From positions 1-57,412 of the forward strand of contig JAOQAO010000265.1 in assembly GCA_025963485.1 (NCBI GenBank): 57,412 nucleotides of DNA, given 5' to 3'. The translations under genes and the position numbers were made by a program. Position 1 is the first letter of the stretch, and the number at the start of each line of letters is the position of its first letter. Source of the stretch: Bacteroidota bacterium (GTDB lineage Bacteria; Bacteroidota; Bacteroidia; Chitinophagales; LD1). Below are positions 1-57,412 of this stretch, piece by piece. Below the pieces are notes generated by a model. The model saw only the letters and a list, made by a program, of their open reading frames with translations. It did not search any database and had not been told where the DNA came from.

Positions 1-197
1 TTTAATTAAACCTAATTTTTTTTTTTTTTATCCCTTAGCTTTGCTTGTGCCGAACAGCAAATTACCTCACCCCGCTCCTATTTGATTTGGAAAATCGGAG
101 CGACCCTCTCCAATTATTTGGAGCGGGGTGAGGTAATTGGCTGTTCGGCACTCGCAACGCTAAGGGATAACACATACATAAATGAGGTTTAATTAAA
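1..197. repeat. Long nested inverted repeat (REPIN/MITE-like) with a REP-like core
   Basis: Complementary arm pairs: 1-13/185-197, 28-39/159-170, 47-58/140-151, 60-78/120-138. May extend beyond the window start. Confidence 0.85.
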
Positions 198-287
198 CCC
201 TTAAGTTGACGCGTATGCCATTGCATGGAGAGGGTGATAATCATCTAGTGGTTTTATTTACTTTAGCTTTTGTATTAAACCAAAGCT

Positions 288-887
288 ATGCAGGCATTTG
301 ATCTCACTAAGGACTATATACTGGAAGATGAGCGTGTACTCTTGCGTCCGCTACTAACAGATGATATAGAGTACCTCGTCAATTTCTCGATCACCCAACC
401 AGAGATATGGAAATACTCCCTTATACAAGCGGGTGGCGGACCAGAGAAGATGAAGAAATACCTGGATATAGCCATGCTGGGAAAGGCTAATCTGAAGGAG
501 TATCCATTTATTGTCTTCGACAAAAAGGCACAGAAATATGCGGGGTCTACACGATTCTATGATATTCAATTGGAGAATCAGGCTTTGCAGCTGGGATATA
601 CCTGGTATGGTAAAGAGTTTCAGGGAACGGGGTTGAATAAGCATTGCAAATTTTTGTTGTTGCAGTTTGCTTTTGAGCAGATGGAGATGCATAGGGTAGA
701 GTTTCGTGCAGATCATAATAATGCGAAGAGTATTGCTGCTATGAAAAGTATAGGCTGTGTAGTAGAAGGTTTCCTACGCGAGAATGTGCCTAATCCGGAT
801 GGGTCGCGGAGGACGAGTATCATACTGAGTATCCTGAGGCAGGAGTGGGATGGTGGGGTGAAGGATAGGCTGAGGGAGAGACTTTAA
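288..887 (+). CDS. GNAT N-acetyltransferase, RimJ/RimL family
   Basis: 199 aa; LGYTWY..FQGTG acetyl-CoA loop; RVEF..D..N.KSIAAM..IGCVVEG.LR. Confidence 0.9.
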   Translation: MQAFDLTKDYILEDERVLLRPLLTDDIEYLVNFSITQPEIWKYSLIQAGGGPEKMKKYLDIAMLGKANLKEYPFIVFDKKAQKYAGSTRFYDIQLENQALQLGYTWYGKEFQGTGLNKHCKFLLLQFAFEQMEMHRVEFRADHNNAKSIAAMKSIGCVVEGFLRENVPNPDGSRRTSIILSILRQEWDGGVKDRLRERL

Positions 888-990
888 TACAAGTATCACA
901 GAGGACACGGAGGATTGAGGTAATACAATAGAGGACACAGAGAAGCAGAGGGTTCTTGGTCAGCGACCAACAACAGCACTAACAAATATT

Positions 991-1221
991 ATGAACCCAT
1001 TAGCATATATTATTTCGCTCCTTATAGGATGGCCTTATATGAAATTGCGCTACCGCAATAAGATTGAAAGAGATAGGGTTTTGAGAGAAGATTTCGATGG
1101 CAGATATGCAAATGCAGGGTTTGATGTGCTGGTAAGATTTATTTTCCTAATAATGATAGTTGGAGTATCATGCCTTATATTCGTCACGCTCTATCGCGTT
1201 TTTATCAAAGGAGATAAGTAA
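991..1221 (+). CDS. Small membrane protein, hypothetical
   Basis: 76 aa with two hydrophobic segments; fills the gap between neighbouring genes. Confidence 0.6.
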   Translation: MNPLAYIISLLIGWPYMKLRYRNKIERDRVLREDFDGRYANAGFDVLVRFIFLIMIVGVSCLIFVTLYRVFIKGDK

Positions 1222-1224
1222 GCT

Positions 1225-1941
1225 TTATTTAAAATCCTTCTGCACTTTCTCATAGTCTTCGGGAATGCCGATGTCTATGAAGTAGCTGTCAAATTCTTTG
1301 GCGTGAAAGTGGAGTGGCAGCAAGTGTTTTTCGAGGATGTCTTTTTCGAAAGAGAATTTCTGTAGTAATGGCTGGCCCTCGATCATCTCTGCTTTTTTGA
1401 AAAGGTCTTTGCGAAGGATGTAGGCTCCGCCATTGATGAGGCCTTCGGTACGCTGCTGCTTCTCGTGAAATTGAAGTACACGATCGCAATTGCCGACCTC
1501 TACGGTGCCGTAACGGTCGAAGTCATGCATCCGCTTCAACGCAAGGGCAATATCAGCGTTATGCTCGTGACAGAAATCGCGCAGCTCGGAGAGGTTGATG
1601 TCGAAAAAGGTATCGCCATTGAGTACAATGGCATCGGAATCTACCATAGCCATGGCCTGTGCTATACCACCTCCCGTGCCTAGCGGCTCTTCTTCTACAG
1701 AGTATGTGATATTGATACGATTGTATTTTTCGCCGAAGAAGTTTTTGATCGCTTCGGACCTGTAACCGACGGAAAGTACTACATCAGTGATACCCTGACG
1801 ATGCAGGTATAAAAATAAATAATGGAGGAAGGGGAAACCGTTGACCGGGGCCATAGGCTTGGGCAGGTCGCTGATGACGGAGCGGAGGCGTGTGCCTAAT
1901 CCTCCTGCCAATATTATCGCCGGTAGTCCTAGTTGTCCCAT
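1225..1941 (-). CDS. hddC: Sugar-phosphate nucleotidyltransferase, likely D-glycero-D-manno-heptose 1-phosphate guanylyltransferase
   Basis: ILAGGLGTRL, PKPM, EEEPLGTGG, NGDT and FIDIGIPEDY motifs; lies directly downstream of gmhA. Confidence 0.8.
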   Translation of the reverse strand: MGQLGLPAIILAGGLGTRLRSVISDLPKPMAPVNGFPFLHYLFLYLHRQGITDVVLSVGYRSEAIKNFFGEKYNRINITYSVEEEPLGTGGGIAQAMAMVDSDAIVLNGDTFFDINLSELRDFCHEHNADIALALKRMHDFDRYGTVEVGNCDRVLQFHEKQQRTEGLINGGAYILRKDLFKKAEMIEGQPLLQKFSFEKDILEKHLLPLHFHAKEFDSYFIDIGIPEDYEKVQKDFK

Positions 1942-1984
1942 TATGCCGATTTGATTTTCATGTTCCCAAGCTTAGTCCTTAAAA

Positions 1985-2033
1985 TCCTCACCCATCTGCC
2001 TTCGGCATCTTCCCTCTCCCAAGGAGAGGGAAG
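1985..2033. repeat. REP-like palindrome (CCTCACC...CCCTCTCCnAAGGAGAGGG family)
   Basis: cttccctctcc-caa-ggagagggaag hairpin; related copies near 2720, 4095, 10646 and 10691. Confidence 0.75.
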
Positions 2034-2090
2034 AACCTGCTGGGCTTCCTTTATGTTTAATTGTTTTTAATTATTACTCCTATTCTTTTA

Positions 2091-2663
2091 TTACATCATC
2101 ATTTCCTCCACGAGTTCACAGATGATGTGGCCGATCAGGATATGCGACTCCTGGATGCGTGGGGTGTCTTTGCTGGGGACGTTGAATAAATAATCTGCTG
2201 AGTCTTTCATCTTGCCACCTGTCTCGCCGGTAAGGGATACGACGATCATGCCGCGCCTTTTTGCTTCTTCCTGTGCGAGGATGATGTTTTTGGAATTGCC
2301 CGAGGTAGAGATGCCAAAGAGGACATCACCTTTGCGGCCTTGTGCCTTGATCATACGCTCGTAGACCTGATCGTAGGAGTAGTCATTAGCCACGGCAGTG
2401 AGGAACGACGTATTGACGTGGAGGGCCTCAGCCGGCAGGGGTTCACGATCGTGATAGAAGCGGCCGGTGAACTCTGCTGCGAGATGTTGCGCGTCTGCTG
2501 CACTACCGCCATTGCCACAGAAATATACGCGGCTGCCGTCCTTGAAGCGCTCGGCTACTTTTTCGGCGACCTCTTTGATGCGGGATATCATGGGGGCATC
2601 GGTGAGGATGATGCTTTTGACATCTATCGATGCCTTTATGATGGAAGCTATTTTGTCAGTCAT
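2091..2663 (-). CDS. gmhA: D-sedoheptulose 7-phosphate isomerase
   Basis: CGNGGSAADAQHLAAE, ANDY, GISTSGNS and PRIQESHI motifs. Confidence 0.95.
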   Translation of the reverse strand: MTDKIASIIKASIDVKSIILTDAPMISRIKEVAEKVAERFKDGSRVYFCGNGGSAADAQHLAAEFTGRFYHDREPLPAEALHVNTSFLTAVANDYSYDQVYERMIKAQGRKGDVLFGISTSGNSKNIILAQEEAKRRGMIVVSLTGETGGKMKDSADYLFNVPSKDTPRIQESHILIGHIICELVEEMMM

Positions 2664-2668
2664 GAAGT

Positions 2669-2705
2669 AGTATTAAGTAGTTAGTATTAAGTATTAAGTA
2701 TTAAG
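2669..2705. repeat. Heptamer tandem repeat (AGTATTA x5, one variant)
   Basis: agtatta agtagtt agtatta agtatta agtatta ag. Confidence 0.8.
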
Positions 2706-2719
2706 ATAACAGCCGATTG

Positions 2720-2762
2720 TCCTCACCCCAACCCCTCTCCCAAGGAGATGGGCTAAATACAA
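2720..2762. repeat. REP-like palindrome
   Basis: tcctcaccccaacccctctcccaaggagatgggctaaatacaa. Confidence 0.75.
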
Positions 2763-2772
2763 TTGCATTGGC

Positions 2773-3981
2773 TTATACTCTTTCAATTATAGTAGCAACA
2801 CCCATGCCACCTCCCACGCAAAGGGTGATGAGGCCGGTTGATTTACCTCTTCTCTCCAGTTCGTCGAGGACGGTGCTGAGGAGGATGGATCCTGTGGCGC
2901 CGAGCGGGTGCCCCATCGCGATGGCGCCACCATTGACATTGAGGATGGAGTCATCGATGTCCATGCTGCGCTGGAACTTCAGCACAGCTGATGCAAATGC
3001 CTCATTCATCTCGTAGATATCGATATCTTTCTTGTTCATACCAGCGATCTTCAGCGCTTTCTCAGCTGCGAATGAAGGGCCAGTGAGCATAATAGTAGGC
3101 TCAGCAGAAGTCACAGCGGCAGATACGATACGGGCGCGGGCCTTGAGGCCGAGCTTCTCTCCCATTTCTTTGGAACCCACGAGTGTAAGGGCTGCGCCGT
3201 CTACGATGCCGGATGAGTTACCCGGTGTGTGGACGTGGTTTATTTTTTCTACAGAGGTGTATTTGAGTTGTGCGACTGCGTCGAAACCAAACTCGCCCAT
3301 CATCTCAAATGAGGGAGACAGTTTGGCGAGGCCCTCCATGCTTGCATCTTCGCGGATGGTCTCCTCGTGGTCGAGGATGGTGAGGCCATTCTGATCAAGT
3401 ACAGGTATGACCGATTTTTTGAAGTAGCCGTTCTTTTGTGCCAGCGCTGCGAGCCTGTGTGAACGGAGAGCATAGTTGTCTACTGTCTCACGTGTGAAAC
3501 CTTCTATGGTGGCGATGAGATCAGCGCTCACACCCTGAGGGATAAAGCCGAGTGTAGAGTTGACCATCGGGTCGAGGTACCAAGCGCCGCCGTCGCTGCC
3601 CATGGCATTGCGCGACATAGACTCGATACCACCGGCTACAACGAGCTGTTCCCAGCCTGAGCGCACTTTCATCGCTGCGAGGTTGATCGCTTCGAGGCCG
3701 GATGAGCAGAACCTATTGATTTGCATACCAGATACGATCTGGTCCCAACCTGCATAGACATGGGCGAATTTTGCAATATCGCCACCTTGCTCTCCGATAG
3801 GTGTCACACAACCGAGGACAACGTCGTCGACCTGAGATGTATCAAAGTTATTATTGCGCTCGCTGATCGCTTTGAATAGCGTCGCCAATAGGTCAATTGG
3901 TTTTACTTCATGGAGTGAGCCATTCTTTTTGCCCCTGCCCCTCGGTGTACGCACCGAATCGAATATATAAGCCTCTTTCAT
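2773..3981 (-). CDS. Acetyl-CoA C-acyltransferase (thiolase)
   Basis: [20 protein letters not shown] and CVGGG motifs. Confidence 0.95.
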
Positions 3982-4094
3982 TATTTATTACAATTTAATG
4001 GTTGTTTTAGCCGTTTGAATGACTGTAAATGTAAAAATTTTTGTTGTTTGGTGTTGTGTTTTGGGGATGAGGGTATTAGCTTAGACCTATGGCT

Positions 4095-4132
4095 GCCCAT
4101 CCAACCTTCCCAAAGGGGAGGCTTTAATACAA
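4095..4132. repeat. Degenerate REP-like palindrome
   Basis: gcccatccaaccttcccaaaggggaggctttaatacaa resembles the copies at 10646-10733. Confidence 0.6.
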
Positions 4133-4225
4133 ATCAGGCTTATATAGTAGTTTTGCGTGAAGGGTTGGCACAGATGTTGACTTATTGTACTTTCTTTAAA
4201 AACCTGAACCTTCAAACCAGTTTTT

Positions 4226-6697
4226 ATGACAAAATATCATGATGGCTTTATGTCGCAGCCGATGGGCGAAGATGATGTAGAGTTTCTACCTATACTACCG
4301 GACGATGAGGACCCGCAGGCCAAGAGTGGCGACATTCCTAAGGAATTACCGTTGCTGCCGCTTCGCAATACAATTTTGTTTCCGGGTGTGGTCTTACCTA
4401 TTACTATTAGCCGTGACAAGTCGATACTGGCTGTCAAAGAGGCATATAAAAAGGATAAGCTCATCTGCGTGGTCGGACAGATTGACCCGAATGTAGAGGA
4501 GCCGGAGTTTGACCATGTATATAAAATAGGCACCGTGGCGCAGATCCTGCGCATGATCAAGATGCCCGACGGATCGAATACTGCGATCATACAGGGACGG
4601 AACCGCTTTGTGGTGAAAGAACTCGTATCGTCTGAGCCATATATGCGTGTGAAGATCGAGCTGCTGAAAGATGCCACACCGACGAATGATAAAGAATTTG
4701 AAGCAGAGGTGTCGACGATCAAGGACCTGGCATCGAGCATCGTGAAGCTGAATCCGCAGATACCATCAGAGGCTGGTATTATGATCAAGAATATCTCCAA
4801 TCCGATCACCCTGACACACTTCATCTCTTCTAATCTCAATATTGAAACGGCGCAAAAACAGGCGTTGCTCGAGATAGAGAATATGAAGGACCGCGCCAAG
4901 ATGATGCTGAAGCACCTCAATACAGAGCTGCAGATGCTGGAGATGAAAAACCAGATACAAACAAAAGTCAGGGCTGATATAGATAAACAACAACGCGAAT
5001 ACTTCCTCAACCAGCAACTCCGGACCATACAGGAAGAACTCGGGATGAACTCTCCGGACAAGGATATACAGCGCCTGCGCGATAAGGCTGCTCAGCTAAA
5101 ACTGCCGCTCAATGTGAAGACGGCAACAGATAAGGAACTCGAAAAACTACAGCGCATGAATCCCGCTGCTGCAGAGTACTCTGTGGTGATGAACTATGTG
5201 GAGCTGCTGCTCGACCTGCCGTGGGGGATCTATACCACGGATTCATTTGACCTCAAAAAGACGAAGCAGATACTGGATAAGGACCACTATGGTATAGATA
5301 AAGTGAAAGAGCGTATCATAGAGTACCTCGCAGTACTGAAACTGAAAGGCGATATGAAGTCGCCGATCCTCTGCCTCGTGGGACCTCCGGGCGTGGGCAA
5401 GACTTCTCTAGGACAATCCATAGCAAAGGCGCTGAATAGAAAATACGTACGTATCTCCCTGGGCGGCCTGCATGATGAAGCAGAAATACGCGGACACCGC
5501 AAAACGTACATCGGCGCGATGCCGGGACGCATCATACAGTCGCTGAAGAAGGCCGGATCGAGTAATCCGGTGACAATCCTGGATGAAATAGATAAGGTGG
5601 GTGCGGACTTCAAGGGTGACCCATCTTCAGCGCTGCTCGAAGTGCTGGACCCGGAGCAAAATTCTGCTTTCTATGATAACTATATAGAGTTGGAATATGA
5701 CCTGTCGAAGGTGTTGTTTATCGCTACGGCGAACTCGCTGGGGACCATACAACCTGCGCTGCGCGACAGGATGGAGATCATACCGCTGGAAGGATACTCG
5801 ATAGAAGAAAAAGTGCAGATCGCCAAAAAGCACCTCGTGCCAAGGCAGATCGCCAATCACGGTATCAAAGCAAAAGATGTCAACCTGAGCGATAAAGTGC
5901 TCGAAACGATCATAGAAGAATACACCAAAGAATCAGGCGTACGCGAACTCGATCGCGTACTGGCTGCTATCATGCGACGTGTGGCGAAACATATCGCTAT
6001 CGAAGATCCGTATGACAAGACGATCAGCGCAGATGAAGTACATGATATACTGGGACCTGAGAAATTTGATAAGAGCCTGTATACAGAGGAGCATATACCG
6101 GGGGTCGCTGTCGGACTGGCCTGGACGCCGGTGGGGGGTGATATACTATTCATCGAAGCTACACTGAGTAAGGGTAATGGTGGGCTGACGCTCACCGGAA
6201 ATCTCGGCGATGTGATGAAAGAATCTGCTACAACTGCGATGACATTCCTCAAAGCCAATGCGGAAAAATATGGCATCAATTCGGATCTGTTCGCGAAGGT
6301 GAATGTTCATTTGCACTTCCCCGAAGGGGCGGTGCCTAAGGATGGACCAAGTGCCGGTATCACGATACTGACAGCGCTGGCGTCGCTCTTTACACAGAAG
6401 CGGGTGAAGCCCTTTATGGCGATGACCGGTGAGATCACGCTACGCGGCAAGGTGATGCCTGTCGGTGGTATCAAGGAAAAAATACTGGCGGCGAAGCGCG
6501 CCGGCATCAAGGATATCATCATCGGTGAGAATAACCACAAGCATGTGGATGAGATCGAGAAGTCATATATCAGGGGATTGAAGTTTCACTACGTGAAGAA
6601 TATGGATGAGGTGCTGCAAAATGCGCTGATGCCGGTGAGGGAGAAGAATGGGGTGGATATGGAGGCTTTTCTGAAGACAAAGGAGAAGGCTGTCTAA
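4226..6697 (+). CDS. lon: ATP-dependent Lon protease
   Basis: N-terminal LPLRN domain; Walker A GPPGVGKT; Walker B ILDEIDK; catalytic PKDGPSAG and GGIKEK. Confidence 0.98.
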
Positions 6698-6868
6698 CTA
6701 CGGAAAATACATTTCACACGAAGACCACAAAGAAATTGCATAAGGAAAGCATATAAGCGCACAAAGCCAAGAATACAAATCATTTCTCGCAAAAACGCAA
6801 AAGAATATGATAGCGTTGGTGCTGAAGCTCCGTTAAACTCCAGCAACTGCGGAAACTCTTCCTGCGTC

Positions 6869-7420
6869 TCATAAATTCATGAAATTAGAGATCCCTATTC
6901 GAAAGACTATTTTACCACCAGAGCCACTTGTCAAATAGCTTTGTATCACTTCTTTCCTTCCTTCCCCATTTTGTTTATACTCAATGCTAATAGAACAATC
7001 GCCTTTGATCGTTATCCATTCCGTGGTGCTTTCTCCCGGAGCCAGATGATCAATGGTTTTGGATTCGCAGCCGGTGATCTTTATATCGGTAAGGGTGACC
7101 GGCTTTTCATTGATAAATGTAACGCGCATAGTATCCAATAATATTACAAAAACCCATATATACAAGACTACAACAGGGATATTAAGAAGCAATATCCCAA
7201 CGGAAGAAAGCACATTTCTCCACTGGTCACGGTACCAATAGAGACTCGCTATCAACACTAGCACAAACAGTAAATTGATAATACCTGCGACCACTATATA
7301 ATATAAGCCGACTATCATCGCGGGAGAATGGGGAACGAAAAAATTCCAAAGAAAAATGCCTGTGCCTAAAAGAAATGAGAACAGCGCGAGCATTTTGGAT
7401 ATAAAAAAGAATTTAGACAT
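6869..7420 (-). CDS. Hypothetical membrane protein
   Basis: 183 aa; three N-terminal hydrophobic segments and a beta-rich C-terminal domain. Confidence 0.75.
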   Translation of the reverse strand: MSKFFFISKMLALFSFLLGTGIFLWNFFVPHSPAMIVGLYYIVVAGIINLLFVLVLIASLYWYRDQWRNVLSSVGILLLNIPVVVLYIWVFVILLDTMRVTFINEKPVTLTDIKITGCESKTIDHLAPGESTTEWITIKGDCSISIEYKQNGEGRKEVIQSYLTSGSGGKIVFRIGISNFMNL

Positions 7421-7603
7421 AAGGATGGGGATCTGTTTTCTGGTGTCGGAACTAAGACAAAGTCTAATCAGTCTTCAATATACGGAATACCTATAAGTCT
7501 ATTGTGTATGCCGGAAAATTTTCTAAAAAGTTTTAAAATATTTTGCCAAAAAAAACGAGCGTTTATAAATTTGTAATTAATGATTGTATAAAGCGTATCT
7601 AAA

Positions 7604-7728
7604 GGTGGTGGATACTTCGGCGGCGGAGGCAGAAGCAGCTATGCGGATACAAAGATCGCAAGCAATGTGACCATCAGCAGGGTGTAAATGAAGGGAATGG
7701 GAAAGTGGTGATATCGTTAACGAAGTGA
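7604..7728 (+). pseudogene. Remnant of the 3' end of a paralog of the glycine-rich gene at 7971-8765
   Basis: Reads GGGYFGGGGRSSYADTKIASNV/(frameshift)/HQQGVNEGNGKVVISLTK*, versus ..SSYADAKICTNVVHQQGVNEGNGKVVISWVK* in the intact gene. Confidence 0.85.
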
Positions 7729-7970
7729 GTGGACGACAGAAACAGCAAATGCATTAACCGCAGAGGCGGAGAGACGCTGGGAATACAAATTTATTTCTCG
7801 CAAAAACGCGAAAGTGCAAAGAAATACATAATGAGAAAGACCTGCTTTTGAACGGGCCCTTTTCGGGATGAAAAATTCGTTTGCAAAAATTGGGAGGTGG
7901 GATAAGGGGGTTATATATTCGTTGGTGTATCTTGCGGACATTGGATTTGAACATTAATTAAGCATAGTAA

Positions 7971-8765
7971 ATGAAACTAAAACTCAACCCGGTCTTTCTC
8001 TTTCTTTTTGTTTGCAGCAGTTTGTTTTTCTCCCATGATGCGTCGGCGCAGAAAGGTGCAGAGAAAAAAACAGGCGCTGATTCTGTGACGTTCAACTTCA
8101 AACCGGGACCGCAATTCTGGAAGGTACCGGAGGGGGTGACCGCCGTCCATGTCAATATATACGGCGCTCAAGGCGGCGGACCTAATGGCGGCAAAGGAGG
8201 ATGTGTGCAAAGCGATCTCAATGCAGCAGTGGGCACGAAGCTCGTGATCTATGTCGGTTCGCAGCCTACGGGTATCAATGGGGGTGAGAATGGCGGCGGA
8301 CAGGGTTGTGGCAAAGGTACTGGCGGCGGTGGCGCGTCTGATATCAGGATAGGCGGCACGAGCCTCAAATCGCGCACACTAGTCGCAGGCGGCGGTGGCG
8401 GATTTGGTTATGGTCCGAGCAGCGGTTTAGGCGGTGGCCTGACTGGTGGTGAGGGAACCTATAATAATAGCCCTGCGCATGTAGCGGGTGGTGGAACGCA
8501 GGAAGCGCCGGGTGCTGGTGCGAGGGCATATTTCGGCAAACCGGGTGTAGGCCCCGTGGGTGGCGACGCGGGTAACTCCAATGGTAAATGCACAAATGGC
8601 GCCATGGCAGGTGGTGGTGGCGGATATTACGGCGGCGGGGCCGGAGGTGGTGGAGGAGGCGGTGGCGGCAGCAGTTATGCGGATGCAAAGATCTGCACCA
8701 ACGTAGTACACCAGCAAGGTGTCAACGAAGGAAATGGTAAGGTGGTGATATCGTGGGTGAAGTAG
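7971..8765 (+). CDS. Secreted glycine-rich protein (ALK/LTK-like Gly-rich domain)
   Basis: Signal peptide; YGAQGG, GGGGASDIR, VAGGGGG, GGGGYYGGG, GGGGSSY and GNGKVVI motifs. Confidence 0.85.
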   Translation: MKLKLNPVFLFLFVCSSLFFSHDASAQKGAEKKTGADSVTFNFKPGPQFWKVPEGVTAVHVNIYGAQGGGPNGGKGGCVQSDLNAAVGTKLVIYVGSQPTGINGGENGGGQGCGKGTGGGGASDIRIGGTSLKSRTLVAGGGGGFGYGPSSGLGGGLTGGEGTYNNSPAHVAGGGTQEAPGAGARAYFGKPGVGPVGGDAGNSNGKCTNGAMAGGGGGYYGGGAGGGGGGGGGSSYADAKICTNVVHQQGVNEGNGKVVISWVK

Positions 8766-8830
8766 TTTTTATCGCTGAGACTGGAACGGTATTGATTTAT
8801 TATTAATTTTAGAATAATAAAACGAAAGCT

Positions 8831-9103
8831 ATGCCTAAATACCTGATCGAAAGAAATATACCTGGCGCGGGAAATCTTACCGCTGAACAACTAAAGGGAA
8901 TCTCACAAACTTCATGTGGAGTATTGAGTAATATGGGTCCCCGGATCCAGTGGGTACAAAGCTATGTCACGACCGATAAAATCTACTGCGTATATATAGC
9001 GCCGAATGAAGAAATGGTGCGCGAACATGCGAGCCAGGGAGGCTTCCCGGCAAATGTGGTCACGGAGATATCCACTACCATCGATCCGACGACCGCGGAG
9101 TGA
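8831..9103 (+). CDS. DUF4242 family protein
   Basis: MPKYLIER...WVQSYV..DKIYCVY.AP.EE.VREHA..GGFPA pattern. Confidence 0.85.
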   Translation: MPKYLIERNIPGAGNLTAEQLKGISQTSCGVLSNMGPRIQWVQSYVTTDKIYCVYIAPNEEMVREHASQGGFPANVVTEISTTIDPTTAE

Positions 9104-9274
9104 GGTGTTGACAGGGACAATATCGAAATCGTTAAAATTTATCTGACAAAGACGTTTGTTTTAAAATGAGGAACGTTCATTAGCTTTTGTAGCTAATTCT
9201 CTCCTTAAACAAAGTAAATTATATGCCGAAAGCTCCCTTGGCACCTTAATTGTACTTTACTATGTAATCAAAAA

Positions 9275-9730
9275 ATGTGGGTTATGAAATTGGTAGTTTT
9301 AATGGGAAGGATACTTTTTGCAAGTATTTTTCTGATGACTGCGAGGACGCATTTCTCGGGTCAGGCTGTGGCATATGCGAGCGCAGCGGGAGTACCGGAT
9401 GCTGCATGGCTGGTGCCGATATCAGGTGTTATCGCTATCCTCGGTGGATTGAGCATTATACTGGGATACAAGGCCAAAATAGGCGCCATACTGATCCTTA
9501 TATTCCTCATACCTGTGACATATTATATGCACGCCTTCTGGAAACAAACAGACCCGATGCAGATGCAAATGCAGATGGGCAATTTTATCAAAAACCTGTC
9601 GCTGATGGGTACGGCACTATTGATCGTGTATTTCGGTTCGGGGCCATGGAGCCTGGATGCGAAGCGTCCTCCCAAAATCACTGTGAAAGGCTTCATATCG
9701 GAGACGATGGTGGTGCATAAGCATCACTAA
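9275..9730 (+). CDS. DoxX family membrane protein
   Basis: GRILF, GGLSIILG, HAFW, FIKNLSLMG and GSGPWSLD motifs. Confidence 0.9.
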   Translation: MWVMKLVVLMGRILFASIFLMTARTHFSGQAVAYASAAGVPDAAWLVPISGVIAILGGLSIILGYKAKIGAILILIFLIPVTYYMHAFWKQTDPMQMQMQMGNFIKNLSLMGTALLIVYFGSGPWSLDAKRPPKITVKGFISETMVVHKHH

Positions 9731-9804
9731 ATTTAACGGGCTTTCAGTTGAAAAAGTTGGAATGGCATGGGCAAAATGTGTAACATTGAGGATCATCCCA
9801 TCCC

Positions 9805-10638
9805 ATGAAGAAGAGATATAAAGTCATCCTGGTCATAGCGGTACTACTGAGCCTGCCATATATGCTGCTTAATATGCGGATCAGTGATAAGGGGGCGGTA
9901 AGTGAGTTTAAGAAGAAAGGCATCCTATTGATGCCGCATACCCTGCATATCGGTAAGCATCACCTCCACTATGTATCTGTCGGCGCTGATACTTTGCCGA
10001 CGCTGGTCTTTGTCCATGGCAGCCCGGGATCGTGGTATGTGTTTAAGGACTACCTGATGGATGCAGCCCTGCGTAGCAAGTACCGTATGATAGCTATAGA
10101 CAGGCCTGGGTTCGGATATAGCGACTTCTCGGATGCGCTGCATATGGAGACACAGGCTGACATCATAGCATCTTTCATCGATAGTGTCAAGCGGGATAGG
10201 CCGCTTTACCTTATAGGTCATTCGCTGGGGGGTACGATAGTGCCGCTTGTAGCAGCCGAGCGTCCTGATGCAGTGACCGGTATAGTGGAACTGGCGGGTG
10301 CGCTGGACGCAACGACCGAACCGGCAGAGAAGTGGCGATCTTATTTTGTGGGTTTCCCTATGCGGTACCTGATGCCGGGTGCATTCCGTCCGAGCAATGA
10401 AGAAGAATGGTACTATAAGACTGACATGGTCCGGTTTAAAGATAAGCTACCTTTGGTCAGAGGGCTCGTCTATATCCTACATGCGGCAGATGATAATATC
10501 GTCGACGTATCCAATGCCGCCTATATGAAAAAGGCCTTCACAGGGGCACAGGTGACTGATACGATCTTCAAAGACGGAGGACACTTTATCCCATGGAATC
10601 ACAGGGAGTATGTGACGAAGTTGTTGATGGGGTTGTAA
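9805..10638 (+). CDS. Alpha/beta hydrolase
   Basis: HGSPG, DRPGFG, GHSLGG nucleophile elbow, C-terminal Asp and GGHFIP His. Confidence 0.92.
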   Translation: MKKRYKVILVIAVLLSLPYMLLNMRISDKGAVSEFKKKGILLMPHTLHIGKHHLHYVSVGADTLPTLVFVHGSPGSWYVFKDYLMDAALRSKYRMIAIDRPGFGYSDFSDALHMETQADIIASFIDSVKRDRPLYLIGHSLGGTIVPLVAAERPDAVTGIVELAGALDATTEPAEKWRSYFVGFPMRYLMPGAFRPSNEEEWYYKTDMVRFKDKLPLVRGLVYILHAADDNIVDVSNAAYMKKAFTGAQVTDTIFKDGGHFIPWNHREYVTKLLMGL

Positions 10639-10645
10639 CAGCCGG

Positions 10646-10733
10646 CCTCATCCAACCCTCTCCGAAGGAGAGGGCTAACACCAAATACAGTCCTCACCTA
10701 AATCCTCTCCAAAGGAGAGGACTTTAATACAAG
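10646..10733. repeat. Tandem pair of REP-like palindromes
   Basis: ccctctcc-gaa-ggagaggg and tcctctcc-aaa-ggagagga, each preceded by cctca and followed by aataca. Confidence 0.8.
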
Positions 10734-11393
10734 TCAGATGCTCCTGAGTGGCACATCAAGGAAGACGTTGAACTCCTGGGGGAAATTGACGCTGACGCGG
10801 GCATGGATGCTGCCTTGCGCATCGTAGAATTTTGCCGCAGGCACCAATGGGAAAATACCCTCGTGCCAGACGCCGGGATGTATATATAATCCCTGAGTAC
10901 CGTCGAAGTAGAAAGTCACGAACTTATCCGGCGTCACATCATCCCCCGGCAAAGCCAATGGCGTAACGAAAGGCGAATTATCGAGCGGAAAGAACAACTG
11001 GCCTCCATCGGGATGATAGTTGGCATGCCATAGCAAGATACGCTCCGGGGCGCTCTCGTGGATGGCGTCTTTGCGCGCTTCGCCGGGATTGACAGACCAG
11101 CCGAGCAGGTACTCGTCGTGGACGGCGTTATTGCGGCCATAGAAGTAATCACCTTCGCGCCAGAACTCGAAGATGCCTTTCTTAGTACCTGCCTGATCGC
11201 CGGTACCGGCATCTATGGGGCGGCCATTGGGTTTGGGCCACTGTACGATCTCGATGGGGTAGCTATTGTAATCTTTCACCAACTCGCCGTATCCTTTCAG
11301 TGTCTCATTAGTGGCCCTCACCAGTTTGGTCGTGGCCCAGGGCAATGAAGCCGGGATATCGGGTGCGAGGTAATCTATGGGTTGTGCGCTCAT
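10734..11393 (-). CDS. Ureidoglycolate lyase family (cupin-like) protein
   Basis: NYHPDGGQLFFP and GLYIHPGVWH metal-binding motifs. Confidence 0.7.
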   Translation of the reverse strand: MSAQPIDYLAPDIPASLPWATTKLVRATNETLKGYGELVKDYNSYPIEIVQWPKPNGRPIDAGTGDQAGTKKGIFEFWREGDYFYGRNNAVHDEYLLGWSVNPGEARKDAIHESAPERILLWHANYHPDGGQLFFPLDNSPFVTPLALPGDDVTPDKFVTFYFDGTQGLYIHPGVWHEGIFPLVPAAKFYDAQGSIHARVSVNFPQEFNVFLDVPLRSI

Positions 11394-11477
11394 ATCTATC
11401 GTTTGTGCTAAAGTACTAAGAAGTATTTATTGAGTATATGAAATTTTATTATTTTGCCGACATAATCAAAACATATC

Positions 11478-12389
11478 ATGCCCATGAAAACCCTTTTCCT
11501 ATCTGCACTCGCGCTGCTCCTTACGGTCAGCTCCTTTGCCAAAGGCACTCCAAAGGAATCAGTAGATACTGCCTCTATCAATATGGATGACATACTGGCT
11601 ACTATCGATAGCCTCAAATATCAAAAGTCCGGCACGGTCACCCTGGGCAGTATCGGAACGCTGGAGATACCCAAAGGCTTCAAATACCTCGATGGCAAGC
11701 AGGCTTCCTATGTACTGCACGATCTATGGGGCAATCCGCCTTCTGAGTCACTCGGCATGCTGATGCCGGAGCACACGAGTCCATACCTGCGTGACTGCTG
11801 GGCTATAGACATGACATACGAGGAAGACGGCCACGTGAAAGATGATGATGCCAAAGACATCAAATACAACGAACTGCTCAAGCAGATGCAGGACCAGATA
11901 AAAGAGCAAAACCCAGAGCGCGTCAAACAGGGTGGCAGGGCTATAGAGCTCACGGGATGGGCTGAGCAGCCATACTATGACGCAGCTGCACATAAGCTAT
12001 ACTGGGCTAAAAAACTACGCGCCATAGGTGACACAGTAGAAACCCTCAACTACAATATCAGGATATTGGGACGCAAAGGAGTACTGGTACTGAATGCTAT
12101 CGGCAGTACAGACCAGCTGCCGGAGATCAAAGCACAAAACTCGACAATGCTGGCTGCCACCAACTTCACATCAGGCAATACTTATGGGGAGTTTAACAGT
12201 AGCGTAGATAAAGTAGCAGCCTATGGTATCGCCGGCCTGATAGCGGGCGGCATCCTGGCCAAAACAGGACTCTTCGCCAAAATAGGTATCCTGCTGCTGA
12301 AATTCCTCAAACCGCTGATAATCGGTATAGGTGCTTTATTCGCTGGAGTAGCACGCTTCTTCAAGGGAAGGAAAGAAGGCAATAGCTAA
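11478..12389 (+). CDS. DUF2167 domain protein
   Basis: Signal peptide; WGNPP, GHVKDDDA, GWAEQPYYD, LNYNIRILGRKGVL and DKVAAYG motifs; C-terminal TM. Confidence 0.9.
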   Translation: MPMKTLFLSALALLLTVSSFAKGTPKESVDTASINMDDILATIDSLKYQKSGTVTLGSIGTLEIPKGFKYLDGKQASYVLHDLWGNPPSESLGMLMPEHTSPYLRDCWAIDMTYEEDGHVKDDDAKDIKYNELLKQMQDQIKEQNPERVKQGGRAIELTGWAEQPYYDAAAHKLYWAKKLRAIGDTVETLNYNIRILGRKGVLVLNAIGSTDQLPEIKAQNSTMLAATNFTSGNTYGEFNSSVDKVAAYGIAGLIAGGILAKTGLFAKIGILLLKFLKPLIIGIGALFAGVARFFKGRKEGNS

Positions 12390-12466
12390 AAGCAGCAAGG
12401 GCTTCAACGGCATTGGCACATTAGCATATTTTCAGTTACTTTCGCCCACTCAAACGAATAGAAAAT

Positions 12467-14230
12467 ATGTACAGGACAAAGACTTGCGGAGAGCTGAGGC
12501 TTAGCAATGCAAATGAGACAGTGACCCTCGCAGGATGGGTGCAGATAGTGCGTGATATGGGACATCTCATATTCATAGATCTGCGTGATCGCTATGGCAT
12601 GACCCAACTATCTCTAAACGCCGACAGCGATGCTGCCCTTTATAATATGGCTCGGAGTCTTGGTCGTGAGTATGTGATACAGGTGACAGGTAAAGTGATT
12701 GAGAGGACATCTAAGAATTCCGAAATGGCCACGGGAGACATTGAGATATTTGTAGAGAACCTTACTATACTCAATGAGGCTGAAACACCTCCGTTCACTA
12801 TAGAGAATAAAAGCGATGGCGGTGAGGAACTGCGTATGAAATACCGCTACCTCGACATACGCCGCCCACACCTGAAAGATGTGCTGGTGACACGCGCTAC
12901 AATGATACGCGCTATGCGCGAATACCTGGATAGCAAGAACTTCATCGAAGTAGAAACGCCTAACCTGATCAAGTCAACACCTGAGGGAGCAAGGGATTTC
13001 CTGGTACCATCGCGTATGCAGAATGGCTCCTTCTATGCACTGCCGCAATCGCCGCAGATACTGAAGCAACTGCTGATGGTGGCTGGCATGGACCGTTACT
13101 ACCAGGTAGTGAAGTGCTACAGGGATGAGGACTTTCGCGGAGACAGGCAACCGGAGTTCACCCAACTCGACTGCGAGATGAGCTTTGTGAATCAGGAAGA
13201 CGTATTCGAGAATTTCGAAGGGATGGTAAAGCATGTTTTCAAAAAGACGAATGGTGTGGAATTGCCAGACTTTATCCGCCTCACCTTTGCCGATGCAGTA
13301 AAATATTATGGCTCTGATAAACCGGACCTGCGCTTCGACTGCAAGATCGTAGAACTGAATGATAGCCTGCCTAAATCAGAATTTCCGGTATTCAATAATG
13401 CTATTGCCGCAGGCAATCTCGTAGCAGCGATCAATGCCAAGGGCTGCGCTGCATATTCACGCAAGCAACTGGATGAGCTGACAGAATTCGTCAAGGCATC
13501 ACATCGCGGACTGAGTGGTTTGGTGAATATCAAGTTCAACGAAGATGGCACTGTGAAATCATCCGTAGATAAATTCTACAATGAGGAACAACTGAAAGAA
13601 ATCGGTAAAGCGCTCGGTGCGGAAAAAGGTGACCTCATCCTCATCGCAGCAGAGAAGGCATCTAAGGTCCGCAAGTCGCTCGGTGACCTGCGCCTGGAGC
13701 TGGCTAAGCGTGAGAGCTGGATCAAGCCGGGAACATGGAGTGTATTCTGGGTAGTGGACTTCCCGCTATTTGAGAAAGATGAAGAGACGGGCGAGACCAA
13801 CTTCGTACACCATCCATTCTGCTCACCGCATCCGGATGACCTGCAGTATTTTGACTCTGACCCATTGCGCGTACGTGCACAGACTTATGACATGGTGATG
13901 AACGGAAATGAGATCCTCTCTGGTTCCATCCGTATCCATCAGCGCGAACTGCAGAACAGGGTATTCAACAAACTTGGATTCTCCCAGGAGGATATCGATC
14001 ATAAGTTTGGTTTTATGCTGAATGCATTCAGGTATGGTGCGCCTCCTCACGGTGGCTGTGCATTTGGTATAGACAGATGGGTGATGCTGATGACAGGTGG
14101 AGAAACGATCCGCGACTCTATGGCATTCCCTAAGGCGTCTAACGGACGTGACCTGATGATGGATGCTCCTGCCCTCGTCGATCCTAAACAACTCACAGAG
14201 CTGGGCATAGCAGTAGTCAATAAAGACTAG
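12467..14230 (+). CDS. aspS: Aspartate--tRNA ligase
   Basis: MYRT..CGEL OB fold, PEGARDFLVP, LPQSPQ, RDED.R.DRQPEFTQ.D.E and GAPPHGG motifs. Confidence 0.98.
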   Translation: MYRTKTCGELRLSNANETVTLAGWVQIVRDMGHLIFIDLRDRYGMTQLSLNADSDAALYNMARSLGREYVIQVTGKVIERTSKNSEMATGDIEIFVENLTILNEAETPPFTIENKSDGGEELRMKYRYLDIRRPHLKDVLVTRATMIRAMREYLDSKNFIEVETPNLIKSTPEGARDFLVPSRMQNGSFYALPQSPQILKQLLMVAGMDRYYQVVKCYRDEDFRGDRQPEFTQLDCEMSFVNQEDVFENFEGMVKHVFKKTNGVELPDFIRLTFADAVKYYGSDKPDLRFDCKIVELNDSLPKSEFPVFNNAIAAGNLVAAINAKGCAAYSRKQLDELTEFVKASHRGLSGLVNIKFNEDGTVKSSVDKFYNEEQLKEIGKALGAEKGDLILIAAEKASKVRKSLGDLRLELAKRESWIKPGTWSVFWVVDFPLFEKDEETGETNFVHHPFCSPHPDDLQYFDSDPLRVRAQTYDMVMNGNEILSGSIRIHQRELQNRVFNKLGFSQEDIDHKFGFMLNAFRYGAPPHGGCAFGIDRWVMLMTGGETIRDSMAFPKASNGRDLMMDAPALVDPKQLTELGIAVVNKD

Positions 14231-14250
14231 TGATACCAATGCTTTGATCG

Positions 14251-14625
14251 GTGATTAACAAATATTCAGTTTTTACGGAAAGTGGTTTTCGTATCTTTAC
14301 GGGAGTGAAGAAAGTCGTTGCCATATTAATGCTGTTTGCAGTCCTGCTCGGAACTGTGACCAAAGATATGTCTGCAGCCAAGGCTGTAAAAAGTGTCTAT
14401 TCGCAGAATGATAGTTCTGATAAAGACGATACCAAAGATGACGACTGTGATACCAAAGACGTGACCGGAAAGGAACTTGCTGATAAGTTTCATCTGTCTC
14501 ATTCCTATTTCACCTTTAATGCTCATCTATACAGCACACTGTTTTCATGCGTATCTATGCGCAGCAACAGCATCGAAAACCCCTACCTGGAGTCTATCTC
14601 CCTTCCACCAGAGTTATTGTCTTAG
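14251..14625 (+). CDS. Hypothetical small exported protein (true start probably ~14305)
   Basis: Signal-like segment, acidic linker, terminal PPE; precedes the SulP gene. Confidence 0.5.
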   Translation: MINKYSVFTESGFRIFTGVKKVVAILMLFAVLLGTVTKDMSAAKAVKSVYSQNDSSDKDDTKDDDCDTKDVTGKELADKFHLSHSYFTFNAHLYSTLFSCVSMRSNSIENPYLESISLPPELLS

Positions 14626-14750
14626 TTAATTATTTAAGCTAAACCGATAGCATATATAGCCATACGCTATATGGCATCCTCACGCTTATCATGCTTCTGC
14701 ATTTGTGCAGATCGCCATGCCCATTCCTTATTATCTAAAACAATAACAAT

Positions 14751-16943
14751 ATGATCTCTAAAATAAAAAATGATCTTCCCTCATCTATCGTCGTCTTCTT
14801 AGTTGCCCTGCCACTGTGCCTCGGGGTGGCGCTTGCGTCGGGCGCTCCTCTCCTGGCCGGTCTTATTTCGGGTATCATCGGCGGTATCATTGTCGGTGCC
14901 ATCAGTGGTTCCCCGTCGTGTGTGAGCGGGCCTGCTGCGGGCCTTACAGCTGTCGTTCTGTCCTCTATCACGCAGCTGGGTAGCTTTGAGGTATTCCTGT
15001 CTGCGCTGGTTATCGCCGGAGCGCTGCAGCTTATCATGGGATTGGCCCGGGCGGGTTTTATCGCCAATTATATTCCTTCCAACATCATCAAGGGCCTCCT
15101 TGCCGCCATTGGCATCATCCTTATCATGAAGCAGATACCACATGCTGTGGGATTTGACAGAGATGCTGAGGGCGACTTCGCATTTCTCCAGCTTGATGGC
15201 ACCAACACACTTTCGGAATTGTTGCTGCTACCAAGGTTTTTCTCTATGGGTTCGATCATCATCAGCATGTTATCCATCGCAGTACTCGTGTTTTGGGACC
15301 TAACCCCTATGCGCAAGATCAAATTTTTCCCCGCTTCCCTATGTGTGGTATTGCTGGGCGTTGGTCTTAATTATCTGTTTGGCGTGGTGAATCCGTCCCT
15401 TTCTATCGCTCAAAACCACTTGGTGAAATTGCCCGAGGTGTCACTTAGCCATCTCTCCGATGTGCTACATTTCCCTTCTTTAGCAGCCTTTGCCAACTAT
15501 AAAGTTTGGGTGGTGGGTTTCACCGTAGCGGTAGTAGCTTCTATAGAAACACTCCTCAATCTGGAAGCCGTAGATAATCTGGATACTCACAAAAGAGAAT
15601 CTCCACCTAACAGGGAATTGATAGCCCAGGGATTCGGCAATATGGTCGCCGGGATGATAGGTGGGATACCGGTCACGTCTGTCGTGGTGCGCGGATCGGT
15701 CAATGTATATGCAGGGGCTCAATCCAAGGCTTCTACTATCCTGCATGGTGTATTGCTATTGATGAGTATATTGGTCCTTACGCCATTTCTTAATACTATA
15801 CCACTCGCGGCCCTTGCTGCTATCCTGCTGGTGACAGGCTACAAACTCACCAAGATCTCCCTCTTTAAGGAGATGTATAAGAAAGGGTGGAACCAGTTTA
15901 TTCCATTTGTGGTGACTATCGTGGCCATTGTCTTTACGGACCTGCTGATAGGGATATTGATAGGACTGGCAGTCAGTATCTTTTTTATCCTCAGGAGCAA
16001 TTTCAAAAATCCATTCATTCTGGAAAAGCAAAAGCTACATGTCAATGAAACGATACGGCTGGAGCTCTCCACTCAGGTTTCTTTCCTCAACAGGGCAAGC
16101 ATCAAAGCGACGCTGTGGGGGATAGCGGAAAACAGTAAGGTCATCATCGATGCATCGAACTGCGACTTTATCGATCAGGATATACAGGAGCTGATCAGTG
16201 ATTTTAAGACTGTAGTAGCGGTCGAAAAGAATATAGAACTGAATATCATCGGGCTAAAAAAAGAATATGAGCTGACAGACCATGTGCAGTTCGTAAATGT
16301 ACTGGACAAAAAAACCCAGGAGAACCTAACGCCCAATGATATCATGGGAATACTCAAAGCGGGGAATGAGCGGTTCGTCAGCGGCAATGGCATCCATAAA
16401 TACCTGCATCAGCAGATCGATGCTACGTCTACAGAGCAATACCCGATGGCGGTGGTGTTGGGATGTATAGATTCGCGTACATCACCCGAGCTGATCTTTG
16501 ACCTGGGGATCGGTGATATATTATCAACACGTGTGGCAGGTAATATCGTCTCTCCCGAAGTGATAGGCAGCCTCGAACTGGCCTGCTCAGAGATCAGGGC
16601 CAAACTGATCGTCGTGATGGGTCACTCTAACTGCGGCGCAGTATCGAGCGCAGTCAGTAACCTCAAAAAAGGAAATATCGGATATGTGACGTCAAAAATA
16701 CGGCCAGCGGTACATGCAGTATTGAGCCAGCATAGGGACCGGAAAGAATGGGAAAAAGAGATAACCATCCAGAATATCAAAAACTCAGTCGACGAGATCA
16801 TTCAAAACAGCGAAATCCTGTCTGACATGATAAGCCGCCGGGAGGTCGGTATAGTAGCGGCTTACTACGATACAGAAACGGGGCGGGTATCATTTTATCA
16901 ATACGAAATGAAGGCTATGGGCATGGAACTTCAAAATATATGA
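14751..16943 (+). CDS. SulP anion transporter fused to beta-carbonic anhydrase
   Basis: SulP core (ALPLCLGVALASG, VSGPAAG, NRELIAQG), STAS-like linker, beta-CA zinc ligands GCIDSR and GHSNCG. Confidence 0.93.
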   Translation: MISKIKNDLPSSIVVFLVALPLCLGVALASGAPLLAGLISGIIGGIIVGAISGSPSCVSGPAAGLTAVVLSSITQLGSFEVFLSALVIAGALQLIMGLARAGFIANYIPSNIIKGLLAAIGIILIMKQIPHAVGFDRDAEGDFAFLQLDGTNTLSELLLLPRFFSMGSIIISMLSIAVLVFWDLTPMRKIKFFPASLCVVLLGVGLNYLFGVVNPSLSIAQNHLVKLPEVSLSHLSDVLHFPSLAAFANYKVWVVGFTVAVVASIETLLNLEAVDNLDTHKRESPPNRELIAQGFGNMVAGMIGGIPVTSVVVRGSVNVYAGAQSKASTILHGVLLLMSILVLTPFLNTIPLAALAAILLVTGYKLTKISLFKEMYKKGWNQFIPFVVTIVAIVFTDLLIGILIGLAVSIFFILRSNFKNPFILEKQKLHVNETIRLELSTQVSFLNRASIKATLWGIAENSKVIIDASNCDFIDQDIQELISDFKTVVAVEKNIELNIIGLKKEYELTDHVQFVNVLDKKTQENLTPNDIMGILKAGNERFVSGNGIHKYLHQQIDATSTEQYPMAVVLGCIDSRTSPELIFDLGIGDILSTRVAGNIVSPEVIGSLELACSEIRAKLIVVMGHSNCGAVSSAVSNLKKGNIGYVTSKIRPAVHAVLSQHRDRKEWEKEITIQNIKNSVDEIIQNSEILSDMISRREVGIVAAYYDTETGRVSFYQYEMKAMGMELQNI

Positions 16944-16948
16944 ATAAA

Positions 16949-16979
16949 TAATGCCCCTTGACCGGCAGAAGGGGCATTA
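16949..16979 (+). terminator. Hairpin after SulP-CA
   Basis: taatgcccctt...aaggggcatta. Confidence 0.55.
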
Positions 16980-17042
16980 CTATTATGTTTTGGCCGCCCG
17001 TTATTTTCATTCAAAAAAGTATAGCGGGTATCGGGATTTTTT

Positions 17043-17050
17043 TATATTTG
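17043..17050 (+). promoter_or_regulatory. Bacteroidota -7 promoter element for the tRNA pair
   Basis: TATATTTG matches TAnnTTTG, about 46 nt before tRNA-Ser. Confidence 0.65.
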
Positions 17051-17096
17051 CACTCCCCTAACGGGAAACAAGGGCGAAAGTTATGTTTTCCTGTAT

Positions 17097-17185
17097 GGAG
17101 AGATGGGTGAGAGGCTGAAACCACCAGTTTGCTAAACTGACGTACGGGTTAAACTGTACCGAGGGTTCGAATCCCTCTCTCTCCG
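17097..17185 (+). tRNA. tRNA-Ser(GCT)
   Basis: GGAGAGA/TCTCTCC acceptor stem, anticodon loop ttGCTaa, long variable arm, GGTTCGAATCC T-arm. Confidence 0.96.
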
Positions 17186-17217
17186 CACCTAGGTAAGAAA
17201 TTCGGCTATAAACAGTT

Positions 17218-17292
17218 CGGGGTGTAGCGCAGCCCGGTTAGCGCACCTGCTTTGGGAGCAGGGGGTCCCAAGTTCGAATCTTGGTACCCCGA
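17218..17292 (+). tRNA. tRNA-Pro(TGG); island integration target
   Basis: CGGGGTG/TACCCCG acceptor stem, cctgc-ttTGGga-gcagg anticodon arm, GTTCGAATC T-loop. Confidence 0.96.
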
Positions 17293-17294
17293 CA
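17246..17294 (+). repeat. attL core (49-bp direct repeat)
   Basis: cctgctttgggagcagggggtcccaagttcgaatcttggtaccccgaca, identical at 48403-48451. Confidence 0.95.
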
Positions 17295-17303
17295 TTGAGA
17301 ATC

Positions 17304-17337
17304 AAGCGATTAGGAGCCAAATCCTAGTCGCTTTTTT
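17304..17337 (+). terminator. Element-supplied terminator after tRNA-Pro
   Basis: aagcgattagga...tcctagtcgctt followed by a T tract. Confidence 0.75.
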
Positions 17338-17341
17338 CATT

Positions 17342-17360
17342 TAATAAGCATATAACAAGC
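17342..17360. repeat. Probable integrase arm-type site (left)
   Basis: taataagcatataacaagc; 18/19 identical to 48285-48303 inside the other end. Confidence 0.7.
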
Positions 17361-17401
17361 GGGAACCGCTTTTATATGAACTCATCGGGGCTCATCAGCC
17401 A

Positions 17402-17641
17402 TTATTCTCTTTCCAGTTCTTCTTCGCTTTCGCGCTCGTTTTCTGCCTGGGGCCCCTCAAGTTCCGCGAGGCGCTGCTTTTCCTTCTCCTTTTCCCATTG
17501 CTCAGCCCCGGCCAGGACGCCGCTGTCGTAGTCCTTATCCTGCGAAAGGCTCTCCTTGAGCTTTTCGAACAGGTCGGGCGAATACCTCGCGAGCTTGTAG
17601 CCATCGTTAAAACCCTTCACGTAATTCGGTTCTTGTTCCAT
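17402..17641 (-). CDS. Hypothetical acidic protein coupled to the excisionase-like gene
   Basis: 79 aa; start overlaps the stop of 17641-17925. Confidence 0.75.
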   Translation of the reverse strand: MEQEPNYVKGFNDGYKLARYSPDLFEKLKESLSQDKDYDSGVLAGAEQWEKEKEKQRLAELEGPQAENERESEEELERE

Positions 17642-17925
17642 CAGAATGTTTTTTGCGCGTTCCGTTCGAGGAAATCCAAGATGGAATCCCGATCATATAA
17701 AATTACTTTGTGGCTCAACCTGGAGAATCCGATATCCCCGGCGTCACGGTACTCCTGGAGCGTCGTGCGCGAGGTTATCTTGAGCATGGCCATCGCCTCT
17801 TCTATGTCTATCCATTTGTTCACCTTTGGCAGCCCGTGCTTCGCGTCTATGTGAGCGACCACCTCGTCTATGAGCGCATAGAACGCCGACGTCTTTATGC
17901 AGATTACATCATCCTTAGGTGCCAT
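17641..17925 (-). CDS. Helix-turn-helix DNA-binding protein, excisionase-like
   Basis: WIDIEEAMAMLKITSRTTLQEYRDAGDIGFS...ILY winged-HTH pattern; at the island end. Confidence 0.85.
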   Translation of the reverse strand: MAPKDDVICIKTSAFYALIDEVVAHIDAKHGLPKVNKWIDIEEAMAMLKITSRTTLQEYRDAGDIGFSRLSHKVILYDRDSILDFLERNAQKTF

Positions 17926-18029
17926 GCTTGAAAATTAATTACCGTCAAAATTAAGGTTTATTTTTTCACATCGGAAAAGCATACTCTAATCTATAATTTT
18001 TAGATTAGGGAGTTCTTAATTTGCGACTA

Positions 18030-18491
18030 ATGGCAGCAGAAACGTATAACGTTTATAAGCTCAAAAATGAGTTTTCAGTATGGGGATATGACTACGTTGC
18101 CGTAAGTGAAAATTTCTGGTTCACCTTTTCATTCAGCGATACTCATATTAACTATCGAAGAACGGACGCCGAGTTGGCGGATTATATTTCCGAAGATTAC
18201 GAACCTGTTTCTTATTGGTTCCAGTTCGACCGAGAAGCTCTTGAACGGAAAATCTTTACTCAATACAGAGAGGATCACTATACTGTAACTGCATACAATA
18301 AAGAGGACGCGTCTGAAATTTCCTCCATAACTATCACCCTTGGTAAAGGCAAGTCTTATGTAGAGCACAAGTTTGACGTGGGCCTTACCTCGGTGAAACC
18401 GGCAAAGTATTTCCAAATGTTTGCTGATTTTAAAGAACTTCTTTCCGAAGCCGAAGTGTTCAAGACTTTTCTTTTTAGCCGTTCCGAGTAA
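18030..18491 (+). CDS. Hypothetical protein
   Basis: ~153-aa ORF filling the gap; converges on a hairpin at 18526-18547. Confidence 0.65.
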   Translation: MAAETYNVYKLKNEFSVWGYDYVAVSENFWFTFSFSDTHINYRRTDAELADYISEDYEPVSYWFQFDREALERKIFTQYREDHYTVTAYNKEDASEISSITITLGKGKSYVEHKFDVGLTSVKPAKYFQMFADFKELLSEAEVFKTFLFSRSE

Positions 18492-18525
18492 ATGCCGTTT
18501 TTGAAGTTGGCTGTCGAACCACAAT

Positions 18526-18547
18526 AAAAAATAGCCTAAGGCTATTT
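18526..18547. terminator. Hairpin between convergent genes
   Basis: aaatagcc-taa-ggctattt with an upstream A tract. Confidence 0.55.
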
Positions 18548-18550
18548 GAA

Positions 18551-19459
18551 TTATTCAATTATTCGAGAAATAATCTGTTTTACGACTGGCACACTTACCG
18601 CATTGCCCAAACATTTATACCTCTGTCCATCGCTGATACGTTTTGTATTTCCATTTTCATCCACGCCTCTTTCAGTCCAGCCATCAGGGAACCCCTGCAG
18701 CCGCTCACATTCGAGGGGTGTAAGTCGGCGTAATCTGCCATCAGATGCGGGTGTGAACACCTCCCCACGGGTAGTCAGGGTATGTGAAAGCCCCTTTGCG
18801 ACCCTTCCACGCCTGTACTTTGAGTTTGGGAATGAGATATCAACCCCATCACCTACAGCAGCTACAGCATAGCCGACTGATGTGGCTTCGCGCACTGCTA
18901 CAACAGGGTGGCCCTGTACAATATCCTTCGCCCTCGTCTCTCGGATAGGAAATACTTCGGGTCTGTACGTGCCTCTAATATTTCCAACAATGTAGACCCG
19001 CTGCCTGTTTTGGGCAAGCCCGAAATTCTTGCTGTCAAGCACCTGCCACTGTAGGTCATACCCCAATTCGTCAAGCGTACTGATGACTGTAGCAAAGGTT
19101 TTCCCTTCGTTGTGACTGAGAAGCCCTTTGACGTTTTCAAGCAACAGAAAGCGAGGCCGGCAGTGTTCGACAATCCTTGCGATCTCAAAAAAGAGATTTC
19201 CTCTGCTGTCATTGAATCCCTTTCTTTTGCCAGCAATGGAAAACGCCTGACAAGGAAATCCTCCGACCAGGAGATCAAAGGCTGGCAGGTCTTCGGGTTT
19301 GATTTTGGTAACGTCGCCATAGTTTTTGTGGTCCGGGAAATGGGAGCGATAAATGGAAATGGCGTAAGGGTCAATCTCGGAATACCCGATACACCGAGCC
19401 CTTTTGCCTATGCCCCTCTCAAAGCCCCCAATACCGGAGAATAGAGATAAGTAAGTCAC
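18551..19459 (-). CDS. DNA (cytosine-5)-methyltransferase, orphan
   Basis: LFSGIGG, GGFPCQ, ENV, QNRQRVY, RLTPLECERLQGFP and GNAV motifs; no adjacent restriction endonuclease recognised. Confidence 0.93.
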   Translation of the reverse strand: MTYLSLFSGIGGFERGIGKRARCIGYSEIDPYAISIYRSHFPDHKNYGDVTKIKPEDLPAFDLLVGGFPCQAFSIAGKRKGFNDSRGNLFFEIARIVEHCRPRFLLLENVKGLLSHNEGKTFATVISTLDELGYDLQWQVLDSKNFGLAQNRQRVYIVGNIRGTYRPEVFPIRETRAKDIVQGHPVVAVREATSVGYAVAAVGDGVDISFPNSKYRRGRVAKGLSHTLTTRGEVFTPASDGRLRRLTPLECERLQGFPDGWTERGVDENGNTKRISDGQRYKCLGNAVSVPVVKQIISRIIE

Positions 19460-19496
19460 ATGATTAAAGAACTAAGCTGATAATCTCGGAAAGCCT

Positions 19497-20669
19497 CTAA
19501 GGCGGGTCCTTGTCAGCCCCATGCACGATGCTGATGCCGCTAAACGGCTTGCTCGGCACGCCGTCTATCATCAGCTTCAAGAAGATGGAGTAGTTAGGCA
19601 AATTGATGAAATCCTCGACCTTAAAGGCTGGGTACATCTCGCGCGAGAGTATCTGCGCGTCCTCGGTACCGACCCGAAACGATATGAGGGTACCCGCGTT
19701 GCCGAGTATCGCCCTGCGCACATCGTCATCCATCTGATGCAGGTATTGGTTGGCGAGTATCAGACCTACTTTGAATTTGCGAAGCTCAGAGAACATGCCC
19801 ATGAGTGACTGCGTAGTGAAATTGTGGAACTCGTCCATGTAGACCATGAAAGGCACCCGCAATTCTTCCGCCGTATCTACTCGGCTAAATGCTGCGGAAT
19901 TAATCGAGCTGATGAACAATGCACCGAGCAGGTGCGCCACGTCCTCACCCACATGACCTTTCGAGAGATTGACCAAAATGATCTTCTTCTCATCCATAGC
20001 CTTTCTCAAATACACCTCCTCGGTGTTTTCTACTAGAACCCGCTTTATCACCGAGTGCGCGAGCATCCCGCCGAACTTGTTAAGTACGGGCAGCAGGTCA
20101 AACCTCGTATAGAATGGAAACTCCCGATCCCAAAAGAGGTTTACGCTCGGGTTTTCTACGTGGGATATACAACTGCGTCTAAAGGTCTTGTCCAATAGCA
20201 GCTTTGGAATATCAGCCAGAGTAGCAGAGGGCTGGTCTAAGAGGGTCAAAATGGAATAGCGTAATATATGCTCCAACTTAACGCCCCACGCGTCTGACCA
20301 CAGTTTCTTGAATACATCCAAGATACTCGATGCTACAAGTGACCGTTTCTCGTAAGTCACTTTCTTGAATGGGTTGTACCTAAGAGTAAGAGCCGGGTTC
20401 GGTATGTCAAAATAAATAACGTCATCCTTACGCTCAGCCGGTATAGATTGATATATGCCCTCTACTAGATCGCTATGCGGGTCCAATATGCAGGCACCCC
20501 GGCCCGCGTAAACGTCCTGCAAGAACATGGTCTTAATCATCGTGGACTTTCCGGTGCCTGTCTTTCCCACGATGTAGGTATGCATCAGGCGGTCCTTCTG
20601 CCAGATGCCGAAAGGAGTGCCGGCATTTCTAAAGTCCGTCTTCGCAAAGTATGTGATGTCAGTTTTCAT
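19497..20669 (-). CDS. TraG/TrwB/VirD4-like ATPase without a membrane anchor
   Basis: Walker A GKTGTGKS, Walker B YMDEFHNF, SELRKF..GLILANQ and GNAGTLISFRVG motifs. Confidence 0.85.
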   Translation of the reverse strand: MKTDITYFAKTDFRNAGTPFGIWQKDRLMHTYIVGKTGTGKSTMIKTMFLQDVYAGRGACILDPHSDLVEGIYQSIPAERKDDVIYFDIPNPALTLRYNPFKKVTYEKRSLVASSILDVFKKLWSDAWGVKLEHILRYSILTLLDQPSATLADIPKLLLDKTFRRSCISHVENPSVNLFWDREFPFYTRFDLLPVLNKFGGMLAHSVIKRVLVENTEEVYLRKAMDEKKIILVNLSKGHVGEDVAHLLGALFISSINSAAFSRVDTAEELRVPFMVYMDEFHNFTTQSLMGMFSELRKFKVGLILANQYLHQMDDDVRRAILGNAGTLISFRVGTEDAQILSREMYPAFKVEDFINLPNYSIFLKLMIDGVPSKPFSGISIVHGADKDPP

Positions 20670-20862
20670 ACTGTCAGTGTTCCAAGAAACAGAGGCGCAG
20701 CATACTGAAGCAAAATCTCCATCACAACAAATTGACGTAGGGTATTCAAGCGATAAAACAGTAGTGAGTTTTTGTTGCTAGAAACAAATAGCCTGCATTT
20801 AATACGGCCTTCGTAGTTGCTAGCCTTTATCTGGGAATATTCCTTCACAAAAAAATATCATC

Positions 20863-21741
20863 ATGGAAGCAACGGAGAAAAAAGACGTCTATGCAATCGC
20901 TACGGAGAGAATCATCGCACACCTCGAAAACGGTACTATTCCTTGGCGCAAGCCCTGGACGGATGCCGGCATACCGATGAACTTTGTCTCCCGCAAGCCC
21001 TATCGTGGCATCAACCTACTGCTCCTGAACCTTTGCGGATATACGCGCAACCTCTTTCTGACATTCAAGCAGATTAAGGCGCTCAAAGGGACGGTCAGGA
21101 AGAACGAAAAGGCCCATCCCGTGCTCTTTTGGAAGTGGGTCAAAAAGGATGCAAAGGACAAAAGACCGGTCAGCGAACTGACGACGAAAGACCTGAGGCC
21201 GATACTGCGCTACTACATGGTCTTTAACGTCGAGCAATGCGCTAACCTGCCGGACGCGCTTGTCCCTGACATCAGAAAGCCAAACGAGCCGCTTCTTGAA
21301 TGCGAGGCGGTGCTCGATGGGATGCCGTCACCGCCGAAGATCGTTCACGAGCTTCACAGGGCCTGCTACTATCCCGCAAGCGATACGATCAACATGCCGA
21401 GGATCGAGACGTTCACGAGCAGCGAGACCTACTACGGGACCCTCTTTCACGAGCTTGTGCATAGCACCGGACATGTAACCCGGCTTAACCGCAAGGAACT
21501 TATGGAAAACAACTCGTTTGGGTCTGCTGACTATTCTCTCGAGGAGCTGACCGCCGAAATTGGAGCGAGCTACCTTTCCTCGCATACCGGCATTATGATT
21601 GACGACTATGCAGGCAATGCCGCGTATATACAGGGATGGCTTGCTGTGCTCAAAAACGACAAAAGGTTCATCGTCTATGCGAGCGCACAGGCGCAAAGGG
21701 CCGTCGAACACGTCTTAAACCTTGGGCTATCATCGGAATGA
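20863..21741 (+). CDS. ardC: ArdC family antirestriction protein (ssDNA-binding plus zincin-like domain)
   Basis: PWRKPW, YRGIN, TFKQ, VFNVEQ, HELVHSTGH, YSLEELTAE and AYIQGW motifs. Confidence 0.92.
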   Translation: MEATEKKDVYAIATERIIAHLENGTIPWRKPWTDAGIPMNFVSRKPYRGINLLLLNLCGYTRNLFLTFKQIKALKGTVRKNEKAHPVLFWKWVKKDAKDKRPVSELTTKDLRPILRYYMVFNVEQCANLPDALVPDIRKPNEPLLECEAVLDGMPSPPKIVHELHRACYYPASDTINMPRIETFTSSETYYGTLFHELVHSTGHVTRLNRKELMENNSFGSADYSLEELTAEIGASYLSSHTGIMIDDYAGNAAYIQGWLAVLKNDKRFIVYASAQAQRAVEHVLNLGLSSE

Positions 21742-21750
21742 TCTTCCGAC

Positions 21751-21771
21751 AACCGCAGCAATGCGGTTTTT
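21751..21771 (+). terminator. Rho-independent terminator after ardC
   Basis: aaccgca-gcaa-tgcggtt followed by Ts. Confidence 0.7.
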
Positions 21772-21869
21772 ATCTTAGATAAATTCTATACTCCGGTGCT
21801 GCTTCTCAGATACATCCTCGGACTATCCGGCATCAGTTTAACTTTTCTTTATTCCAGTCTGTTAGGGTA

Positions 21870-22139
21870 ATGGGTATGAATGCTATATCCCGAAAACGAC
21901 TTTCCCGCGCTTTGGAAATACTGGCGCAAATAAAAACGCTCGATTCCGAGCTTATGTCAATTCTCACATCTGAAATTAAGGGGCCGTCACGCACTTCGTC
22001 AGCTTTCTCAAAAGCAGTAAGCAAGTGGGCAGGGTGTTTTAACGAGGATGCTTCGGCAATCTTTACGCTTATCCTGGCCCAGCGATTGCGACGTCAGCAG
22101 ACCGATACCCAGGACAATTTGTTTGCTACAGACAATTAG
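21870..22139 (+). CDS. Hypothetical protein or gene fragment
   Basis: 89-aa ORF between ardC and a recombinase; no recognised motif. Confidence 0.35.
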   Translation: MGMNAISRKRLSRALEILAQIKTLDSELMSILTSEIKGPSRTSSAFSKAVSKWAGCFNEDASAIFTLILAQRLRRQQTDTQDNLFATDN

Positions 22140-22180
22140 CTCCAGTGTTATGCCGCGAGCCATAAGTATATGCTTTGGGA

Positions 22181-23119
22181 ATGGCAGCACTCAAAGACGA
22201 TTTTGAAAACTACATCAACGAATGCACCTACGGCAAAAGATTACGCCCCGCTACCATCAAGGCATCTAAGGAAGCATACAGGCAATTTGCGCGTGTAGTT
22301 CCCGAGATAGAAACATCGGAAGATGTTACACCCGCAGTCCTCACGGTATTTTTCCAGCGGCTCCAAACCCGTGAGCGTACCGTGGGGCGAGATACCAAGG
22401 TAACAGGTATTAAGGACGTCACGATCCGAGCGTATGCGGGCAGGCTAAAAACGTTTTTCAAATGGCTGAAAGACCGCAAGCACATTTCAGATAATCCGTT
22501 TGACACCTTCAAGATACCCACTCCGCAATTTACAGATCACCGGGCGCTCACGGGTGATGAAATTAAGCGGATCATGGGATGTATAGTGCAGCATTCAGGT
22601 TCGACCTTCATCATGAGGCGTGACTTGGCAATGATCGGCATACTGACATTCTGCGGCCTCCGCCGGACTGAGCTGATATCCCTCGAAATGAGGGACGTGG
22701 ATATAGAAGCGGGATTCATAACAGTGCGTAGTGAGACTTCAAAATCAAAGCGCACCCGTAGGCTTCCGATCAATATATTCCTAAGGCCTTACCTAAAGGA
22801 ATACATCGAAGTAAGAAAGCAACGAAAGTGTAAGGCGATCAGGTTCTTTGTGTCCCAAGGTAAAGATCGCGATCTCACTCTACATGGACTGAAACATTGG
22901 GTAGAGAGGATAGTAAAAAAGTCAGGTGTGCGCTTCCATCTACACAGGTTACGTCACACATTTGCTACAAACTTAGGTATTCAAGGTGTTGGGGCCATCA
23001 AAATACAAAAGCTCATGGGTCACTCAGATTTGAGAATGACACAAATGTATCTACGATCTATAGAGGCAGAGGAATTATCAGAGGACATGAATAAGATATC
23101 GTTTGAAAATCTCGCTTAG
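22181..23119 (+). CDS. Tyrosine recombinase (XerC/D-like)
   Basis: GLRRTE, KSKRTR, HRLRHTF and MGHSDLRMTQMY: complete R-K-H-R-H-Y set. Confidence 0.93.
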   Translation: MAALKDDFENYINECTYGKRLRPATIKASKEAYRQFARVVPEIETSEDVTPAVLTVFFQRLQTRERTVGRDTKVTGIKDVTIRAYAGRLKTFFKWLKDRKHISDNPFDTFKIPTPQFTDHRALTGDEIKRIMGCIVQHSGSTFIMRRDLAMIGILTFCGLRRTELISLEMRDVDIEAGFITVRSETSKSKRTRRLPINIFLRPYLKEYIEVRKQRKCKAIRFFVSQGKDRDLTLHGLKHWVERIVKKSGVRFHLHRLRHTFATNLGIQGVGAIKIQKLMGHSDLRMTQMYLRSIEAEELSEDMNKISFENLA

Positions 23120-23121
23120 GC

Positions 23122-23595
23122 TTATTTGAACTTAGCATCTCTCCATATGTATTCTAAAACCGGAAATTTTAGGTATTCAGTAGAAAACTCGTCCCAGCTC
23201 TTTCCAAACTTGGTTTTTGCAACATACCTTACCGAGTGATTGTCATATATGCTCTGAGTAAAAGCAGTATCGGCACCTTTGGCTTTATAATCCTCTAGCA
23301 GTTTCTTCATGATATTCATCTCATCGAGCAATCTATCTACGTCACCGTATGTACTAAGAATAAAATCTATAGATGTCCTGATAAAGAGAAACTTTCCTAT
23401 CCGATTACTTACGCTTAGACCAGGCTCTTGAAGATAATGTCTCATTAAAACTATGCGATCCCTCGTCTGGTGGGTCACAATGTCAAATCCGGGCGCTAGT
23501 GCAAATACGTGTGAAAGAATCTCGTCACTAATTTCTGGCTCTTGGCCTTGCAGCCAGTTCAGGAAAATATTAGTTAATCCGTCAAGGTATTCCAT
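23122..23595 (-). CDS. Hypothetical protein
   Basis: 157-aa ORF, convergent on the first recombinase. Confidence 0.65.
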   Translation of the reverse strand: MEYLDGLTNIFLNWLQGQEPEISDEILSHVFALAPGFDIVTHQTRDRIVLMRHYLQEPGLSVSNRIGKFLFIRTSIDFILSTYGDVDRLLDEMNIMKKLLEDYKAKGADTAFTQSIYDNHSVRYVAKTKFGKSWDEFSTEYLKFPVLEYIWRDAKFK

Positions 23596-23905
23596 TGTCT
23601 ATTCTTGCATTTGAGAGCAAGTCATGTAAGAATAATTAAGTCTGATTACATTAACAACTTAACAACCACGCTATTTTTTTGAGCTTCTCCAACGGAAGTA
23701 ATCAGGCCGCTTCAAGGGCAATCTAAAACAGGCTAAAATCTCATTTCATCCTTAATTACCAACGCATTTATCGAAATACGTTACGGGTAAATTATTTGTA
23801 AACGTAAGGCCCATTCTTATTGTTACAAATATGCTTATGCCATAAGGGCGGATGAATAAAATTGAAGCCAAAGGGACGTATGCTCTGCATAATCTGTCCC
23901 TATTT

Positions 23906-23978
23906 GCCATTGTAGCTCAGTTGGCAGAGCAACGGTTTTGTAAACCGTAGGTCATCGGTTCGACCCCGATCAATGGCT
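23906..23978 (+). tRNA. tRNA-Thr(TGT), island-borne
   Basis: GCCATTG/CAATGGC acceptor stem, TAGCTCAGTTGGCAGAGC D-arm, acggt-ttTGTaa-accgt, GGTTCGACCCC T-arm. Confidence 0.92.
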
Positions 23979-24011
23979 CATTAAGATAGCGTGGTTATCT
24001 CACCACACTAT

Positions 24012-24917
24012 ATGGATATAGAATTACTAGCCCGTAGATTTTATGACTACTACCTTTTAGAGCGCCGACTTTCGATACATACCGTCAGGTGCATTAGAGG
24101 ACATCTGAATTACTATAGAAAGTTCTCCGGCTTTACCGCGATTGAGCAAGTGACTGAAAAGAGCATCCAGGAGTTCTTCGTGTTTGGCCGCGTCACAAGG
24201 AACTGGAAGCCACATTCGACTATTAGGTGCTACCAGTCGCTTACTGTCTTTTTCAGATGGTGTCATAAGCAAGGCTACATTGGGTCAAATCCTTTGCCTC
24301 ATATAGAACTGCCAAAGCCTGATAAACAACTTCCGAGAGGTGTAGTAAAGCAGGATGCTCTAAAGATTTTGGAGATTGCGTATAACTATCCTTATAAATC
24401 GGAGTTTCTACGGTGCAGGAACCATGCGATCTTCGCCATGTTCATCCATACTGGGCTTCGAAAAAGCGAGTTGCTGAACTTGAAGTATACCGACGTAGAC
24501 ACCGAAAACCTTACGGTCTTTGTGACCAGGGGCAAGGGTGCAAAGGACAGGATAGTACCAATGAGCTACACGCTGGCCCAATCTCTCAAAAGATATTTGG
24601 TAGAGCGAAAAAAGCTCAACAAGACATGCTCCCACTTCTTTGCTTCGCTTCTGCTCAACAAGGCTTTCACGGACACAGGCATAAGACGATTGGTAACTAA
24701 GATTTCAAAAGCATCTGGTATCAAGTTCAGTTTGCACAAGCTCAGACACACGTTTGCCACACTCATGCTGGAGGGCGGATGCGATATTTACAGCCTGTCC
24801 CGCATGATGGGTCACTCGGATATCAAGACTACTACTATCTATCTCTCGGCTTCCGTGCAACATCTGAGATCACAAGTAAGCAAGCATCCTCTTAATGATC
24901 TTGTCAGATATGCGTAG
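24012..24917 (+). CDS. Tyrosine recombinase (XerC/D-like)
   Basis: GLRKSE, GKGAKDR, HKLRHTF and MGHSDIKTTTIY motifs. Confidence 0.94.
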   Translation: MDIELLARRFYDYYLLERRLSIHTVRCIRGHLNYYRKFSGFTAIEQVTEKSIQEFFVFGRVTRNWKPHSTIRCYQSLTVFFRWCHKQGYIGSNPLPHIELPKPDKQLPRGVVKQDALKILEIAYNYPYKSEFLRCRNHAIFAMFIHTGLRKSELLNLKYTDVDTENLTVFVTRGKGAKDRIVPMSYTLAQSLKRYLVERKKLNKTCSHFFASLLLNKAFTDTGIRRLVTKISKASGIKFSLHKLRHTFATLMLEGGCDIYSLSRMMGHSDIKTTTIYLSASVQHLRSQVSKHPLNDLVRYA

Positions 24918-24921
24918 CATC

Positions 24922-25002
24922 TTCTTTCATGTTTCTTGGGTGGAAACACTTTTCCATACATCAATACGGAAAGGTGTTTTTTGCTTGGGAAACATGAAAG
25001 AA
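24922..25002. repeat. Long imperfect inverted repeat
   Basis: Perfect 14-bp outer arms ttctttcatgtttc/gaaacatgaaagaa; inner aaacacttttcc/ggaaaggtgttt. Confidence 0.8.
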
Positions 25003-25139
25003 CGTTGCTTAGCTCACAGCGGGTCAGGTTACCACTCGGTAAAAATTTGTTGATTTCAACAAAAAGTATTTGTTTTTATTTTACCCTCGATAATTACTAT
25101 AGATGATGGCAACTATCCATAACAAGGTTGCCCATCATT

Positions 25140-25475
25140 ATGCTCATTCAACATAATTTCTTGCGCATCGTCCGCAAGCGCACTCATCTCACTCAGGTAG
25201 ATATCGCTTCGATCCTGAAAATTTCAGACTTTGCCAATGTCTCACGGTGGGAACAGGGACAGAAAACGCCTAACGTCGAAATGCTCTTGGGATATCATTT
25301 GCTTTTTGACATCCCGATTGAATCCCTCTTTGACAGACAGAAGCACGAATTGAAACGGGCTATCATCCCGCGCATACAGGATCGGATCAGATACCTGAAA
25401 ACCCTCGATAGCGATCCCAAAGTGCAAAACCGTATCGATTATCTCGGGTCCATTCTTAGCAGAATAACCCTCTAA
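25140..25475 (+). CDS. XRE-family HTH protein
   Basis: LRIVRKRTHLTQVDIASIL...VSRWEQGQKTP. Confidence 0.88.
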   Translation: MLIQHNFLRIVRKRTHLTQVDIASILKISDFANVSRWEQGQKTPNVEMLLGYHLLFDIPIESLFDRQKHELKRAIIPRIQDRIRYLKTLDSDPKVQNRIDYLGSILSRITL

Positions 25476-25479
25476 TCCT

Positions 25480-25968
25480 ATGGAACATGAAAATCCAGTG
25501 ATCCTAGCACTCTATCCTAACTCCATTGGGATTGGGTATGCCTGCTTGCAAATACCTGACCGGCTACTCGACTTCGGTGTTGCTACTGCAAAGCCTATAT
25601 CCAATGGCAAGCTGCTTCGCCGCGCTGAAAGGTTCCTTAACTACTATAAGCCCAAGCTCGTACTGCTAAAGGAAACCAGCGAGTTGGCAAATAGCGGACG
25701 AAACGACAGGCTGATCAAGGCTATGACCACGCTCTGCGATGAAATGGGCCTCGACACCTACAGGTACACCAAACAGCAAATCAAGGACACCTTTGAAGTA
25801 TTTGGTGCCAAAACGAAATTTTCGATGGCTGAAAAAATGGTCAAGATGCTGCCCGACCTTGCCGTCCGAATGCCAAAGGTGCGCAAGTGGTATGAGAAAG
25901 AGGACTACAACATGGTAGTCTTCGATGCCGTGGCGCTCGCGGTAACGCATGCGCATCTGACGGAGTAG
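25480..25968 (+). CDS. RuvC/RNase H-fold protein with a degenerate active site
   Basis: VILALYPNSIGIGYA aligns with RuvC ILGIDPG..TGYG (D to Y); KPKLVLLKE; C-terminal FDAVALA. Confidence 0.6.
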   Translation: MEHENPVILALYPNSIGIGYACLQIPDRLLDFGVATAKPISNGKLLRRAERFLNYYKPKLVLLKETSELANSGRNDRLIKAMTTLCDEMGLDTYRYTKQQIKDTFEVFGAKTKFSMAEKMVKMLPDLAVRMPKVRKWYEKEDYNMVVFDAVALAVTHAHLTE

Positions 25969-26015
25969 TTATTTCTTTTAGGAACCTTGAAAATGTAAAA
26001 ACTTTGTGCTTGTCT

Positions 26016-26276
26016 TTATTTTCCCATTTGTTCAAAAAACTCGGATGCGGGCATGTCCAACGCATGCAGGACTTTCAAAAGGCTCGATACCTTTAGGTCC
26101 TGCCCTCTCTCATATCTGCCGTACTGAGTTCGTGGAATCTCGTTCTCAAAGGCAAATGTCTCATAGTTCTTATATCCTCGCTCTTTGCGCACCTCCTGCA
26201 GTTTTTTCCCGATGGACGCGAGGAGCGCCTTGATTTCGTCCTCCGGCAGAGGGCGTTTTTGGCTTTTCTTTTTCAT
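26016..26276 (-). CDS. XRE-family HTH transcriptional regulator
   Basis: IGKKLQEVRKERGY.NYETFA...IPRTQYGRYERG.DL. Confidence 0.88.
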   Translation of the reverse strand: MKKKSQKRPLPEDEIKALLASIGKKLQEVRKERGYKNYETFAFENEIPRTQYGRYERGQDLKVSSLLKVLHALDMPASEFFEQMGK

Positions 26277-26302
26277 CCAATAAAGCAACCGAGAATAGCA
26301 CT

Positions 26303-26352
26303 TAAATGGTACTCCCATTGTGTGGGTGCATATTAGCTACCATTTATAAGTG
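26303..26352. promoter_or_regulatory. Dyad in the divergent promoter region, candidate operator
   Basis: cacttaaatggta ... taccatttataagtg between the XRE gene and the T9SS gene. Confidence 0.35.
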
Positions 26353-26394
26353 ACTTTTTGTATTTTGCATCATTACAAACCAAAACCAAACACC

Positions 26395-28584
26395 ATGAAG
26401 TACCTACTGCTTTTTTCAATTTCACTATGGAGCATATGCTCGGTGGCTCAATACTGCGGCAACTCCGGGCCTGCGATCTGCAACCCCAATGGGTCTACCG
26501 CGCAGGGAATTTTCACGCCCTCATATCTGCAAATAGCCCCTCTTGCCAACGGCCAGAATGCGACAGTCAGCCTTCAGCTTATGATGCCCGATTCAATTTA
26601 TTTCGGGGGAACCAACAACTCGTATACTGACTTCACGATTGACAGCATTTCTAATCTTCCTCCTGGCATGTGCTGGTCTACCAATAAAGCACAAAATACG
26701 TTCTTACACCGTGAGCATGGCTGCATTGTACTAAGCGGTACACCGTGCGGTGCCAACGGCCAGTACAAACCGAGGATTTACGGCAGGTTCACCACGCCGT
26801 CGTTCTTTCTTTCACTCCTCGGGTTAAGCGGTGGTGATCTAGACGTCGTAGGATTCAAGTACATCCTCAGATTAAAGAACGCTACAGATCCCGTAACCCC
26901 ATTGGACACGACACAGACGGACAGCAACCCTGTCATACCTTACAACTCAGCGCCGGCTTGCTCAGCTGGCCTCTACTTAACTCCGCTTCGAGTTTCCTCG
27001 GATTCCGTCTGCGACGGCGGCAATGTCAGGGTAAGCATCCTTACCAACATCCCGTTTTCAAACGCCAATCGGTTTTCACTGAAAGTAACCTGTACGCAAA
27101 CGGGAACGTGCAACGGAGTTTGGTACTCGGATTCGATATACGCTCATCAAAGCGGCACTTACACGTTCTCCCTGCCTGACAGCATTACTAACTATGCCTT
27201 CGATTGCGCCGATCATGATGCGTTCAACCTATTCTTGGAAACTACTGACACAGCAACCGAAACACCGCTAGGGACGATAGTGATCTATGGTGCCCCAGCA
27301 GTGAGCTGGCTCCCATCGGGCGGGGTCATATGCGAGGGTAGCAGTCTACAACTCGGCGGACGTGCGCTATGCTCACAGTCTTACAAGTGGTATCAGGAAC
27401 CCGCGCATACGCTTATCTCATCCGCATCTCCTCCTTATACTATTTTGCCAACGCAAACGACCCACTACAGTGTGCATGTTACTCGGAACGTATGCTCACT
27501 GGACAGTAGCTTTACTGTTACCGTCGTGCCTAATCCAGTGTTTGCGCCATTTGATACTGTATTTGCGACCTGCCCTCATGACAGTGTGACGATAGGGCCA
27601 GCGAGTATTCATTATTTGGAATATGTGACTTGGAGCGACAACAACGGTTTCTTTGCTGTAGATTCTCAGGTGACCGTGCTGCCACCATTTTCAAACATCT
27701 ACACAGCCACCCTCTATGATAGCAATGCGTGTTGGGTTCAAAGTAGCGTGAGCGTTTCCATAAAGGAACCGCCTTATCAGGACATCTGCATGGTCACTGT
27801 GGATTCAATGTCAAATCACAACGTAATCATTTGGGAAAAGTATAATAAGCCCGCTATCGACAGCTTCTATATCTACCGCGAGATTAGCACGAATAACTAT
27901 GCAAAGATTGCGGCGGTTCACCGTGATTCTCTCAGCGAATACCACGACTACGGCGCGAACCCCAACAGTACCGGCTACAGGTACCGAATATCGGCGCTGG
28001 ATACATGCGGAAACGAAGGAGCTTCGAGCTTGTACCACAACTCTATACATCTACAATATCTCGGCGGTGGCAACCTCCAATGGAACAACTACGAAATAGA
28101 GTTTTCATCTACACCGGTGGCATCATATGATATCCTGCGGGACGATAATGGCACAGGGGCATGGTCGCAGATACTAAATGTGTCAGGAACGCAAAACACC
28201 GCTTCCGATCCCAACTTCACCTCCTATCCAAACGCTCGTTACAAGGTGATCGCCAACTGGCCGTTTAGCTGCACTCCAAGCCGCGCTTATCAGATGTCTT
28301 TGTCTAATGTCATTGCCAGCCAAGCGAACGGCATTCAAAGGATTGATGAAATGTCGTTTAGGATTACCCCAAACCCTACACGCGATTGGCTCCATATAGC
28401 CTTTCCTAAGTTGGTTAGCGGTTTTCTCACCGTGACCGATATCACTGGCAAGGAGCTTATCGTTACGGACATAAAGGCAAGCGTGAGCGAAACGATAGAT
28501 GCAAGGCGGCTACCTGCTGGAATATACATTGCCACATTCAAAAATGCGGATTGCACCTACTCACAAAAAGTTGTTAAGGAATAA
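26395..28584 (+). CDS. T9SS type A sorting domain protein with Ig-like domains
   Basis: Signal peptide ending AQ; Cys/Thr-rich beta domains; C-terminal ITPNPT..ITDITGK..LPAGIY..KVVKE. Confidence 0.88.
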   Translation: MKYLLLFSISLWSICSVAQYCGNSGPAICNPNGSTAQGIFTPSYLQIAPLANGQNATVSLQLMMPDSIYFGGTNNSYTDFTIDSISNLPPGMCWSTNKAQNTFLHREHGCIVLSGTPCGANGQYKPRIYGRFTTPSFFLSLLGLSGGDLDVVGFKYILRLKNATDPVTPLDTTQTDSNPVIPYNSAPACSAGLYLTPLRVSSDSVCDGGNVRVSILTNIPFSNANRFSLKVTCTQTGTCNGVWYSDSIYAHQSGTYTFSLPDSITNYAFDCADHDAFNLFLETTDTATETPLGTIVIYGAPAVSWLPSGGVICEGSSLQLGGRALCSQSYKWYQEPAHTLISSASPPYTILPTQTTHYSVHVTRNVCSLDSSFTVTVVPNPVFAPFDTVFATCPHDSVTIGPASIHYLEYVTWSDNNGFFAVDSQVTVLPPFSNIYTATLYDSNACWVQSSVSVSIKEPPYQDICMVTVDSMSNHNVIIWEKYNKPAIDSFYIYREISTNNYAKIAAVHRDSLSEYHDYGANPNSTGYRYRISALDTCGNEGASSLYHNSIHLQYLGGGNLQWNNYEIEFSSTPVASYDILRDDNGTGAWSQILNVSGTQNTASDPNFTSYPNARYKVIANWPFSCTPSRAYQMSLSNVIASQANGIQRIDEMSFRITPNPTRDWLHIAFPKLVSGFLTVTDITGKELIVTDIKASVSETIDARRLPAGIYIATFKNADCTYSQKVVKE

Positions 28585-28631
28585 TTGGCTGTTGGCTCTC
28601 CTGAACGAAATCCCGAACCGTGCAGACAAGC

Positions 28632-28783
28632 GCAAGGGTGCTGAAAAGCAAATCGCCGACCTATTGGGTTGCTGCGCCGATCATAAGTGAAACAGCCGGG
28701 CTAGGTCCCAAGCAATGCAGGCTGTTTCCTTATGCGAGGCGCAAAGGGTGGCAGGATGGCGATTTGCTTTTCAGCTCTCTTGC
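28632..28783. repeat. ~150-bp stem-loop (structured DNA/RNA candidate)
   Basis: Perfect 18-bp arms gctgaaaagcaaatcgcc (28640-28657)/ggcgatttgcttttcagc (28758-28775); inner cataagtgaaacagcc/ggctgtttccttatg. Confidence 0.8.
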
Positions 28784-29004
28784 ATCCCTGAGCGGAGGCG
28801 GCTTCGGAATGAGCCGTGCTGTTTGCGAATGGAGGAGCGGCCGGAGCGCGCCGGAGGGTTGCCGAAATTGTCAAGTCTCATACCCTTTTTTGGGTATAGG
28901 AATATCCCACAATTAGTTATTGATTTGCAGTGAAATATATATAGTTCTTTGTCTTACCTATGGATTTGTGTGCTGACCTTTTAATTCATCCACAAAACAA
29001 ACAA

Positions 29005-31494
29005 ATGAGAAAACTACTGTTCCTTTTGCTGCTGCTTATTGCTCAGCGAACATTCCTATCCGCCCAAGAAATCCCTTTGGACCTGATCGAGAGGGCGACC
29101 CACACCGACTATATTTTCGAGGGTATTGTCTTAAAGACCGAGCCGTACAAGACGCTGGACGAAAAAAATGTGTATACCTCCAACGTGATTCAGATCACCA
29201 AAATATTCAAGGGGGATCTGTCATGCGGCACTATTGAGCTGATTACTATCGGTGGCGCTCTGCCGGACGAGAACGTACACGGGTCGCACTGCCTCGAACT
29301 CAAGGAAGGAAGCCAGGGTATCTTCCTATGCAATGCCACGACGAAGGAACTGCCGGCAACCGCCGTTTATGCCTTCTCCCTGCCTGACAAGATGGAGGCG
29401 ACCTATGAGTGGCAGTCCTTCATCAAATACGTATTCGATGACGGAAGATGGCAGGCGGATGACCTCTTGAAGCGGTACGACAGCATCATCCAGCTTTATC
29501 ACCTCGCGGAGCTCATCACGCAAATCCAATACACGGATTGCGGTCAACAAAGTTTGGTCTTGCAGCCGCCAGCAATTCAGCCAATAGCCGTTCAGCCATA
29601 TCAGCCGAGGGCAATGCTTTCCTATAATGCCAATGATTTTGCAGATGCTAAAAGACGGTTAAGCTATAAGAGGGCGAATTTATCTAGGCCCAAGGCGGCA
29701 CGCTCCACGGAAACCTTGAATTTTCGGATTTCCAATGTCCAGGTCACGGGTACAAGTCCGAAATACCTTGAATATGATGTCAACGTCTTTGACCAGAGCA
29801 ATGTAAACCATTTCCTCAGCGATGCCACCATCCGCCTTGTGTATGATCCTGCGGTTTTTGGCTCCTACCTCGTCACGAATAACAAAATAACTGTAACGAA
29901 TGGTGCCTTGGCGAATTCAAGTTGCTATTTCTCGGTTTCGCCAAACGATGACAACCCGAGTACCATCAGCATGCTCCTCGGTGCTCACGACTATTCAATT
30001 TGTAAAAGTCCCATAACGGCATCCCCGCAACAGCTGGTGCATATAAGCATGGAAATCCAAACTTGCGGATTGAACTCCAAAGTAGCCATACAGGACACTT
30101 CTTTTTTTGGAAGTTCGGATATGGCCATCGGCTCTGGATATTCCCTCTCTTCGGGAGATTCGCTCTCAACCTCTTACGACCTGGTCACGACGGACAGCGT
30201 AAGCGTTCCGTCGTGCAAAGCCACGATCACGTCATTTGACCCGCCTGTGGTCAATGGCGGCGTAGGAGACATTCTCAGTATTCGCGGTTTCCAATTTGGC
30301 AGCGCAAGGGGCTCGGGAAATTTGTACTTTTACAACTCGAACCATCCCCAATCCGGCATGAGCAGCAGCTTGGATAACGTGGATTACCTTCTTTGGTCTG
30401 ATACGCTTATCCAAATCGTCGTTCCCTCCAAGGAGACTGGCGACACGGGCACCCTAGGCACAGGTACTTTCCGCATCGTCACTAACGCGAACGAAAAGGA
30501 CACCACCGCCAATCCGCTCACGGTCTATTACTCGGTGATAAACGAGATTTACACCGATAACACCGATAGCGCCAAGTCCAACTTCTTTCTCGAAAACCAG
30601 TCGGGTTCCGGCGGCTACTTCTTCCACGAGGACACCTCGGTATCCCACAATCCCGGAATAGCGGGGGTGGTGCGGAAGGCCATAAAGGACTGGGTCTGCG
30701 CGACGGGCGTTAACTTCACGATTGTCGGGGACACGACCGGGGTTCTGGGCAACCAGGACGACAGGGTAAACGTGGTCACCATGGGGCCGCAGAGCGGAAA
30801 CCACATAGCCACATGCTACTTCGTAGATGCCGGATGCATCAATCCGGTTACGCACAAGCTGGTCTGGCACCGCAGGGACATTGACGTTGTTATTTCCAAT
30901 ACGGCCGGCCTTGTCTACTTTACCGACACGACCGGCACGCTTCCCGTACCTTTTGGTCAGGTGGACCTGTATCACGTTCTTCTCCACGAACTCGGGCACG
31001 GGGTCGGACTTAACCACGTCATCGACTCGACCCTTATGATGTACTACCGCGTTCCCTCAATACCCACAGGCGGCCTATCGCCAGCCGGTCGCGTCGTCCA
31101 TCTTGCCGGGGACCTTTCCAGTGTCGACGGCGGTACTTGGGAGGTCGTGGCATCGCACTCCTCGTCCAACGTCTACCAGTGTGCGACCCCGATGTCGGCG
31201 GTAAGCGGCCTGCATTGTGAGTTTTCGACGTACATAGAGCCGATCACGCAGCCAAGTGACCTGAGACTATATCCCAACCCGTTCGACGGCAGGATTAATA
31301 TAGCATCGGGCTCGGAGATAGAGCAGATCAGCCTGACAGCGGTCGACGGAAAGGTGATCTATAACCGGGAAAATGTGATGCAGAAAAATACCTTTATCTT
31401 GGTATCCAATGAGCTCGCGGCAGGCGTCTATATCCTGAGCGTTCAAACAAAAGCTGGCGGGGTCACGCAAAAAATTGTCCATGTACAAAACTAG
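29005..31494 (+). CDS. T9SS-secreted metzincin (matrixin-like) metalloprotease with an IPT/TIG-like domain
   Basis: Signal peptide; HELGHGVGLNH plus Met-turn LMMY; ITSFDP...LSIRGFQFG..WSDTLI; C-terminal LYPNPF..GVYIL CTD. Confidence 0.88.
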   Translation: MRKLLFLLLLLIAQRTFLSAQEIPLDLIERATHTDYIFEGIVLKTEPYKTLDEKNVYTSNVIQITKIFKGDLSCGTIELITIGGALPDENVHGSHCLELKEGSQGIFLCNATTKELPATAVYAFSLPDKMEATYEWQSFIKYVFDDGRWQADDLLKRYDSIIQLYHLAELITQIQYTDCGQQSLVLQPPAIQPIAVQPYQPRAMLSYNANDFADAKRRLSYKRANLSRPKAARSTETLNFRISNVQVTGTSPKYLEYDVNVFDQSNVNHFLSDATIRLVYDPAVFGSYLVTNNKITVTNGALANSSCYFSVSPNDDNPSTISMLLGAHDYSICKSPITASPQQLVHISMEIQTCGLNSKVAIQDTSFFGSSDMAIGSGYSLSSGDSLSTSYDLVTTDSVSVPSCKATITSFDPPVVNGGVGDILSIRGFQFGSARGSGNLYFYNSNHPQSGMSSSLDNVDYLLWSDTLIQIVVPSKETGDTGTLGTGTFRIVTNANEKDTTANPLTVYYSVINEIYTDNTDSAKSNFFLENQSGSGGYFFHEDTSVSHNPGIAGVVRKAIKDWVCATGVNFTIVGDTTGVLGNQDDRVNVVTMGPQSGNHIATCYFVDAGCINPVTHKLVWHRRDIDVVISNTAGLVYFTDTTGTLPVPFGQVDLYHVLLHELGHGVGLNHVIDSTLMMYYRVPSIPTGGLSPAGRVVHLAGDLSSVDGGTWEVVASHSSSNVYQCATPMSAVSGLHCEFSTYIEPITQPSDLRLYPNPFDGRINIASGSEIEQISLTAVDGKVIYNRENVMQKNTFILVSNELAAGVYILSVQTKAGGVTQKIVHVQN

Positions 31495-32047
31495 CATCTT
31501 GCTTTTTTTGAATTGCCTGATTGCCGCGGCGTGTATGGCGCAGAAGCCCTATGCGATGCTGTGCGACTTGAAGCCCGTTGCTACCGGCAGGGATATGGAT
31601 GTTGTCTCAAGCGCCGGGTGCCTTGATTGCGATGCGGTCTTGCACGGACCTGACACTGCTACTGCCACTAGGCTAAAACGCAATAAGGAATGGATGTCCG
31701 CATACGATGCGCTAAAGGCGAAAGGGTGGCACTATGACAGCGCAAAAGCGTATCACATTGCCTCTGATAGCTTCCTGCGAGCCATCCGCTCCACGCATTA
31801 TTCCATCCTCCTTAACCGCCCTTACGCATCGCTCGGATTGGGCAAAGACCAAAACAGTTCCAGTCCTGAGTGCCAATTTTCATCAGAGGACGGAGTGATT
31901 GGCACTGTGCGGTTTCGCGTGGTATGTAGTGATTGCCCTTATTCCAAACGGAAAACTTTGTATTACATTTTTGCTTATGGGAAAAGCGGGATTGTCGTCA
32001 GGCACGGGCTGGCAGAATTAAAAAGTAGTCACAAACCCAAAAAATAG
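31475..32047 (+). CDS. Hypothetical exported protein
   Basis: Signal peptide ending MAQ; overlaps the protease stop; two CxxC pairs. Confidence 0.65.
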   Translation: MSMYKTSILLFLNCLIAAACMAQKPYAMLCDLKPVATGRDMDVVSSAGCLDCDAVLHGPDTATATRLKRNKEWMSAYDALKAKGWHYDSAKAYHIASDSFLRAIRSTHYSILLNRPYASLGLGKDQNSSSPECQFSSEDGVIGTVRFRVVCSDCPYSKRKTLYYIFAYGKSGIVVRHGLAELKSSHKPKK

Positions 32048-32053
32048 TTTCTC

Positions 32054-32084
32054 AGTGGTCACCTTCACAGAGGTGGCCACTTTT
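32054..32084 (+). repeat. Conserved hairpin, degenerate copy
   Basis: agtggtcacct-tcacag-aggtggccact-ttt; related to 35820 and 39016. Confidence 0.65.
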
Positions 32085-32104
32085 CTCACTTTTGAATAGA
32101 TAAA

Positions 32105-32671
32105 ATGAAATTATCATTGCTAATATCAGTCTGTCTGGCACTGTTTTCAAAGGGCAGCTTTGCGCAAACTCTGACCGTCGCACCAAACCCTTTTGTGCAC
32201 TCGGCAACCCTCCGGTTTGATTTGAATACGGCGGATACCACCTCTTTGTACATCGTGAACATAGTGGGCAGCACTGTAAGGACTTTCCTCCACGATACTG
32301 TTCTTTCTCCGGCACAGTATAGTTATACGCTTAGCGGAAATTCAATGGACGCAGGGGTTTACGTAATTGTCCTGCAAAGAAACAGTCAGCGCACCAATAC
32401 ACAATTGGTCAAGGCGTCTGATGCGACTGCCGTCAAAGACATTAACGAAAATACCAATTGGGAATTGTATCCTAACCCAGCTAAAGACAGGATTGGTTTT
32501 GATAAGGCACTTATTGGTTCTGAGATAAGCGTTTTTGATATGTCGGGTAGAAACCACGTGGTTGCCATAAGCCAGAACCAGATTGATATTTCATCCCTGC
32601 CCTTCGGGGTTTATTGTCTTCGCATTCAGAATATTGATGGCATCTTATTTAGAAAATTTACTAAAGATTAG
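32105..32671 (+). CDS. Small T9SS protein made of two CTD-like domains
   Basis: Signal peptide; VAPNPF..NIVG..AGVY..LVK, then LYPNPA..DMSGR..FGVY..KFTKD. Confidence 0.85.
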   Translation: MKLSLLISVCLALFSKGSFAQTLTVAPNPFVHSATLRFDLNTADTTSLYIVNIVGSTVRTFLHDTVLSPAQYSYTLSGNSMDAGVYVIVLQRNSQRTNTQLVKASDATAVKDINENTNWELYPNPAKDRIGFDKALIGSEISVFDMSGRNHVVAISQNQIDISSLPFGVYCLRIQNIDGILFRKFTKD

Positions 32672-32673
32672 TC

Positions 32674-32790
32674 ATGAGAAAATTAATACTTTTTATCACA
32701 CGTTTTAGTTCAATGAGCCTCTGCAAGGCGCAATCTATAATGTCCTCCTGCGTTTCAAGTGGCAGTATACGAGCAATATTAGTGCCTTAA
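32674..32790 (+). pseudogene. Truncated secreted-protein gene (signal peptide only)
   Basis: MRKLILFIT...LCKAQ then a stop at codon 39; starts 2 nt after the previous gene. Confidence 0.4.
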
Positions 32791-32885
32791 TTTTTTATGA
32801 TTCAAGGTTACTCCTCATAGGGGCGAGTTCTTATTCTCTCCTGTTAAACAATTAAATCCCGACCTCATACGTCTTATTGAACTCC

Positions 32886-34094
32886 ATGAAAAACCTGAAC
32901 GTCATATCCGAGGACGAAAAAAAGTCCTTCGACCCGCTTCTCCAGAACATCATCGCCTACCGAAAGTCGGGATTGAGCCTCAATCACATCATTGGCTGCT
33001 CGCTCGACTGCGCGTACTGCGTCAGGCACTTCTTCGACAATTTTGAAATGAAGGAGCCGCAGATGCTTTGTAGTGACGAAGAAGCTGTAAACCAATTGGT
33101 CAATCATCAGTTCTTCATACCGAACGTGACACCCCTGCAATTATTCAATCGGGCAACCGATCCGTTTCTGACCGACGTAAAGAAGCACACGCACGAAGTC
33201 CTCAGGAGGCTCGACGGCATGGGTCTGACGAATCAGGTTCTTGTCATTACGCGGGCAAAAGTCACGAAGGAGGACATGGAGTTGCTGGAACAGCTAAAGA
33301 ACCTGCACGTATCACTTCTCGTAACCTATTCGGGAATTACCGACGTTAGGATAGAGCCCATTGCGAAGAATGGAATCACAGTACATTCGATAGAGACAAT
33401 CGCCCGATATAAGACGCGAACAAAGCTCATTCTCTATTGGCGTCCTATAGTGGTAGGATGGAATGACGACCCGGCCAGCTTTGAAAGGGTCTTTTGGATG
33501 GCGAGGTATGCGGATGCCATTGTCTATACGGGCTACTATCACCGACCTGAAAACCATGCCTACCTGAAAAGCATGGGCATACCAGTTCCTTACGGCGACT
33601 TTGCGCGTAGAAAGTTCCTACCCAACGAGCTTGAGAACAGGATTTTTGAGGCTTACAAGAACTCGGGGCTGACCGTACCCCTCTTTAGGAAAACGTCGTG
33701 CGGGGTGGCATACGCGCATAGGGTTCCCGATTACAACGGTCACTGGGGCGTCAATGAGCTGTGCGATATCTGTCCGAAGGAACAGAGAGACTTGTGCGAC
33801 AAAGGATACCAGGCACCCACCAGGGATGAGTTTCAAAAGCTTTTGGACGTGTATAATTACGATACTCCTTTTCTTATCGAGGATGGACACGTTTGGACTG
33901 AGGGTTTGGGAGAGGAACGACGCTACCACCTGCAACATACGCTTGGGTACCAGATATGGGACATTGAAAAGCCCCACTTCAAAAACCAGCACGGGCGCTC
34001 GCCATTCGGGCATGAGCAGACCAAGGAAAACGAGGCCTGGTATGAGGACATTAAAAGACAATTCACTAACGACATAAAGAAAGAAGATGACTGA
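32886..34094 (+). CDS. Radical SAM protein, spore photoproduct lyase/Rv2578c-like
   Basis: GCSLDCAYC (CxxxCxxC), ATDPF, RPIVVGWND; extra C-terminal Cys (KTSCG, CDICP..C). Confidence 0.88.
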   Translation: MKNLNVISEDEKKSFDPLLQNIIAYRKSGLSLNHIIGCSLDCAYCVRHFFDNFEMKEPQMLCSDEEAVNQLVNHQFFIPNVTPLQLFNRATDPFLTDVKKHTHEVLRRLDGMGLTNQVLVITRAKVTKEDMELLEQLKNLHVSLLVTYSGITDVRIEPIAKNGITVHSIETIARYKTRTKLILYWRPIVVGWNDDPASFERVFWMARYADAIVYTGYYHRPENHAYLKSMGIPVPYGDFARRKFLPNELENRIFEAYKNSGLTVPLFRKTSCGVAYAHRVPDYNGHWGVNELCDICPKEQRDLCDKGYQAPTRDEFQKLLDVYNYDTPFLIEDGHVWTEGLGEERRYHLQHTLGYQIWDIEKPHFKNQHGRSPFGHEQTKENEAWYEDIKRQFTNDIKKEDD

Positions 34095-34731
34095 ACTACA
34101 AAAATACAATCTGCCGTGGTGGCAATCGAGTTTCATCATCCTCGATCTCGAGGGGACCGGCTCCCAGCATAAGGAACTGGAGGGTATTGTTGAAATTGCA
34201 GCAATCGAGCTAAGCGGCAAGCAACTCACATCTAACTACTATTACAAACTCATCAATCCTCAGATTGAGATTCCTCCGATGATCTCTAAGATACACGGAT
34301 TGAAGAATAAGGATTTGGAAAATGAGCCCGACTTCAGCGTAATAAGGGAAGGGCTGTTCGATTTCATAAATGGCAAGATACTCGTCGGCCATAACGTGAG
34401 CGTAGACTACCGGGTGCTCAAACTCAAGATGCCTGACTACTGTCCATTGCTCATACTCGACACCAAGAAGATATCGAAACACTTTTGGGGCTCTGAACCG
34501 AAACACGGACTGGACGAACTGATCGAACGGTTCGGCATCAAGGACCAACTCACCGACTTGCCCGTAAAGAGGAACAGGCACAGTGCCTACTATGATGCGT
34601 ATGCCACCGGGCTGGTCTTTTTGAAAATGATTGAAGAAAAGCTGTCGGATGAAACGACCCTATCAGCGCTGGCGAATATTTGCAGCATTAACCCTGAATC
34701 CGACAAAAAGAGCCAAGGGTCACTATTTTAA
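34087..34731 (+). CDS. DEDDh 3'-5' exonuclease (DnaQ-like)
   Basis: ExoI LDLEGTG, ExoII GHNVSVD, ExoIII HSAYYDA. Confidence 0.92.
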   Translation: MTELQKYNLPWWQSSFIILDLEGTGSQHKELEGIVEIAAIELSGKQLTSNYYYKLINPQIEIPPMISKIHGLKNKDLENEPDFSVIREGLFDFINGKILVGHNVSVDYRVLKLKMPDYCPLLILDTKKISKHFWGSEPKHGLDELIERFGIKDQLTDLPVKRNRHSAYYDAYATGLVFLKMIEEKLSDETTLSALANICSINPESDKKSQGSLF

Positions 34732-34740
34732 AGAGAGAAA

Positions 34741-35316
34741 ATGGAAAAGATAAAAATAGGAATTGGAGGAACGCACAGCACAGGCAAGACCACGTTCATC
34801 AAAAGACTTTCTACGGCACTTACAGAAAAGTCAGTAGATCACCAGATAATAGGCGACCTGGCATCAAAGTGCCCGTTGCCGATTCTTCGCGATCATACTG
34901 TGGAAAGCACCCTTTGGATTGCTTCACAAGGAATTAACCTGGAGATTGAAGCTGGCCACAAGCACAAGGTTGTAATAGCAGACAGGCCCATACTGGACTG
35001 CTGGGCGTATTTCAATGCGGTTTGCAAAGGGCAATATCCCGAGACCAATCCAAAATTGCAGACATTGAAATCAATGATTTTAAATTGGCTACCTACGTAC
35101 GACCTGCTCTACCAAACCGTGGTAAATGAGAATATCCCGATAGAGGACAACAAGGGACGCGATTTAGACATCGTTTATCGTAGACGGGTCGCCGACGAAA
35201 TGACTGCCGGGAGCGTGCTGTTTAATGCCTCTCCTAAGCTTCTAACGTACGAAAATACTGACCAGGAACTCCAATTTATCCTCGACCAAATAGAGGGAGC
35301 AATCGGTAAATCCTAA
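34741..35316 (+). CDS. P-loop NTPase, nucleoside/nucleotide kinase-like
   Basis: GGTHSTGKTT Walker A; IADRPILD..AY; lid-like EDNKGRD. Confidence 0.82.
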   Translation: MEKIKIGIGGTHSTGKTTFIKRLSTALTEKSVDHQIIGDLASKCPLPILRDHTVESTLWIASQGINLEIEAGHKHKVVIADRPILDCWAYFNAVCKGQYPETNPKLQTLKSMILNWLPTYDLLYQTVVNENIPIEDNKGRDLDIVYRRRVADEMTAGSVLFNASPKLLTYENTDQELQFILDQIEGAIGKS

Positions 35317-35384
35317 TGGATAAAATATGAGCGGTATTTTGTCTTAAATTCTTTAATTTTTTCTTTAATCTGAGCTTGATTTAA

Positions 35385-35392
35385 TATATTTG
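35385..35392 (+). promoter_or_regulatory. Bacteroidota -7 promoter element
   Basis: TATATTTG 18 nt upstream of ATG 35411. Confidence 0.6.
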
Positions 35393-35410
35393 CAGCCTAA
35401 AATAAAAAGC

Positions 35411-35782
35411 ATGGCATCATCAGTTATCGCAACGGTTAACCTACCCGGTTATACAGATCAGAAAATCATATTTGCCGCAAGAGCAGAAAATGAGTCGTAC
35501 ACGTATCTAGCCCCAAAAGAAGCGGAGACTATTGAAAGTATACTCAAAGGATATCCCGACCATTTTTCTAAGGTATATGTAGACCACGACAGGGAAGATG
35601 ATGAAATCGTTGGTATTGAACCATCTTCCGCCCTTGCTGATGAGAAAAGGTTGGGTCGCAAGTTATATCTCCCTATTCAGGAAGTTTTAGAAGTCCTAAG
35701 TCCGAGCGACAAGTCTTTTTTTGATAAAAGTGATAAAGCGTTCGAAGGGTTTGACTACCCTTACCTGGTTGAAAAGTTATAA
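35411..35782 (+). CDS. Hypothetical acidic protein
   Basis: 123-aa ORF with its own promoter motif and a downstream hairpin. Confidence 0.72.
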   Translation: MASSVIATVNLPGYTDQKIIFAARAENESYTYLAPKEAETIESILKGYPDHFSKVYVDHDREDDEIVGIEPSSALADEKRLGRKLYLPIQEVLEVLSPSDKSFFDKSDKAFEGFDYPYLVEKL

Positions 35783-35819
35783 CTCCGTCCACAACGGTTA
35801 ACCGTTGTAAAGTTTTCAT

Positions 35820-35862
35820 AGGTTCAAAAGTGGTCATCTCGAAAGAGGTGGCCATTTTTTGC
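35820..35862 (+). repeat. 43-bp conserved hairpin/terminator repeat, copy 1
   Basis: aggttcaaaagtggtcatctcgaaagaggtggccattttttgc; 39/43 identical to 39016-39058. Confidence 0.85.
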
Positions 35863-35963
35863 TTCAAGCAAAAGTTTCTGAGCCATGAAATTCATATATT
35901 TACGTTACGTCACTGATACAAAGTGGTATATGAGGCGTGATAATTTTTATTCAATAGACTTCA

Positions 35964-37712
35964 ATGGAGCGCCCTGCCATCCAACTCATTCTCGATTATA
36001 AAACGTTCTTTGGCGCTGACCCAACGAATGACAGGCTCTCCCTCGTACGACATATCTGCAAAAGGAACCTTCTGGTAGAAATTGCCGGCTTGAATTACAG
36101 GTTGAAGCCCAACGATACTATATTTGTTGACGAAAGCTTCGACAGACAACGTAAGGAACTCGACTGGTTCACAAAAAATCCCGATCTCTATAGATACTAC
36201 TCGCAAATCGCTGCCCGTTATACAAAGAGCGTTGACGATTATCCCAATATTTTTAATCGCCCTGCTTGCTTATTCGCTCTGGAGGAAATTTCCAATTCTG
36301 ACATACCTGAAATAGAGGATTTCAATTTCACGAAACCGGAGGAATGGGAAAGTATCTTAAAGTACCTGCTCGCAGTTAATTTCCATATCACCCAGATTAA
36401 AAAGGAAAAGGACGGGGTTCAAGCTTCTTTCGAGAAAGTGAACCCCAAGCTGATCAGACTAAACGAACTCAGAGTAAAGACCGATCCGCTCTTTACTCTC
36501 TACAGGGGATATCGACTTATCACATATTTTGCAAGGAATCCTACTTATGCAAAGCACTTAGCGGAGTATTTCAATAAGACTTACGGGATGGATTACCAAT
36601 TTTTCCTTTCCTCTATCCTTCACATGTACAAGGCAAAAGTAAATGCCATTCCTGAAAATAACTTTTTGTTTAAACTAGGACGTTGCCAAGATTCTAGATT
36701 CCTCGATGCGCTAAGTAAACGTCACCGTGAGGAAAATGCTCTGCTGTTACTAGGCATCAGAAAGTCGCCATTCATCAAGCTCGCTCCGAGGGAATACATA
36801 ATGGGCGACAATGCCTTCTTGCTCGAAAAAACCTACTACCAGTTCATCAATGACTTTTGGTTTGACTGCATCAAACAAATATTGAAGCCGGACGGGAAAA
36901 ATCTGATTTCTCACCAACGTTATTTCGCGGATGTAGGGGTGTTCTTCGAGGAGTACCTGCGCGAGATACTGACGAATAGTTTTAAGAACTACGTCGCCTC
37001 AGTCCTTCTCACCTTTGACCAGCTAAAGCTCACCGGTGCGCAGGGCGAATTCGAGCTTTGCGACATCTACTTCCGTGCCGATCGGAAAGTGATAATCGGG
37101 CAAGCTAAAGCCACTGGTATATACGATGAGGCAAAATACGGAGGCGATATAGGTAAGCTTTACAAGGAAGATAGAGCGAAATTTTTCAAAAACTTCGGCG
37201 TCGATCAAGTAGTGAAGTCAATAAAAGACCTTTCTGCAAATATAAATCGCTTGGATACCACCTTCCCATCGACTGGCGAATGCGAGGTATATCCTTGCAT
37301 AGTCGTAAACGATAAGGCGCTCCAAACTGCATTAATGAATCATGTTTTCAACCTGAGATTCCAAGAGCTCATAACCGGCTTTTCTGACAAAAACCTTAAG
37401 GTTCACCCCCTGACGCTCATACATGTGATGGATCTCGAAAACGTAGAGGAAGCCCTTTCAAGTAATCCGCAACTTATTTGGAACCTGCTGGATAATACCA
37501 TTGGTCACCCCGCATTCCTTATGCCCTTCTACACCTCAGTTTACAAGCTTTTACCGCACATCTCATACCCCGCAAAGTTGCTCACGGCTTTTACCGAACT
37601 GTTTGATAAGCATAATTCGCAATTTAAGTTTTCATTAACCCGAATTACAAACAAGCTTATCGACCGCATCAAAGGATTGCCCAATTTACGAAAGAATGGA
37701 TTGGCGGTGTGA
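35964..37712 (+). CDS. Hypothetical protein with a C-terminal PD-(D/E)XK/NERD-like domain
   Basis: 582 aa; GVFFEEYL...ELCDIYF......IIGQAKA (E..D..QxK); GVDQV. Confidence 0.65.
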   Translation: MERPAIQLILDYKTFFGADPTNDRLSLVRHICKRNLLVEIAGLNYRLKPNDTIFVDESFDRQRKELDWFTKNPDLYRYYSQIAARYTKSVDDYPNIFNRPACLFALEEISNSDIPEIEDFNFTKPEEWESILKYLLAVNFHITQIKKEKDGVQASFEKVNPKLIRLNELRVKTDPLFTLYRGYRLITYFARNPTYAKHLAEYFNKTYGMDYQFFLSSILHMYKAKVNAIPENNFLFKLGRCQDSRFLDALSKRHREENALLLLGIRKSPFIKLAPREYIMGDNAFLLEKTYYQFINDFWFDCIKQILKPDGKNLISHQRYFADVGVFFEEYLREILTNSFKNYVASVLLTFDQLKLTGAQGEFELCDIYFRADRKVIIGQAKATGIYDEAKYGGDIGKLYKEDRAKFFKNFGVDQVVKSIKDLSANINRLDTTFPSTGECEVYPCIVVNDKALQTALMNHVFNLRFQELITGFSDKNLKVHPLTLIHVMDLENVEEALSSNPQLIWNLLDNTIGHPAFLMPFYTSVYKLLPHISYPAKLLTAFTELFDKHNSQFKFSLTRITNKLIDRIKGLPNLRKNGLAV

Positions 37713-37741
37713 GACAATGATTGTTACATTTGATAGTTACT

Positions 37742-38614
37742 ATGGAACATCCTCTTACAAAGAAGCATCACTACATCCCCGAATTCTTCATAAAGAACTT
37801 CTGTGATGAGGATGGGAAAATCTACATCTACGACAAACTAACAAAGCGATATCTGGGAAAGAAAAGCCCTGGAGGCATCTTCTACGAGATGCATAGGAAT
37901 ACCATAGACATCAACGGCACTAAAACTGACAATTTTGAAAAGCTGTACTCGGCCCTCGACGACCGGTTTGCAAAGGCGATAATCCGCGTCATTACTACTA
38001 AAGTCCTAAACGTAGAAGAAGACCTCATGAGTCTCCTGTTATTTGCCTCAACTTTGAAATGGCGAGTACCTGCAATCGACGCCTCTTTCAAGGAACTAAA
38101 AGAAAATTTGAAGTACGAGGATTTACCAATTACCATCAAGCCAGTTGATAAAAACGATGAGGTGAATGCCGAAATGCTCGACCACATTATAAATTCAAAT
38201 GCATTTAAGGAATCCATGAGAACAATAATTCCTTCCATCCCATTTCTTAAGAGCGGAGAAAAATTATTGGGCTATAACGACGGAAGTTTTATCTATACTG
38301 ATGAGAGGATCATTTCGGTTCTTGGTGACTGCGGTTTGGTCGAAATACAGGGAGGCGCCTTTGATGAGTTGAACAGCTTTGTGATGCCATTGAGTAGTCA
38401 TACTACTTTCGTTTACAAAGCAGGAAACAGGCGGTCAATCAAATCATTGGCTTTCTTTATGGCCCGTGACCTTTTATCCGTTCACCGATCCGAAAGGTAC
38501 GTAGGCTGCAAAAGCAAGGAACACCTTGAAAACGTAATTAATACCTATAACGGCGTAAGCGACAAAAGGTCGGCGGACGCCCTCGAACATGTTCTTTTTG
38601 AGGATATTTCATAA
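37742..38614 (+). CDS. DUF4238 domain protein
   Basis: N-terminal TKKHHYIPEFFIKNF, FEKLYS.LD, WRVP, LGD and MPLS motifs. Confidence 0.85.
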   Translation: MEHPLTKKHHYIPEFFIKNFCDEDGKIYIYDKLTKRYLGKKSPGGIFYEMHRNTIDINGTKTDNFEKLYSALDDRFAKAIIRVITTKVLNVEEDLMSLLLFASTLKWRVPAIDASFKELKENLKYEDLPITIKPVDKNDEVNAEMLDHIINSNAFKESMRTIIPSIPFLKSGEKLLGYNDGSFIYTDERIISVLGDCGLVEIQGGAFDELNSFVMPLSSHTTFVYKAGNRRSIKSLAFFMARDLLSVHRSERYVGCKSKEHLENVINTYNGVSDKRSADALEHVLFEDIS

Positions 38615-38678
38615 TTACTAACATCACTATAAAATCGGGTTCCTTTACGTTATTTTAGCCTTAGTTAAATTTACTGCT

Positions 38679-38981
38679 ATGCTGGCATATTCGATACCAA
38701 TAGATGGACAAGTGCTCTGCTTCGGAGATGGTGATCTTGAGCCATTGCTCGTTACTGACAACGAGCTATGTTCGTTAGAAATGCTGAACTATAACGGCTG
38801 TGCTTTAATCGATGGGCAAATAATAGAAGTTGCCGAGCTGCTTCCCCTGTTTGAAAAGGCCAAAGCCCGAATCCCGAGCATTCTCAGTTCTGTGTACTCA
38901 AATAAAATTAGGGTTGACGAATTAAGCCTTGATTATATGCGCGACCAAAGGTTCCTAAGACAGCCCTACCTAAATTGCTAA
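38679..38981 (+). CDS. Hypothetical protein
   Basis: 100-aa ORF, co-oriented with cargo, followed by the repeat hairpin. Confidence 0.55.
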   Translation: MLAYSIPIDGQVLCFGDGDLEPLLVTDNELCSLEMLNYNGCALIDGQIIEVAELLPLFEKAKARIPSILSSVYSNKIRVDELSLDYMRDQRFLRQPYLNC

Positions 38982-39015
38982 ACGCGCCTGGCTCATAAGA
39001 TATTTGCTTTTACAC

Positions 39016-39058
39016 AGGTTCAAAAATGGTCATCTCGATAGAAGTGACCATTTTTTGC
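39016..39058 (+). repeat. 43-bp conserved hairpin/terminator repeat, copy 2
   Basis: aggttcaaaaatggtcatctcgatagaagtgaccattttttgc. Confidence 0.85.
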
Positions 39059-39070
39059 ATACGGGGAATT

Positions 39071-39149
39071 CCAAAAGGGCATCCCTTTTGGCAGGATAGC
39101 ATCCTTCACCACAAATTTTTCATTTGTATGGTGAAGGATGCAATCCTGC
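39071..39149. other. Two abutting inverted repeats, candidate oriT
   Basis: ccaaaaggg-cat-cccttttgg, then gcaggatagcatccttcacca...tggtgaaggatgcaatcctgc; 14 nt from the relaxase stop. Confidence 0.45.
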
Positions 39150-39163
39150 TTCGCCCCAAGTAA

Positions 39164-40060
39164 TCATAATATCGTTTCATCAATCCCTCTGTCATACTCC
39201 TCCAATTCATTCAGCCGCTCTTGCTCCTCAGTCACATTGTCATCAAGTGTCTGGGTCAGTTCCTGTTCTATGTTCGGTTCATTTACTATTTCGTTTAATC
39301 GCTGTTCACGCTGATCGAGCTCTGCGAGGTCAGCCCCTAAGGTCGCGAATCTGTAGTTGCGGTTATCCCTGATGCCAGCTACTTTTCCTGACCTCTCGTA
39401 GGTTTCCAATCCTTCGCCACGTAGCAATCCGAAAAAAGTATCTCTTGATGTAGCCAATTCCATCGAGTCCGCCACAATCTGTTCGATTTCGCTTTTCCGG
39501 CTCACCTTGCCGGCGTTGGTCATCTGCCATTCGTTCTCGCTGATGCTCCGTTCATCCTTGCCGTGCTCGATGTTGGAATACACTAGCTCGGGATAAAGTT
39601 CGCGAGATATCCTTTCGAGCTCCTGCTTCATATTTTTGAAGTCCTGCTTTGACTGCCTCGTGCTGTAGCCCATCATGTCAACGCCCGAGGTCAGGACGTG
39701 GCTATGAGGGTGCTTGCCGGGCTCCGACATATGAAGTACGCCGTAGTGCAGGGCATCGGGGTACATCTTCATGTACTCTCGGCTCAGCCTGATCAGCATG
39801 TCGCTCGTCACTTCGTCCTTGTTCGACAAGGAAAATATCATATGAAGAAGCATGTTGTTGTTGCCGTCGCCGCGCTTGTGAACCCTGCCGGCCTCATTGG
39901 CTTTGAACTGTTCCAAGATTTCCTCGGGACTGCCGAATACGTTGTGCTTGATGCTGATGATGTCGTTGTTCTTGTCCCTGAGGGCTGCGTCCCTGTTGAC
40001 GTAGTCGAGAAGGTACGAGAAGCTGCCGCCTCCTTTAGCTCCTATGGACTTTATCATCAT
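39164..40060 (-). CDS. Relaxase/mobilization nuclease
   Basis: N-terminal YLLDYV, LLHMIFS, HUH motif VLH....KHPHSH. Confidence 0.88.
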   Translation of the reverse strand: MMIKSIGAKGGGSFSYLLDYVNRDAALRDKNNDIISIKHNVFGSPEEILEQFKANEAGRVHKRGDGNNNMLLHMIFSLSNKDEVTSDMLIRLSREYMKMYPDALHYGVLHMSEPGKHPHSHVLTSGVDMMGYSTRQSKQDFKNMKQELERISRELYPELVYSNIEHGKDERSISENEWQMTNAGKVSRKSEIEQIVADSMELATSRDTFFGLLRGEGLETYERSGKVAGIRDNRNYRFATLGADLAELDQREQRLNEIVNEPNIEQELTQTLDDNVTEEQERLNELEEYDRGIDETIL

Positions 40061-40605
40061 GGCCTACGCTTGCTATCGGTGATGAGAGCTATGATTTCAT
40101 TCCACCTTTCAGGGTGTGCTGCAATGGTCGCCAGCAGCAGCGTAGGATTTGTGAGCTCATTGTGCACCTGCGTTTTCATTTCTCGCACGCTTTGGCGCAG
40201 CTCGCTATAGTCATTGTCCCTCATGATCCAGTTCTTCGTTTCTCTCGCGGCTATCCGCTCTATCGCCGTAAGTACACGCGAAAGGTGCGCCTCGATCCGC
40301 TTCACTGCGACTGCATCAGGAGCGACATATACTTGCTGCACGTAAGCCAATCCTGACTGCTTCAAAAAAGTCGAGAGCGGCATGGTGCGAAGTTTTGCCT
40401 CGCGAGCCATGCGCTTATTCTCCTCAGGTGTGAGTGTTATCTTCACTTCACATAAACGCCCCCTCCGTCTTGCCTGATACTCCTTATTCTTCATTGCCCA
40501 GTATCTCTGACGCGCCTCCGCGATCTCCAGCGCGTCGCCCTTTTCCAAAAGCCCTTCGATAGACTGCAAGTAGTCCAATACGCCAGATGACTTCCTGCGG
40601 CTCAT
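40057..40605 (-). CDS. MobC-like relaxosome accessory protein
   Basis: VKITLTPEE...AK...MPLSTFLK ribbon-helix-helix-like segment; 4-nt overlap with the relaxase. Confidence 0.6.
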   Translation of the reverse strand: MSRRKSSGVLDYLQSIEGLLEKGDALEIAEARQRYWAMKNKEYQARRRGRLCEVKITLTPEENKRMAREAKLRTMPLSTFLKQSGLAYVQQVYVAPDAVAVKRIEAHLSRVLTAIERIAARETKNWIMRDNDYSELRQSVREMKTQVHNELTNPTLLLATIAAHPERWNEIIALITDSKRRP

Positions 40606-42035
40606 GAAAACTGTATGAGGTCTAATGTTTCGGGAATATGAGGATTTGAAAAAACGAAGGCCGCGCCCTTCGTTCGCATCCTAAGTATGGGGTTCTTGAA
40701 CCAAGGCTGGAGCGTAAGCCTGAAAGGCTGGTTGCGGTAAAAGAGCAGCCCGCGATCTTTAGGCATCTTCGCTATCTCCTCGGGCTTCATGAGGTGCTCG
40801 CTGCGCTTCCTGCCGTCAGCCCCCTTAAAGTCGCTCTTGCAGAGCTCAGCGAGGTCGCGGCTTGTACTTATATCTTGATGTCCGTAATAGGCATGGGAGC
40901 AATTAAGCAAAATATTTCTTCCAATTTGTGCTCCATAGGCATCAATCATTTGCGAGGGAGATTGGTAAAAAATACAGTTCTTCAAATTGTATTTTTTCGA
41001 GTTAGATACGCACTGCGAAAGCGATTTTAAATTCAATGTGCTGCACTCGTCCAGGAGCAGGTACACCGGCAGTCCGCCATCAGGCACCTGCTTCATGAGC
41101 GTGCGGAGCGCACTCTCTATTACGATGCTCGTAAGATTGTTATAAAAAAAGCTGTCATAGGTGCCCGTTTCTATGTATAGGATTTGCCGCTTGTCACGAA
41201 AGGTGGAGAAGTCTACTGATGACTTCACGGACGCTCTGCACAGCGCGTCTGACGAAAACGGATTGAGGGCCACGAGCGCGCTCATGATGATCCCCGACAT
41301 GGTCTTGTCGCTCGCCGTGCTCCTGTAATACTTGTATTCATCCCAGAGCTTAGGGGTAGCAGCCTTAGCCACCAACTTGTCGAGCATGCCCTTCGTGCTC
41401 AATGCCTGAATGATCTGCCTGACGCAGCCCATGTGTTTGTATCGCGGCTCAAGCCTACGGCACATGCGCATGGCCCATGAGGTCAGGCCTACGGCAGAGC
41501 TATTGAAAAACATGTCCGCCTTCTCGCCGTCAAGCGCGGTGCGCACGAAGTGGTCAGCAAGTAAGTTGGCATCTTCATCAGACGTTGCGTAGTCAAGGAG
41601 GTTAATGCTGCTAGAAGCCAAAATATCTGAGTACGAGAGCCGGTGTATCTCGACGCCCATTTCTGCCATGCGCGGCGCGGTGAGAGGAAACACCGTACCC
41701 GAGCTGTCATGCACGATGTATGAAGCATTGGAGCTATAGAGCAGCGTGGGAATTAAGCAATTGCTTGTTTTTCCAACGCCTGTGCTGCCGAACACGGCGA
41801 GATTGTTGATTCTCTCGAGGTCGAGAGCATTTTCCCCGTCTATGACGAATCCTTCGCCGTGCCTCTCTGCGATATCTTCGAGCTTTCCAAAGCTCCGCCT
41901 GACACGGCTGCCATCTGCTCGCTCTATCGTTTCGCGTATGTTGGTCACGATGTCAGTAGCCACCATTTCGGCGGCCGCGGCCCCTATGCCGGCGAGCTTT
42001 CGGAACGATGACGAAAACATGCTGCTGTCACTCAT
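40602..42035 (-). CDS. Type IV coupling protein (TraG/VirD4 family)
   Basis: Walker A GSTGVGKT, Walker B LLLDEC, FYQSPSQM...YG and LMKPEEI motifs. Confidence 0.87.
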   Translation of the reverse strand: MSDSSMFSSSFRKLAGIGAAAAEMVATDIVTNIRETIERADGSRVRRSFGKLEDIAERHGEGFVIDGENALDLERINNLAVFGSTGVGKTSNCLIPTLLYSSNASYIVHDSSGTVFPLTAPRMAEMGVEIHRLSYSDILASSSINLLDYATSDEDANLLADHFVRTALDGEKADMFFNSSAVGLTSWAMRMCRRLEPRYKHMGCVRQIIQALSTKGMLDKLVAKAATPKLWDEYKYYRSTASDKTMSGIIMSALVALNPFSSDALCRASVKSSVDFSTFRDKRQILYIETGTYDSFFYNNLTSIVIESALRTLMKQVPDGGLPVYLLLDECSTLNLKSLSQCVSNSKKYNLKNCIFYQSPSQMIDAYGAQIGRNILLNCSHAYYGHQDISTSRDLAELCKSDFKGADGRKRSEHLMKPEEIAKMPKDRGLLFYRNQPFRLTLQPWFKNPILRMRTKGAAFVFSNPHIPETLDLIQFS

Positions 42036-42198
42036 TTTTGAATAGTTTGGATTTCAAGTAGTCTACTATGGATCGGAGAAGGATGGAGATCGCGCTCAAC
42101 GTCACCCACAGGCAGAAGCCAACTGCCTTAAGCAGCCACGTGCCCATGAATTTAAAAACGTCACCCGCTATCTGGGCGGCATCATTATTTCTTTTCAT
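42028..42198 (-). CDS. Small membrane protein
   Basis: 56 aa from MKRNND; one hydrophobic helix; overlaps both neighbours. Confidence 0.6.
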   Translation of the reverse strand: MKRNNDAAQIAGDVFKFMGTWLLKAVGFCLWVTLSAISILLRSIVDYLKSKLFKNE

Positions 42199-42946
42199 TG
42201 AGATTGGCTGCTTCAAGTGACGGAACGATGACGCAGGTTGCGCCGCCGTTCTCAAATAGGGTTTTGTAGAAGTTGGCCGCCACGAGGAACTTGTCCTCAG
42301 TATCACCATCTCCGTTCATGCTTTGGTAGACGATGATCACGCGCAGACCGGTGACGTTCTTGAGCGCCGCTACCTTCCTGAGCGACTGAATCACCTCCAT
42401 CGGATGCGCCTGCACCTGGTCGCGGAGCACCTGGCTATAGAAGTCGAGGTGCCTGTCATGGTCCAACATATTGCTATAAATTATCATGTAATGCTCGGCA
42501 GCGGACACCTCCATACAGGCATTTGCCTCGGACACCACTACGCTGTATATGCAGCTTCTTTTCATGGGCACCATATTGTTCTTCTGCGCGTCATCGAATA
42601 CCTGCCGCAGGTTCTGCTTGAACGTCTTGAGCTCCTGTACGCGCTCCTGATCGCTCGCGAGCGCCGCGGAAACAGGAGGCACTTTGAGCGATTGCACAGG
42701 AGTTAGTGCAACGTCGGATATTGAACGGTACCTCATAGTCATACCTGAGTACAAGTGGGTATCGTCATTGAGGCGCAGGATGTTGATCACATCGGAGGCG
42801 TCGGGATTCTTGCGCAATGGGTCGGTACCATCGGATATGACGCTGACGGCTATGCTGTCATCCTTCCAAATCAGGTTTTCGATTTTTTTGCATCCCGTAC
42901 CAAAGGTGGCGGCGATGATGAGAAGTGTTGCGGTTAGCTTTTTCAT
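42185..42946 (-). CDS. Lipoprotein, possibly degenerate vWA-like
   Basis: Lipobox ..FGTG-C; VSVISDGTD and MIIYSNMLD resemble vWA strand motifs. Confidence 0.7.
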   Translation of the reverse strand: MKKLTATLLIIAATFGTGCKKIENLIWKDDSIAVSVISDGTDPLRKNPDASDVINILRLNDDTHLYSGMTMRYRSISDVALTPVQSLKVPPVSAALASDQERVQELKTFKQNLRQVFDDAQKNNMVPMKRSCIYSVVVSEANACMEVSAAEHYMIIYSNMLDHDRHLDFYSQVLRDQVQAHPMEVIQSLRKVAALKNVTGLRVIIVYQSMNGDGDTEDKFLVAANFYKTLFENGGATCVIVPSLEAANLNEKK

Positions 42947-42970
42947 TGTTTTGTTTTTTATCGTTATGAA

Positions 42971-44014
42971 TTATTGAAGTGATGGTATAGGGTCGTCATA
43001 ACATGGCACTGCCGTCGTATCAGAGCGGTACCTGCGATTTTCTGATATGTATGTACTGATACAGGCCCTGTGCAGGGACTCGAACTTGAGTGTGATTGCC
43101 TCGGCTTCGCCCGCTTGCCTCACTATCCTCTGCTCTATGCTCATGAGCCTGTCGGGGATGCGATCAAGCTCGCTCTTGAGCCTGTCCTTCTCTACACGTA
43201 TGGCTTCGAGCCGCGTGTCCAGAGACCTCGCGCTCATGTTATTGAGTTTCGCATCGGTGCTCGGCAAAAGTGACGTCAGATACACTCCTATTCCTATGAA
43301 TAGAAGATTTATGAATATGAAATACCACACAGGTATCTCGTGGGTGTTAGTGACCGCCACCGACTTGAGCGTGGTCTCTCCGATATTGACCAACCTGTTA
43401 CTGCGCATGAGAGCGATCACGTAGAAAGCCCCTATAGCTATCGCCGCCAAGCAGAGCCGTATGATGTTTTTCTGCGGCAGGTTCTCCGTACCGGTGTATA
43501 CAGCGAGAATCACCTTCGGCACGAAGTAGTAGATGAGGGAGAACACTGCCAAAAGGAGTATCTGGTAGATGTTGGAGTAAGCCTCGTAGTATGAGAAAGC
43601 GCTCGCCGTGAGCTTGGCCTCTCCGATGCACAGGACGATGCACACCGCGTATATCCACCAGGTCTTCGTCACCTTGTAGTCGGCGGCGGGGAGGCTATCG
43701 CGGTCAAGGGTCAGCCTCCGCTCCTCCTGCTGCAGGCCGTCGAGGTCTTTGCTGATACGCTCCTTGTTCTCCGTGAGCGCCACGCGCTCAGCCTCGGCCA
43801 GCCTACTCTGATCGGCAGCATACGGCTTGAGCTGCCGTATCATCTCGTTCCTGTAGGCATCGGTGAACTTGCCCGTGTAGGTGTACAGTTTGTCGGTTAC
43901 AGACGGCTGCGATGCGGCAGCCGTGGTGCGCCCGAGCTGTAGCGCCTGCGTGACTTGTCCGTTATGGAAGATATCTACGGCGTCCCCCTGCGCCTCTTTG
44001 CTTTTGAAAAACAT
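42971..44014 (-). CDS. Membrane protein with flanking coiled coils
   Basis: 347 aa; four hydrophobic segments between heptad-rich regions. Confidence 0.8.
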   Translation of the reverse strand: MFFKSKEAQGDAVDIFHNGQVTQALQLGRTTAAASQPSVTDKLYTYTGKFTDAYRNEMIRQLKPYAADQSRLAEAERVALTENKERISKDLDGLQQEERRLTLDRDSLPAADYKVTKTWWIYAVCIVLCIGEAKLTASAFSYYEAYSNIYQILLLAVFSLIYYFVPKVILAVYTGTENLPQKNIIRLCLAAIAIGAFYVIALMRSNRLVNIGETTLKSVAVTNTHEIPVWYFIFINLLFIGIGVYLTSLLPSTDAKLNNMSARSLDTRLEAIRVEKDRLKSELDRIPDRLMSIEQRIVRQAGEAEAITLKFESLHRACISTYISENRRYRSDTTAVPCYDDPIPSLQ

Positions 44015-44029
44015 GACATTTGATTTTGG

Positions 44030-44299
44030 TTATTTAATATTTTCGATTTCTTCTTCTTGTATCTGATCGTCCAACCGTAGTAGCTCCATTTCTCTCTCCC
44101 ACGCAATCTGGTCTTCCTCCCGGGCCAGCTGGCTCTCTTGCCACCTGAGCACCTCGCCTGAGAGGGTGCGGTCCTCACCCGTGTCATCATGCGACCTTTC
44201 TTTCCACTGATCGAACCTTGCCCATATCTCCGGCATGTCGGATTCTTCCAACCTGTATTTCTTGAGCTCCTCCTGCGTTAATCTATATGCCATGGCCAC
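44030..44299 (-). CDS. Hypothetical acidic protein
   Basis: 89 aa, tight operon spacing. Confidence 0.6.
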   Translation of the reverse strand: MAMAYRLTQEELKKYRLEESDMPEIWARFDQWKERSHDDTGEDRTLSGEVLRWQESQLAREEDQIAWEREMELLRLDDQIQEEEIENIK

Positions 44300-44316
44300 T
44301 TATATTTTGACAGTTT

Positions 44317-44598
44317 CTAGTTGTTGTCAGTGTTCATTTTGCGTATGGCAGCCGCTTGAGCTACCGCCGCTTTGTAAAGTGGCGTATCACCGAGGCCAAC
44401 CTCCGCGATGGTCTGCACCAGAGCGTCCATCTGATCGTCAGGCCGGGTAGCCATCAAGTAGTGATAGTATTCCTCAAGATCACTGGCGCGCCTGCGGACA
44501 GGCGGGGTCGCCACCTTTTCGTCTGTAACATCTTCTACCTTGTTGAGAAGCGACAGTGACATGTCACCGCCGTTCTCCGGTGTAGCTTTATTTTTCAT
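44317..44598 (-). CDS. Hypothetical protein
   Basis: 93 aa, tight operon spacing. Confidence 0.6.
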   Translation of the reverse strand: MKNKATPENGGDMSLSLLNKVEDVTDEKVATPPVRRRASDLEEYYHYLMATRPDDQMDALVQTIAEVGLGDTPLYKAAVAQAAAIRKMNTDNN

Positions 44599-44782
44599 GG
44601 CTTTGGATTGTAAGTGTTGTGAGATAGTTGTTCAGGCGCAGGTGGCGTTCCGATGCCGCACGGACAAATTCGGCGACTGAGGATTCATCTGTATAGATGT
44701 CCTTTATGTGCGGTACCGGTATTGCTACCTGTGATGTCTGTGGAGCATTTGAGCCCAGATCGGTGGTTGGTGTATTTTTCAC
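44588..44782 (-). CDS. Hypothetical protein
   Basis: 64 aa, GTG start, overlaps the next gene. Confidence 0.45.
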   Translation of the reverse strand: MKNTPTTDLGSNAPQTSQVAIPVPHIKDIYTDESSVAEFVRAASERHLRLNNYLTTLTIQSHEK

Positions 44783-45338
44783 GCTTTAGAATTTTCGGTT
44801 TTGGGTAACCGAGCGCGATGCACCTGATGGCAAGAGATGGCTATTGACACATATATATAAATACACTATACTTCCAAATGGGGAAGTTTATATATTTGCA
44901 ATAGCAAATAGCACCGCATGGCCAAAAGCCAGCGATGCATATTTTCCTGCCGTGGCGGATGCACCCGCTACGGTTTTTGTTTTTTATGCCTCACGGCATG
45001 ACAGATACAATTCCAGAAACTGCCGGCGCACCTTTTCAAGTCCCGCCTCATACCCTTATCCTTTTTCGTTGATTAGCAAATATTTCCTACCTTGAGGTTT
45101 GTGAGGAAAGGTATATCCTCGGGTATGTATTGCAAAATAAAGCCAATACACCGATATATCCAAGTTTATCTAAGAAAAATAATATTGCATGATAGTAACT
45201 AAATATGAATGAATTACGTAACAATAAATAAATTCAACTATTAATTTTTACAATTTTAGCCTACGTATGTACCCTTTGCAAAGACAAATTTACTCATTAT
45301 TCTTGCGCACTTCGTTTTAAAAACCATAACAATATCAT

Positions 45339-46865
45339 ATGCCGAGACCAAAAAATCCCTTTTATTCCATCGCGAGCCTTAGAGGCTTGGAGACCCTGTA
45401 TGCGCTGATGCACAACATTAGCCTGCGGCTGCCAAGAGGCCAGTACATAGACGAGATACAGAAGGCTTTGCATAAGGATAATGTAGGGGTTGGCGGCAAG
45501 AGCCGGAATTTCGTGCTGAAGTTCTTGGGCGAACCGGATACGGAAATCGACAAGGTGTCGGGCATAGATTTGGATATCATTGATGAGATCGTCAAGAAGG
45601 TTTACAAATGGTCAGACTTGCATCAGCACTTCGGTATAGACATTGATAACGTAGAAAGCCCCGCGTCTTCATTTGAAGAAGAAATATTCGGAGCTCCTGC
45701 GCATCTTGCAGCCATGGACAACGACTTTTACTATTACACCTATCTGAGCGAGGACGATCAAAAGTCTGTAGATGAGTTTGTAAAAAGAAGAATGTATGAA
45801 CTCGGCAAGATAACTGACGGCATCACTACCTACAGCGTTTACCAATGGGACACTGAGGCAAAAACTGCCAGGTGCGCCATACTCGCGCTAAACCCCGAGA
45901 AAAAGGCCGCGTGGTATTACTACTTTGCCTCTGGCGCCAAAGGTGTGCGACCGACTGTTCTCAAAACTGGAAGGTACGACCATGGGGCTAACATCCTCAG
46001 CCTTGACATGGTCAATGAAAATGCGCGCAGAAAATTTCTGCGCGTCAACTTCATGCTCGCTGTTCTTGATCCGAGCCTATCTGGCGCCAAGACCCTGAAA
46101 GGTGCCCTAATGGCTACGGCAAACAATGGCACCATGGTTGTCTCTGCTGAGTGTGTATTAGAGCACTGCACTTCATACTTTGAAGCGCTTAAAAGAGTAA
46201 CAAATACAAAAAGTCGAGAATCCCTCCTCTGTTTAGAGGTACTGAACAAAAAGTATGAGGTTGACAATGCCAACATCTATGACATTCAACGCCTCGACTC
46301 CTATCCTCTTTCTAGGGTCTTAGATGGGATCAGCGGATATTACCTCATTGAATACATTATGCAGGACGGCACTAATGAGGGAGCTGATACATCCCTTCAA
46401 AAAGGGCTTTGCTATATTGGAATGGATGGATTGGTTTCGCTATGGTTTGCAGCGGTAAAAGATGAGCTCAAGGGGTATTTGGACCAGCAGAAGTATCGCG
46501 GAAACAAGTTCATAGTGATAAACCTCTTCCAATCGAGACAGAGCGACCATATCGAAGTAAATTACAAACTGGAAATATTCAGGGACCACTCTAAGCTAGG
46601 AACTGTTGAGTATCTTCACGGGGTATATACTAGCTTCTATCTCGATACCATGTACAAAGGCGAGATAGTCTTCATGAAACTTGATGGTGGCGGCTGCCTC
46701 AGTGAGAAAAAGTTCATTGATATAGAGGAGTGTCGCAAAAAAGTGGGAAGTCTCGACCCAATAAAAATTACAGACGGTGTTTCCTTAAACGATATTGATA
46801 CGCGCGCAAAAAAACTTCTGGATGTGAAAAAATACGACCACTACGGCCGAAACAATCCGACCTAA
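45339..46865 (+). CDS. Hypothetical protein
   Basis: 508-aa ORF divergent from the mobilization operon; no family recognised. Confidence 0.8.
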   Translation: MPRPKNPFYSIASLRGLETLYALMHNISLRLPRGQYIDEIQKALHKDNVGVGGKSRNFVLKFLGEPDTEIDKVSGIDLDIIDEIVKKVYKWSDLHQHFGIDIDNVESPASSFEEEIFGAPAHLAAMDNDFYYYTYLSEDDQKSVDEFVKRRMYELGKITDGITTYSVYQWDTEAKTARCAILALNPEKKAAWYYYFASGAKGVRPTVLKTGRYDHGANILSLDMVNENARRKFLRVNFMLAVLDPSLSGAKTLKGALMATANNGTMVVSAECVLEHCTSYFEALKRVTNTKSRESLLCLEVLNKKYEVDNANIYDIQRLDSYPLSRVLDGISGYYLIEYIMQDGTNEGADTSLQKGLCYIGMDGLVSLWFAAVKDELKGYLDQQKYRGNKFIVINLFQSRQSDHIEVNYKLEIFRDHSKLGTVEYLHGVYTSFYLDTMYKGEIVFMKLDGGGCLSEKKFIDIEECRKKVGSLDPIKITDGVSLNDIDTRAKKLLDVKKYDHYGRNNPT

Positions 46866-47018
46866 AGAAAGATTTCCTATTTAAAGTGATAGTGAAAGCT
46901 CACCACTCATATACTTATTATACTCCTGTAAGCAAATTTGCTTTGCAAAAGTAAGGGGCATGCGTCCAAGTCGCACATCCCTGCTGTGATTACTGATCAC
47001 TCAATGGAAGATAGGAAT

Positions 47019-47045
47019 AAAAAAAACCGCATCATCTGCGGTTTT
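47019..47045. terminator. Bidirectional terminator at the integrase 3' end
   Basis: aaaaccgca-tcatc-tgcggtttt. Confidence 0.7.
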
Positions 47046-48255
47046 ACAATTCAAACACCTTGCGACTGTACTCATCGGTGGTTTTCTTCGGCAGACTATC
47101 GAGATAGCGCTGGGTGGTCCTCAAATCCTTATGGCCCAAGAACTCGCTGATAGCGGTGAGCGGTATACCGATGTCATTGGCACGAGTGGCAAACGTATTT
47201 CTGATCACGCTGCTCGATACCTCCTCCGGCAACCCGTAGGCAGGTGCAAACTCTTTCAGGATTTTGTTGAACTTCCTGCGCTTGTCGAGCACCTGGTAGT
47301 ACTGCTTCTTCGGGTCTGTGGAAGTGATGCAAGGCAGTATGTAGTCTTCGGGTCCCTTTCCTTTGGCGTAGAGATCAATGATGTCTTTTGCCTGCGGTGG
47401 TATCTCGATGTCGAGCGGGCTACCTGTTTTCCTCCTGTCATATTTGAGGCGGCCGTGATTCATATACTTCATCTTAAGATAGGCCAGATCAACGAAGCTC
47501 ATGCCGCGCAAAAAGTACATCAGCAAGAAAAAATGCCTGACCCATTGATGCTTTCTCTTTTGAGTTTCTGTCAGCGCCACGACCGTCTTGACCGATGATT
47601 CAGGCATCGCCTTCTTGCCCGTGCGCTTGCCTTTGATCTCATAGAGCTTGAAAGGATAGAGATCAGCATCTACCAAGCCCTTTTTAATCGCCTTGTTGTA
47701 GATAGCGCGCACCGTCCTCAAATAAACCGAAAGGCCATTGACCTTATTGCCCTTGGCATAGTGCGCCGTCTCAAAATCAGTAAGGAAGTCGTAGTTAATC
47801 TCCCTGAAAGTGAGATCGCGGCCTTTGTTGAAGTTACGGAATGCGGCAACGGTGTCGCTATAAACCCTGGCGTTTCCGATCTGCTGTGCCTTTTCCATAG
47901 CCTCAATGAGCTCAGTGGCAAATGCGAAGAACGACTGAGTTCCTTTCTTGCCTTCGAGGTGCTGCTTGATCTGCTTCGCCGTCATGCCGGTGAGCCTGCC
48001 CGCCTCGTCGAGTTTGGTGATCTTGTCAGTAGCTAGTGTCTGCTTTTTCAGTAAATAGTTGTTGAGCCGGGTTACCGACTGTGTGCCTCGGTAAGAAGGA
48101 GTGATGCATCTTGCTTCCTCGTCCCAATACTCAGGCTTGACGGCTATGCCGGTAATGACCTGCGCAGGCTTCCTAAAGTGCACGATTCGGAGAACGACGT
48201 GGCAGGTTCCGTCGGGCTTAGGGTGATTGTCGAGTGCGAGTTTTACAGTAGTCAT
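47044..48255 (-). CDS. Site-specific tyrosine integrase, Bacteroidota arm-binding type
   Basis: N-terminal arm domain (KPDGTC.V.LRI...TGI.V....WD), SAM-like domain, GMSFVD, RRKTG, VIRNTFAT and LGHKDLRTTQRY; next to attR. Confidence 0.93.
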   Translation of the reverse strand: MTTVKLALDNHPKPDGTCHVVLRIVHFRKPAQVITGIAVKPEYWDEEARCITPSYRGTQSVTRLNNYLLKKQTLATDKITKLDEAGRLTGMTAKQIKQHLEGKKGTQSFFAFATELIEAMEKAQQIGNARVYSDTVAAFRNFNKGRDLTFREINYDFLTDFETAHYAKGNKVNGLSVYLRTVRAIYNKAIKKGLVDADLYPFKLYEIKGKRTGKKAMPESSVKTVVALTETQKRKHQWVRHFFLLMYFLRGMSFVDLAYLKMKYMNHGRLKYDRRKTGSPLDIEIPPQAKDIIDLYAKGKGPEDYILPCITSTDPKKQYYQVLDKRRKFNKILKEFAPAYGLPEEVSSSVIRNTFATRANDIGIPLTAISEFLGHKDLRTTQRYLDSLPKKTTDEYSRKVFEL

Positions 48256-48284
48256 TATTCATATTTTTTTGTGGTGAACATTCG

Positions 48285-48303
48285 TAATAAGCATATAATA
48301 AGC
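48285..48303. repeat. Probable integrase arm-type site (right)
   Basis: taataagcatataataagc. Confidence 0.7.
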
Positions 48304-48375
48304 AGATGCACTTTTGGAATGGACGCATATTTGTTCATTTGAACAAATATTGTTCATTATCAATGATTTACGAAG

Positions 48376-48383
48376 CAAATATA
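48376..48383 (-). promoter_or_regulatory. Bacteroidota -7 element, candidate integrase promoter
   Basis: CAAATATA on + reads TATATTTG on -, about 120 nt upstream of the integrase. Confidence 0.45.
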
Positions 48384-48402
48384 AATAATAACTGATGATT
48401 TT

Positions 48403-48451
48403 CCTGCTTTGGGAGCAGGGGGTCCCAAGTTCGAATCTTGGTACCCCGACA
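48403..48451 (+). repeat. attR core (3' half of tRNA-Pro)
   Basis: Identical to 17246-17294; lacks the 5' half of the tRNA. Confidence 0.95.
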
Positions 48452-48452
48452 C

Positions 48453-48486
48453 AAGACCCTCACTAAATAGTGAGGGTCTTTTTTTT
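48453..48486 (+). terminator. Probable original tRNA-Pro terminator
   Basis: aagaccctcacta-aa-tagtgagggtctt plus a T tract. Confidence 0.8.
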
Positions 48487-48492
48487 ATTTTA

Positions 48493-48749
48493 ATGATATT
48501 CTACCTTTATATATTAGAATCTGAACCTACAGGCAAATTATATATCGGCCAAACGAATGATGTTGACGATCGTCTCATTCGTCACAATACAGGCCGAAAT
48601 ATTTACACGAAAGGAAAGGGCCCCTGATTACTTTTGTTTTCCAAAGCCTTTGCTACCAGAAAAGAGGCATATCAACTGGAACAAAAATTGAAATCCTGGA
48701 AAAACCCGGTAAAGTGAGAGAATGGATAAAGGCAAAAACGAACGGTTAG
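48493..48749 (+). pseudogene. GIY-YIG nuclease pseudogene
   Basis: FYLYILES..TGKLYIGQT.D...RL..HN.G....TK.KGP* (TGA where family members have Trp), continues RKEAYQLEQKLKSWKN, then a frameshift, ending TAG 48747-48749. Confidence 0.88.
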
Positions 48750-48802
48750 CGCATCCCGACTTCGGTCGGGAGGGTCCCAAGTTCGAATCTTGGTACCCCG
48801 AC
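48743..48802 (+). other. tRNA-Pro-derived fragment with the anticodon arm replaced by a UUCG hairpin
   Basis: cggttagcgca[tcccgac-ttcg-gtcggga]gggtcccaagttcgaatcttggtaccccgac; both flanks identical to tRNA-Pro. Confidence 0.9.
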
Positions 48803-48811
48803 TTGAAAATC

Positions 48812-48847
48812 AAGCGGTTAGATGTAAAAATCTTAACCGCTTTTTTT
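48812..48847 (+). terminator. Terminator resembling the attL terminator
   Basis: aagcggttaga...tcttaaccgctt plus a T tract. Confidence 0.7.
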
Positions 48848-48921
48848 ATTGCGCAAGTAATGCGCAAGCGGAATAGACTCAAACTATCCCTGAAGACGAT
48901 CGCTACTTCCGTATCTCAGTG

Positions 48922-50556
48922 TTACCAGACAATTTCTGTCAATTTCATATTAAGATTGTCTTTGACTCCCAGACCGAGTTTCCTGCGTATCCGCACCCTG
49001 TGATTCTCTATATTTCTCACATGAGTAGAAAGAACACTTGCTATCTCTTTACTATTAAATCCCGACTTTAAGAGGGCACAGATCCTGCATTCCGTCGGTG
49101 TCAGCGTAGGATATAGGCTATAAAGATGTATGATGAAAGTCCTATGCGCCTCATCAAATTTTTCCCGTATCCGTGCATTCTCTTCTTTTTCCCTGACAAA
49201 GGCACGTTCTATCGTCTTAAGTATTCTTTTGAAATAGAGGCCCGATCCGGGGTCTGTTCTTTTTTGTTCATCAATATCTTTTTTCAATTCGATCAATAGA
49301 TTATCACGCTGCTGCAGGTAGTACGTAGATAGATTTAGTTCCTGTGTCTTATGGTCCAATTCTGCTTTGTGATGTGCTATCTCTTTGCGCCTGAGTTCCA
49401 GTTCATGCATAGTGGCCATGTATCTGGCCCGGTTGGACAGGGTTTCCTGCTGCACCTTTAGCCTATATTCATAGATCAGTTTGAAATGCTCATATTCGCT
49501 GGCCACATCCCCGGAAGCTTTATAGTATTTGCATTTATATTCATTGAGGTCCAGGTATTGTTCGCTTCTGTCCGATTCCGGGATCATTGATGCTGCTTCA
49601 TCCAGGTATGCCTTTGCCTTTGCCATATCCTTTCTCCGGAGGTAAAATTCCGACAGGAAAAACAACGACGCTACCAGGGCCGCTTTATGCCTGGCTTTGA
49701 GTGCTATATGTTTTATGCGATGCGTGTGCCCCAGGACCTGCTCTTCGTCGTCATACGCTCCGGCGATATCGGCCTTTACCGAATGGTAATTGACATAAAG
49801 CAGGTGCTCCTCCGGGAAATTCATTTGATCCATTACTTCCTTGCAATTGTCTGCATAGCGGTCTGCAAGCGCGAGGTCACCCTTTTTAAAATACAAATGC
49901 GCAAGCTGCAGATAAGTGCCTGCCTCCCCCACGCAAGGCTTGCCGGCATATTCTATATGTATGCGCTCCATCAGTTTTTGTCCTGCATCTATACATTCGT
50001 CGACCGGAAGCATATTGATGAGCGCATCATTGAGATTAGCCGTGCATATGATCGATTCCCGCTCATTACCCATTTGGAGCGCTACCGTATTGGCCTGGCT
50101 CAGGTAGTCGATGGCTTCTGTATTCAGCCCCATCTTCTCGCACAGTACACCACAGCAGGTCAGCGTATCCTTTGTGAAAAAGGGGAATTCTATCTGCTGG
50201 AAAATATGCAAGGCTTTCAGGCCGGCAGTGATCGCCTCATCATATTTTGTGTTGAGTATATTCAGCCTGCACCGCAGATTATATACACAGCCTTTCTCTT
50301 CCTCTTTGCCATACTGCAGGATATATTCTTCGCATTCATTGAGCCGCCTTTCGGCATCTCCCACACTACCCCATATCATTTTGCAATACGATACCTGCAA
50401 AGTCACTTCCATCCTCTCATTGAGCGGTATCTGATCACCGCCTTGGTCCAGATATTGAGAAAAAAGATCGCGGGAAATACCAAATGCCTCTCTGTCAAGA
50501 AAGATATTTCCCTCAGGTCTGGAGATCCCTGCTCCCTTGAGTAATTTCTTTGCCAC
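48922..50556 (-). CDS. TPR-like repeat protein with a C-terminal LuxR-type HTH
   Basis: Helical repeats, coiled coil, then LTPTECRICALLKSGFNSKEIA.....RNIENHRVRIRRKLGL. Confidence 0.88.
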   Translation of the reverse strand: MAKKLLKGAGISRPEGNIFLDREAFGISRDLFSQYLDQGGDQIPLNERMEVTLQVSYCKMIWGSVGDAERRLNECEEYILQYGKEEEKGCVYNLRCRLNILNTKYDEAITAGLKALHIFQQIEFPFFTKDTLTCCGVLCEKMGLNTEAIDYLSQANTVALQMGNERESIICTANLNDALINMLPVDECIDAGQKLMERIHIEYAGKPCVGEAGTYLQLAHLYFKKGDLALADRYADNCKEVMDQMNFPEEHLLYVNYHSVKADIAGAYDDEEQVLGHTHRIKHIALKARHKAALVASLFFLSEFYLRRKDMAKAKAYLDEAASMIPESDRSEQYLDLNEYKCKYYKASGDVASEYEHFKLIYEYRLKVQQETLSNRARYMATMHELELRRKEIAHHKAELDHKTQELNLSTYYLQQRDNLLIELKKDIDEQKRTDPGSGLYFKRILKTIERAFVREKEENARIREKFDEAHRTFIIHLYSLYPTLTPTECRICALLKSGFNSKEIASVLSTHVRNIENHRVRIRRKLGLGVKDNLNMKLTEIVW

Positions 50557-50657
50557 GATGTATAAATACTAAAAATAGTCAATTCCGAATGATGTGGTTT
50601 TAGTGTGGTGCCGACAGCAATGTGTTAATTTTCTTTGTACTCATCAAAATCCTTAGG

Positions 50658-53600
50658 ATGAAAAAGATACACTGCCTCTTTATTTTTATGTATTGGACAA
50701 TAGTGATGCTGGCACAGGCACCGCCCCAGGGTATCGGTTACCAGACCATAGTCCGCAATGCTGCAGGCTCTGCCATAGCCAATACGCACGTGGCTATACG
50801 CTTTACGATCCACGATCAGTCAGCAAGCGGTTCAGTCGTCTTTCAGGAAACGCATGCGCAGACCACCAACCAATTTGGACTTTTCAATGCCGTGATAGGT
50901 ACCGGCGGTGGTAGCCTGGCTACAGTGCCTTGGGGTAGTGGACCTAAATATCTACAGGTAGAGGTCGATGTAGCCGGAGGTACTAACTATACAGACATGG
51001 GAACCACACAACTCATGAGTGTGCCTTATGCACTTTTTGCAGGTAATGGAGGAGGCGGAGCTACAGGGGCCAGCGGTCCTACGGGACGGACAGGTGCTAC
51101 AGGTCCCACCGGCACAAATGGGGCAATGGGACCTACTGGACCGGCAGGAGCCGGTATTACCGGACCCACCGGACCGATTGGTTCAAATGGAACGAATGGC
51201 ACTACAGGTCCACAAGGATCATCTGGCATTGATGGCAACACTGGTCCGACTGGCCCATCAGGAGTCGACGGCCAAACTGGTGCAACAGGTGCTACGGGTT
51301 CGGCAGGAAACACTGGACCGACAGGTACAGATGGCGTTACGGGTGCGCAAGGTCCGTCTGGCAATGATGGTGCAACAGGCCCAACTGGTCCTAGCGGAGT
51401 AGGCGGAGGTGCGACGGGTCCTACGGGTAGTGATGGAAATACGGGCACGACAGGTCCAACAGGTTTAAATGGAAACGATGGCAACACCGGACCTGCTGGT
51501 GTAGATGGTAATACTGGTGTACAAGGCCCGTCTGGTGCAACTGGTCCAACGGGATCAAGTGGTGCAGATGGAATGAATGGTACTAATGGCCCAACAGGAG
51601 CTACCGGCGCTTCAGGTATGGATGGCACAAATGGAGCGACGGGGCCAACGGGGCCTACAGGTGCAGACGGAATCACAGGCCCACAGGGGCCCTCTGGCAA
51701 TGACGGATTGATAGGGCCAACAGGTGCGACAGGTGTAGGCGGAGGTGCGACGGGTCCAACGGGTAACGATGGAAATACGGGCGCGACAGGTGCTAATGGC
51801 ACGACAGGTCCACAAGGTCCAGCAGGAAACAATGGAGCAACCGGTGAGACAGGTCCAACAGGTTTAAATGGGAATGATGGCAACACCGGACCTGCTGGTG
51901 CAAATGGTAATACTGGTGCGCAAGGCCCATCGGGCAATGATGGTGTAACAGGAGCTACCGGGGTGGGCACAAATGGAGCGACGGGGCCAACGGGGCCAAC
52001 AGGTGCAGACGGAATCACAGGCCCACAAGGGCCCTCTGGCAACGACGGCGCAACAGGTCCAACTGGTCCTACGGGAGTAGGCGGAGGTGCGACGGGTTCA
52101 ACGGGTAGCGATGGAAATACTGGCCCTACAGGTGCCAATGGCGATACAGGTCCGCAAGGTCCGGCAGGAAACAATGGAATAACTGGTGCGACAGGTCCAA
52201 CAGGTTTAAATGGAAACGATGGCAGCGCCGGACCTACTGGTGTAGATGGTAATACTGGTGCGCAAGGCTCGTCTGGCAATGATGGTGCAACGGGTCCTAC
52301 TGGTCCTACCGGAATAGGCGGAGGTGCGACGGGTCCAACGGGTAATGCTGGAAATACGGGCGCGACAGGTGCTAATGGTGCTACAGGTCCACAAGGTCCA
52401 TCAGGAAATAATGGAGCAACTGGTGCGACAGGTCCAACGGGTTTAAATGGAAACGATGGCAACACCGGACCGGCAGGCGCAGATGGCGCTACGGGTGCGC
52501 AAGGCCCGTCTGGCAATGATGGTGCAACGGGCCCGACGGGACCAAGTGGTGCAGATGGAACGAATGGCACTAATGGCGCAACAGGAGCTACCGGGACTTC
52601 AGGAATCAATGGCACAAACGGAGCAACGGGACCTACTGGTGCAGACGGGATCACAGGCCTGCAGGGACCGTCTGGCAACGACGGATTGATAGGACCAACA
52701 GGTCCGACTGGTGTAGGTGGCGGTGCCACGGGGCCAACTGGTCCAACAGGTATAAATGGATCAAATGGTCCACCAGGACCTGCCGGTGCAAATGGCACAA
52801 ATGGCATAACCGGCCCAACAGGTCCAACGGGTTTAGCAGGTACGAATGGAACTAACGGCATTACCGGTCCAACTGGCGCGAGTGGAATAAATGGTGTTGT
52901 GGGTGCACAGGGTCCTACAGGTCTGCAGGGGCCATCAGGTAATGATGGTGCGACCGGCTCTACGGGACCAACTGGCCCTGGTATAAATGGTAACGATGGT
53001 GCAACAGGCCCAACAGGCGCAGCAGGAGCGAATGGCACAAATGGACCAACAGGTCCGACCGGTTTAGCAGGTACGGATGGAACAAATGGAGTAACTGGAT
53101 CCACAGGTCCATCTGGTGTAGATGGAAATAATGGAGTAACAGGTGCGACAGGGGCTACTGGTGCCAACGGAACAAATGGCATAACAGGTCCGACTGGCAT
53201 AGGCGGCGGTGCGACTGGACCAACCGGTCCTTCTGGTGTAGATGGTACTAATGGAGCGACGGGCCCGACAGGGGCGACTGGTGCGAATGGAACGAATGGT
53301 ATAACAGGACCTACAGGAATTGGTCTCCCCGGTATGACTGGTGTAACCGGTACATCTGGCATAGATGGTATTAATGGATCTACGGGGGCAACGGGACCTA
53401 CGGGCGCAAATGGAACCAACGGTATGACAGGTCCTACTGGCACAGGCCCTACTGGTCCGGCAGGCATAGCTGGTGTTAATGGATCGACGGGTGCTGCGGG
53501 TCCGACGGGAGCGAATGGGGCTAACGGATCAATAGGCGCGACAGGGCCTACCGGTGCTAATGGTACAAATGGTGTGACAGGTCCAACAGGGGCAGGGGGC

Positions 53601-56600
53601 GGAGCTACTGGACCAACAGGTCCATCAGGTGTGGATGGAATGACTGGTGCCACAGGACCTGGCGGTACAAATGGAACTAATGGCCTGACGGGTCCGACCG
53701 GTGCTAATGGAACCAATGGTTTGACAGGTACTACCGGACCGACTGGTCCATCTGGTATAGATGGAACCACAGGAGCGACAGGACCTCCGGGTAGTAATGG
53801 AACAAACGGCGCAACAGGATCTACAGGCATTGGTATTACTGGCCCCACTGGCCCGGCAGGTGCAAATGGCACTAATGGAACGATAGGTACAACCGGACCT
53901 ACAGGTGCGAACGGAACAAATGGTGCAACTGGTCCGACTGGAATAGGTGTCTCTGGTCCATCAGGTACAGATGGTACCAATGGAATGACCGGTGCAACGG
54001 GATCTACTGGTGCGAACGGAACAAACGGTGCTAATGGCATAGCGGGAGCAACGGGCCCTACAGGAGTCGGCATTACCGGTGCAACCGGGCCATCCGGAAT
54101 AAACGGGATAACAGGACCTACCGGCGCTAATGGAATTAATGGCATCACAGGAGTCACAGGTACAACCGGCGCTACAGGTCCCACAGGAGCAAATGGTGCG
54201 AATGGAATCAATGGAGCAGATGGCGCAACGGGAGCCACAGGCCCTACTGGCTCAAATGGAATAACAGGGGCGACGGGTCCAACAGGGATCGGTATCATGG
54301 GACCTACTGGTGTGAATGGAACTAATGGCATCGCTGGAGTCACCGGTGCAACCGGCGCTACAGGTTCCGCAGGAGCGAACGGAACGAATGGAGTGACAGG
54401 CCCCACAGGTGCCACAGGCATCGGTGGCGGTGCGACAGGGCCTACCGGCCCCACGGGCAATGATGGAGCTATCGGAGTACAGGGAGCAACGGGTGCAACT
54501 GGTCCAATGGGTCTAAACGGAACGAATGGAGCAACCGGACCAAGCGGTGCAAATGGTATCAATGGTGTGACAGGATCTACGGGAATAGGCTCAACTGGTC
54601 CATCAGGTCTAAATGGTACCAATGGAGCGACTGGTGCAACCGGACCTACAGGTGCGAACGGGACAAACGGTGCCAATGGCATAACCGGACCTACGGGCGC
54701 GAATGGAGCTATTGGTATCGCCGGAGCCACTGGTGCAACAGGAGCTACAGGCACTGGCATCACCGGACCTACTGGTCCGACAGGTGCAGGCGGTATCAAT
54801 GGATCAACAGGTGTAACAGGTGCGAACGGAACAAATGGCGCAAGCGGCCCTACTGGAACTGGCATTACTGGACCCACTGGTCCGGCTGGTGCAGACGGTA
54901 CCAATGGATCAACAGGTGCAACAGGACCTGCAGGTGCTAATGGAACAAACGGCGCAACAGGATCTACAGGCATTGGCATCACTGGCCCCACTGGCCCGGG
55001 TGGTATAAATGGTACTAATGGAACGATAGGTACAACCGGACCTACAGGTGCGAATGGCATAACGGGTGCAACTGGCCCTGCCGGAATAAATGGGATAACA
55101 GGTCCAACAGGCGTGAATGGTATTAATGGCATGACGGGACCAACAGGTCCCACAGGAGCAAACGGAACGAATGGAACGACGGGACCTACAGGTGCGAACG
55201 GAACAAATGGTACAACTGGCCCTACCGGAACAGGCATTACTGGACCCACTGGCTCAGCAGGTGTAAATGGTACTAATGGAACGATAGGTACAACCGGACC
55301 TACTGGGGCGAACGGAACAAATGGTGCAACAGGCCCCACTGGAACAGGCATTACTGGGCCTACTGGTCCGGCAGGTGTAGATGGTACCAATGGATCAACA
55401 GGTGCAACAGGACCTGCGGGCGCTAATGGAACAAACGGCGCAACAGGTGCTACAGGAGCAGACGGAACGAATGGTGTGACAGGATCACAAGGACCAACTG
55501 GGCTGGCCGGTTCAAATGGATCAACGGGACCACAAGGACTGACAGGTCCAACTGGTTTAGCAGGCCTGCCGGGGTCGACTGGCGTGACAGGCGCGGCGGG
55601 TACGAATGGAACGAATGGAGCCACAGGCCCAACCGGTGCTACTGGCTTAACAGGTGTAAATGGAACTAACGGCATGACAGGCCCCACAGGAGCTGCCGGC
55701 AGTCAGAATGCATGGGGACTCACAGGCAACTCAGGTACCAATGCATCCACAAATTTCATCGGGACTACGGATGACAATGACGTCATATTCAAACGAAATA
55801 ATCTCCCGTCAGGATTGTTGAATATTTCCAACTTCAATACTTCATGGGGAGTATTTGCGATGAGTGGTGCTACGACAGGTAGCCAGAATACCGCCACAGG
55901 TTCATTTGCACTGCTTAATAATACTACTGGCACCGGCAATACTGCAAATGGCTACTCATCACTCAGTGGCAACTCTACCGGCGGCGCGAATACAGCGATG
56001 GGATCTAACTCACTACAGCACAATACATCGGGATCTGGCAATACTGCTTTGGGAGAGACGGCCATGTTTAATAACACAACCGGGCCAAATAATACTGCCA
56101 TAGGTAGTATGGCATTGTCATCCAATACTACCGGTGGCAATAACACAGCCAGTGGCCAGAGGGCGCTGAACGGAAATACCACAGGCGGCTACAATGCTGC
56201 CTTCGGAGCCAATGCGCTCGGTAGCAATACTACAGGCTATGCAAATGTAGCTACGGGAGACTCGGCGTTGCATAAGAATACTACAGGATCCTCCAATGTG
56301 GCCCAGGGCTACCAGGCACTCGTCAATAATACTACAGGCACGCAAAACACCGGCATCGGCTATCAGGCACTTTATAGCAATACCACTCTGGGCAATCAGA
56401 CTGCTATGGGCTATCAGGCATTGTATTCCAATACTTCGGGGGCAGCCAATAATGCATATGGCTTCAGGTCTTTGTTTAGCAATACGACCGGCGCCAGTAA
56501 TAGTGCTTTCGGTTTTGGTGCCTTGTTTGCAAACACAGTTGGCAATTCTAATACAGCCTTTGGGTCATCTGTACTCACTGTAAATACAACAGGAAGCTAT

Positions 56601-57412
56601 AATACGGCCGTAGGTACACTTGTGCTGAGTGCAAATACCACGGGGGCACAAAATACTGCTATCGGCAGTGCGGTATTGGCCGCCAATACTATAGGAACAA
56701 ACAATGTCGGTATTGGTTACGCGGCTCTGCAGCAGAATACAACCGGATCCATCAATATCGCATGCGGTTGGAGTGCATTATACAACAATACCACAGGTAA
56801 CGGCAATATAGCTGTGGGTGGCTTTGCCCTCATGGCCAATACTAAAGGTTCAAGCAATAACGCATTCGGCTATCAGGCTTTGCAAAACAGTTCTACATCG
56901 AATTTCAACAGCGCCTTTGGGACCAGTGCCGGGTATAGTACGACCAGTGGTGCACAAAATACAGCTATCGGCTACCGGGCCCTGTACTCCAATACTACAG
57001 GTCTTAATAATACTGCTATCGGCTACCTCTCAAATGTATCCGACACAGCACTGATCAATAGTACCGCTATAGGCGCCTTCGCCTATCCGGCGCAGAGCAA
57101 TACTGTCGTGATCGGCTCCATCAGCGGGATCAATGGCGCTCCTGCTACTGTCAATGTCGGCATAGGTACCAATACCCCAACCAGCAGGCTCGAAGTAGCA
57201 GGCAATACAAAGACTACCAACCTGCAGATGACAAGTGGCGCTGCTGCAAACTATATCCTGCAAAGTGATGCGGCAGGTAATGGCGCATGGGTAAACCCTG
57301 CGACACTCGCCGCGAGTGCTAATGCCTGGTCGACCAGCGGCAACTCTGGCCTGACCGCTGCTACAAACTATATGGGTACAACAGATGACATAGATGTCGT
57401 ATTCCGGCGCAA
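50658..57412 (+). CDS. Giant collagen-like surface/fibre protein (partial, runs off the window)
   Basis: MKKIHCLF signal peptide; [12 protein letters not shown]...SVPYALFA domain; ~1550 aa of Gly-[19 protein letters not shown] domain; NTAxG..AL..NTTG repeats; same frame at 51015, 55701 and 57321. Confidence 0.92.
51048..55700 (+). repeat. Collagen Gly-X-Y coding repeat with higher-order block duplications
   Basis: GGN codon every 9 nt (GPT, GAT, GTN, GAN); recurring blocks such as ggcggaggtgcgacgggt. Confidence 0.95.

Follow-up and report, generated by a model that had tools for sequence, protein, structure and literature searches.

A conserved module with paired arm-less recombinases and a spare tRNA-Thr within a probably mobilizable tRNA-Pro island of Bacteroidota

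Introduction

In canonical elements that integrate into tRNA genes, attP includes part of the tRNA, by which the gene is restored (PMC4383910). Split-and-replace integration has been published for phages, as the tRNA-dependent lysogeny of Fionnbharth and Cluster L (Guerrero-Bustamante and Hatfull 2024, PMC10865867); a short core, of about 10 bp in the actinobacteriophages described there, lies in the tRNA gene, the tRNA is not rebuilt at the junctions, and the reaction relies on a single lambda-like integrase, which has an arm-type domain. The Islander account defines an anticodon-centered class, whose crossover is centered on the anticodon loop, and the Islander procedure filters out Xer-class proteins (PMC4383910). 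Among the Bacteroidota IMEs described in PMC5704250, NBU1, NBU2, and Tn6031 (tRNA-Pro) combine a repeat of the tRNA 3' end with an arm-binding integrase, an excisionase, a relaxase, and MobC, and the "Tyr duo" elements MTnPi1-3 have short non-tRNA targets. XerC/XerD and the simple "Cand" tyrosine recombinases are paralogous, arm-less proteins of about 300 aa with relatives in candidate phyla, as described in PMC8138268.

RIT elements comprise three adjacent tyrosine recombinases. SCC and SCCmec carry mid-element recombinases with a conserved gene set that includes RadC-like genes, and the actinomycete ICEs (AICEs) have one DNA-pumping ATPase and are not known to carry a relaxase.

We analyzed a 57,412-nt contig of a Bacteroidota bacterium (JAOQAO010000265.1; hereafter, the window). 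An earlier note, made from the sequence alone, had recognized no relaxase, VirB4, or replication initiator in a 7.4-kb block of it (18551-25968) and had read the block as the core or remnant of an uncharacterized mobile element class that protects incoming DNA and uses two recombinases. The block resembles several of the systems above in part, and its predicted attachment site follows the anticodon loop of a tRNA that it carries.

Results

The block is part of a 31-kb tRNA-Pro island. Rather than forming a separate element, the block sits within an island with the following features:

17246-17294, + strand: attL, the 3' part of tRNA-Pro(TGG), a 49-nt repeat identical to 48403-48451
17641-17925, - strand: excisionase-type HTH_17 protein (PF12728, PHROG 66)
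39164-40060, - strand: relaxase (PF03432, above cut-off)
40057-40605, - strand: MobC (PF21983, weak match)
40602-42035, - strand: canonical coupling protein, the second in the island (PF02534)
47044-48255, - strand: arm-binding tyrosine integrase (PF17293, PF13102, PF00589)
48403-48451, + strand: attR, a 49-nt repeat identical to 17246-17294

The tRNA-Pro gene is called at 17218-17293, and the excisionase-type gene is followed by a conserved 79-aa ORF (17402-17641), the pair recurring at island ends. With its own integrase, flanking att repeats, and a relaxase without a full mating pore (no mating-pore family among its main ORFs in Pfam or NCBIfam), the outer island is a predicted IME like NBU1, NBU2, and Tn6031, and to what the Bacteroidota IMEs of PMC5704250 have it adds a coupling protein of its own, another kit for integration, and the backbone described below. 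Its mobilization genes (39164-42035) match the MobP1 model below that model's cut-off. The outer integrase would excise the island, whose relaxase and coupling protein would borrow a helper's mating pore.

For the element as a whole, the absence of a relaxase is not supported, since the island encodes one, and no ends were found for the block itself. No bounding repeats occur among those listed (for direct repeats the 20 largest families, for inverted repeats the 25 longest pairs), a listing that short ends may escape; the GC profile gives no boundary, and the site in the block is in the attP configuration, with no attL or attR found around the block. An Rfam scan returned tRNAs only, a promoter scan did no better than chance (6 hits against 7.8 expected), and no virion genes were found in 21 ORFs scanned with PHROGs, save that the P-loop of the ATPase matched a terminase family over 39 residues.

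A recurrent backbone surrounds an exchangeable recombinase slot. Besides the twin recombinases and their site, the block and its right edge hold seven genes:

18551-19459, - strand: C5 cytosine methylase (PF00145, E 1e-78)
19497-20669, - strand: 390-aa TrwB/VirD4-like ATPase without a transmembrane segment (PF10412 match over the cut-off; both Walker motifs intact)
20863-21741, + strand: ArdC anti-restriction-type protein (PF08401 and PF18818, both domains)
23122-23595, - strand: cargo ORF of 157 aa (GC 0.39); the slot that it fills, between intA and attP, is variable
25128-25475, + strand: XRE-type HTH protein (PF01381, weak), 4 nt upstream of the next gene
25480-25968, + strand: RuvC-fold protein, 162 aa (predicted fold)
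26016-26318, - strand: second small HTH protein (PF01381)

The genes named in the earlier note (methylase, ATPase, ArdC, both recombinases, tRNA, HTH, and RuvC-fold ORF) are all real and correctly placed; its list omitted the cargo ORF and attP. They also belong to a recurrent module. Among 52 Bacteroidota loci, which were collected through the ATPase and are related to one another, so that counts are not independent, 32 carry all four backbone parts (the ATPase, a recombinase slot, the HTH gene, and the RuvC-fold gene), a co-occurrence far above chance. Backbone order is conserved across families and recurs on a Sulfitobacter plasmid. The slot, divergent from the ATPase gene, holds twin tyrosine recombinases in 13 of the 52 loci and a large serine recombinase in 34, so that a two-recombinase system does not define the module; four loci have no recombinase upstream. 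The HTH gene is present in 38 loci, the RuvC-fold gene in 35, and a RepO-like wHTH, absent from the window, in 20. A relaxase lies 5 to 26 kb away in the window and in at least nine other loci. The module is present in several copies in some genomes, with two copies standing back to back.

Islands that split comM likewise carry the backbone, together with a terminal serine recombinase, a second ATPase of ~1020 aa, and a small membrane protein. Among 92 of their ORFs, no relaxase, T4SS, or Rep family was detected at E 1e-6; a PF03432 genome search overlooked one relaxase (G003:C6) that a custom profile caught, and the absence of relaxases from comM islands rests on other searches. A link between the N terminus of the ~1020-aa ATPase and a Patescibacteria membrane partner is weakly suggested (E 2e-4). 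No description of the recurrent module was found in the mostly open-access literature searched.

The tested block genes are under purifying selection, with dN/dS of 0.02 to 0.12 for nonrecombinase genes where dS is unsaturated (0.02 to 0.04 for the ATPase) and 0.045 to 0.073 for the recombinases (L008 versus L011). Broken or partial copies exist, some with stops and one reduced to a 105-aa piece of intA (G857:C94).

Neither the methylase nor ArdC behaves as the core protective gene that it had been taken for. Methylase homologs (82 to 87%) occur in L001, L003, and L020, and a methylase lies within 3 kb in only 4 of 52 loci; it is a local passenger that none but the closest relatives have next to the ATPase. 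ArdC, which would help establishment in a restricting recipient, occurs in 31 of 52 loci at varying positions. The cargo ORF has no family match, and unrelated genes occupy its slot in L001, L019, and L020. The second small HTH is common to the closest relatives (88% in L001, 67% in L020).

The 390-aa ATPase fits a TrwB-type ATPase domain, and the Walker A lysine and Walker B DE are kept in 68 of 68 short homologs. In other traits it differs from a coupling protein: it has no membrane anchor (no hydrophobic segment; maximum Kyte-Doolittle 19-mer, 1.43) and is linked to recombinases, not to a relaxase. The island's canonical coupling ORF likewise has no hydrophobic segment, and the 390-aa ATPase has no adjacent membrane partner here. 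Its FtsK-type match (PF01580) reaches 16.5 bits against a cut-off of 24. In the ATPase tree it is distant from the island's own coupling protein, and Bacteroidota and Patescibacteria sequences interleave; we claim no donor from this tree. Similar ATPase clusters are commonest in Pseudomonadota. The VirD4-like coupling proteins of Patescibacteria, a group described in PMC12102498, are usually not beside a relaxase; in our comparison they are 41 to 46% identical to the window ATPase over the ATPase domain. Those seen here are longer (mostly 510 to 780 aa) and lie among housekeeping genes, whereas the window ATPase is island-borne.

The RuvC-fold protein resembles RuvC resolvase in fold (Foldseek TM, 0.65 to 0.71 to bacterial RuvC) and length; unlike RuvC, it is always found in islands, usually behind an HTH gene, which precedes 26 of 35 distant RuvC-like genes. 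Where the host RuvC has its catalytic Asp and Glu (strands 1 and 4), the protein has Tyr12 and Lys64, C-terminal Glu141 and Asp149 are conserved, and the protein is predicted to be a pseudo-nuclease. The first catalytic Asp, retained in 27 of 34 distant homologs, is replaced by Tyr or Phe in 18 of 21 Bacteroidota copies (the other 3 not parsed), so the substitution is old and maintained. The protein has no Pfam match, and its family numbers 1,734 clusters at E 1e-10, with no relatives in viral contigs. Of 251 Patescibacteria genomes scanned with the RuvC-like profile, 3 gave a match, one of them strong and on a contig of 2.4 kb, making the backbone rare in the Patescibacteria searched. A predicted complex of the HTH and RuvC-fold proteins scored 0.01, a value to which we give no weight. 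Tentatively, the ATPase, HTH, and RuvC-fold proteins may serve the recombinase slot as DNA motor, regulator or directionality factor, and non-cutting junction binder. Unlike SCC, the locus has no rlmH site, Ccr pair, or Cch, and in contrast to AICEs, no Tra of the FtsK family passes its cut-off and no gene of the RepSA type was found.

The core of a predicted attP matches the anticodon loop of the adjacent tRNA. The kit in the slot consists of four features:

22175-23119, + strand: IntA, tyrosine recombinase without an arm-binding domain (PF00589)
23642-23830, + strand: predicted attP of the twin-recombinase system (core-loop covariation)
23906-23979, + strand: element-borne tRNA-Thr(TGT) (ARAGORN; Rfam, 70.8 bits)
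23991-24917, + strand: IntB, tyrosine recombinase without an arm-binding domain (PF00589; probable ATG start, 24012)

Catalytic residues are intact in both recombinases of the window; all 44 sequences of the IntA/IntB set retain R, K, H, and R, and 43 retain Tyr. IntA forms its own clade, including Patescibacteria members (support, 0.986), separate from the IntB clade (0.98); their branching largely matches, and the two are a conserved, co-inherited pair, in support of the two-recombinase system of the earlier note. Every locus with both genes in view has exactly two recombinases, not the three of RIT elements, and intA precedes intB in 16 of 16 such Bacteroidota loci. Outside Bacteroidota, the nearest relatives found for the two come from Patescibacteria, with IntB 51 to 58% identical to three of their proteins; viral contigs yielded no close IntB relative, only distant hits. 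The pair resembles XerC/XerD and the "Cand" recombinases in being paralogous, arm-less, about 300 aa long, and related to proteins of candidate phyla (PMC8138268). Unlike XerC/XerD, IntA and IntB are island-borne with a tRNA target, and they score 114 to 177 bits against cut-offs of 330 to 335; the host carries two other Xer-like genes. IntA and IntB would act jointly on two site halves, like XerC and XerD.

The predicted attP, which is intact, lies between intA and intB. Its 7-bp core, TTTGTAA (23795-23801), is identical to the anticodon loop of tRNA-Thr(TGT). Motifs of the CAGG type lie at 23642, 23703, 23729, and 23806, and the right core arm deviates in the window from the commonest motif. 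The predicted crossover is anticodon centered, as in the Islander class, but attP holds the loop only, unlike the canonical attP with its restoring fragment (PMC4383910), and the core is shorter than in the actinobacteriophages (PMC10865867). In 14 of 14 tRNA-bearing loci, spanning five anticodons, the core is the loop of the adjacent tRNA: all 10 Thr loci match their own loop (TGT, CGT, or GGT; 5 direct, 5 inverted), as do all 4 Lys loci (TTT or CTT). Wrong Thr loops had 0 of 30 occurrences in the same search window, and the background is 43 in 3,696 such windows. Three twin-recombinase loci with no detected tRNA (G095, G857:C127, and G857:C94) were left out of the scoring. Anticodon-stem pairs of the element-borne tRNA change in concert among loci. 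The spread of natural variants over five anticodons suggests that the 7-bp core sets specificity.

Host-type tRNA-Thr(TGT) and tRNA-Thr(GGT) loops in the same genus equal cores. Host tRNA-Thr(TGT), which heads a Thr-Tyr-Gly-Thr cluster, is not assembled in this genome; of 5 carrier genomes, 4 have it unbroken, and in the fifth the gene continues beyond the loop until the contig ends. The integrated form was found in 0 of 16 Bacteroidota loci. G626 uses an ordinary 49-nt tRNA-Lys repeat. We rejected the idea that integration here had already used the element tRNA-Thr as a chromosomal target: this tRNA is part of the island, and in relatives the host-type gene is different and located elsewhere. 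Unlike an actinobacteriophage prophage (PMC10865867), the window has an unused site in an island inserted by another integrase.

Patescibacteria carry integrated forms. In three Patescibacteria genomes (G530, G576, and G507), the same recombinase pair is integrated into the loop, with the host tRNA-Thr split and a spare carried, in the order host tRNA 5' half, spare tRNA-Thr, intB, cargo, intA, host 3' half; the copy in G507 is interrupted and was assigned by visual reading. Joined at the heptamer, the host halves are called as tRNA-Thr(GGT) in all three. The features of tRNA-dependent lysogeny, a short core in the tRNA gene and a tRNA not rebuilt at the junctions, are thus seen in these genomes and predicted for the window. 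Once circularized, the Patescibacteria order is that of the window, and the same CAGG-type motif adjoins the core in both phyla. These elements have no ATPase, HTH, or RuvC-like gene, so integration kit and backbone are separable.

Discussion

Given the genes, the outer att repeats, the core-loop match with its covariation, the split-and-replace forms in Patescibacteria, and the purifying selection, the block is probably the conserved middle of a mobilizable 31-kb tRNA-Pro island that holds a second, unused kit for splitting a host tRNA-Thr, with the spare tRNA likely replacing it. The excised circle would insert through the 7-bp core into a host tRNA-Thr gene, splitting it, and the element-borne tRNA-Thr would likely substitute for the lost gene.

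It is unlikely that the Bacteroidota attP is aimed elsewhere than at a host tRNA, recombining with the tRNA copy of another island or circle to give composite or tandem islands, or resolving circle dimers Xer-like with the ATPase as an FtsK-like activator. Such a role would fit the lack of host-tRNA integration in all 16 Bacteroidota loci, the multiple and back-to-back module copies, the inverted core in 5 of 10 Thr loci, the spare tRNA's being itself a perfect target, and the cost that insertion into the Thr-Tyr-Gly-Thr cluster may carry. Yet no hybrid attL or attR was seen on an element-borne tRNA, a dimer-resolution site has no reason to follow a tRNA anticodon, and the ATPase is kept where the slot holds a serine recombinase and scores under the FtsK cut-off. 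That the block is instead the core of a self-contained, relaxase-free class, its ATPase pumping double-stranded DNA, nested in an unrelated mobilizable island, strikes us as improbable. The comM islands, the distance between the 390-aa ATPase and the island's own coupling protein in the tree, and the prevalence of similar clusters in Pseudomonadota speak for it; the block's lack of ends of its own, the relaxases near it here and in other loci, and an ATPase with neither membrane segment nor adjacent membrane partner here speak against it, and relaxase-free islands may be mobilized in trans through oriT. A decayed remnant, or a chance cargo cluster riding in the outer island, is very improbable, and the remnant reading is largely refuted. 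The RuvC-fold protein has lost catalytic residues, some copies are broken or partial, and four loci have no upstream recombinase, but low dN/dS, intact frames in the window, gene order conserved across families, an attP core that tracks the anticodon, and the maintained Tyr/Phe substitution all oppose decay.

A broader reading, which we consider rather unlikely, joins several of these elements: the ATPase-HTH-RuvC-fold backbone would be the engine of cross-phylum, relaxase-free elements that swap integration kits; the twin kit and spare tRNA would have been exchanged between Bacteroidota and Patescibacteria, giving one circle two targets; and the Bacteroidota RuvC-fold protein, domesticated, would bind junctions without cutting them and direct the recombinases.

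On the reading of a mobilizable island with a second kit, split-and-replace tRNA integration extends from phages to a non-phage, arm-less recombinase pair common to two phyla. If specificity follows the 7-bp core, the two enzymes could serve as a compact integrase pair open to retargeting. Programs for island detection may map such elements wrongly when they depend on a restoring tRNA fragment and exclude Xer-like proteins. The backbone, in turn, points to a large unnamed RuvC-fold family, one lineage of which has lost a catalytic residue, and to islands in comM that have two ATPases of the coupling type and in which no relaxase was detected.

Gene content of the block and its outer island

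All of the genes that the earlier note had named in the 7.4-kb block (18551 to 25968) are present, including a C5 methylase, a TrwB-type ATPase of 390 amino acids (aa), ArdC, two tyrosine recombinases, a tRNA-Thr(TGT), a helix-turn-helix (HTH) gene, and a 162-aa open reading frame (ORF) that has no match in Pfam, NCBIfam, PHROG, or PADLOC. The features central to our analyses are as follows:

19497 to 20669, ATPase without a membrane segment
22175 to 23119, tyrosine recombinase IntA
23795 to 23801, heptamer TTTGTAA
23906 to 23979, element-borne spare tRNA-Thr(TGT)
23991 to 24917, tyrosine recombinase IntB
25128 to 25475, HTH gene
25480 to 25968, 162-aa RuvC-fold gene

The block does not stand as a bounded element: no ends of its own were found, and it sits within a 31-kb island bordered by identical 49-nucleotide (nt) tRNA-Pro repeats. 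This island has its own relaxase and MobC, a canonical coupling protein, an excisionase, and an integrase of the arm-binding type, and it fits the Bacteroidota mobilizable elements outlined in PMC5704250. The reported lack of a relaxase holds for the 7.4 kb alone and fails for the island. The original observation is partly confirmed and its interpretation partly supported.

A third tRNA-Pro 3′ fragment (48755 to 48803; 80% identical), situated 350 nt past attR, is possibly the scar of an older insertion, and a short ORF between the two appears to resemble a GIY-YIG nuclease. Island cargo at 26350 to 32671 includes proteins with type IX secretion tails, one of which (744 aa) also occurs in comparison locus L001 (68%), and another of which (844 aa) has paralogs on two further contigs. 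Three genes at 32877 to 35316 (a weak radical-SAM-like ORF, a DEDDh exonuclease, and an AAA_28 protein) may constitute a defense cassette, and three related 50-nt hairpin-like repeats occur among the cargo genes at 32038, 35813, and 39009. Outside the island, a 1,553-aa ORF with collagen-like Gly-X-Y repeats spans 51026 to 55687. In G000, atypical tRNA-Thr, -Lys, and -Pro copies occur within a tRNA cluster on contig C252, and the start of C168 holds a second set of relaxase, MobC, coupling protein, and excisionase genes near a tRNA-Gly, broken off by the contig end.

The predicted attP core matches the anticodon loop of the element tRNA

It was expected beforehand that a loop heptamer would precede the element tRNA by approximately 100 to 150 nt and track its anticodon. 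The window has TTTGTAA upstream of its element tRNA, as expected, and the core equals the anticodon loop of the element tRNA in 10 of 10 Thr loci (TGT, CGT, or GGT), five times in direct and five times in inverted orientation. In all four Lys loci, the heptamer at the aligned position ahead of intB is that of the TTT or the CTT loop, changing in step with the element tRNA. Wrong Thr loops appeared in 0 of 30 tests, the background being 1.2% per window; this scoring left out three twin-recombinase loci with no detected tRNA. Cores inverted relative to that of the window occur in L004, L019, L027, L028, and G005:C5 (5 of the 10 Thr loci), and because inversion is seen even inside one sister pair of the recombinase phylogeny, the core has flipped more than once. 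Between the recombinases of another genome (G095:C1) there is no full tRNA, and an apparent 3′ half of a tRNA-Ile(GAT), judged by eye, lies upstream of intB; the sequence suggests a canonical, restoring attP within the same recombinase family.

Homologs of IntB were recovered from 4 of 201 Patescibacteria genomes (E value of 1e-45; 58, 54, 51, and 42% identity). In three of these (G530, G576, and G507), the host tRNA-Thr 5′ half ends at the anticodon loop and is followed by a spacer (approximately 130 to 145 nt in G530 and G576), the element tRNA-Thr, intB, cargo, intA, and then the repeated loop with the host 3′ half. Joining the host halves at the 7-nt loop yields a tRNA-Thr(GGT) in all three cases, and closing the integrated element to a circle gives intA, attP, tRNA, and intB, which is the order in the window. 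The element tRNA-Thr is complete in G530 and G576 and interrupted in G507, where some 200 inserted nt, possibly an intron, break up its anticodon region (G507:C7, near 272400 to 272900). In the fourth match, G626, the tRNA-Lys repeat is an ordinary one of 49 nt. The recombinases fall into two clades, one of IntA and one of IntB (support of 0.986 and 0.98), each containing both phyla, with conserved catalytic residues.

In Bacteroidota, the integrated order was found at none of the 16 loci with both recombinases in view, all of which are unintegrated. The loop of the host tRNA-Thr(TGT) matches the core, and no split copy was found in five carriers, four having an uninterrupted gene and the fifth a gene intact as far as the contig end; the assembly of the window's genome has no host tRNA-Thr(TGT) gene.

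A backbone that accompanies different recombinases

When genomes were scanned with the ATPase, 80 of the 159 loci were retained, of which 37 (65 to 93% identity) are nearly all labeled Bacteroidota and 43 (36 to 46% identity) mostly Patescibacteria. Within the order, the ATPase matches 29 of 301 genomes (E value of 1e-90). The RuvC-like profile has matches in 9 of 401 genomes from the phylum; it also matches 1,734 protein clusters at an E value of 1e-10, and the commonest taxa among the nearest Atlas clusters are Bacteroidota, Pseudomonadota, and Acidobacteriota.

Among 71 distinct short-ATPase loci, the 52 with at least 8 kb upstream were used and the other 19 dropped; since the ATPase was the query that gathered them all and many are related, their counts are not independent. 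The position upstream of the ATPase is occupied by a large serine recombinase in 34 loci and by twin tyrosine recombinases in 13, with one locus showing a recombinase at the contig edge and four showing none. HTH genes occur in 38 of the 52 loci, RuvC-like genes in 35, and both together with a recombinase in 32. Other genes vary (ArdC in 31, RepO-like wHTH in 20, RadC in 12), and a methylase lies within 3 kb of the ATPase in four. A Sulfitobacter plasmid has the ATPase, serine recombinase, and RuvC-like frame in one place; four Bradyrhizobium plasmid records have the RuvC-like gene, which follows an HTH gene in the single record inspected. The twin-recombinase elements of Patescibacteria lack the backbone.

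In soil and sediment contigs (L172 to L251), the HTH and RuvC-like pair, sometimes with two tandem RuvC-like genes, neighbors serine recombinases and Toprim primase, DUF932, and ParB genes. The distant Bacteroidota loci L114 to L117 (G152, G343, and G064), where a long ATPase and a membrane protein adjoin an HTH gene and one or two RuvC-like genes, represent a sister arrangement.

Two types of island carry the backbone. One, to which the window's island belongs, is inserted at tRNA genes and brings a relaxase, MobC, and a coupling protein; the other splits comM and has a terminal serine recombinase, a 180-aa membrane protein, and an ATPase of approximately 1,020 aa. In four comM islands, 92 of the 115 listed ORFs, chosen to omit module genes and near-duplicates, gave no match to a relaxase, T4SS, or Rep family at an E value of 1e-6; nine more ORFs ran past the ends of the retrieved sequence or were too long. 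Large backbone islands lie next to split comM in G003:C4, G006:C11, G005:C26, G446:C5, and G449:C20; they have the 180-aa membrane protein, the long ATPase, and cargo of defense genes (Thoeris-like TIR, CBASS/HORMA-like, restriction-modification) and metal resistance, and no relaxase was detected in them. Multiple RepO-like wHTH copies scattered upstream of the serine recombinase in G446:C5 and G449:C20 suggest that this piece was duplicated repeatedly.

Selection is purifying wherever it could be gauged, with dN/dS ratios of 0.045 to 0.12 for five genes between L008 and L011 and of 0.02 to 0.11 when the window ATPase and methylase are compared with those of L001 and L020; the remaining window comparisons have a saturated dS. 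The Walker lysine and DE residues of the ATPase are conserved in 68 of 68 homologs. The model of the 162-aa protein (pLDDT of 88.5) aligns with bacterial RuvC structures at TM scores of 0.65 to 0.71. The strand-1 Asp and strand-4 Glu of RuvC are catalytic positions, occupied here by Tyr12 and Lys64. The first site is Tyr or Phe in 18 of 21 Bacteroidota copies (three were not parsed) and Asp in 27 of 34 distant homologs, a pattern that fits a retained, noncutting role. From the intact Walker residues and the constant place of the ATPase beside whichever recombinase is present, we tentatively predict a role in recombination, not in mating, for the ATPase and for the HTH and RuvC-fold proteins.

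Relation to known systems and proposed mechanism

IntA and IntB score under the cutoffs for XerC and XerD, and they number two, unlike the three recombinases of RIT elements as described in PMC8138268. Canonical tRNA islands have an attP that restores the tRNA gene (PMC4383910), unlike the attP here. Coupling-like proteins of Patescibacteria (PMC12102498) are closest to the window ATPase, with no donor established. Neither the recombinase pair nor the backbone is described in the papers covered by our literature search.

In the likeliest mechanism, the 31-kb island would be freed as a circle by the outer integrase and excisionase, and its relaxase and coupling protein would exploit a helper pore, with ArdC aiding entry; the ArdC of R388 overcomes HsdRMS of the recipient (PMC7213743). 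The circle would then insert at tRNA-Pro, or else IntA and IntB would direct it into the tRNA-Thr loop, where the spare tRNA would make up for the split host gene. That the backbone defines a relaxase-independent, cross-phylum class of elements with interchangeable integration kits strikes us as improbable.

The twin-recombinase kit follows the same strategy as tRNA-dependent lysogeny (PMC10865867), the published form of split-and-replace tRNA integration, in which each phage has one arm-type integrase rather than a pair. With integrated forms in one phylum and 16 of 16 loci unintegrated in the other, the kit has worked in Patescibacteria, yet in Bacteroidota it appears to be maintained but parked.

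Follow-up and report, generated by a model that had tools for sequence, protein, structure and literature searches.

A mobile radical SAM, exonuclease and kinase cassette predicted to direct a modified nucleotide against phage DNA

A mobile element of a Bacteroidota bacterium carries three coupled genes for a radical SAM enzyme, a DEDDh exonuclease and a P-loop kinase. This cassette is real, conserved, mobile and apparently undescribed; outside any named family, it most likely resembles viperin-type systems in its working, with DNA as the target and a clamp-tethered self-protection. We propose, with a probability of about 0.45, that it makes and activates a modified nucleotide which would enter DNA and block phage, while the clamp-bound exonuclease would guard the host. 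The window, i.e. the whole stretch of DNA that was analysed, comprises 57,412 nt of assembly GCA_025963485.1 (contig JAOQAO010000265.1, positions 1 to 57,412, forward strand) and contains the following cassette features.

32886..34094, plus strand: radical SAM enzyme (P0001, 402 aa) of an uncharacterised family in the SPL/PA0069/Rv2578c branch, the predicted modifying enzyme
33699..33797, plus strand: four-cysteine C-terminal motif of the enzyme (C272, C293, C296, C304), a predicted second metal site
34087..34731, plus strand: DEDDh 3'-5' exonuclease (P0002, 214 aa), DnaQ/PolC-exo/ExoX-like, the predicted self-protecting proofreader
34714..34728, plus strand: QGSLF at the C-terminus of the exonuclease, a predicted beta-clamp-binding motif of the QxxLF type
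34741..35316, plus strand: P-loop nucleoside/NMP kinase (P0003, 191 aa) with a NadR/thymidylate-kinase fold

The three open reading frames share the plus strand, are joined by an 8-nt overlap and a 9-nt gap, and have intact motifs, exactly as the first-pass annotation of this DNA had described; an in-frame TTG at 32877 would lengthen the enzyme by three codons. The same annotation had placed the trio near a DUF4238 gene. Such a gene is present at 37721-38614, but it does not cluster with genes of related loci, and neither do the downstream reading frames of 130 and 582 amino acids; for this reason all three were excluded as members of the cassette. The 582-aa frame (35964-37712), which has no match in Pfam, NCBIfam, PADLOC or PHROG, is coupled to the DUF4238 gene and possibly forms a defence pair with it.

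A scan of GTDB yielded 253 relatives of the enzyme, and the gene counts refer to the best 80 of these 253 loci, six of which reach a contig edge; related loci among them are not independent. The numbers were taken from frame-checked sets and are unaffected by one out-of-frame alignment row (L014). The exonuclease follows the enzyme in 79/80 loci. A P0003-family kinase is present in 29 and missing from 51, and the exact trio in identical order was found in 28 loci of several phyla, a repetition that is more than chance. An NDP kinase (NDK) is encoded in 45 loci, so that one or the other nucleotide kinase occurs in 74/80. An aldo-keto reductase (AKR), which the window locus does not have, is present in 32 and a glycosyltransferase-like gene in 31, and neither a thymidylate synthase-like gene (TS) nor NDK ever accompanies the P0003-family kinase (0/80). 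DUF3800 lies upstream in merely seven. The kinase form is spread over Bacteroidota, Pseudomonadota, Nitrospirota, Myxococcota, Acidobacteriota and others and has no conserved trigger or regulator; the TS-NDK form is a single actinomycete group, beside which a quick tree places the enzyme of the window among those of other Bacteroidota.

A second search, anchored on the kinase, covered the best 80 of 189 metagenome loci. Among the 50 of these with at least 1.5 kb of upstream sequence, 43 have the enzyme, 42 the exonuclease and 37 both; in eight of the 80 the exonuclease is missing while enzyme and kinase are present. Conservation of the trio across taxa, on which the first-pass proposal depended, holds in so far as the trio recurs widely, but it is not invariant: loci L001 and L075 have enzyme and kinase only, and L009 and L068 lack the kinase. 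Loci with enzyme and kinase only indicate that the predicted immunity gene is not always encoded.

The trio had been described as island cargo, and this could be substantiated, since it lies within a 31,206-bp element that is integrated at tRNA-Pro, is bounded by att-like repeats and encodes its own integrase, relaxase and coupling protein.

17246..17294, plus strand: attL-like copy of a 49-bp repeat that marks the left end of the element, located at the 3' end of tRNA-Pro(TGG)
39164..42035, minus strand: relaxase, NikA-like mobilisation protein and type IV coupling protein, the mobilisation genes of the element
47044..48255, minus strand: tyrosine integrase adjoining attR (Phage_integrase, SAM-like and arm domains)
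48403..48451, plus strand: attR-like copy, identical over its 49 bp, that marks the right end

A single copy is present in the host genome. Searches did not detect the enzyme in any of 400 other genomes of the phylum, nor the DNA in any of 30 relatives, which characterises the trio as rare mobile cargo. There was no match among 50,697 phage records and only four loci were present in IMG/VR, so that a phage genome-modification gene is unlikely.

Several further features of the surroundings were recorded. A strong hairpin (z -5 to -6.8) closes cargo blocks in three copies (32038-32087, 35813-35862 and 39009-39058); with nine copies in the genome, three of them clustered on contig C49, it is a terminator or a cassette-boundary repeat. 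A tRNA-Thr followed by an integrase (23906-24917) and a further integrase (22175-23119) lie within the tRNA-Pro element and probably mark nested elements, and a third, degenerate att-like copy is located at 48755-48803. The left end of the element (18551-21741) encodes a C5 cytosine methyltransferase, a coupling-protein-like ATPase and an ArdC-type anti-restriction protein. From about 51000 to 57400 the window contains a very long gene of collagen-like Gly-X-Y repeats and then NT-rich repeats.

P0001 belongs to the radical SAM superfamily: its CxxxCxxC motif (C38/C42/C45), set on a partial TIM barrel, is invariant, and the fold matches of its AlphaFold model (pLDDT 84.6) are radical SAM enzymes. 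The extra C-terminal cysteines noticed in the first-pass annotation are kept in distant family members; in a wide alignment of 41 proteins with 24-53% identity C272, C293 and C296 are invariant (41/41) and C304 is present in 40/41. We infer that the four residues form a second metal site, either for Zn or for an auxiliary Fe-S cluster. The top fold match is SPL (Z 15.8, rmsd 4.0, 261 aligned residues, ~10% identity), tied with the PFL activase (Z 15.3, rmsd 3.4, 223 aligned); the scores of viperin (Z 13.4) and OxsB (Z 8.5) are lower. The enzyme is SPL-like rather than viperin-like, as had been suspected, both by these Z scores and by the lack of a PADLOC model match: the pVip profile did not detect P0001 and no PADLOC family matched at E 0.01, while the pVip model of the same library works, having matched another protein. 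SPL, the type enzyme of the fold, acts on DNA.

At the sequence level P0001 is not a member of the SPL family. It matches no Pfam family at E 0.01, and phmmer and two profiles found neither an SPL chain nor another relative among solved structures. In SPL the hydrogen-donor cysteine (C140/C141) lies ahead of the TD motif; on a tentative mapping it may correspond to positions 88-94 of P0001, where no conserved cysteine is present. Nor does P0001 score as a member of the PA0069, Rv2578c or radical SAM mobile pair B groups: TIGR04470 scores 17.5 bits at a cut-off of 410, and models of the PA0069/Rv2578c type give no match at E 0.001, with weak matches of the PA0069 model in 21/41 members of the wide family and of the Rv2578c model in 6/41. 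With SPL and the PA0069/Rv2578c-type proteins the enzyme has the best-matching fold and a TDP motif in common, but it differs from them by its low identity of ~10%, by the added four-cysteine region and by its operon with nucleotide enzymes. For the enzyme 2199 relatives were found, and in their sources relatives carry the automatic name 'DNA repair photolyase'; matches in the ESM Atlas were confined to clusters of the enzyme's own family, none of them named. One close family member is fused to an NDP kinase. In distant members (P0237, P0273, P0203, P0178, P0199) the fusion partner is a TIR, MazG, nucleoside deoxyribosyltransferase-like or GT2 domain.

P0002 matches RNase_T (PF00929, E 2e-21) and, by profile, most closely the PolC exonuclease, ExoX and epsilon. 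All DEDDh hallmarks are present (DxE in ExoI, D in ExoII, HxAxxD in ExoIII), and DxEGxG together with HxAxxD occurs in 78/78 homologues; the ExoII residue is D in P0002 and E in many alphaproteobacterial homologues. The C-terminal tail ends in a pattern that agrees with the beta-clamp-binding consensus given in the accessible parts of PMC3919608 and PMC12926913. Qxx[LMF][FLW] was found within the last 14 residues of 69/78 full homologues (64/78 for a stricter pattern), in 15 of 17 exonuclease clusters at 60% identity, and in 49 of 63 exonucleases of the kinase-anchored metagenome loci (best 80 of 189). It is absent from 28 kinases, 80 enzymes, 32 AKR, 44 NDK, 44 TS and 29 glycosyltransferase-like proteins, and its background rate is 29 in 3253 open frames of the host genome; the pattern was fixed after the exonuclease tails had been viewed, so this enrichment is not a blind test. 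A complex model of the exonuclease with the host's own clamp scored 0.56, compared with 0.18 for the best control, with at least 71% of contacts common to the runs and a partner pLDDT of at least 81. On the scale of the method a score of 0.56 is weak, as values up to 0.60 include 5 of 78 solved complexes and all four mismatches that passed among 180, and resemblance to solved clamp-peptide complexes, which are textbook structures, may account for it. The exonuclease is predicted to dock on the host beta clamp through its C-terminal tail.

P0003 matches AAA_28 (E 1.5e-7) and the thymidylate kinases of PHROG 2107 (E 5e-8). It contains GxHSTGKT and DRP, and its fold resembles that of the kinase domain in NadR (Z 17.5, rmsd 3.1, 175 aligned) and that of vaccinia TMPK (Z 15.7, rmsd 3.4, 178 aligned), with a lower score for AbmG (Z 11.9). 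The Walker A stretch G10-K16, the DR motif D81-R82 and the lid arginines R140 and R147 are invariant in 23 aligned kinases, which identifies P0003 as a kinase of the NadR/thymidylate-kinase type. Gp42 of Streptomyces phage Gilgamesh was considered as a cassette relative and rejected; its kinase match is weak and no cassette surrounds it.

The actinomycete form, i.e. the 45 loci with NDK among the best 80 of 253, has a MilA-type CMP hydroxymethylase (the TS) upstream and NDK instead of the P0003-family kinase. The TS is closely homologous to MilA (E 8e-85) and has kept K133 and D186 in 48/48 sequences; position A176 is Gly in 38 and Ala in 10, never Ser. According to the accessible text of PMC5175136, A176 and K133 set the CMP preference of MilA, by a factor of five only; Tyr218 of the same source is not kept in the actinomycete proteins. 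Judged by these residues, the actinomycete form probably starts from a cytidine ribonucleotide. Such a start, combined with an exonuclease of the DNA fork at the end, hints at a remodelling of the sugar. The MilA homologue is found in this variant only and not in the window, and it is partnered with NDK, a P0001-family enzyme and the exonuclease and not with the MilB route of mildiomycin. Streptomyces loci on plasmids and in IMG/VR contain both kinases in the order TS-NDK-rSAM-EXO-KIN-AKR.

These genes could also be read as a DNA-marking system, in which a modified base in or on the DNA of the element or host would serve as a self mark or a restriction shield; in the actinomycete form this would resemble the hydroxymethyl-cytosine and glycosylation of T4, and exonuclease and kinase would recycle or limit the nucleotide. 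The combination of TS and NDK with a conserved glycosyltransferase-like gene (31 of the best 80 of 253 loci) fits such a function, as does the fold of SPL with its DNA-acting type enzyme, and on one plasmid glycosyltransferase, dioxygenase and nucleotide-sugar dehydrogenase genes adjoin the exonuclease. Searches of Pfam, PHROG and PDB gave no match for the glycosyltransferase-like gene, whose label denotes a motif resemblance. We nevertheless consider DNA marking unlikely: the TS retains the ribose-preferring residues of MilA, the sole base-modifying gene of the kinase form is the radical SAM enzyme, no clamp motif is present in the enzyme tails (0/80), and no conserved cognate modification-dependent nuclease was found among the clustered genes of related loci.

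The exonuclease-kinase pair, clamp motif included, also occurs behind a radical SAM enzyme of MiaB-like type, for which the P0001 family profile gives no score (five metagenome loci and one IMG/VR contig). A common pair behind an unrelated enzyme indicates that the modifying enzyme is exchangeable. This exchange, the clamp motif and the TS/NDK/AKR variants had escaped the first-pass annotation. Among the cassette kinases those of the MiaB-like variant constitute a single group (SH-aLRT 99), and in an AU test a single clade of the kinases paired with P0001-family enzymes was not rejected (p 0.35), which leaves the exchange itself in place, while the swap may have run in either direction. The MiaB-like partner suggests base chemistry, against the sugar chemistry considered above. 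This variant was located at L146:2899-5561, L152:2388-4982, L163:163-2725, L164, L161 and L178:5998-8548, the last surrounded by phage-like genes, and had no match among the plasmids searched; its MiaB/MtaB-like enzyme has UPF0004 and Radical_SAM domains and no TRAM match, and no description of this separate cassette was found. Other arrangements were noted on plasmids. A Streptomyces variant (L212:601-7579, L093, L006) combines a GT4, a class II aldolase, a MurA-like enolpyruvyl transferase and a distant radical SAM enzyme with exonuclease and kinase, and in L209:2910-7175 a TauD dioxygenase, a GT-A and a nucleotide-sugar dehydrogenase precede exonuclease and kinase, and the annotation shows no gene for a radical SAM enzyme.

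TS/NDK variants, the NDK fusion and the exchange of the enzyme all bear out the initial assumption of a modified-nucleotide pathway. An alternative would be repair or sanitation, in which the enzyme would reverse a damaged or phage-modified base, the exonuclease would trim lesions at the fork and the kinase would salvage nucleotides. A clamp-bound 3'-5' exonuclease suits fork repair, and SPL as top fold match and the automatic photolyase names of relatives point the same way. Biosynthetic partners such as MilA, NDK, MurA-like and MiaB-like proteins are unsuited to it, however, as are the patchy, mobile distribution (0/400 and 0/30, see above) and the lack of a sequence match at the level of SPL. 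Repair is in our estimation quite improbable, and plain repair is the weakest of the options named in the first-pass annotation.

An anti-phage function is predicted from the gene neighbourhood. PADLOC was run on 177 of 196 de-duplicated neighbour proteins (at least 130 aa) and on 14 hand-picked ones, and matches were judged by hand. A named defence system lies at most 8 kb away in 12 of 32 non-actinomycete GTDB loci, a figure counted without a matched mobile-element control that island location alone may explain; five more loci have candidates. The systems in these 12 loci are Kiwa with type I restriction-modification (RM), DRT9, type I RM, CBASS (twice), Gabija, Septu, short Argonaute (twice), Shedu, type II RM, and AbiE with Wadjet. 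Among actinomycetes the number is 2/25 (25 of 48 loci; 138/252 proteins, E 1e-30), where the PADLOC library may under-cover these hosts. The difference between 12/32 and 2/25 corresponds to a Fisher p of 0.013 for loci that are not independent. Within the element of the window no named defence system was detected among eight proteins scanned with PADLOC. In a close Bacteroidota-like relative, SLATT and AbiJ-domain genes follow downstream, and in L089:5042-10266 the trio directly follows SIR2-HerA genes amid phage structural genes.

No named system to which the cassette itself corresponds was found. In PADLOC-DB 2.0.0 the exonuclease has only generic DEDDh and PDC-S48 matches and the enzyme none, and the accessible parts of PMC10853773 and PMC8989533 contain no description of it. 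The first-pass statement that no named system has this trio stands for the PADLOC 2023 release and for the literature searched, which covered few subscription papers. Prokaryotic viperins likewise combine a radical SAM enzyme with an NMP-type kinase, and their analogues are chain terminators (accessible part of bioRxiv 2023.09.13.557418). They represent another radical SAM branch, given the absent pVip match and a fold Z for viperin below that for SPL, and their products act on RNA, whereas the clamp-motif DNA exonuclease of the cassette points to DNA. A linked kinase is found in 74 of the best 80 of 253 cassette loci, compared with 12% of bacterial viperins. Ophion, an anti-phage system, is likewise made up of three genes, which encode a radical SAM enzyme and include a proofreading-type domain (OpnA rSAM, OpnB PHP, OpnC PRTase; accessible part of bioRxiv 2025.09.30.679545). 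It carries PHP and PRTase where the cassette has DEDDh and an AAA_28 kinase, so the cassette is not an Ophion; OpnA is described there as viperin-related. The candidate list of the preprint, with more than 500 systems, could bear on the novelty of the cassette. For the AKR, OxsA/OxsB offers a precedent, as the radical SAM enzyme converts a nucleotide sugar into an aldehyde that needs reduction (available text of PMC7074753); OxsB is cobalamin-dependent, not homologous by fold ranking (Z 8.5) and paired with a phosphohydrolase, not with kinases.

The Photorhabdus 4'-thiothymidine cluster thmABC, too, consists of a radical SAM enzyme, a kinase and a self-resistance gene, and its product goes into DNA and blocks replication (accessible part of PMC12691670). 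This three-gene precedent, with an NTPase for resistance, lends substance to an antibacterial or addiction module, in which a nucleoside analogue would poison competitors or those cells from which the element has been lost and the exonuclease would be the resistance gene, in a role likened to that of thmC. The mobile location, a close homologue of MilA from an antibiotic pathway and the weak association of the actinomycete form with defence systems agree with such a module. Against it, no conserved exporter, phosphatase or nucleosidase is present among the genes of related loci, the kinases would trap the product in the cell, and loci without exonuclease exist; we therefore give it a small chance. 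As far as the available text describes it, thmABC has an NTPase for resistance, an AbmG-like kinase and an exported nucleoside and belongs to gamma-proteobacteria, unlike the cassette, which contains no NTPase gene.

For the anti-phage reading that we prefer, the following sequence of events is conceivable. The radical SAM enzyme would alter a nucleotide, most likely one of cytidine and most likely on the sugar, and the AKR, where present, would reduce a carbonyl intermediate. The kinase, as its fold suggests, would phosphorylate the product, be it a nucleoside or a monophosphate, and the triphosphate would be completed by kinases of the host. Polymerases would then incorporate the modified nucleotide into DNA, stalling phage replication. 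At host forks the DEDDh enzyme, tethered through its motif by the predicted binding to the clamp, would excise the analogue, while phage polymerases working independently of that clamp would get no such rescue. Phages that rely on the host replisome would share the rescue, which counts against this reading. Loci without exonuclease, the few defence neighbours in actinomycetes and the fact that product, toxicity and resistance are predictions keep our estimate for the mechanism at the value given at the outset, somewhat below even odds.

In a broader form, tentative and on balance doubtful, the cassettes would constitute a DNA-directed immune family with a fixed chassis of clamp-tethered exonuclease and kinase, an exchangeable modifying enzyme and a discrimination of self and non-self by the host clamp, in which the SPL-fold enzyme would generate a new natural, cytidine-derived DNA chain terminator by an undescribed radical reaction. 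If true, viperin immunity would have a counterpart that acts on DNA and protects the host by a new principle, and new radical chemistry and new natural nucleotide analogues could be drawn from it. The proposal offers a testable function for a radical SAM family that comprises more than 2000 clusters and has no annotation.

Follow-up and report, generated by a model that had tools for sequence, protein, structure and literature searches.

Why should a copy of a tRNA gene that has exchanged its anticodon arm for a foreign hairpin stand at the end of a small nuclease gene? The question is raised by contig JAOQAO010000265.1 of a Bacteroidota genome (hereafter G000), whose whole 57,412-nt stretch is called here the window. 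A sequence-only reading of the window had seen in this locus a minimal selfish unit that targets tRNA genes, composed of a GIY-YIG nuclease and an anticodon-less tRNA mimic. We found that the G000 cassette is a decayed member of a widespread cassette family, whose hairpins, tRNA fragments, and nucleases allow the possible origins of the arrangement to be compared.

Anatomy of the locus

All the elements previously named (tRNA copy, terminator, GIY-YIG gene, arms, and hairpin) lie where they had been placed (Table 1), and sequence identity confirmed that a 17-nt anticodon arm has given way to an 18-nt perfect hairpin between exact matches of 11 nt before and 31 nt after. The cassette unit measures about 350 bp and has no integrase of its own. 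The neighboring island encodes integrases, coupling proteins, and a methylase. Since an exact 49-nt copy of the 3' part of tRNA-Pro adjoins a tyrosine integrase, positions 48403 to 48451 were assigned to the attR of this 31-kb island; their last 31 nt are also the left direct repeat of the cassette. An ordinary att duplication had been judged insufficient, and rightly so: it explains 48403 to 48451 only, while in 48743 to 48802 the tRNA matches enclose a foreign arm and the nuclease gene adjoins. To gauge chance, we examined the 37 tRNAs that were called in G000; none had a hairpin-interrupted cognate copy within 500 nt.

Table 1. Features of the tRNA-Pro locus in the window
Feature	Position	Strand	Basis or remark
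Intact tRNA-Pro(TGG), cognate gene, also island attL	17218..17293	+	ARAGORN and sequence
Integrative island, ~31 kb, between tRNA and cassette, outside the cassette	17295..48402	.	49-nt att repeat
Island tyrosine integrase	47044..48255	-	PF00589/PF13102/PF17293
attR, anticodon arm to 3' end of tRNA-Pro	48403..48451	+	49-nt exact repeat
Intrinsic-terminator-like hairpin and T run	48453..48487	+	Sequence
Slx1/UPF0213-like GIY-YIG nuclease pseudogene, ATG 48493, stop TAG 48747-48749	48493..48749	+	PF01541
Short left arm, 11 nt = tRNA D-loop/D-stem 17235-17245, contains the nuclease stop	48743..48753	+	Identity
Perfect 7-bp palindromic hairpin, 18 nt, TCCCGAY-loop-RTCGGGA family	48754..48771	.	Replaces the 17-nt anticodon arm
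Right arm, 31 nt = tRNA 17263-17293 (variable loop, T arm, acceptor 3' strand)	48772..48802	+	Identity
Second terminator-like hairpin, common to G005	48812..48847	+	Resembles attL island-side flank ~17296-17338

The decay of this copy, described earlier as a Trp-to-stop change and a frameshift, was also recovered. The first 43 codons of the pseudogene match PF01541 (E = 8e-8), an in-frame TGA at 48625 to 48627 occupies a position where relatives have Trp, the gene is 1 nt short near 48709 to 48711 when compared with intact relatives, and the shifted frame runs to its stop within the 11-nt D-loop match. We rejected an assembly error as the cause of the two lesions: a contig of public run X1 covers 48422 to 48801 with zero differing letters, X1 being possibly the source sample and hence not independent. 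We also rejected a tRNA-Pro(CGG) relic as the identity of the fragment: ARAGORN does not call it, the acceptor 5' strand is missing, the body is that of tRNA-Pro(TGG), and the loops of relatives are not CGG. After the last tRNA copy, the flank at 48803 to 48870 resembles the island side of attL (17294 to 17385) and is followed by a short direct repeat, as is also the case in G005, a genome of the same genus. A search for another att copy gave none, and this flank may thus be what remains of an earlier island.

A minimal nuclease close to UPF0213 and Slx1

The cassette nucleases are single-domain proteins of about 80 to 90 residues (the 84-codon type) with no separate DNA-binding domain. The PF01541 match, the catalytic set (Y, Y-x-G, R, H, and E), and the fold place them in the GIY-YIG superfamily, the G000 copy itself being broken; Y6, Y17, G19, R27, H31, T39, E63, and K67 are invariant in 61 homologs. 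The structural model (pLDDT of 90.8) and the profile match the UPF0213 proteins 1ZG2 and 1YWL (E values of 3e-19 and 1e-15), then Slx1, and rank I-TevI and UvrC below these. The protein consists of a minimal GIY-YIG domain that lacks the C-terminal Asn extension and is nearest to 1ZG2/Slx1. It scored 18 to 22 bits with TIGR01453 (cut-off of 56), and only weak homing-endonuclease matches were obtained with NCBIfam and PHROGs.

Six other small GIY-YIG genes of G000 carry an NPxW tail (in C2, C251, C268, C109, and two in C229), two of them with internal stops. GTCA-tagged inverted repeats clearly flank five of the six, and from these flanks we take the paralogues to be probably Ssn-like. Used as a control, their loci contained no tRNA. 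The cassette nucleases are shorter than these paralogues, do not have their tail, and share 25% profile identity with them. Because the best matches are UPF0213 and Slx1 and the NPxW tail is missing, the sequences point to a position of the cassette nuclease outside the Ssn clade (cd10448).

Decay and selection among close relatives

The same unit, with an intact gene of 83 to 84 aa and 72 to 75% identity, was found at tRNA-Pro(TGG) in three genomes of the genus (G001, G003, and G005) and in one of the family (G036). The loci of G001 and G003 end in a truncated additional unit. In G005 two units are spaced 345 bp apart, and in the second the Trp codon that is lost in G000 has likewise become TGA. 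Within the genus (11 genomes), 3 genomes have one or more intact genes, 1 (G000) a broken one, 2 remnants, and 1 a gene-less copy; in 3 others none was seen and in 1 the tRNA was not assembled. These include decayed gene starts (G007 and G009), a terminator only (G006), a gene-less hairpin copy (G008), two genomes with no cassette trace seen (G002 and G010), and one, 73% complete, whose assembly lacks the tRNA (G004). Hairpins homologous to the first terminator lie 5' of the gene in G001, G003, G005, G007, and G009 and 3' of the tRNA in G006. The loop of the cassette hairpin reads CTTG or TTTTA in the four relatives with an intact gene, CTTG being that of the three nearest, and the stem alone is kept. 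In G000, G008, and G036 the T-arm allele of the tRNA fragment is the host's own. Vertical descent with decay fits the pattern within the genus as well as recent transfer does.

Synonymous sites have reached saturation in the comparison of G000 with G005 (pS of 0.81 to 0.87) and pN is about 0.18, and the stem and both arms are nonetheless kept. The dN/dS was 0.09 to 0.26 in pairs among G001, G003, and G005, and 0.49 between the two G005 copies, the latter from five changes. It follows that purifying selection acted on the nuclease gene and that the break in the G000 copy is recent.

In three genomes (G000, G003, and G005), islands separate the tRNA from the cassette. In G001 and at three other loci (L043, L050, and L055), integrase-side att fragments were found 5' of the cassette, and island-like flanks follow the last copies. 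In G005, the T-stem allele of the intact tRNA-Pro differs from that of attR and the cassette copies (C8:12771 versus 54572; L131 and L118), and therefore the island appears to have supplied the 3' end of the tRNA.

A cassette family linked to tRNA genes

The arrangement is not unique to the G000 locus, as relatives and a wide family carry it. The 61-row alignment was too little conserved to serve in locus scans, which were therefore run with one protein as the query. We pooled 213 loci, from which a duplicate of our own locus and one weak viral match were excluded, into 178 clusters at 85% identity, a sample skewed by the query words to relatives of the G000 cassette; 40 clusters were dropped for short flanks and 138 were scored. 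A same-strand intact tRNA was close by in 104 of the 138 (83 upstream and 21 downstream, 16 isotypes), in agreement with the minimal tRNA-linked selfish unit proposed at the outset, and no cluster (0/138) had a tRNA on the opposite strand only. For the 34 clusters without a called tRNA, closer inspection revealed att fragments or eroded copies in several and nothing in some. Tandem nuclease copies were found in 27 clusters, and the largest array, located behind a tRNA-Leu in the closed genome G179, has nine units with a period of 374 bp. The nuclease start and the hairpin are separated by about 245 to 340 nt, mostly 250 to 270, across phyla.

The nuclease profile matched 92 of the 151 genomes of the class (E = 1e-15; the tally includes the unpublished G147). 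No match to the nuclease was found among 50,697 phage records; viral contigs gave the one weak partial match excluded above, and plasmids gave one match (38%). The hairpin-substituted copies are also an annotation trap: in three cases (L015, L018, and L223), ARAGORN called them as real tRNAs of the wrong isotype (tRNA-Lys, tRNA-Ser, and tRNA-Phe, respectively).

The stem follows the enzyme

Under a strict automatic rule requiring cognate tRNA sequence on both sides, which undercounts and misparses at least L161 and L051, the hairpin lies inside a cognate tRNA copy in 59 of the 178 clusters. The link of homologous nucleases to cognate tRNA fragments, across isotypes and in tandem arrays (of up to nine units), is thus upheld. 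The commonest event was the base-to-base swap of the anticodon arm (29/59, in 12 isotypes); the remaining ones concern the D-loop, the anticodon loop, the variable region, or the T-loop, some as pure insertions, and several copies bear two or three hairpins. CTTCGG occurs in none of the 59 scored hairpins. A functional cUUCGg RNA tetraloop was rejected as a candidate: the loop is not conserved and is CTTG in the three nearest relatives.

We placed these traits on a tree of 54 nucleases (five unclear rows excluded, 80 columns, 20 of 51 inner branches open). The stem family changed 7 times (RI of 0.82; shuffle mean of 19.6), the isotype 28 times (RI of 0.53), and the arm 13 times (RI of 0.44). 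All three counts were below those of 300 shuffles and, because kin share labels, only their ranking is informative; by this ranking, the enzyme retains its stem while changing tRNA and arm.

The genome-wide count proposed by the sequence-only reading showed that the TCCCGAY stem alone is present in 7 copies in G000, against 2 in a reversed control, and in up to 33 in relatives. The six other copies of G000 lie outside open reading frames of at least 70 aa, and one of them is a terminator stem. Another replaces the anticodon arm of a second pseudo-tRNA (C252:18330-18480, minus strand), which lies in a 14-tRNA array and for which no adjoining nuclease and no cognate intact tRNA were found in the assembly. 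In G051 and G060, 13 sampled hairpin copies were mostly within other repeats or stem-loops and one was in frame in a gene. In the latter case (L256, G060 C9:82728), the hairpin is part of a longer inserted repeat, and the gene has a motif presumed to be that of MiaB. The hairpin was also found inside several other repeat families and in genomes without a match to the nuclease query.

Genomes with a nuclease match have modestly more hairpins (mean of 7.2 versus 2.0; P of 0.02 to 0.04), in a comparison where kin are non-independent and some hairpins belong to the cassettes themselves. Ten or more hairpins were found in 10 of 38 matched genomes and in 1 of 23 unmatched ones (P of 0.04). The difference was not robust to a stricter nuclease cut-off (P of 0.10 to 0.18, the count of 8/31 versus 3/30 giving 0.18).

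A short arm beside every hairpin position

The tRNA copies share a further regularity. In cassettes downstream of the tRNA (n = 50), tRNA homology starts 6 to 27 nt (median of 13) before the first hairpin, whichever arm is hit; the short arm of G000 has 11 nt. When the hairpin lies beyond tRNA position 30, the left arm has at most 19 nt in 17 of 17 cases, though 34 to 56 nt are available (P of 8e-5, by a rough uniform-junction estimate over 10 junction types). The mirror image is seen in cassettes with the nuclease before the tRNA (n = 9), where homology stops 6 to 21 nt after the hairpin, and in copies upstream of the intact tRNA, whose right arm has 5 to 19 nt in 24 of 24 cases where 21 to 64 nt are possible; no full-length upstream copy was found hidden among the called tRNAs. 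Among the 50 downstream cassettes, the short arm contains or adjoins the nuclease stop in 35; the stop precedes the arm in 8 and lies in the hairpin or beyond it in 7. Selection against complete cloverleaves was rejected as the cause of the short arm, as it cannot account for the D-loop and T-loop cases. The simplest reading of these arms is that the position of a break would be measured from the hairpin.

Proposed nick and repair, and the alternatives

From these observations we lean, with some reserve, to the following reading: G000 has a decayed copy of a small, likely selfish cassette, whose nuclease would recognize the hairpin, nick at a fixed distance, and be followed by repair from an intact tRNA allele. 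By analogy with SsnA, the Slx1-like enzyme would likely bind its own conserved stem as single-stranded or cruciform DNA and nick about 8 to 19 nt (about 12) from it, on either strand because the stem is a palindrome. The 5' side of the nick is assumed from SsnA, its polarity not being fixed by the data. The free 3' end would copy the intact tRNA and its flank from the sister and rejoin at the nick. A top-strand nick would give the order tRNA, terminator, nuclease, short arm, hairpin, and 3' part (the layout of G000), and a bottom-strand nick would give 5' part, hairpin, short arm, spacer, and intact tRNA (the upstream layout of relatives). Repair would bring back one functional tRNA, with the hairpin-bearing fragment left joined to the nuclease gene, and the resulting direct repeats, of 31 to more than 100 nt, would permit expansion and loss of arrays. 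The same activity may move the bare hairpin into other stem-loops. In G000, the island came later, entering the intact tRNA at its anticodon arm, and the nuclease broke afterwards.

Several points weigh on this reading. Short arms of 5 to 27 nt are a counterpoint to one fixed cut and would need chance extension, resection, or erosion. SsnA spares the reverse strand of its repeat, whereas nicking as proposed requires both strands. The base-to-base two-sided swap (29/59) is not accounted for by a single nick and needs a further step. No excision circle was observed, and the contigs of run X1 gave no joints. The three RNA runs gave only short pieces on the tRNA-derived stretch and have no bearing on expression either way.

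The sequence-only reading had offered three roles for the hairpin: protection of the copy from cleavage, a mark for its mobilization, or a tRNA-like RNA. The data favor the second. Protection gains little, because a mere resistance allele would not need a conserved stem, and here the stem is conserved, the arms vary or the hairpin is inserted, and an intact tRNA always adjoins. Protection is the core of a homing-type account, in which the native tRNA gene is the target of cutting (SegB being the precedent), the hairpin is a resistant allele, and repair spreads and amplifies the cassette. We regard this as unlikely. It would draw on the exact anticodon-arm swap being the commonest event (29/59, 12 isotypes), on the tree signal of the isotype (RI of 0.53), and on SegB, which cuts within tRNA genes and drives tRNA-segB tandem amplification (PMC13096335). 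Yet an uncut target remains beside the gene, the occupied allele keeping its intact tRNA, which argues against simple immunity; the hairpin sits in different arms within one nuclease clade (RI of 0.44); the conserved stem is dispersed far from tRNAs; and the proteins, of about 84 aa and without a separate DNA-binding domain, are nearer to Slx1/UPF0213 than to I-TevI.

The purifying selection on the nuclease and its wide occurrence (a family match in 92 of the 151 class genomes) could also reflect a function useful to the host, with a structure-specific nuclease domesticated under tRNA read-through, where arrays raise dosage or dead copies act as decoys or alternative attachment sites. The islands between tRNA and cassette (G000, G003, and G005) and the att fragments or island-like flanks elsewhere would agree with such decoys, but islands integrate anyway, selection is equally expected on a selfish gene, and the cassette is patchy and decaying within a single genus of 11 genomes, so we consider this account quite improbable.

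Still less credit goes to an effect at the RNA level, in which the transcribed copy would serve as an anticodon-less tRNA mimic or as a stable 3' untranslated region with control over the nuclease mRNA. The hairpin exceeds the native arm in stability (-7.3 versus -5.2 kcal/mol, DNA parameters) and the T arm remains folded; 35 of 50 cassettes have a stop codon that overlaps the fragment, and L044 has near-full-length copies. Against this, CTTCGG is found in 0 of 59 loops, the acceptor 5' strand is absent in G000 and nearly all downstream copies, upstream copies end before the acceptor 3' strand in 24 of 24, the same hairpin occurs at non-tRNA sites, and Rfam gives nothing at the gathering level over the tRNA copy. 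A cUUCGg-stabilized form of the tRNA mimic proposed by the sequence-only reading is not supported: the loop varies, the downstream copies stand behind a terminator, and nearly all copies miss one acceptor strand, L044 being the single near-full-length exception.

That tRNA 3'-end duplications passively collect a hairpin repeat moved by another enzyme, such as the Ssn-like paralogues, with the nuclease as a bystander, is hardly believable: the hairpin does occur in other repeat families and in genomes without a query match, and G000 does have six other small GIY-YIG genes, but the spacing from nuclease start to hairpin (about 245 to 340 nt, mostly 250 to 270) holds across phyla, the stop codon lies within the arm, and the stem family tracks the tree of the cassette nuclease.

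Comparison with known systems

The cassette resembles both Ssn/NTS and SegB, yet lacks a defining feature of each. SsnA, a 94-aa GIY-YIG nuclease, binds its palindrome in a sequence-specific manner and cleaves single-stranded DNA at a distance of a few nucleotides on the upstream side, and the authors of that work compared NTS-ssnA-NTS to a mobile element (PMC11893778). Ssn (SsnA, cd10448) shares with the cassette a single-domain GIY-YIG of less than 100 aa next to a short palindrome with a TCCCG...CGGGA-like stem that is dispersed in the genome. Ssn genes are flanked by oriented SRM repeats with a conserved nonpalindromic 5' tag (CGTCA in NTS), whereas the cassette has one hairpin per unit, 3' of the gene and in a tRNA fragment, with direct repeats and arrays. 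The flanks of the cassette hairpin are cognate tRNA sequence that changes with the isotype, and most hairpins have no GTCA tag. The word tRNA has no match in PMC11893778.

SegB of T-even phages (PMC13096335) is also a free-standing GIY-YIG nuclease by tRNA genes of many isotypes, with tandem amplification, and its 3' end is joined to tRNA sequence; amplification proceeds through microhomology of the segB 3' end with the 5' end of the tRNA. It is, however, a phage double-strand homing endonuclease that amplifies intact tRNAs, whereas the cassette belongs to bacterial chromosomes and has a partial, hairpin-substituted tRNA. Adjacency to tRNA genes is common to both (104/138 clusters here); phage origin and a separate DNA-binding region were not found in the cassette. 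Slx1-like/UPF0213 proteins (1ZG2 and 1YWL) are the best sequence and fold match, with a minimal GIY-YIG domain, but the neighborhoods given for the prokaryotic stand-alone members in the accessible text of PMC1564403 are methyltransferases and restriction systems, without tRNA fragments or hairpins.

Integrative islands, one of which occupies this very tRNA-Pro, likewise keep one intact tRNA through partial duplication, but the cassette has no integrase, is about 350 bp long, and its duplicate matches both sides of a substituted arm. IS200/IS605 and REP-associated transposases are HUH enzymes that carry out strand transfer, and GIY-YIG enzymes are hydrolases; the cassette's hydrolase, in contrast to these transposases, would need host repair. 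IS200/IS605 and REP-associated tyrosine transposases with their REP/BIME arrays resemble the cassette, as summarized in part in PMC11893778, in combining an enzyme with a short hairpin that accumulates in the genome.

As the sequence-only reading had supposed, no description of a tRNA-nested hairpin-nuclease arrangement was found in full-text searches of the open literature; subscription journals and supplements, the Ssn repeat tables among them, could contain some of these hairpins. As a more tentative proposal, which we hold possible rather than probable, the cassettes may form a distinct minimal class of mobile element without transposase, integrase, or RNA guide, in which an 84-aa nicking enzyme and an 18-nt palindrome would use tRNA genes as self-repairing landing pads. 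Reading the hairpin alone would lead to retargeting between isotypes and arms, to arrays, and to hairpin insertions into stem-loops across Bacteroidota, Ignavibacteriota, Patescibacteria, and others, each clade being a hairpin-addressable nickase with its own stem code. If true, the GIY-YIG nucleases that read hairpins would comprise another branch in addition to Ssn, with a route of mobility dependent on tRNA genes and host repair. One of the most frequent "putative endonuclease" families in Bacteroidota would then have a role, and an abundant, unnamed short palindrome found in tRNA copies, terminators, other repeats, and reading frames would have a source. A cut position is predicted from the short-arm rule, and cognate enzyme-hairpin pairs are predicted from the tree.

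Other features of the window

Inside the island, at 22175 to 24917, a second tRNA-Thr(TGT) (23906 to 23979) lies between two more tyrosine integrases, and no partial copy of it was found elsewhere in the assembly. The contig opens with a long inverted repeat, and it also has short palindromes of the CCCTCTCC type and, between two Por-secretion-tail genes, a 31-nt inverted repeat; these features occur at 1 to 197, 2012 to 2751, 10656 to 10721, and 28632 to 28783. Downstream of the cassette, a 1,553-aa open reading frame (51026 to 55687) is made of collagen-like Gly-X-Y repeats, and 51-nt repeats extend toward the contig end (55900 to 57050).
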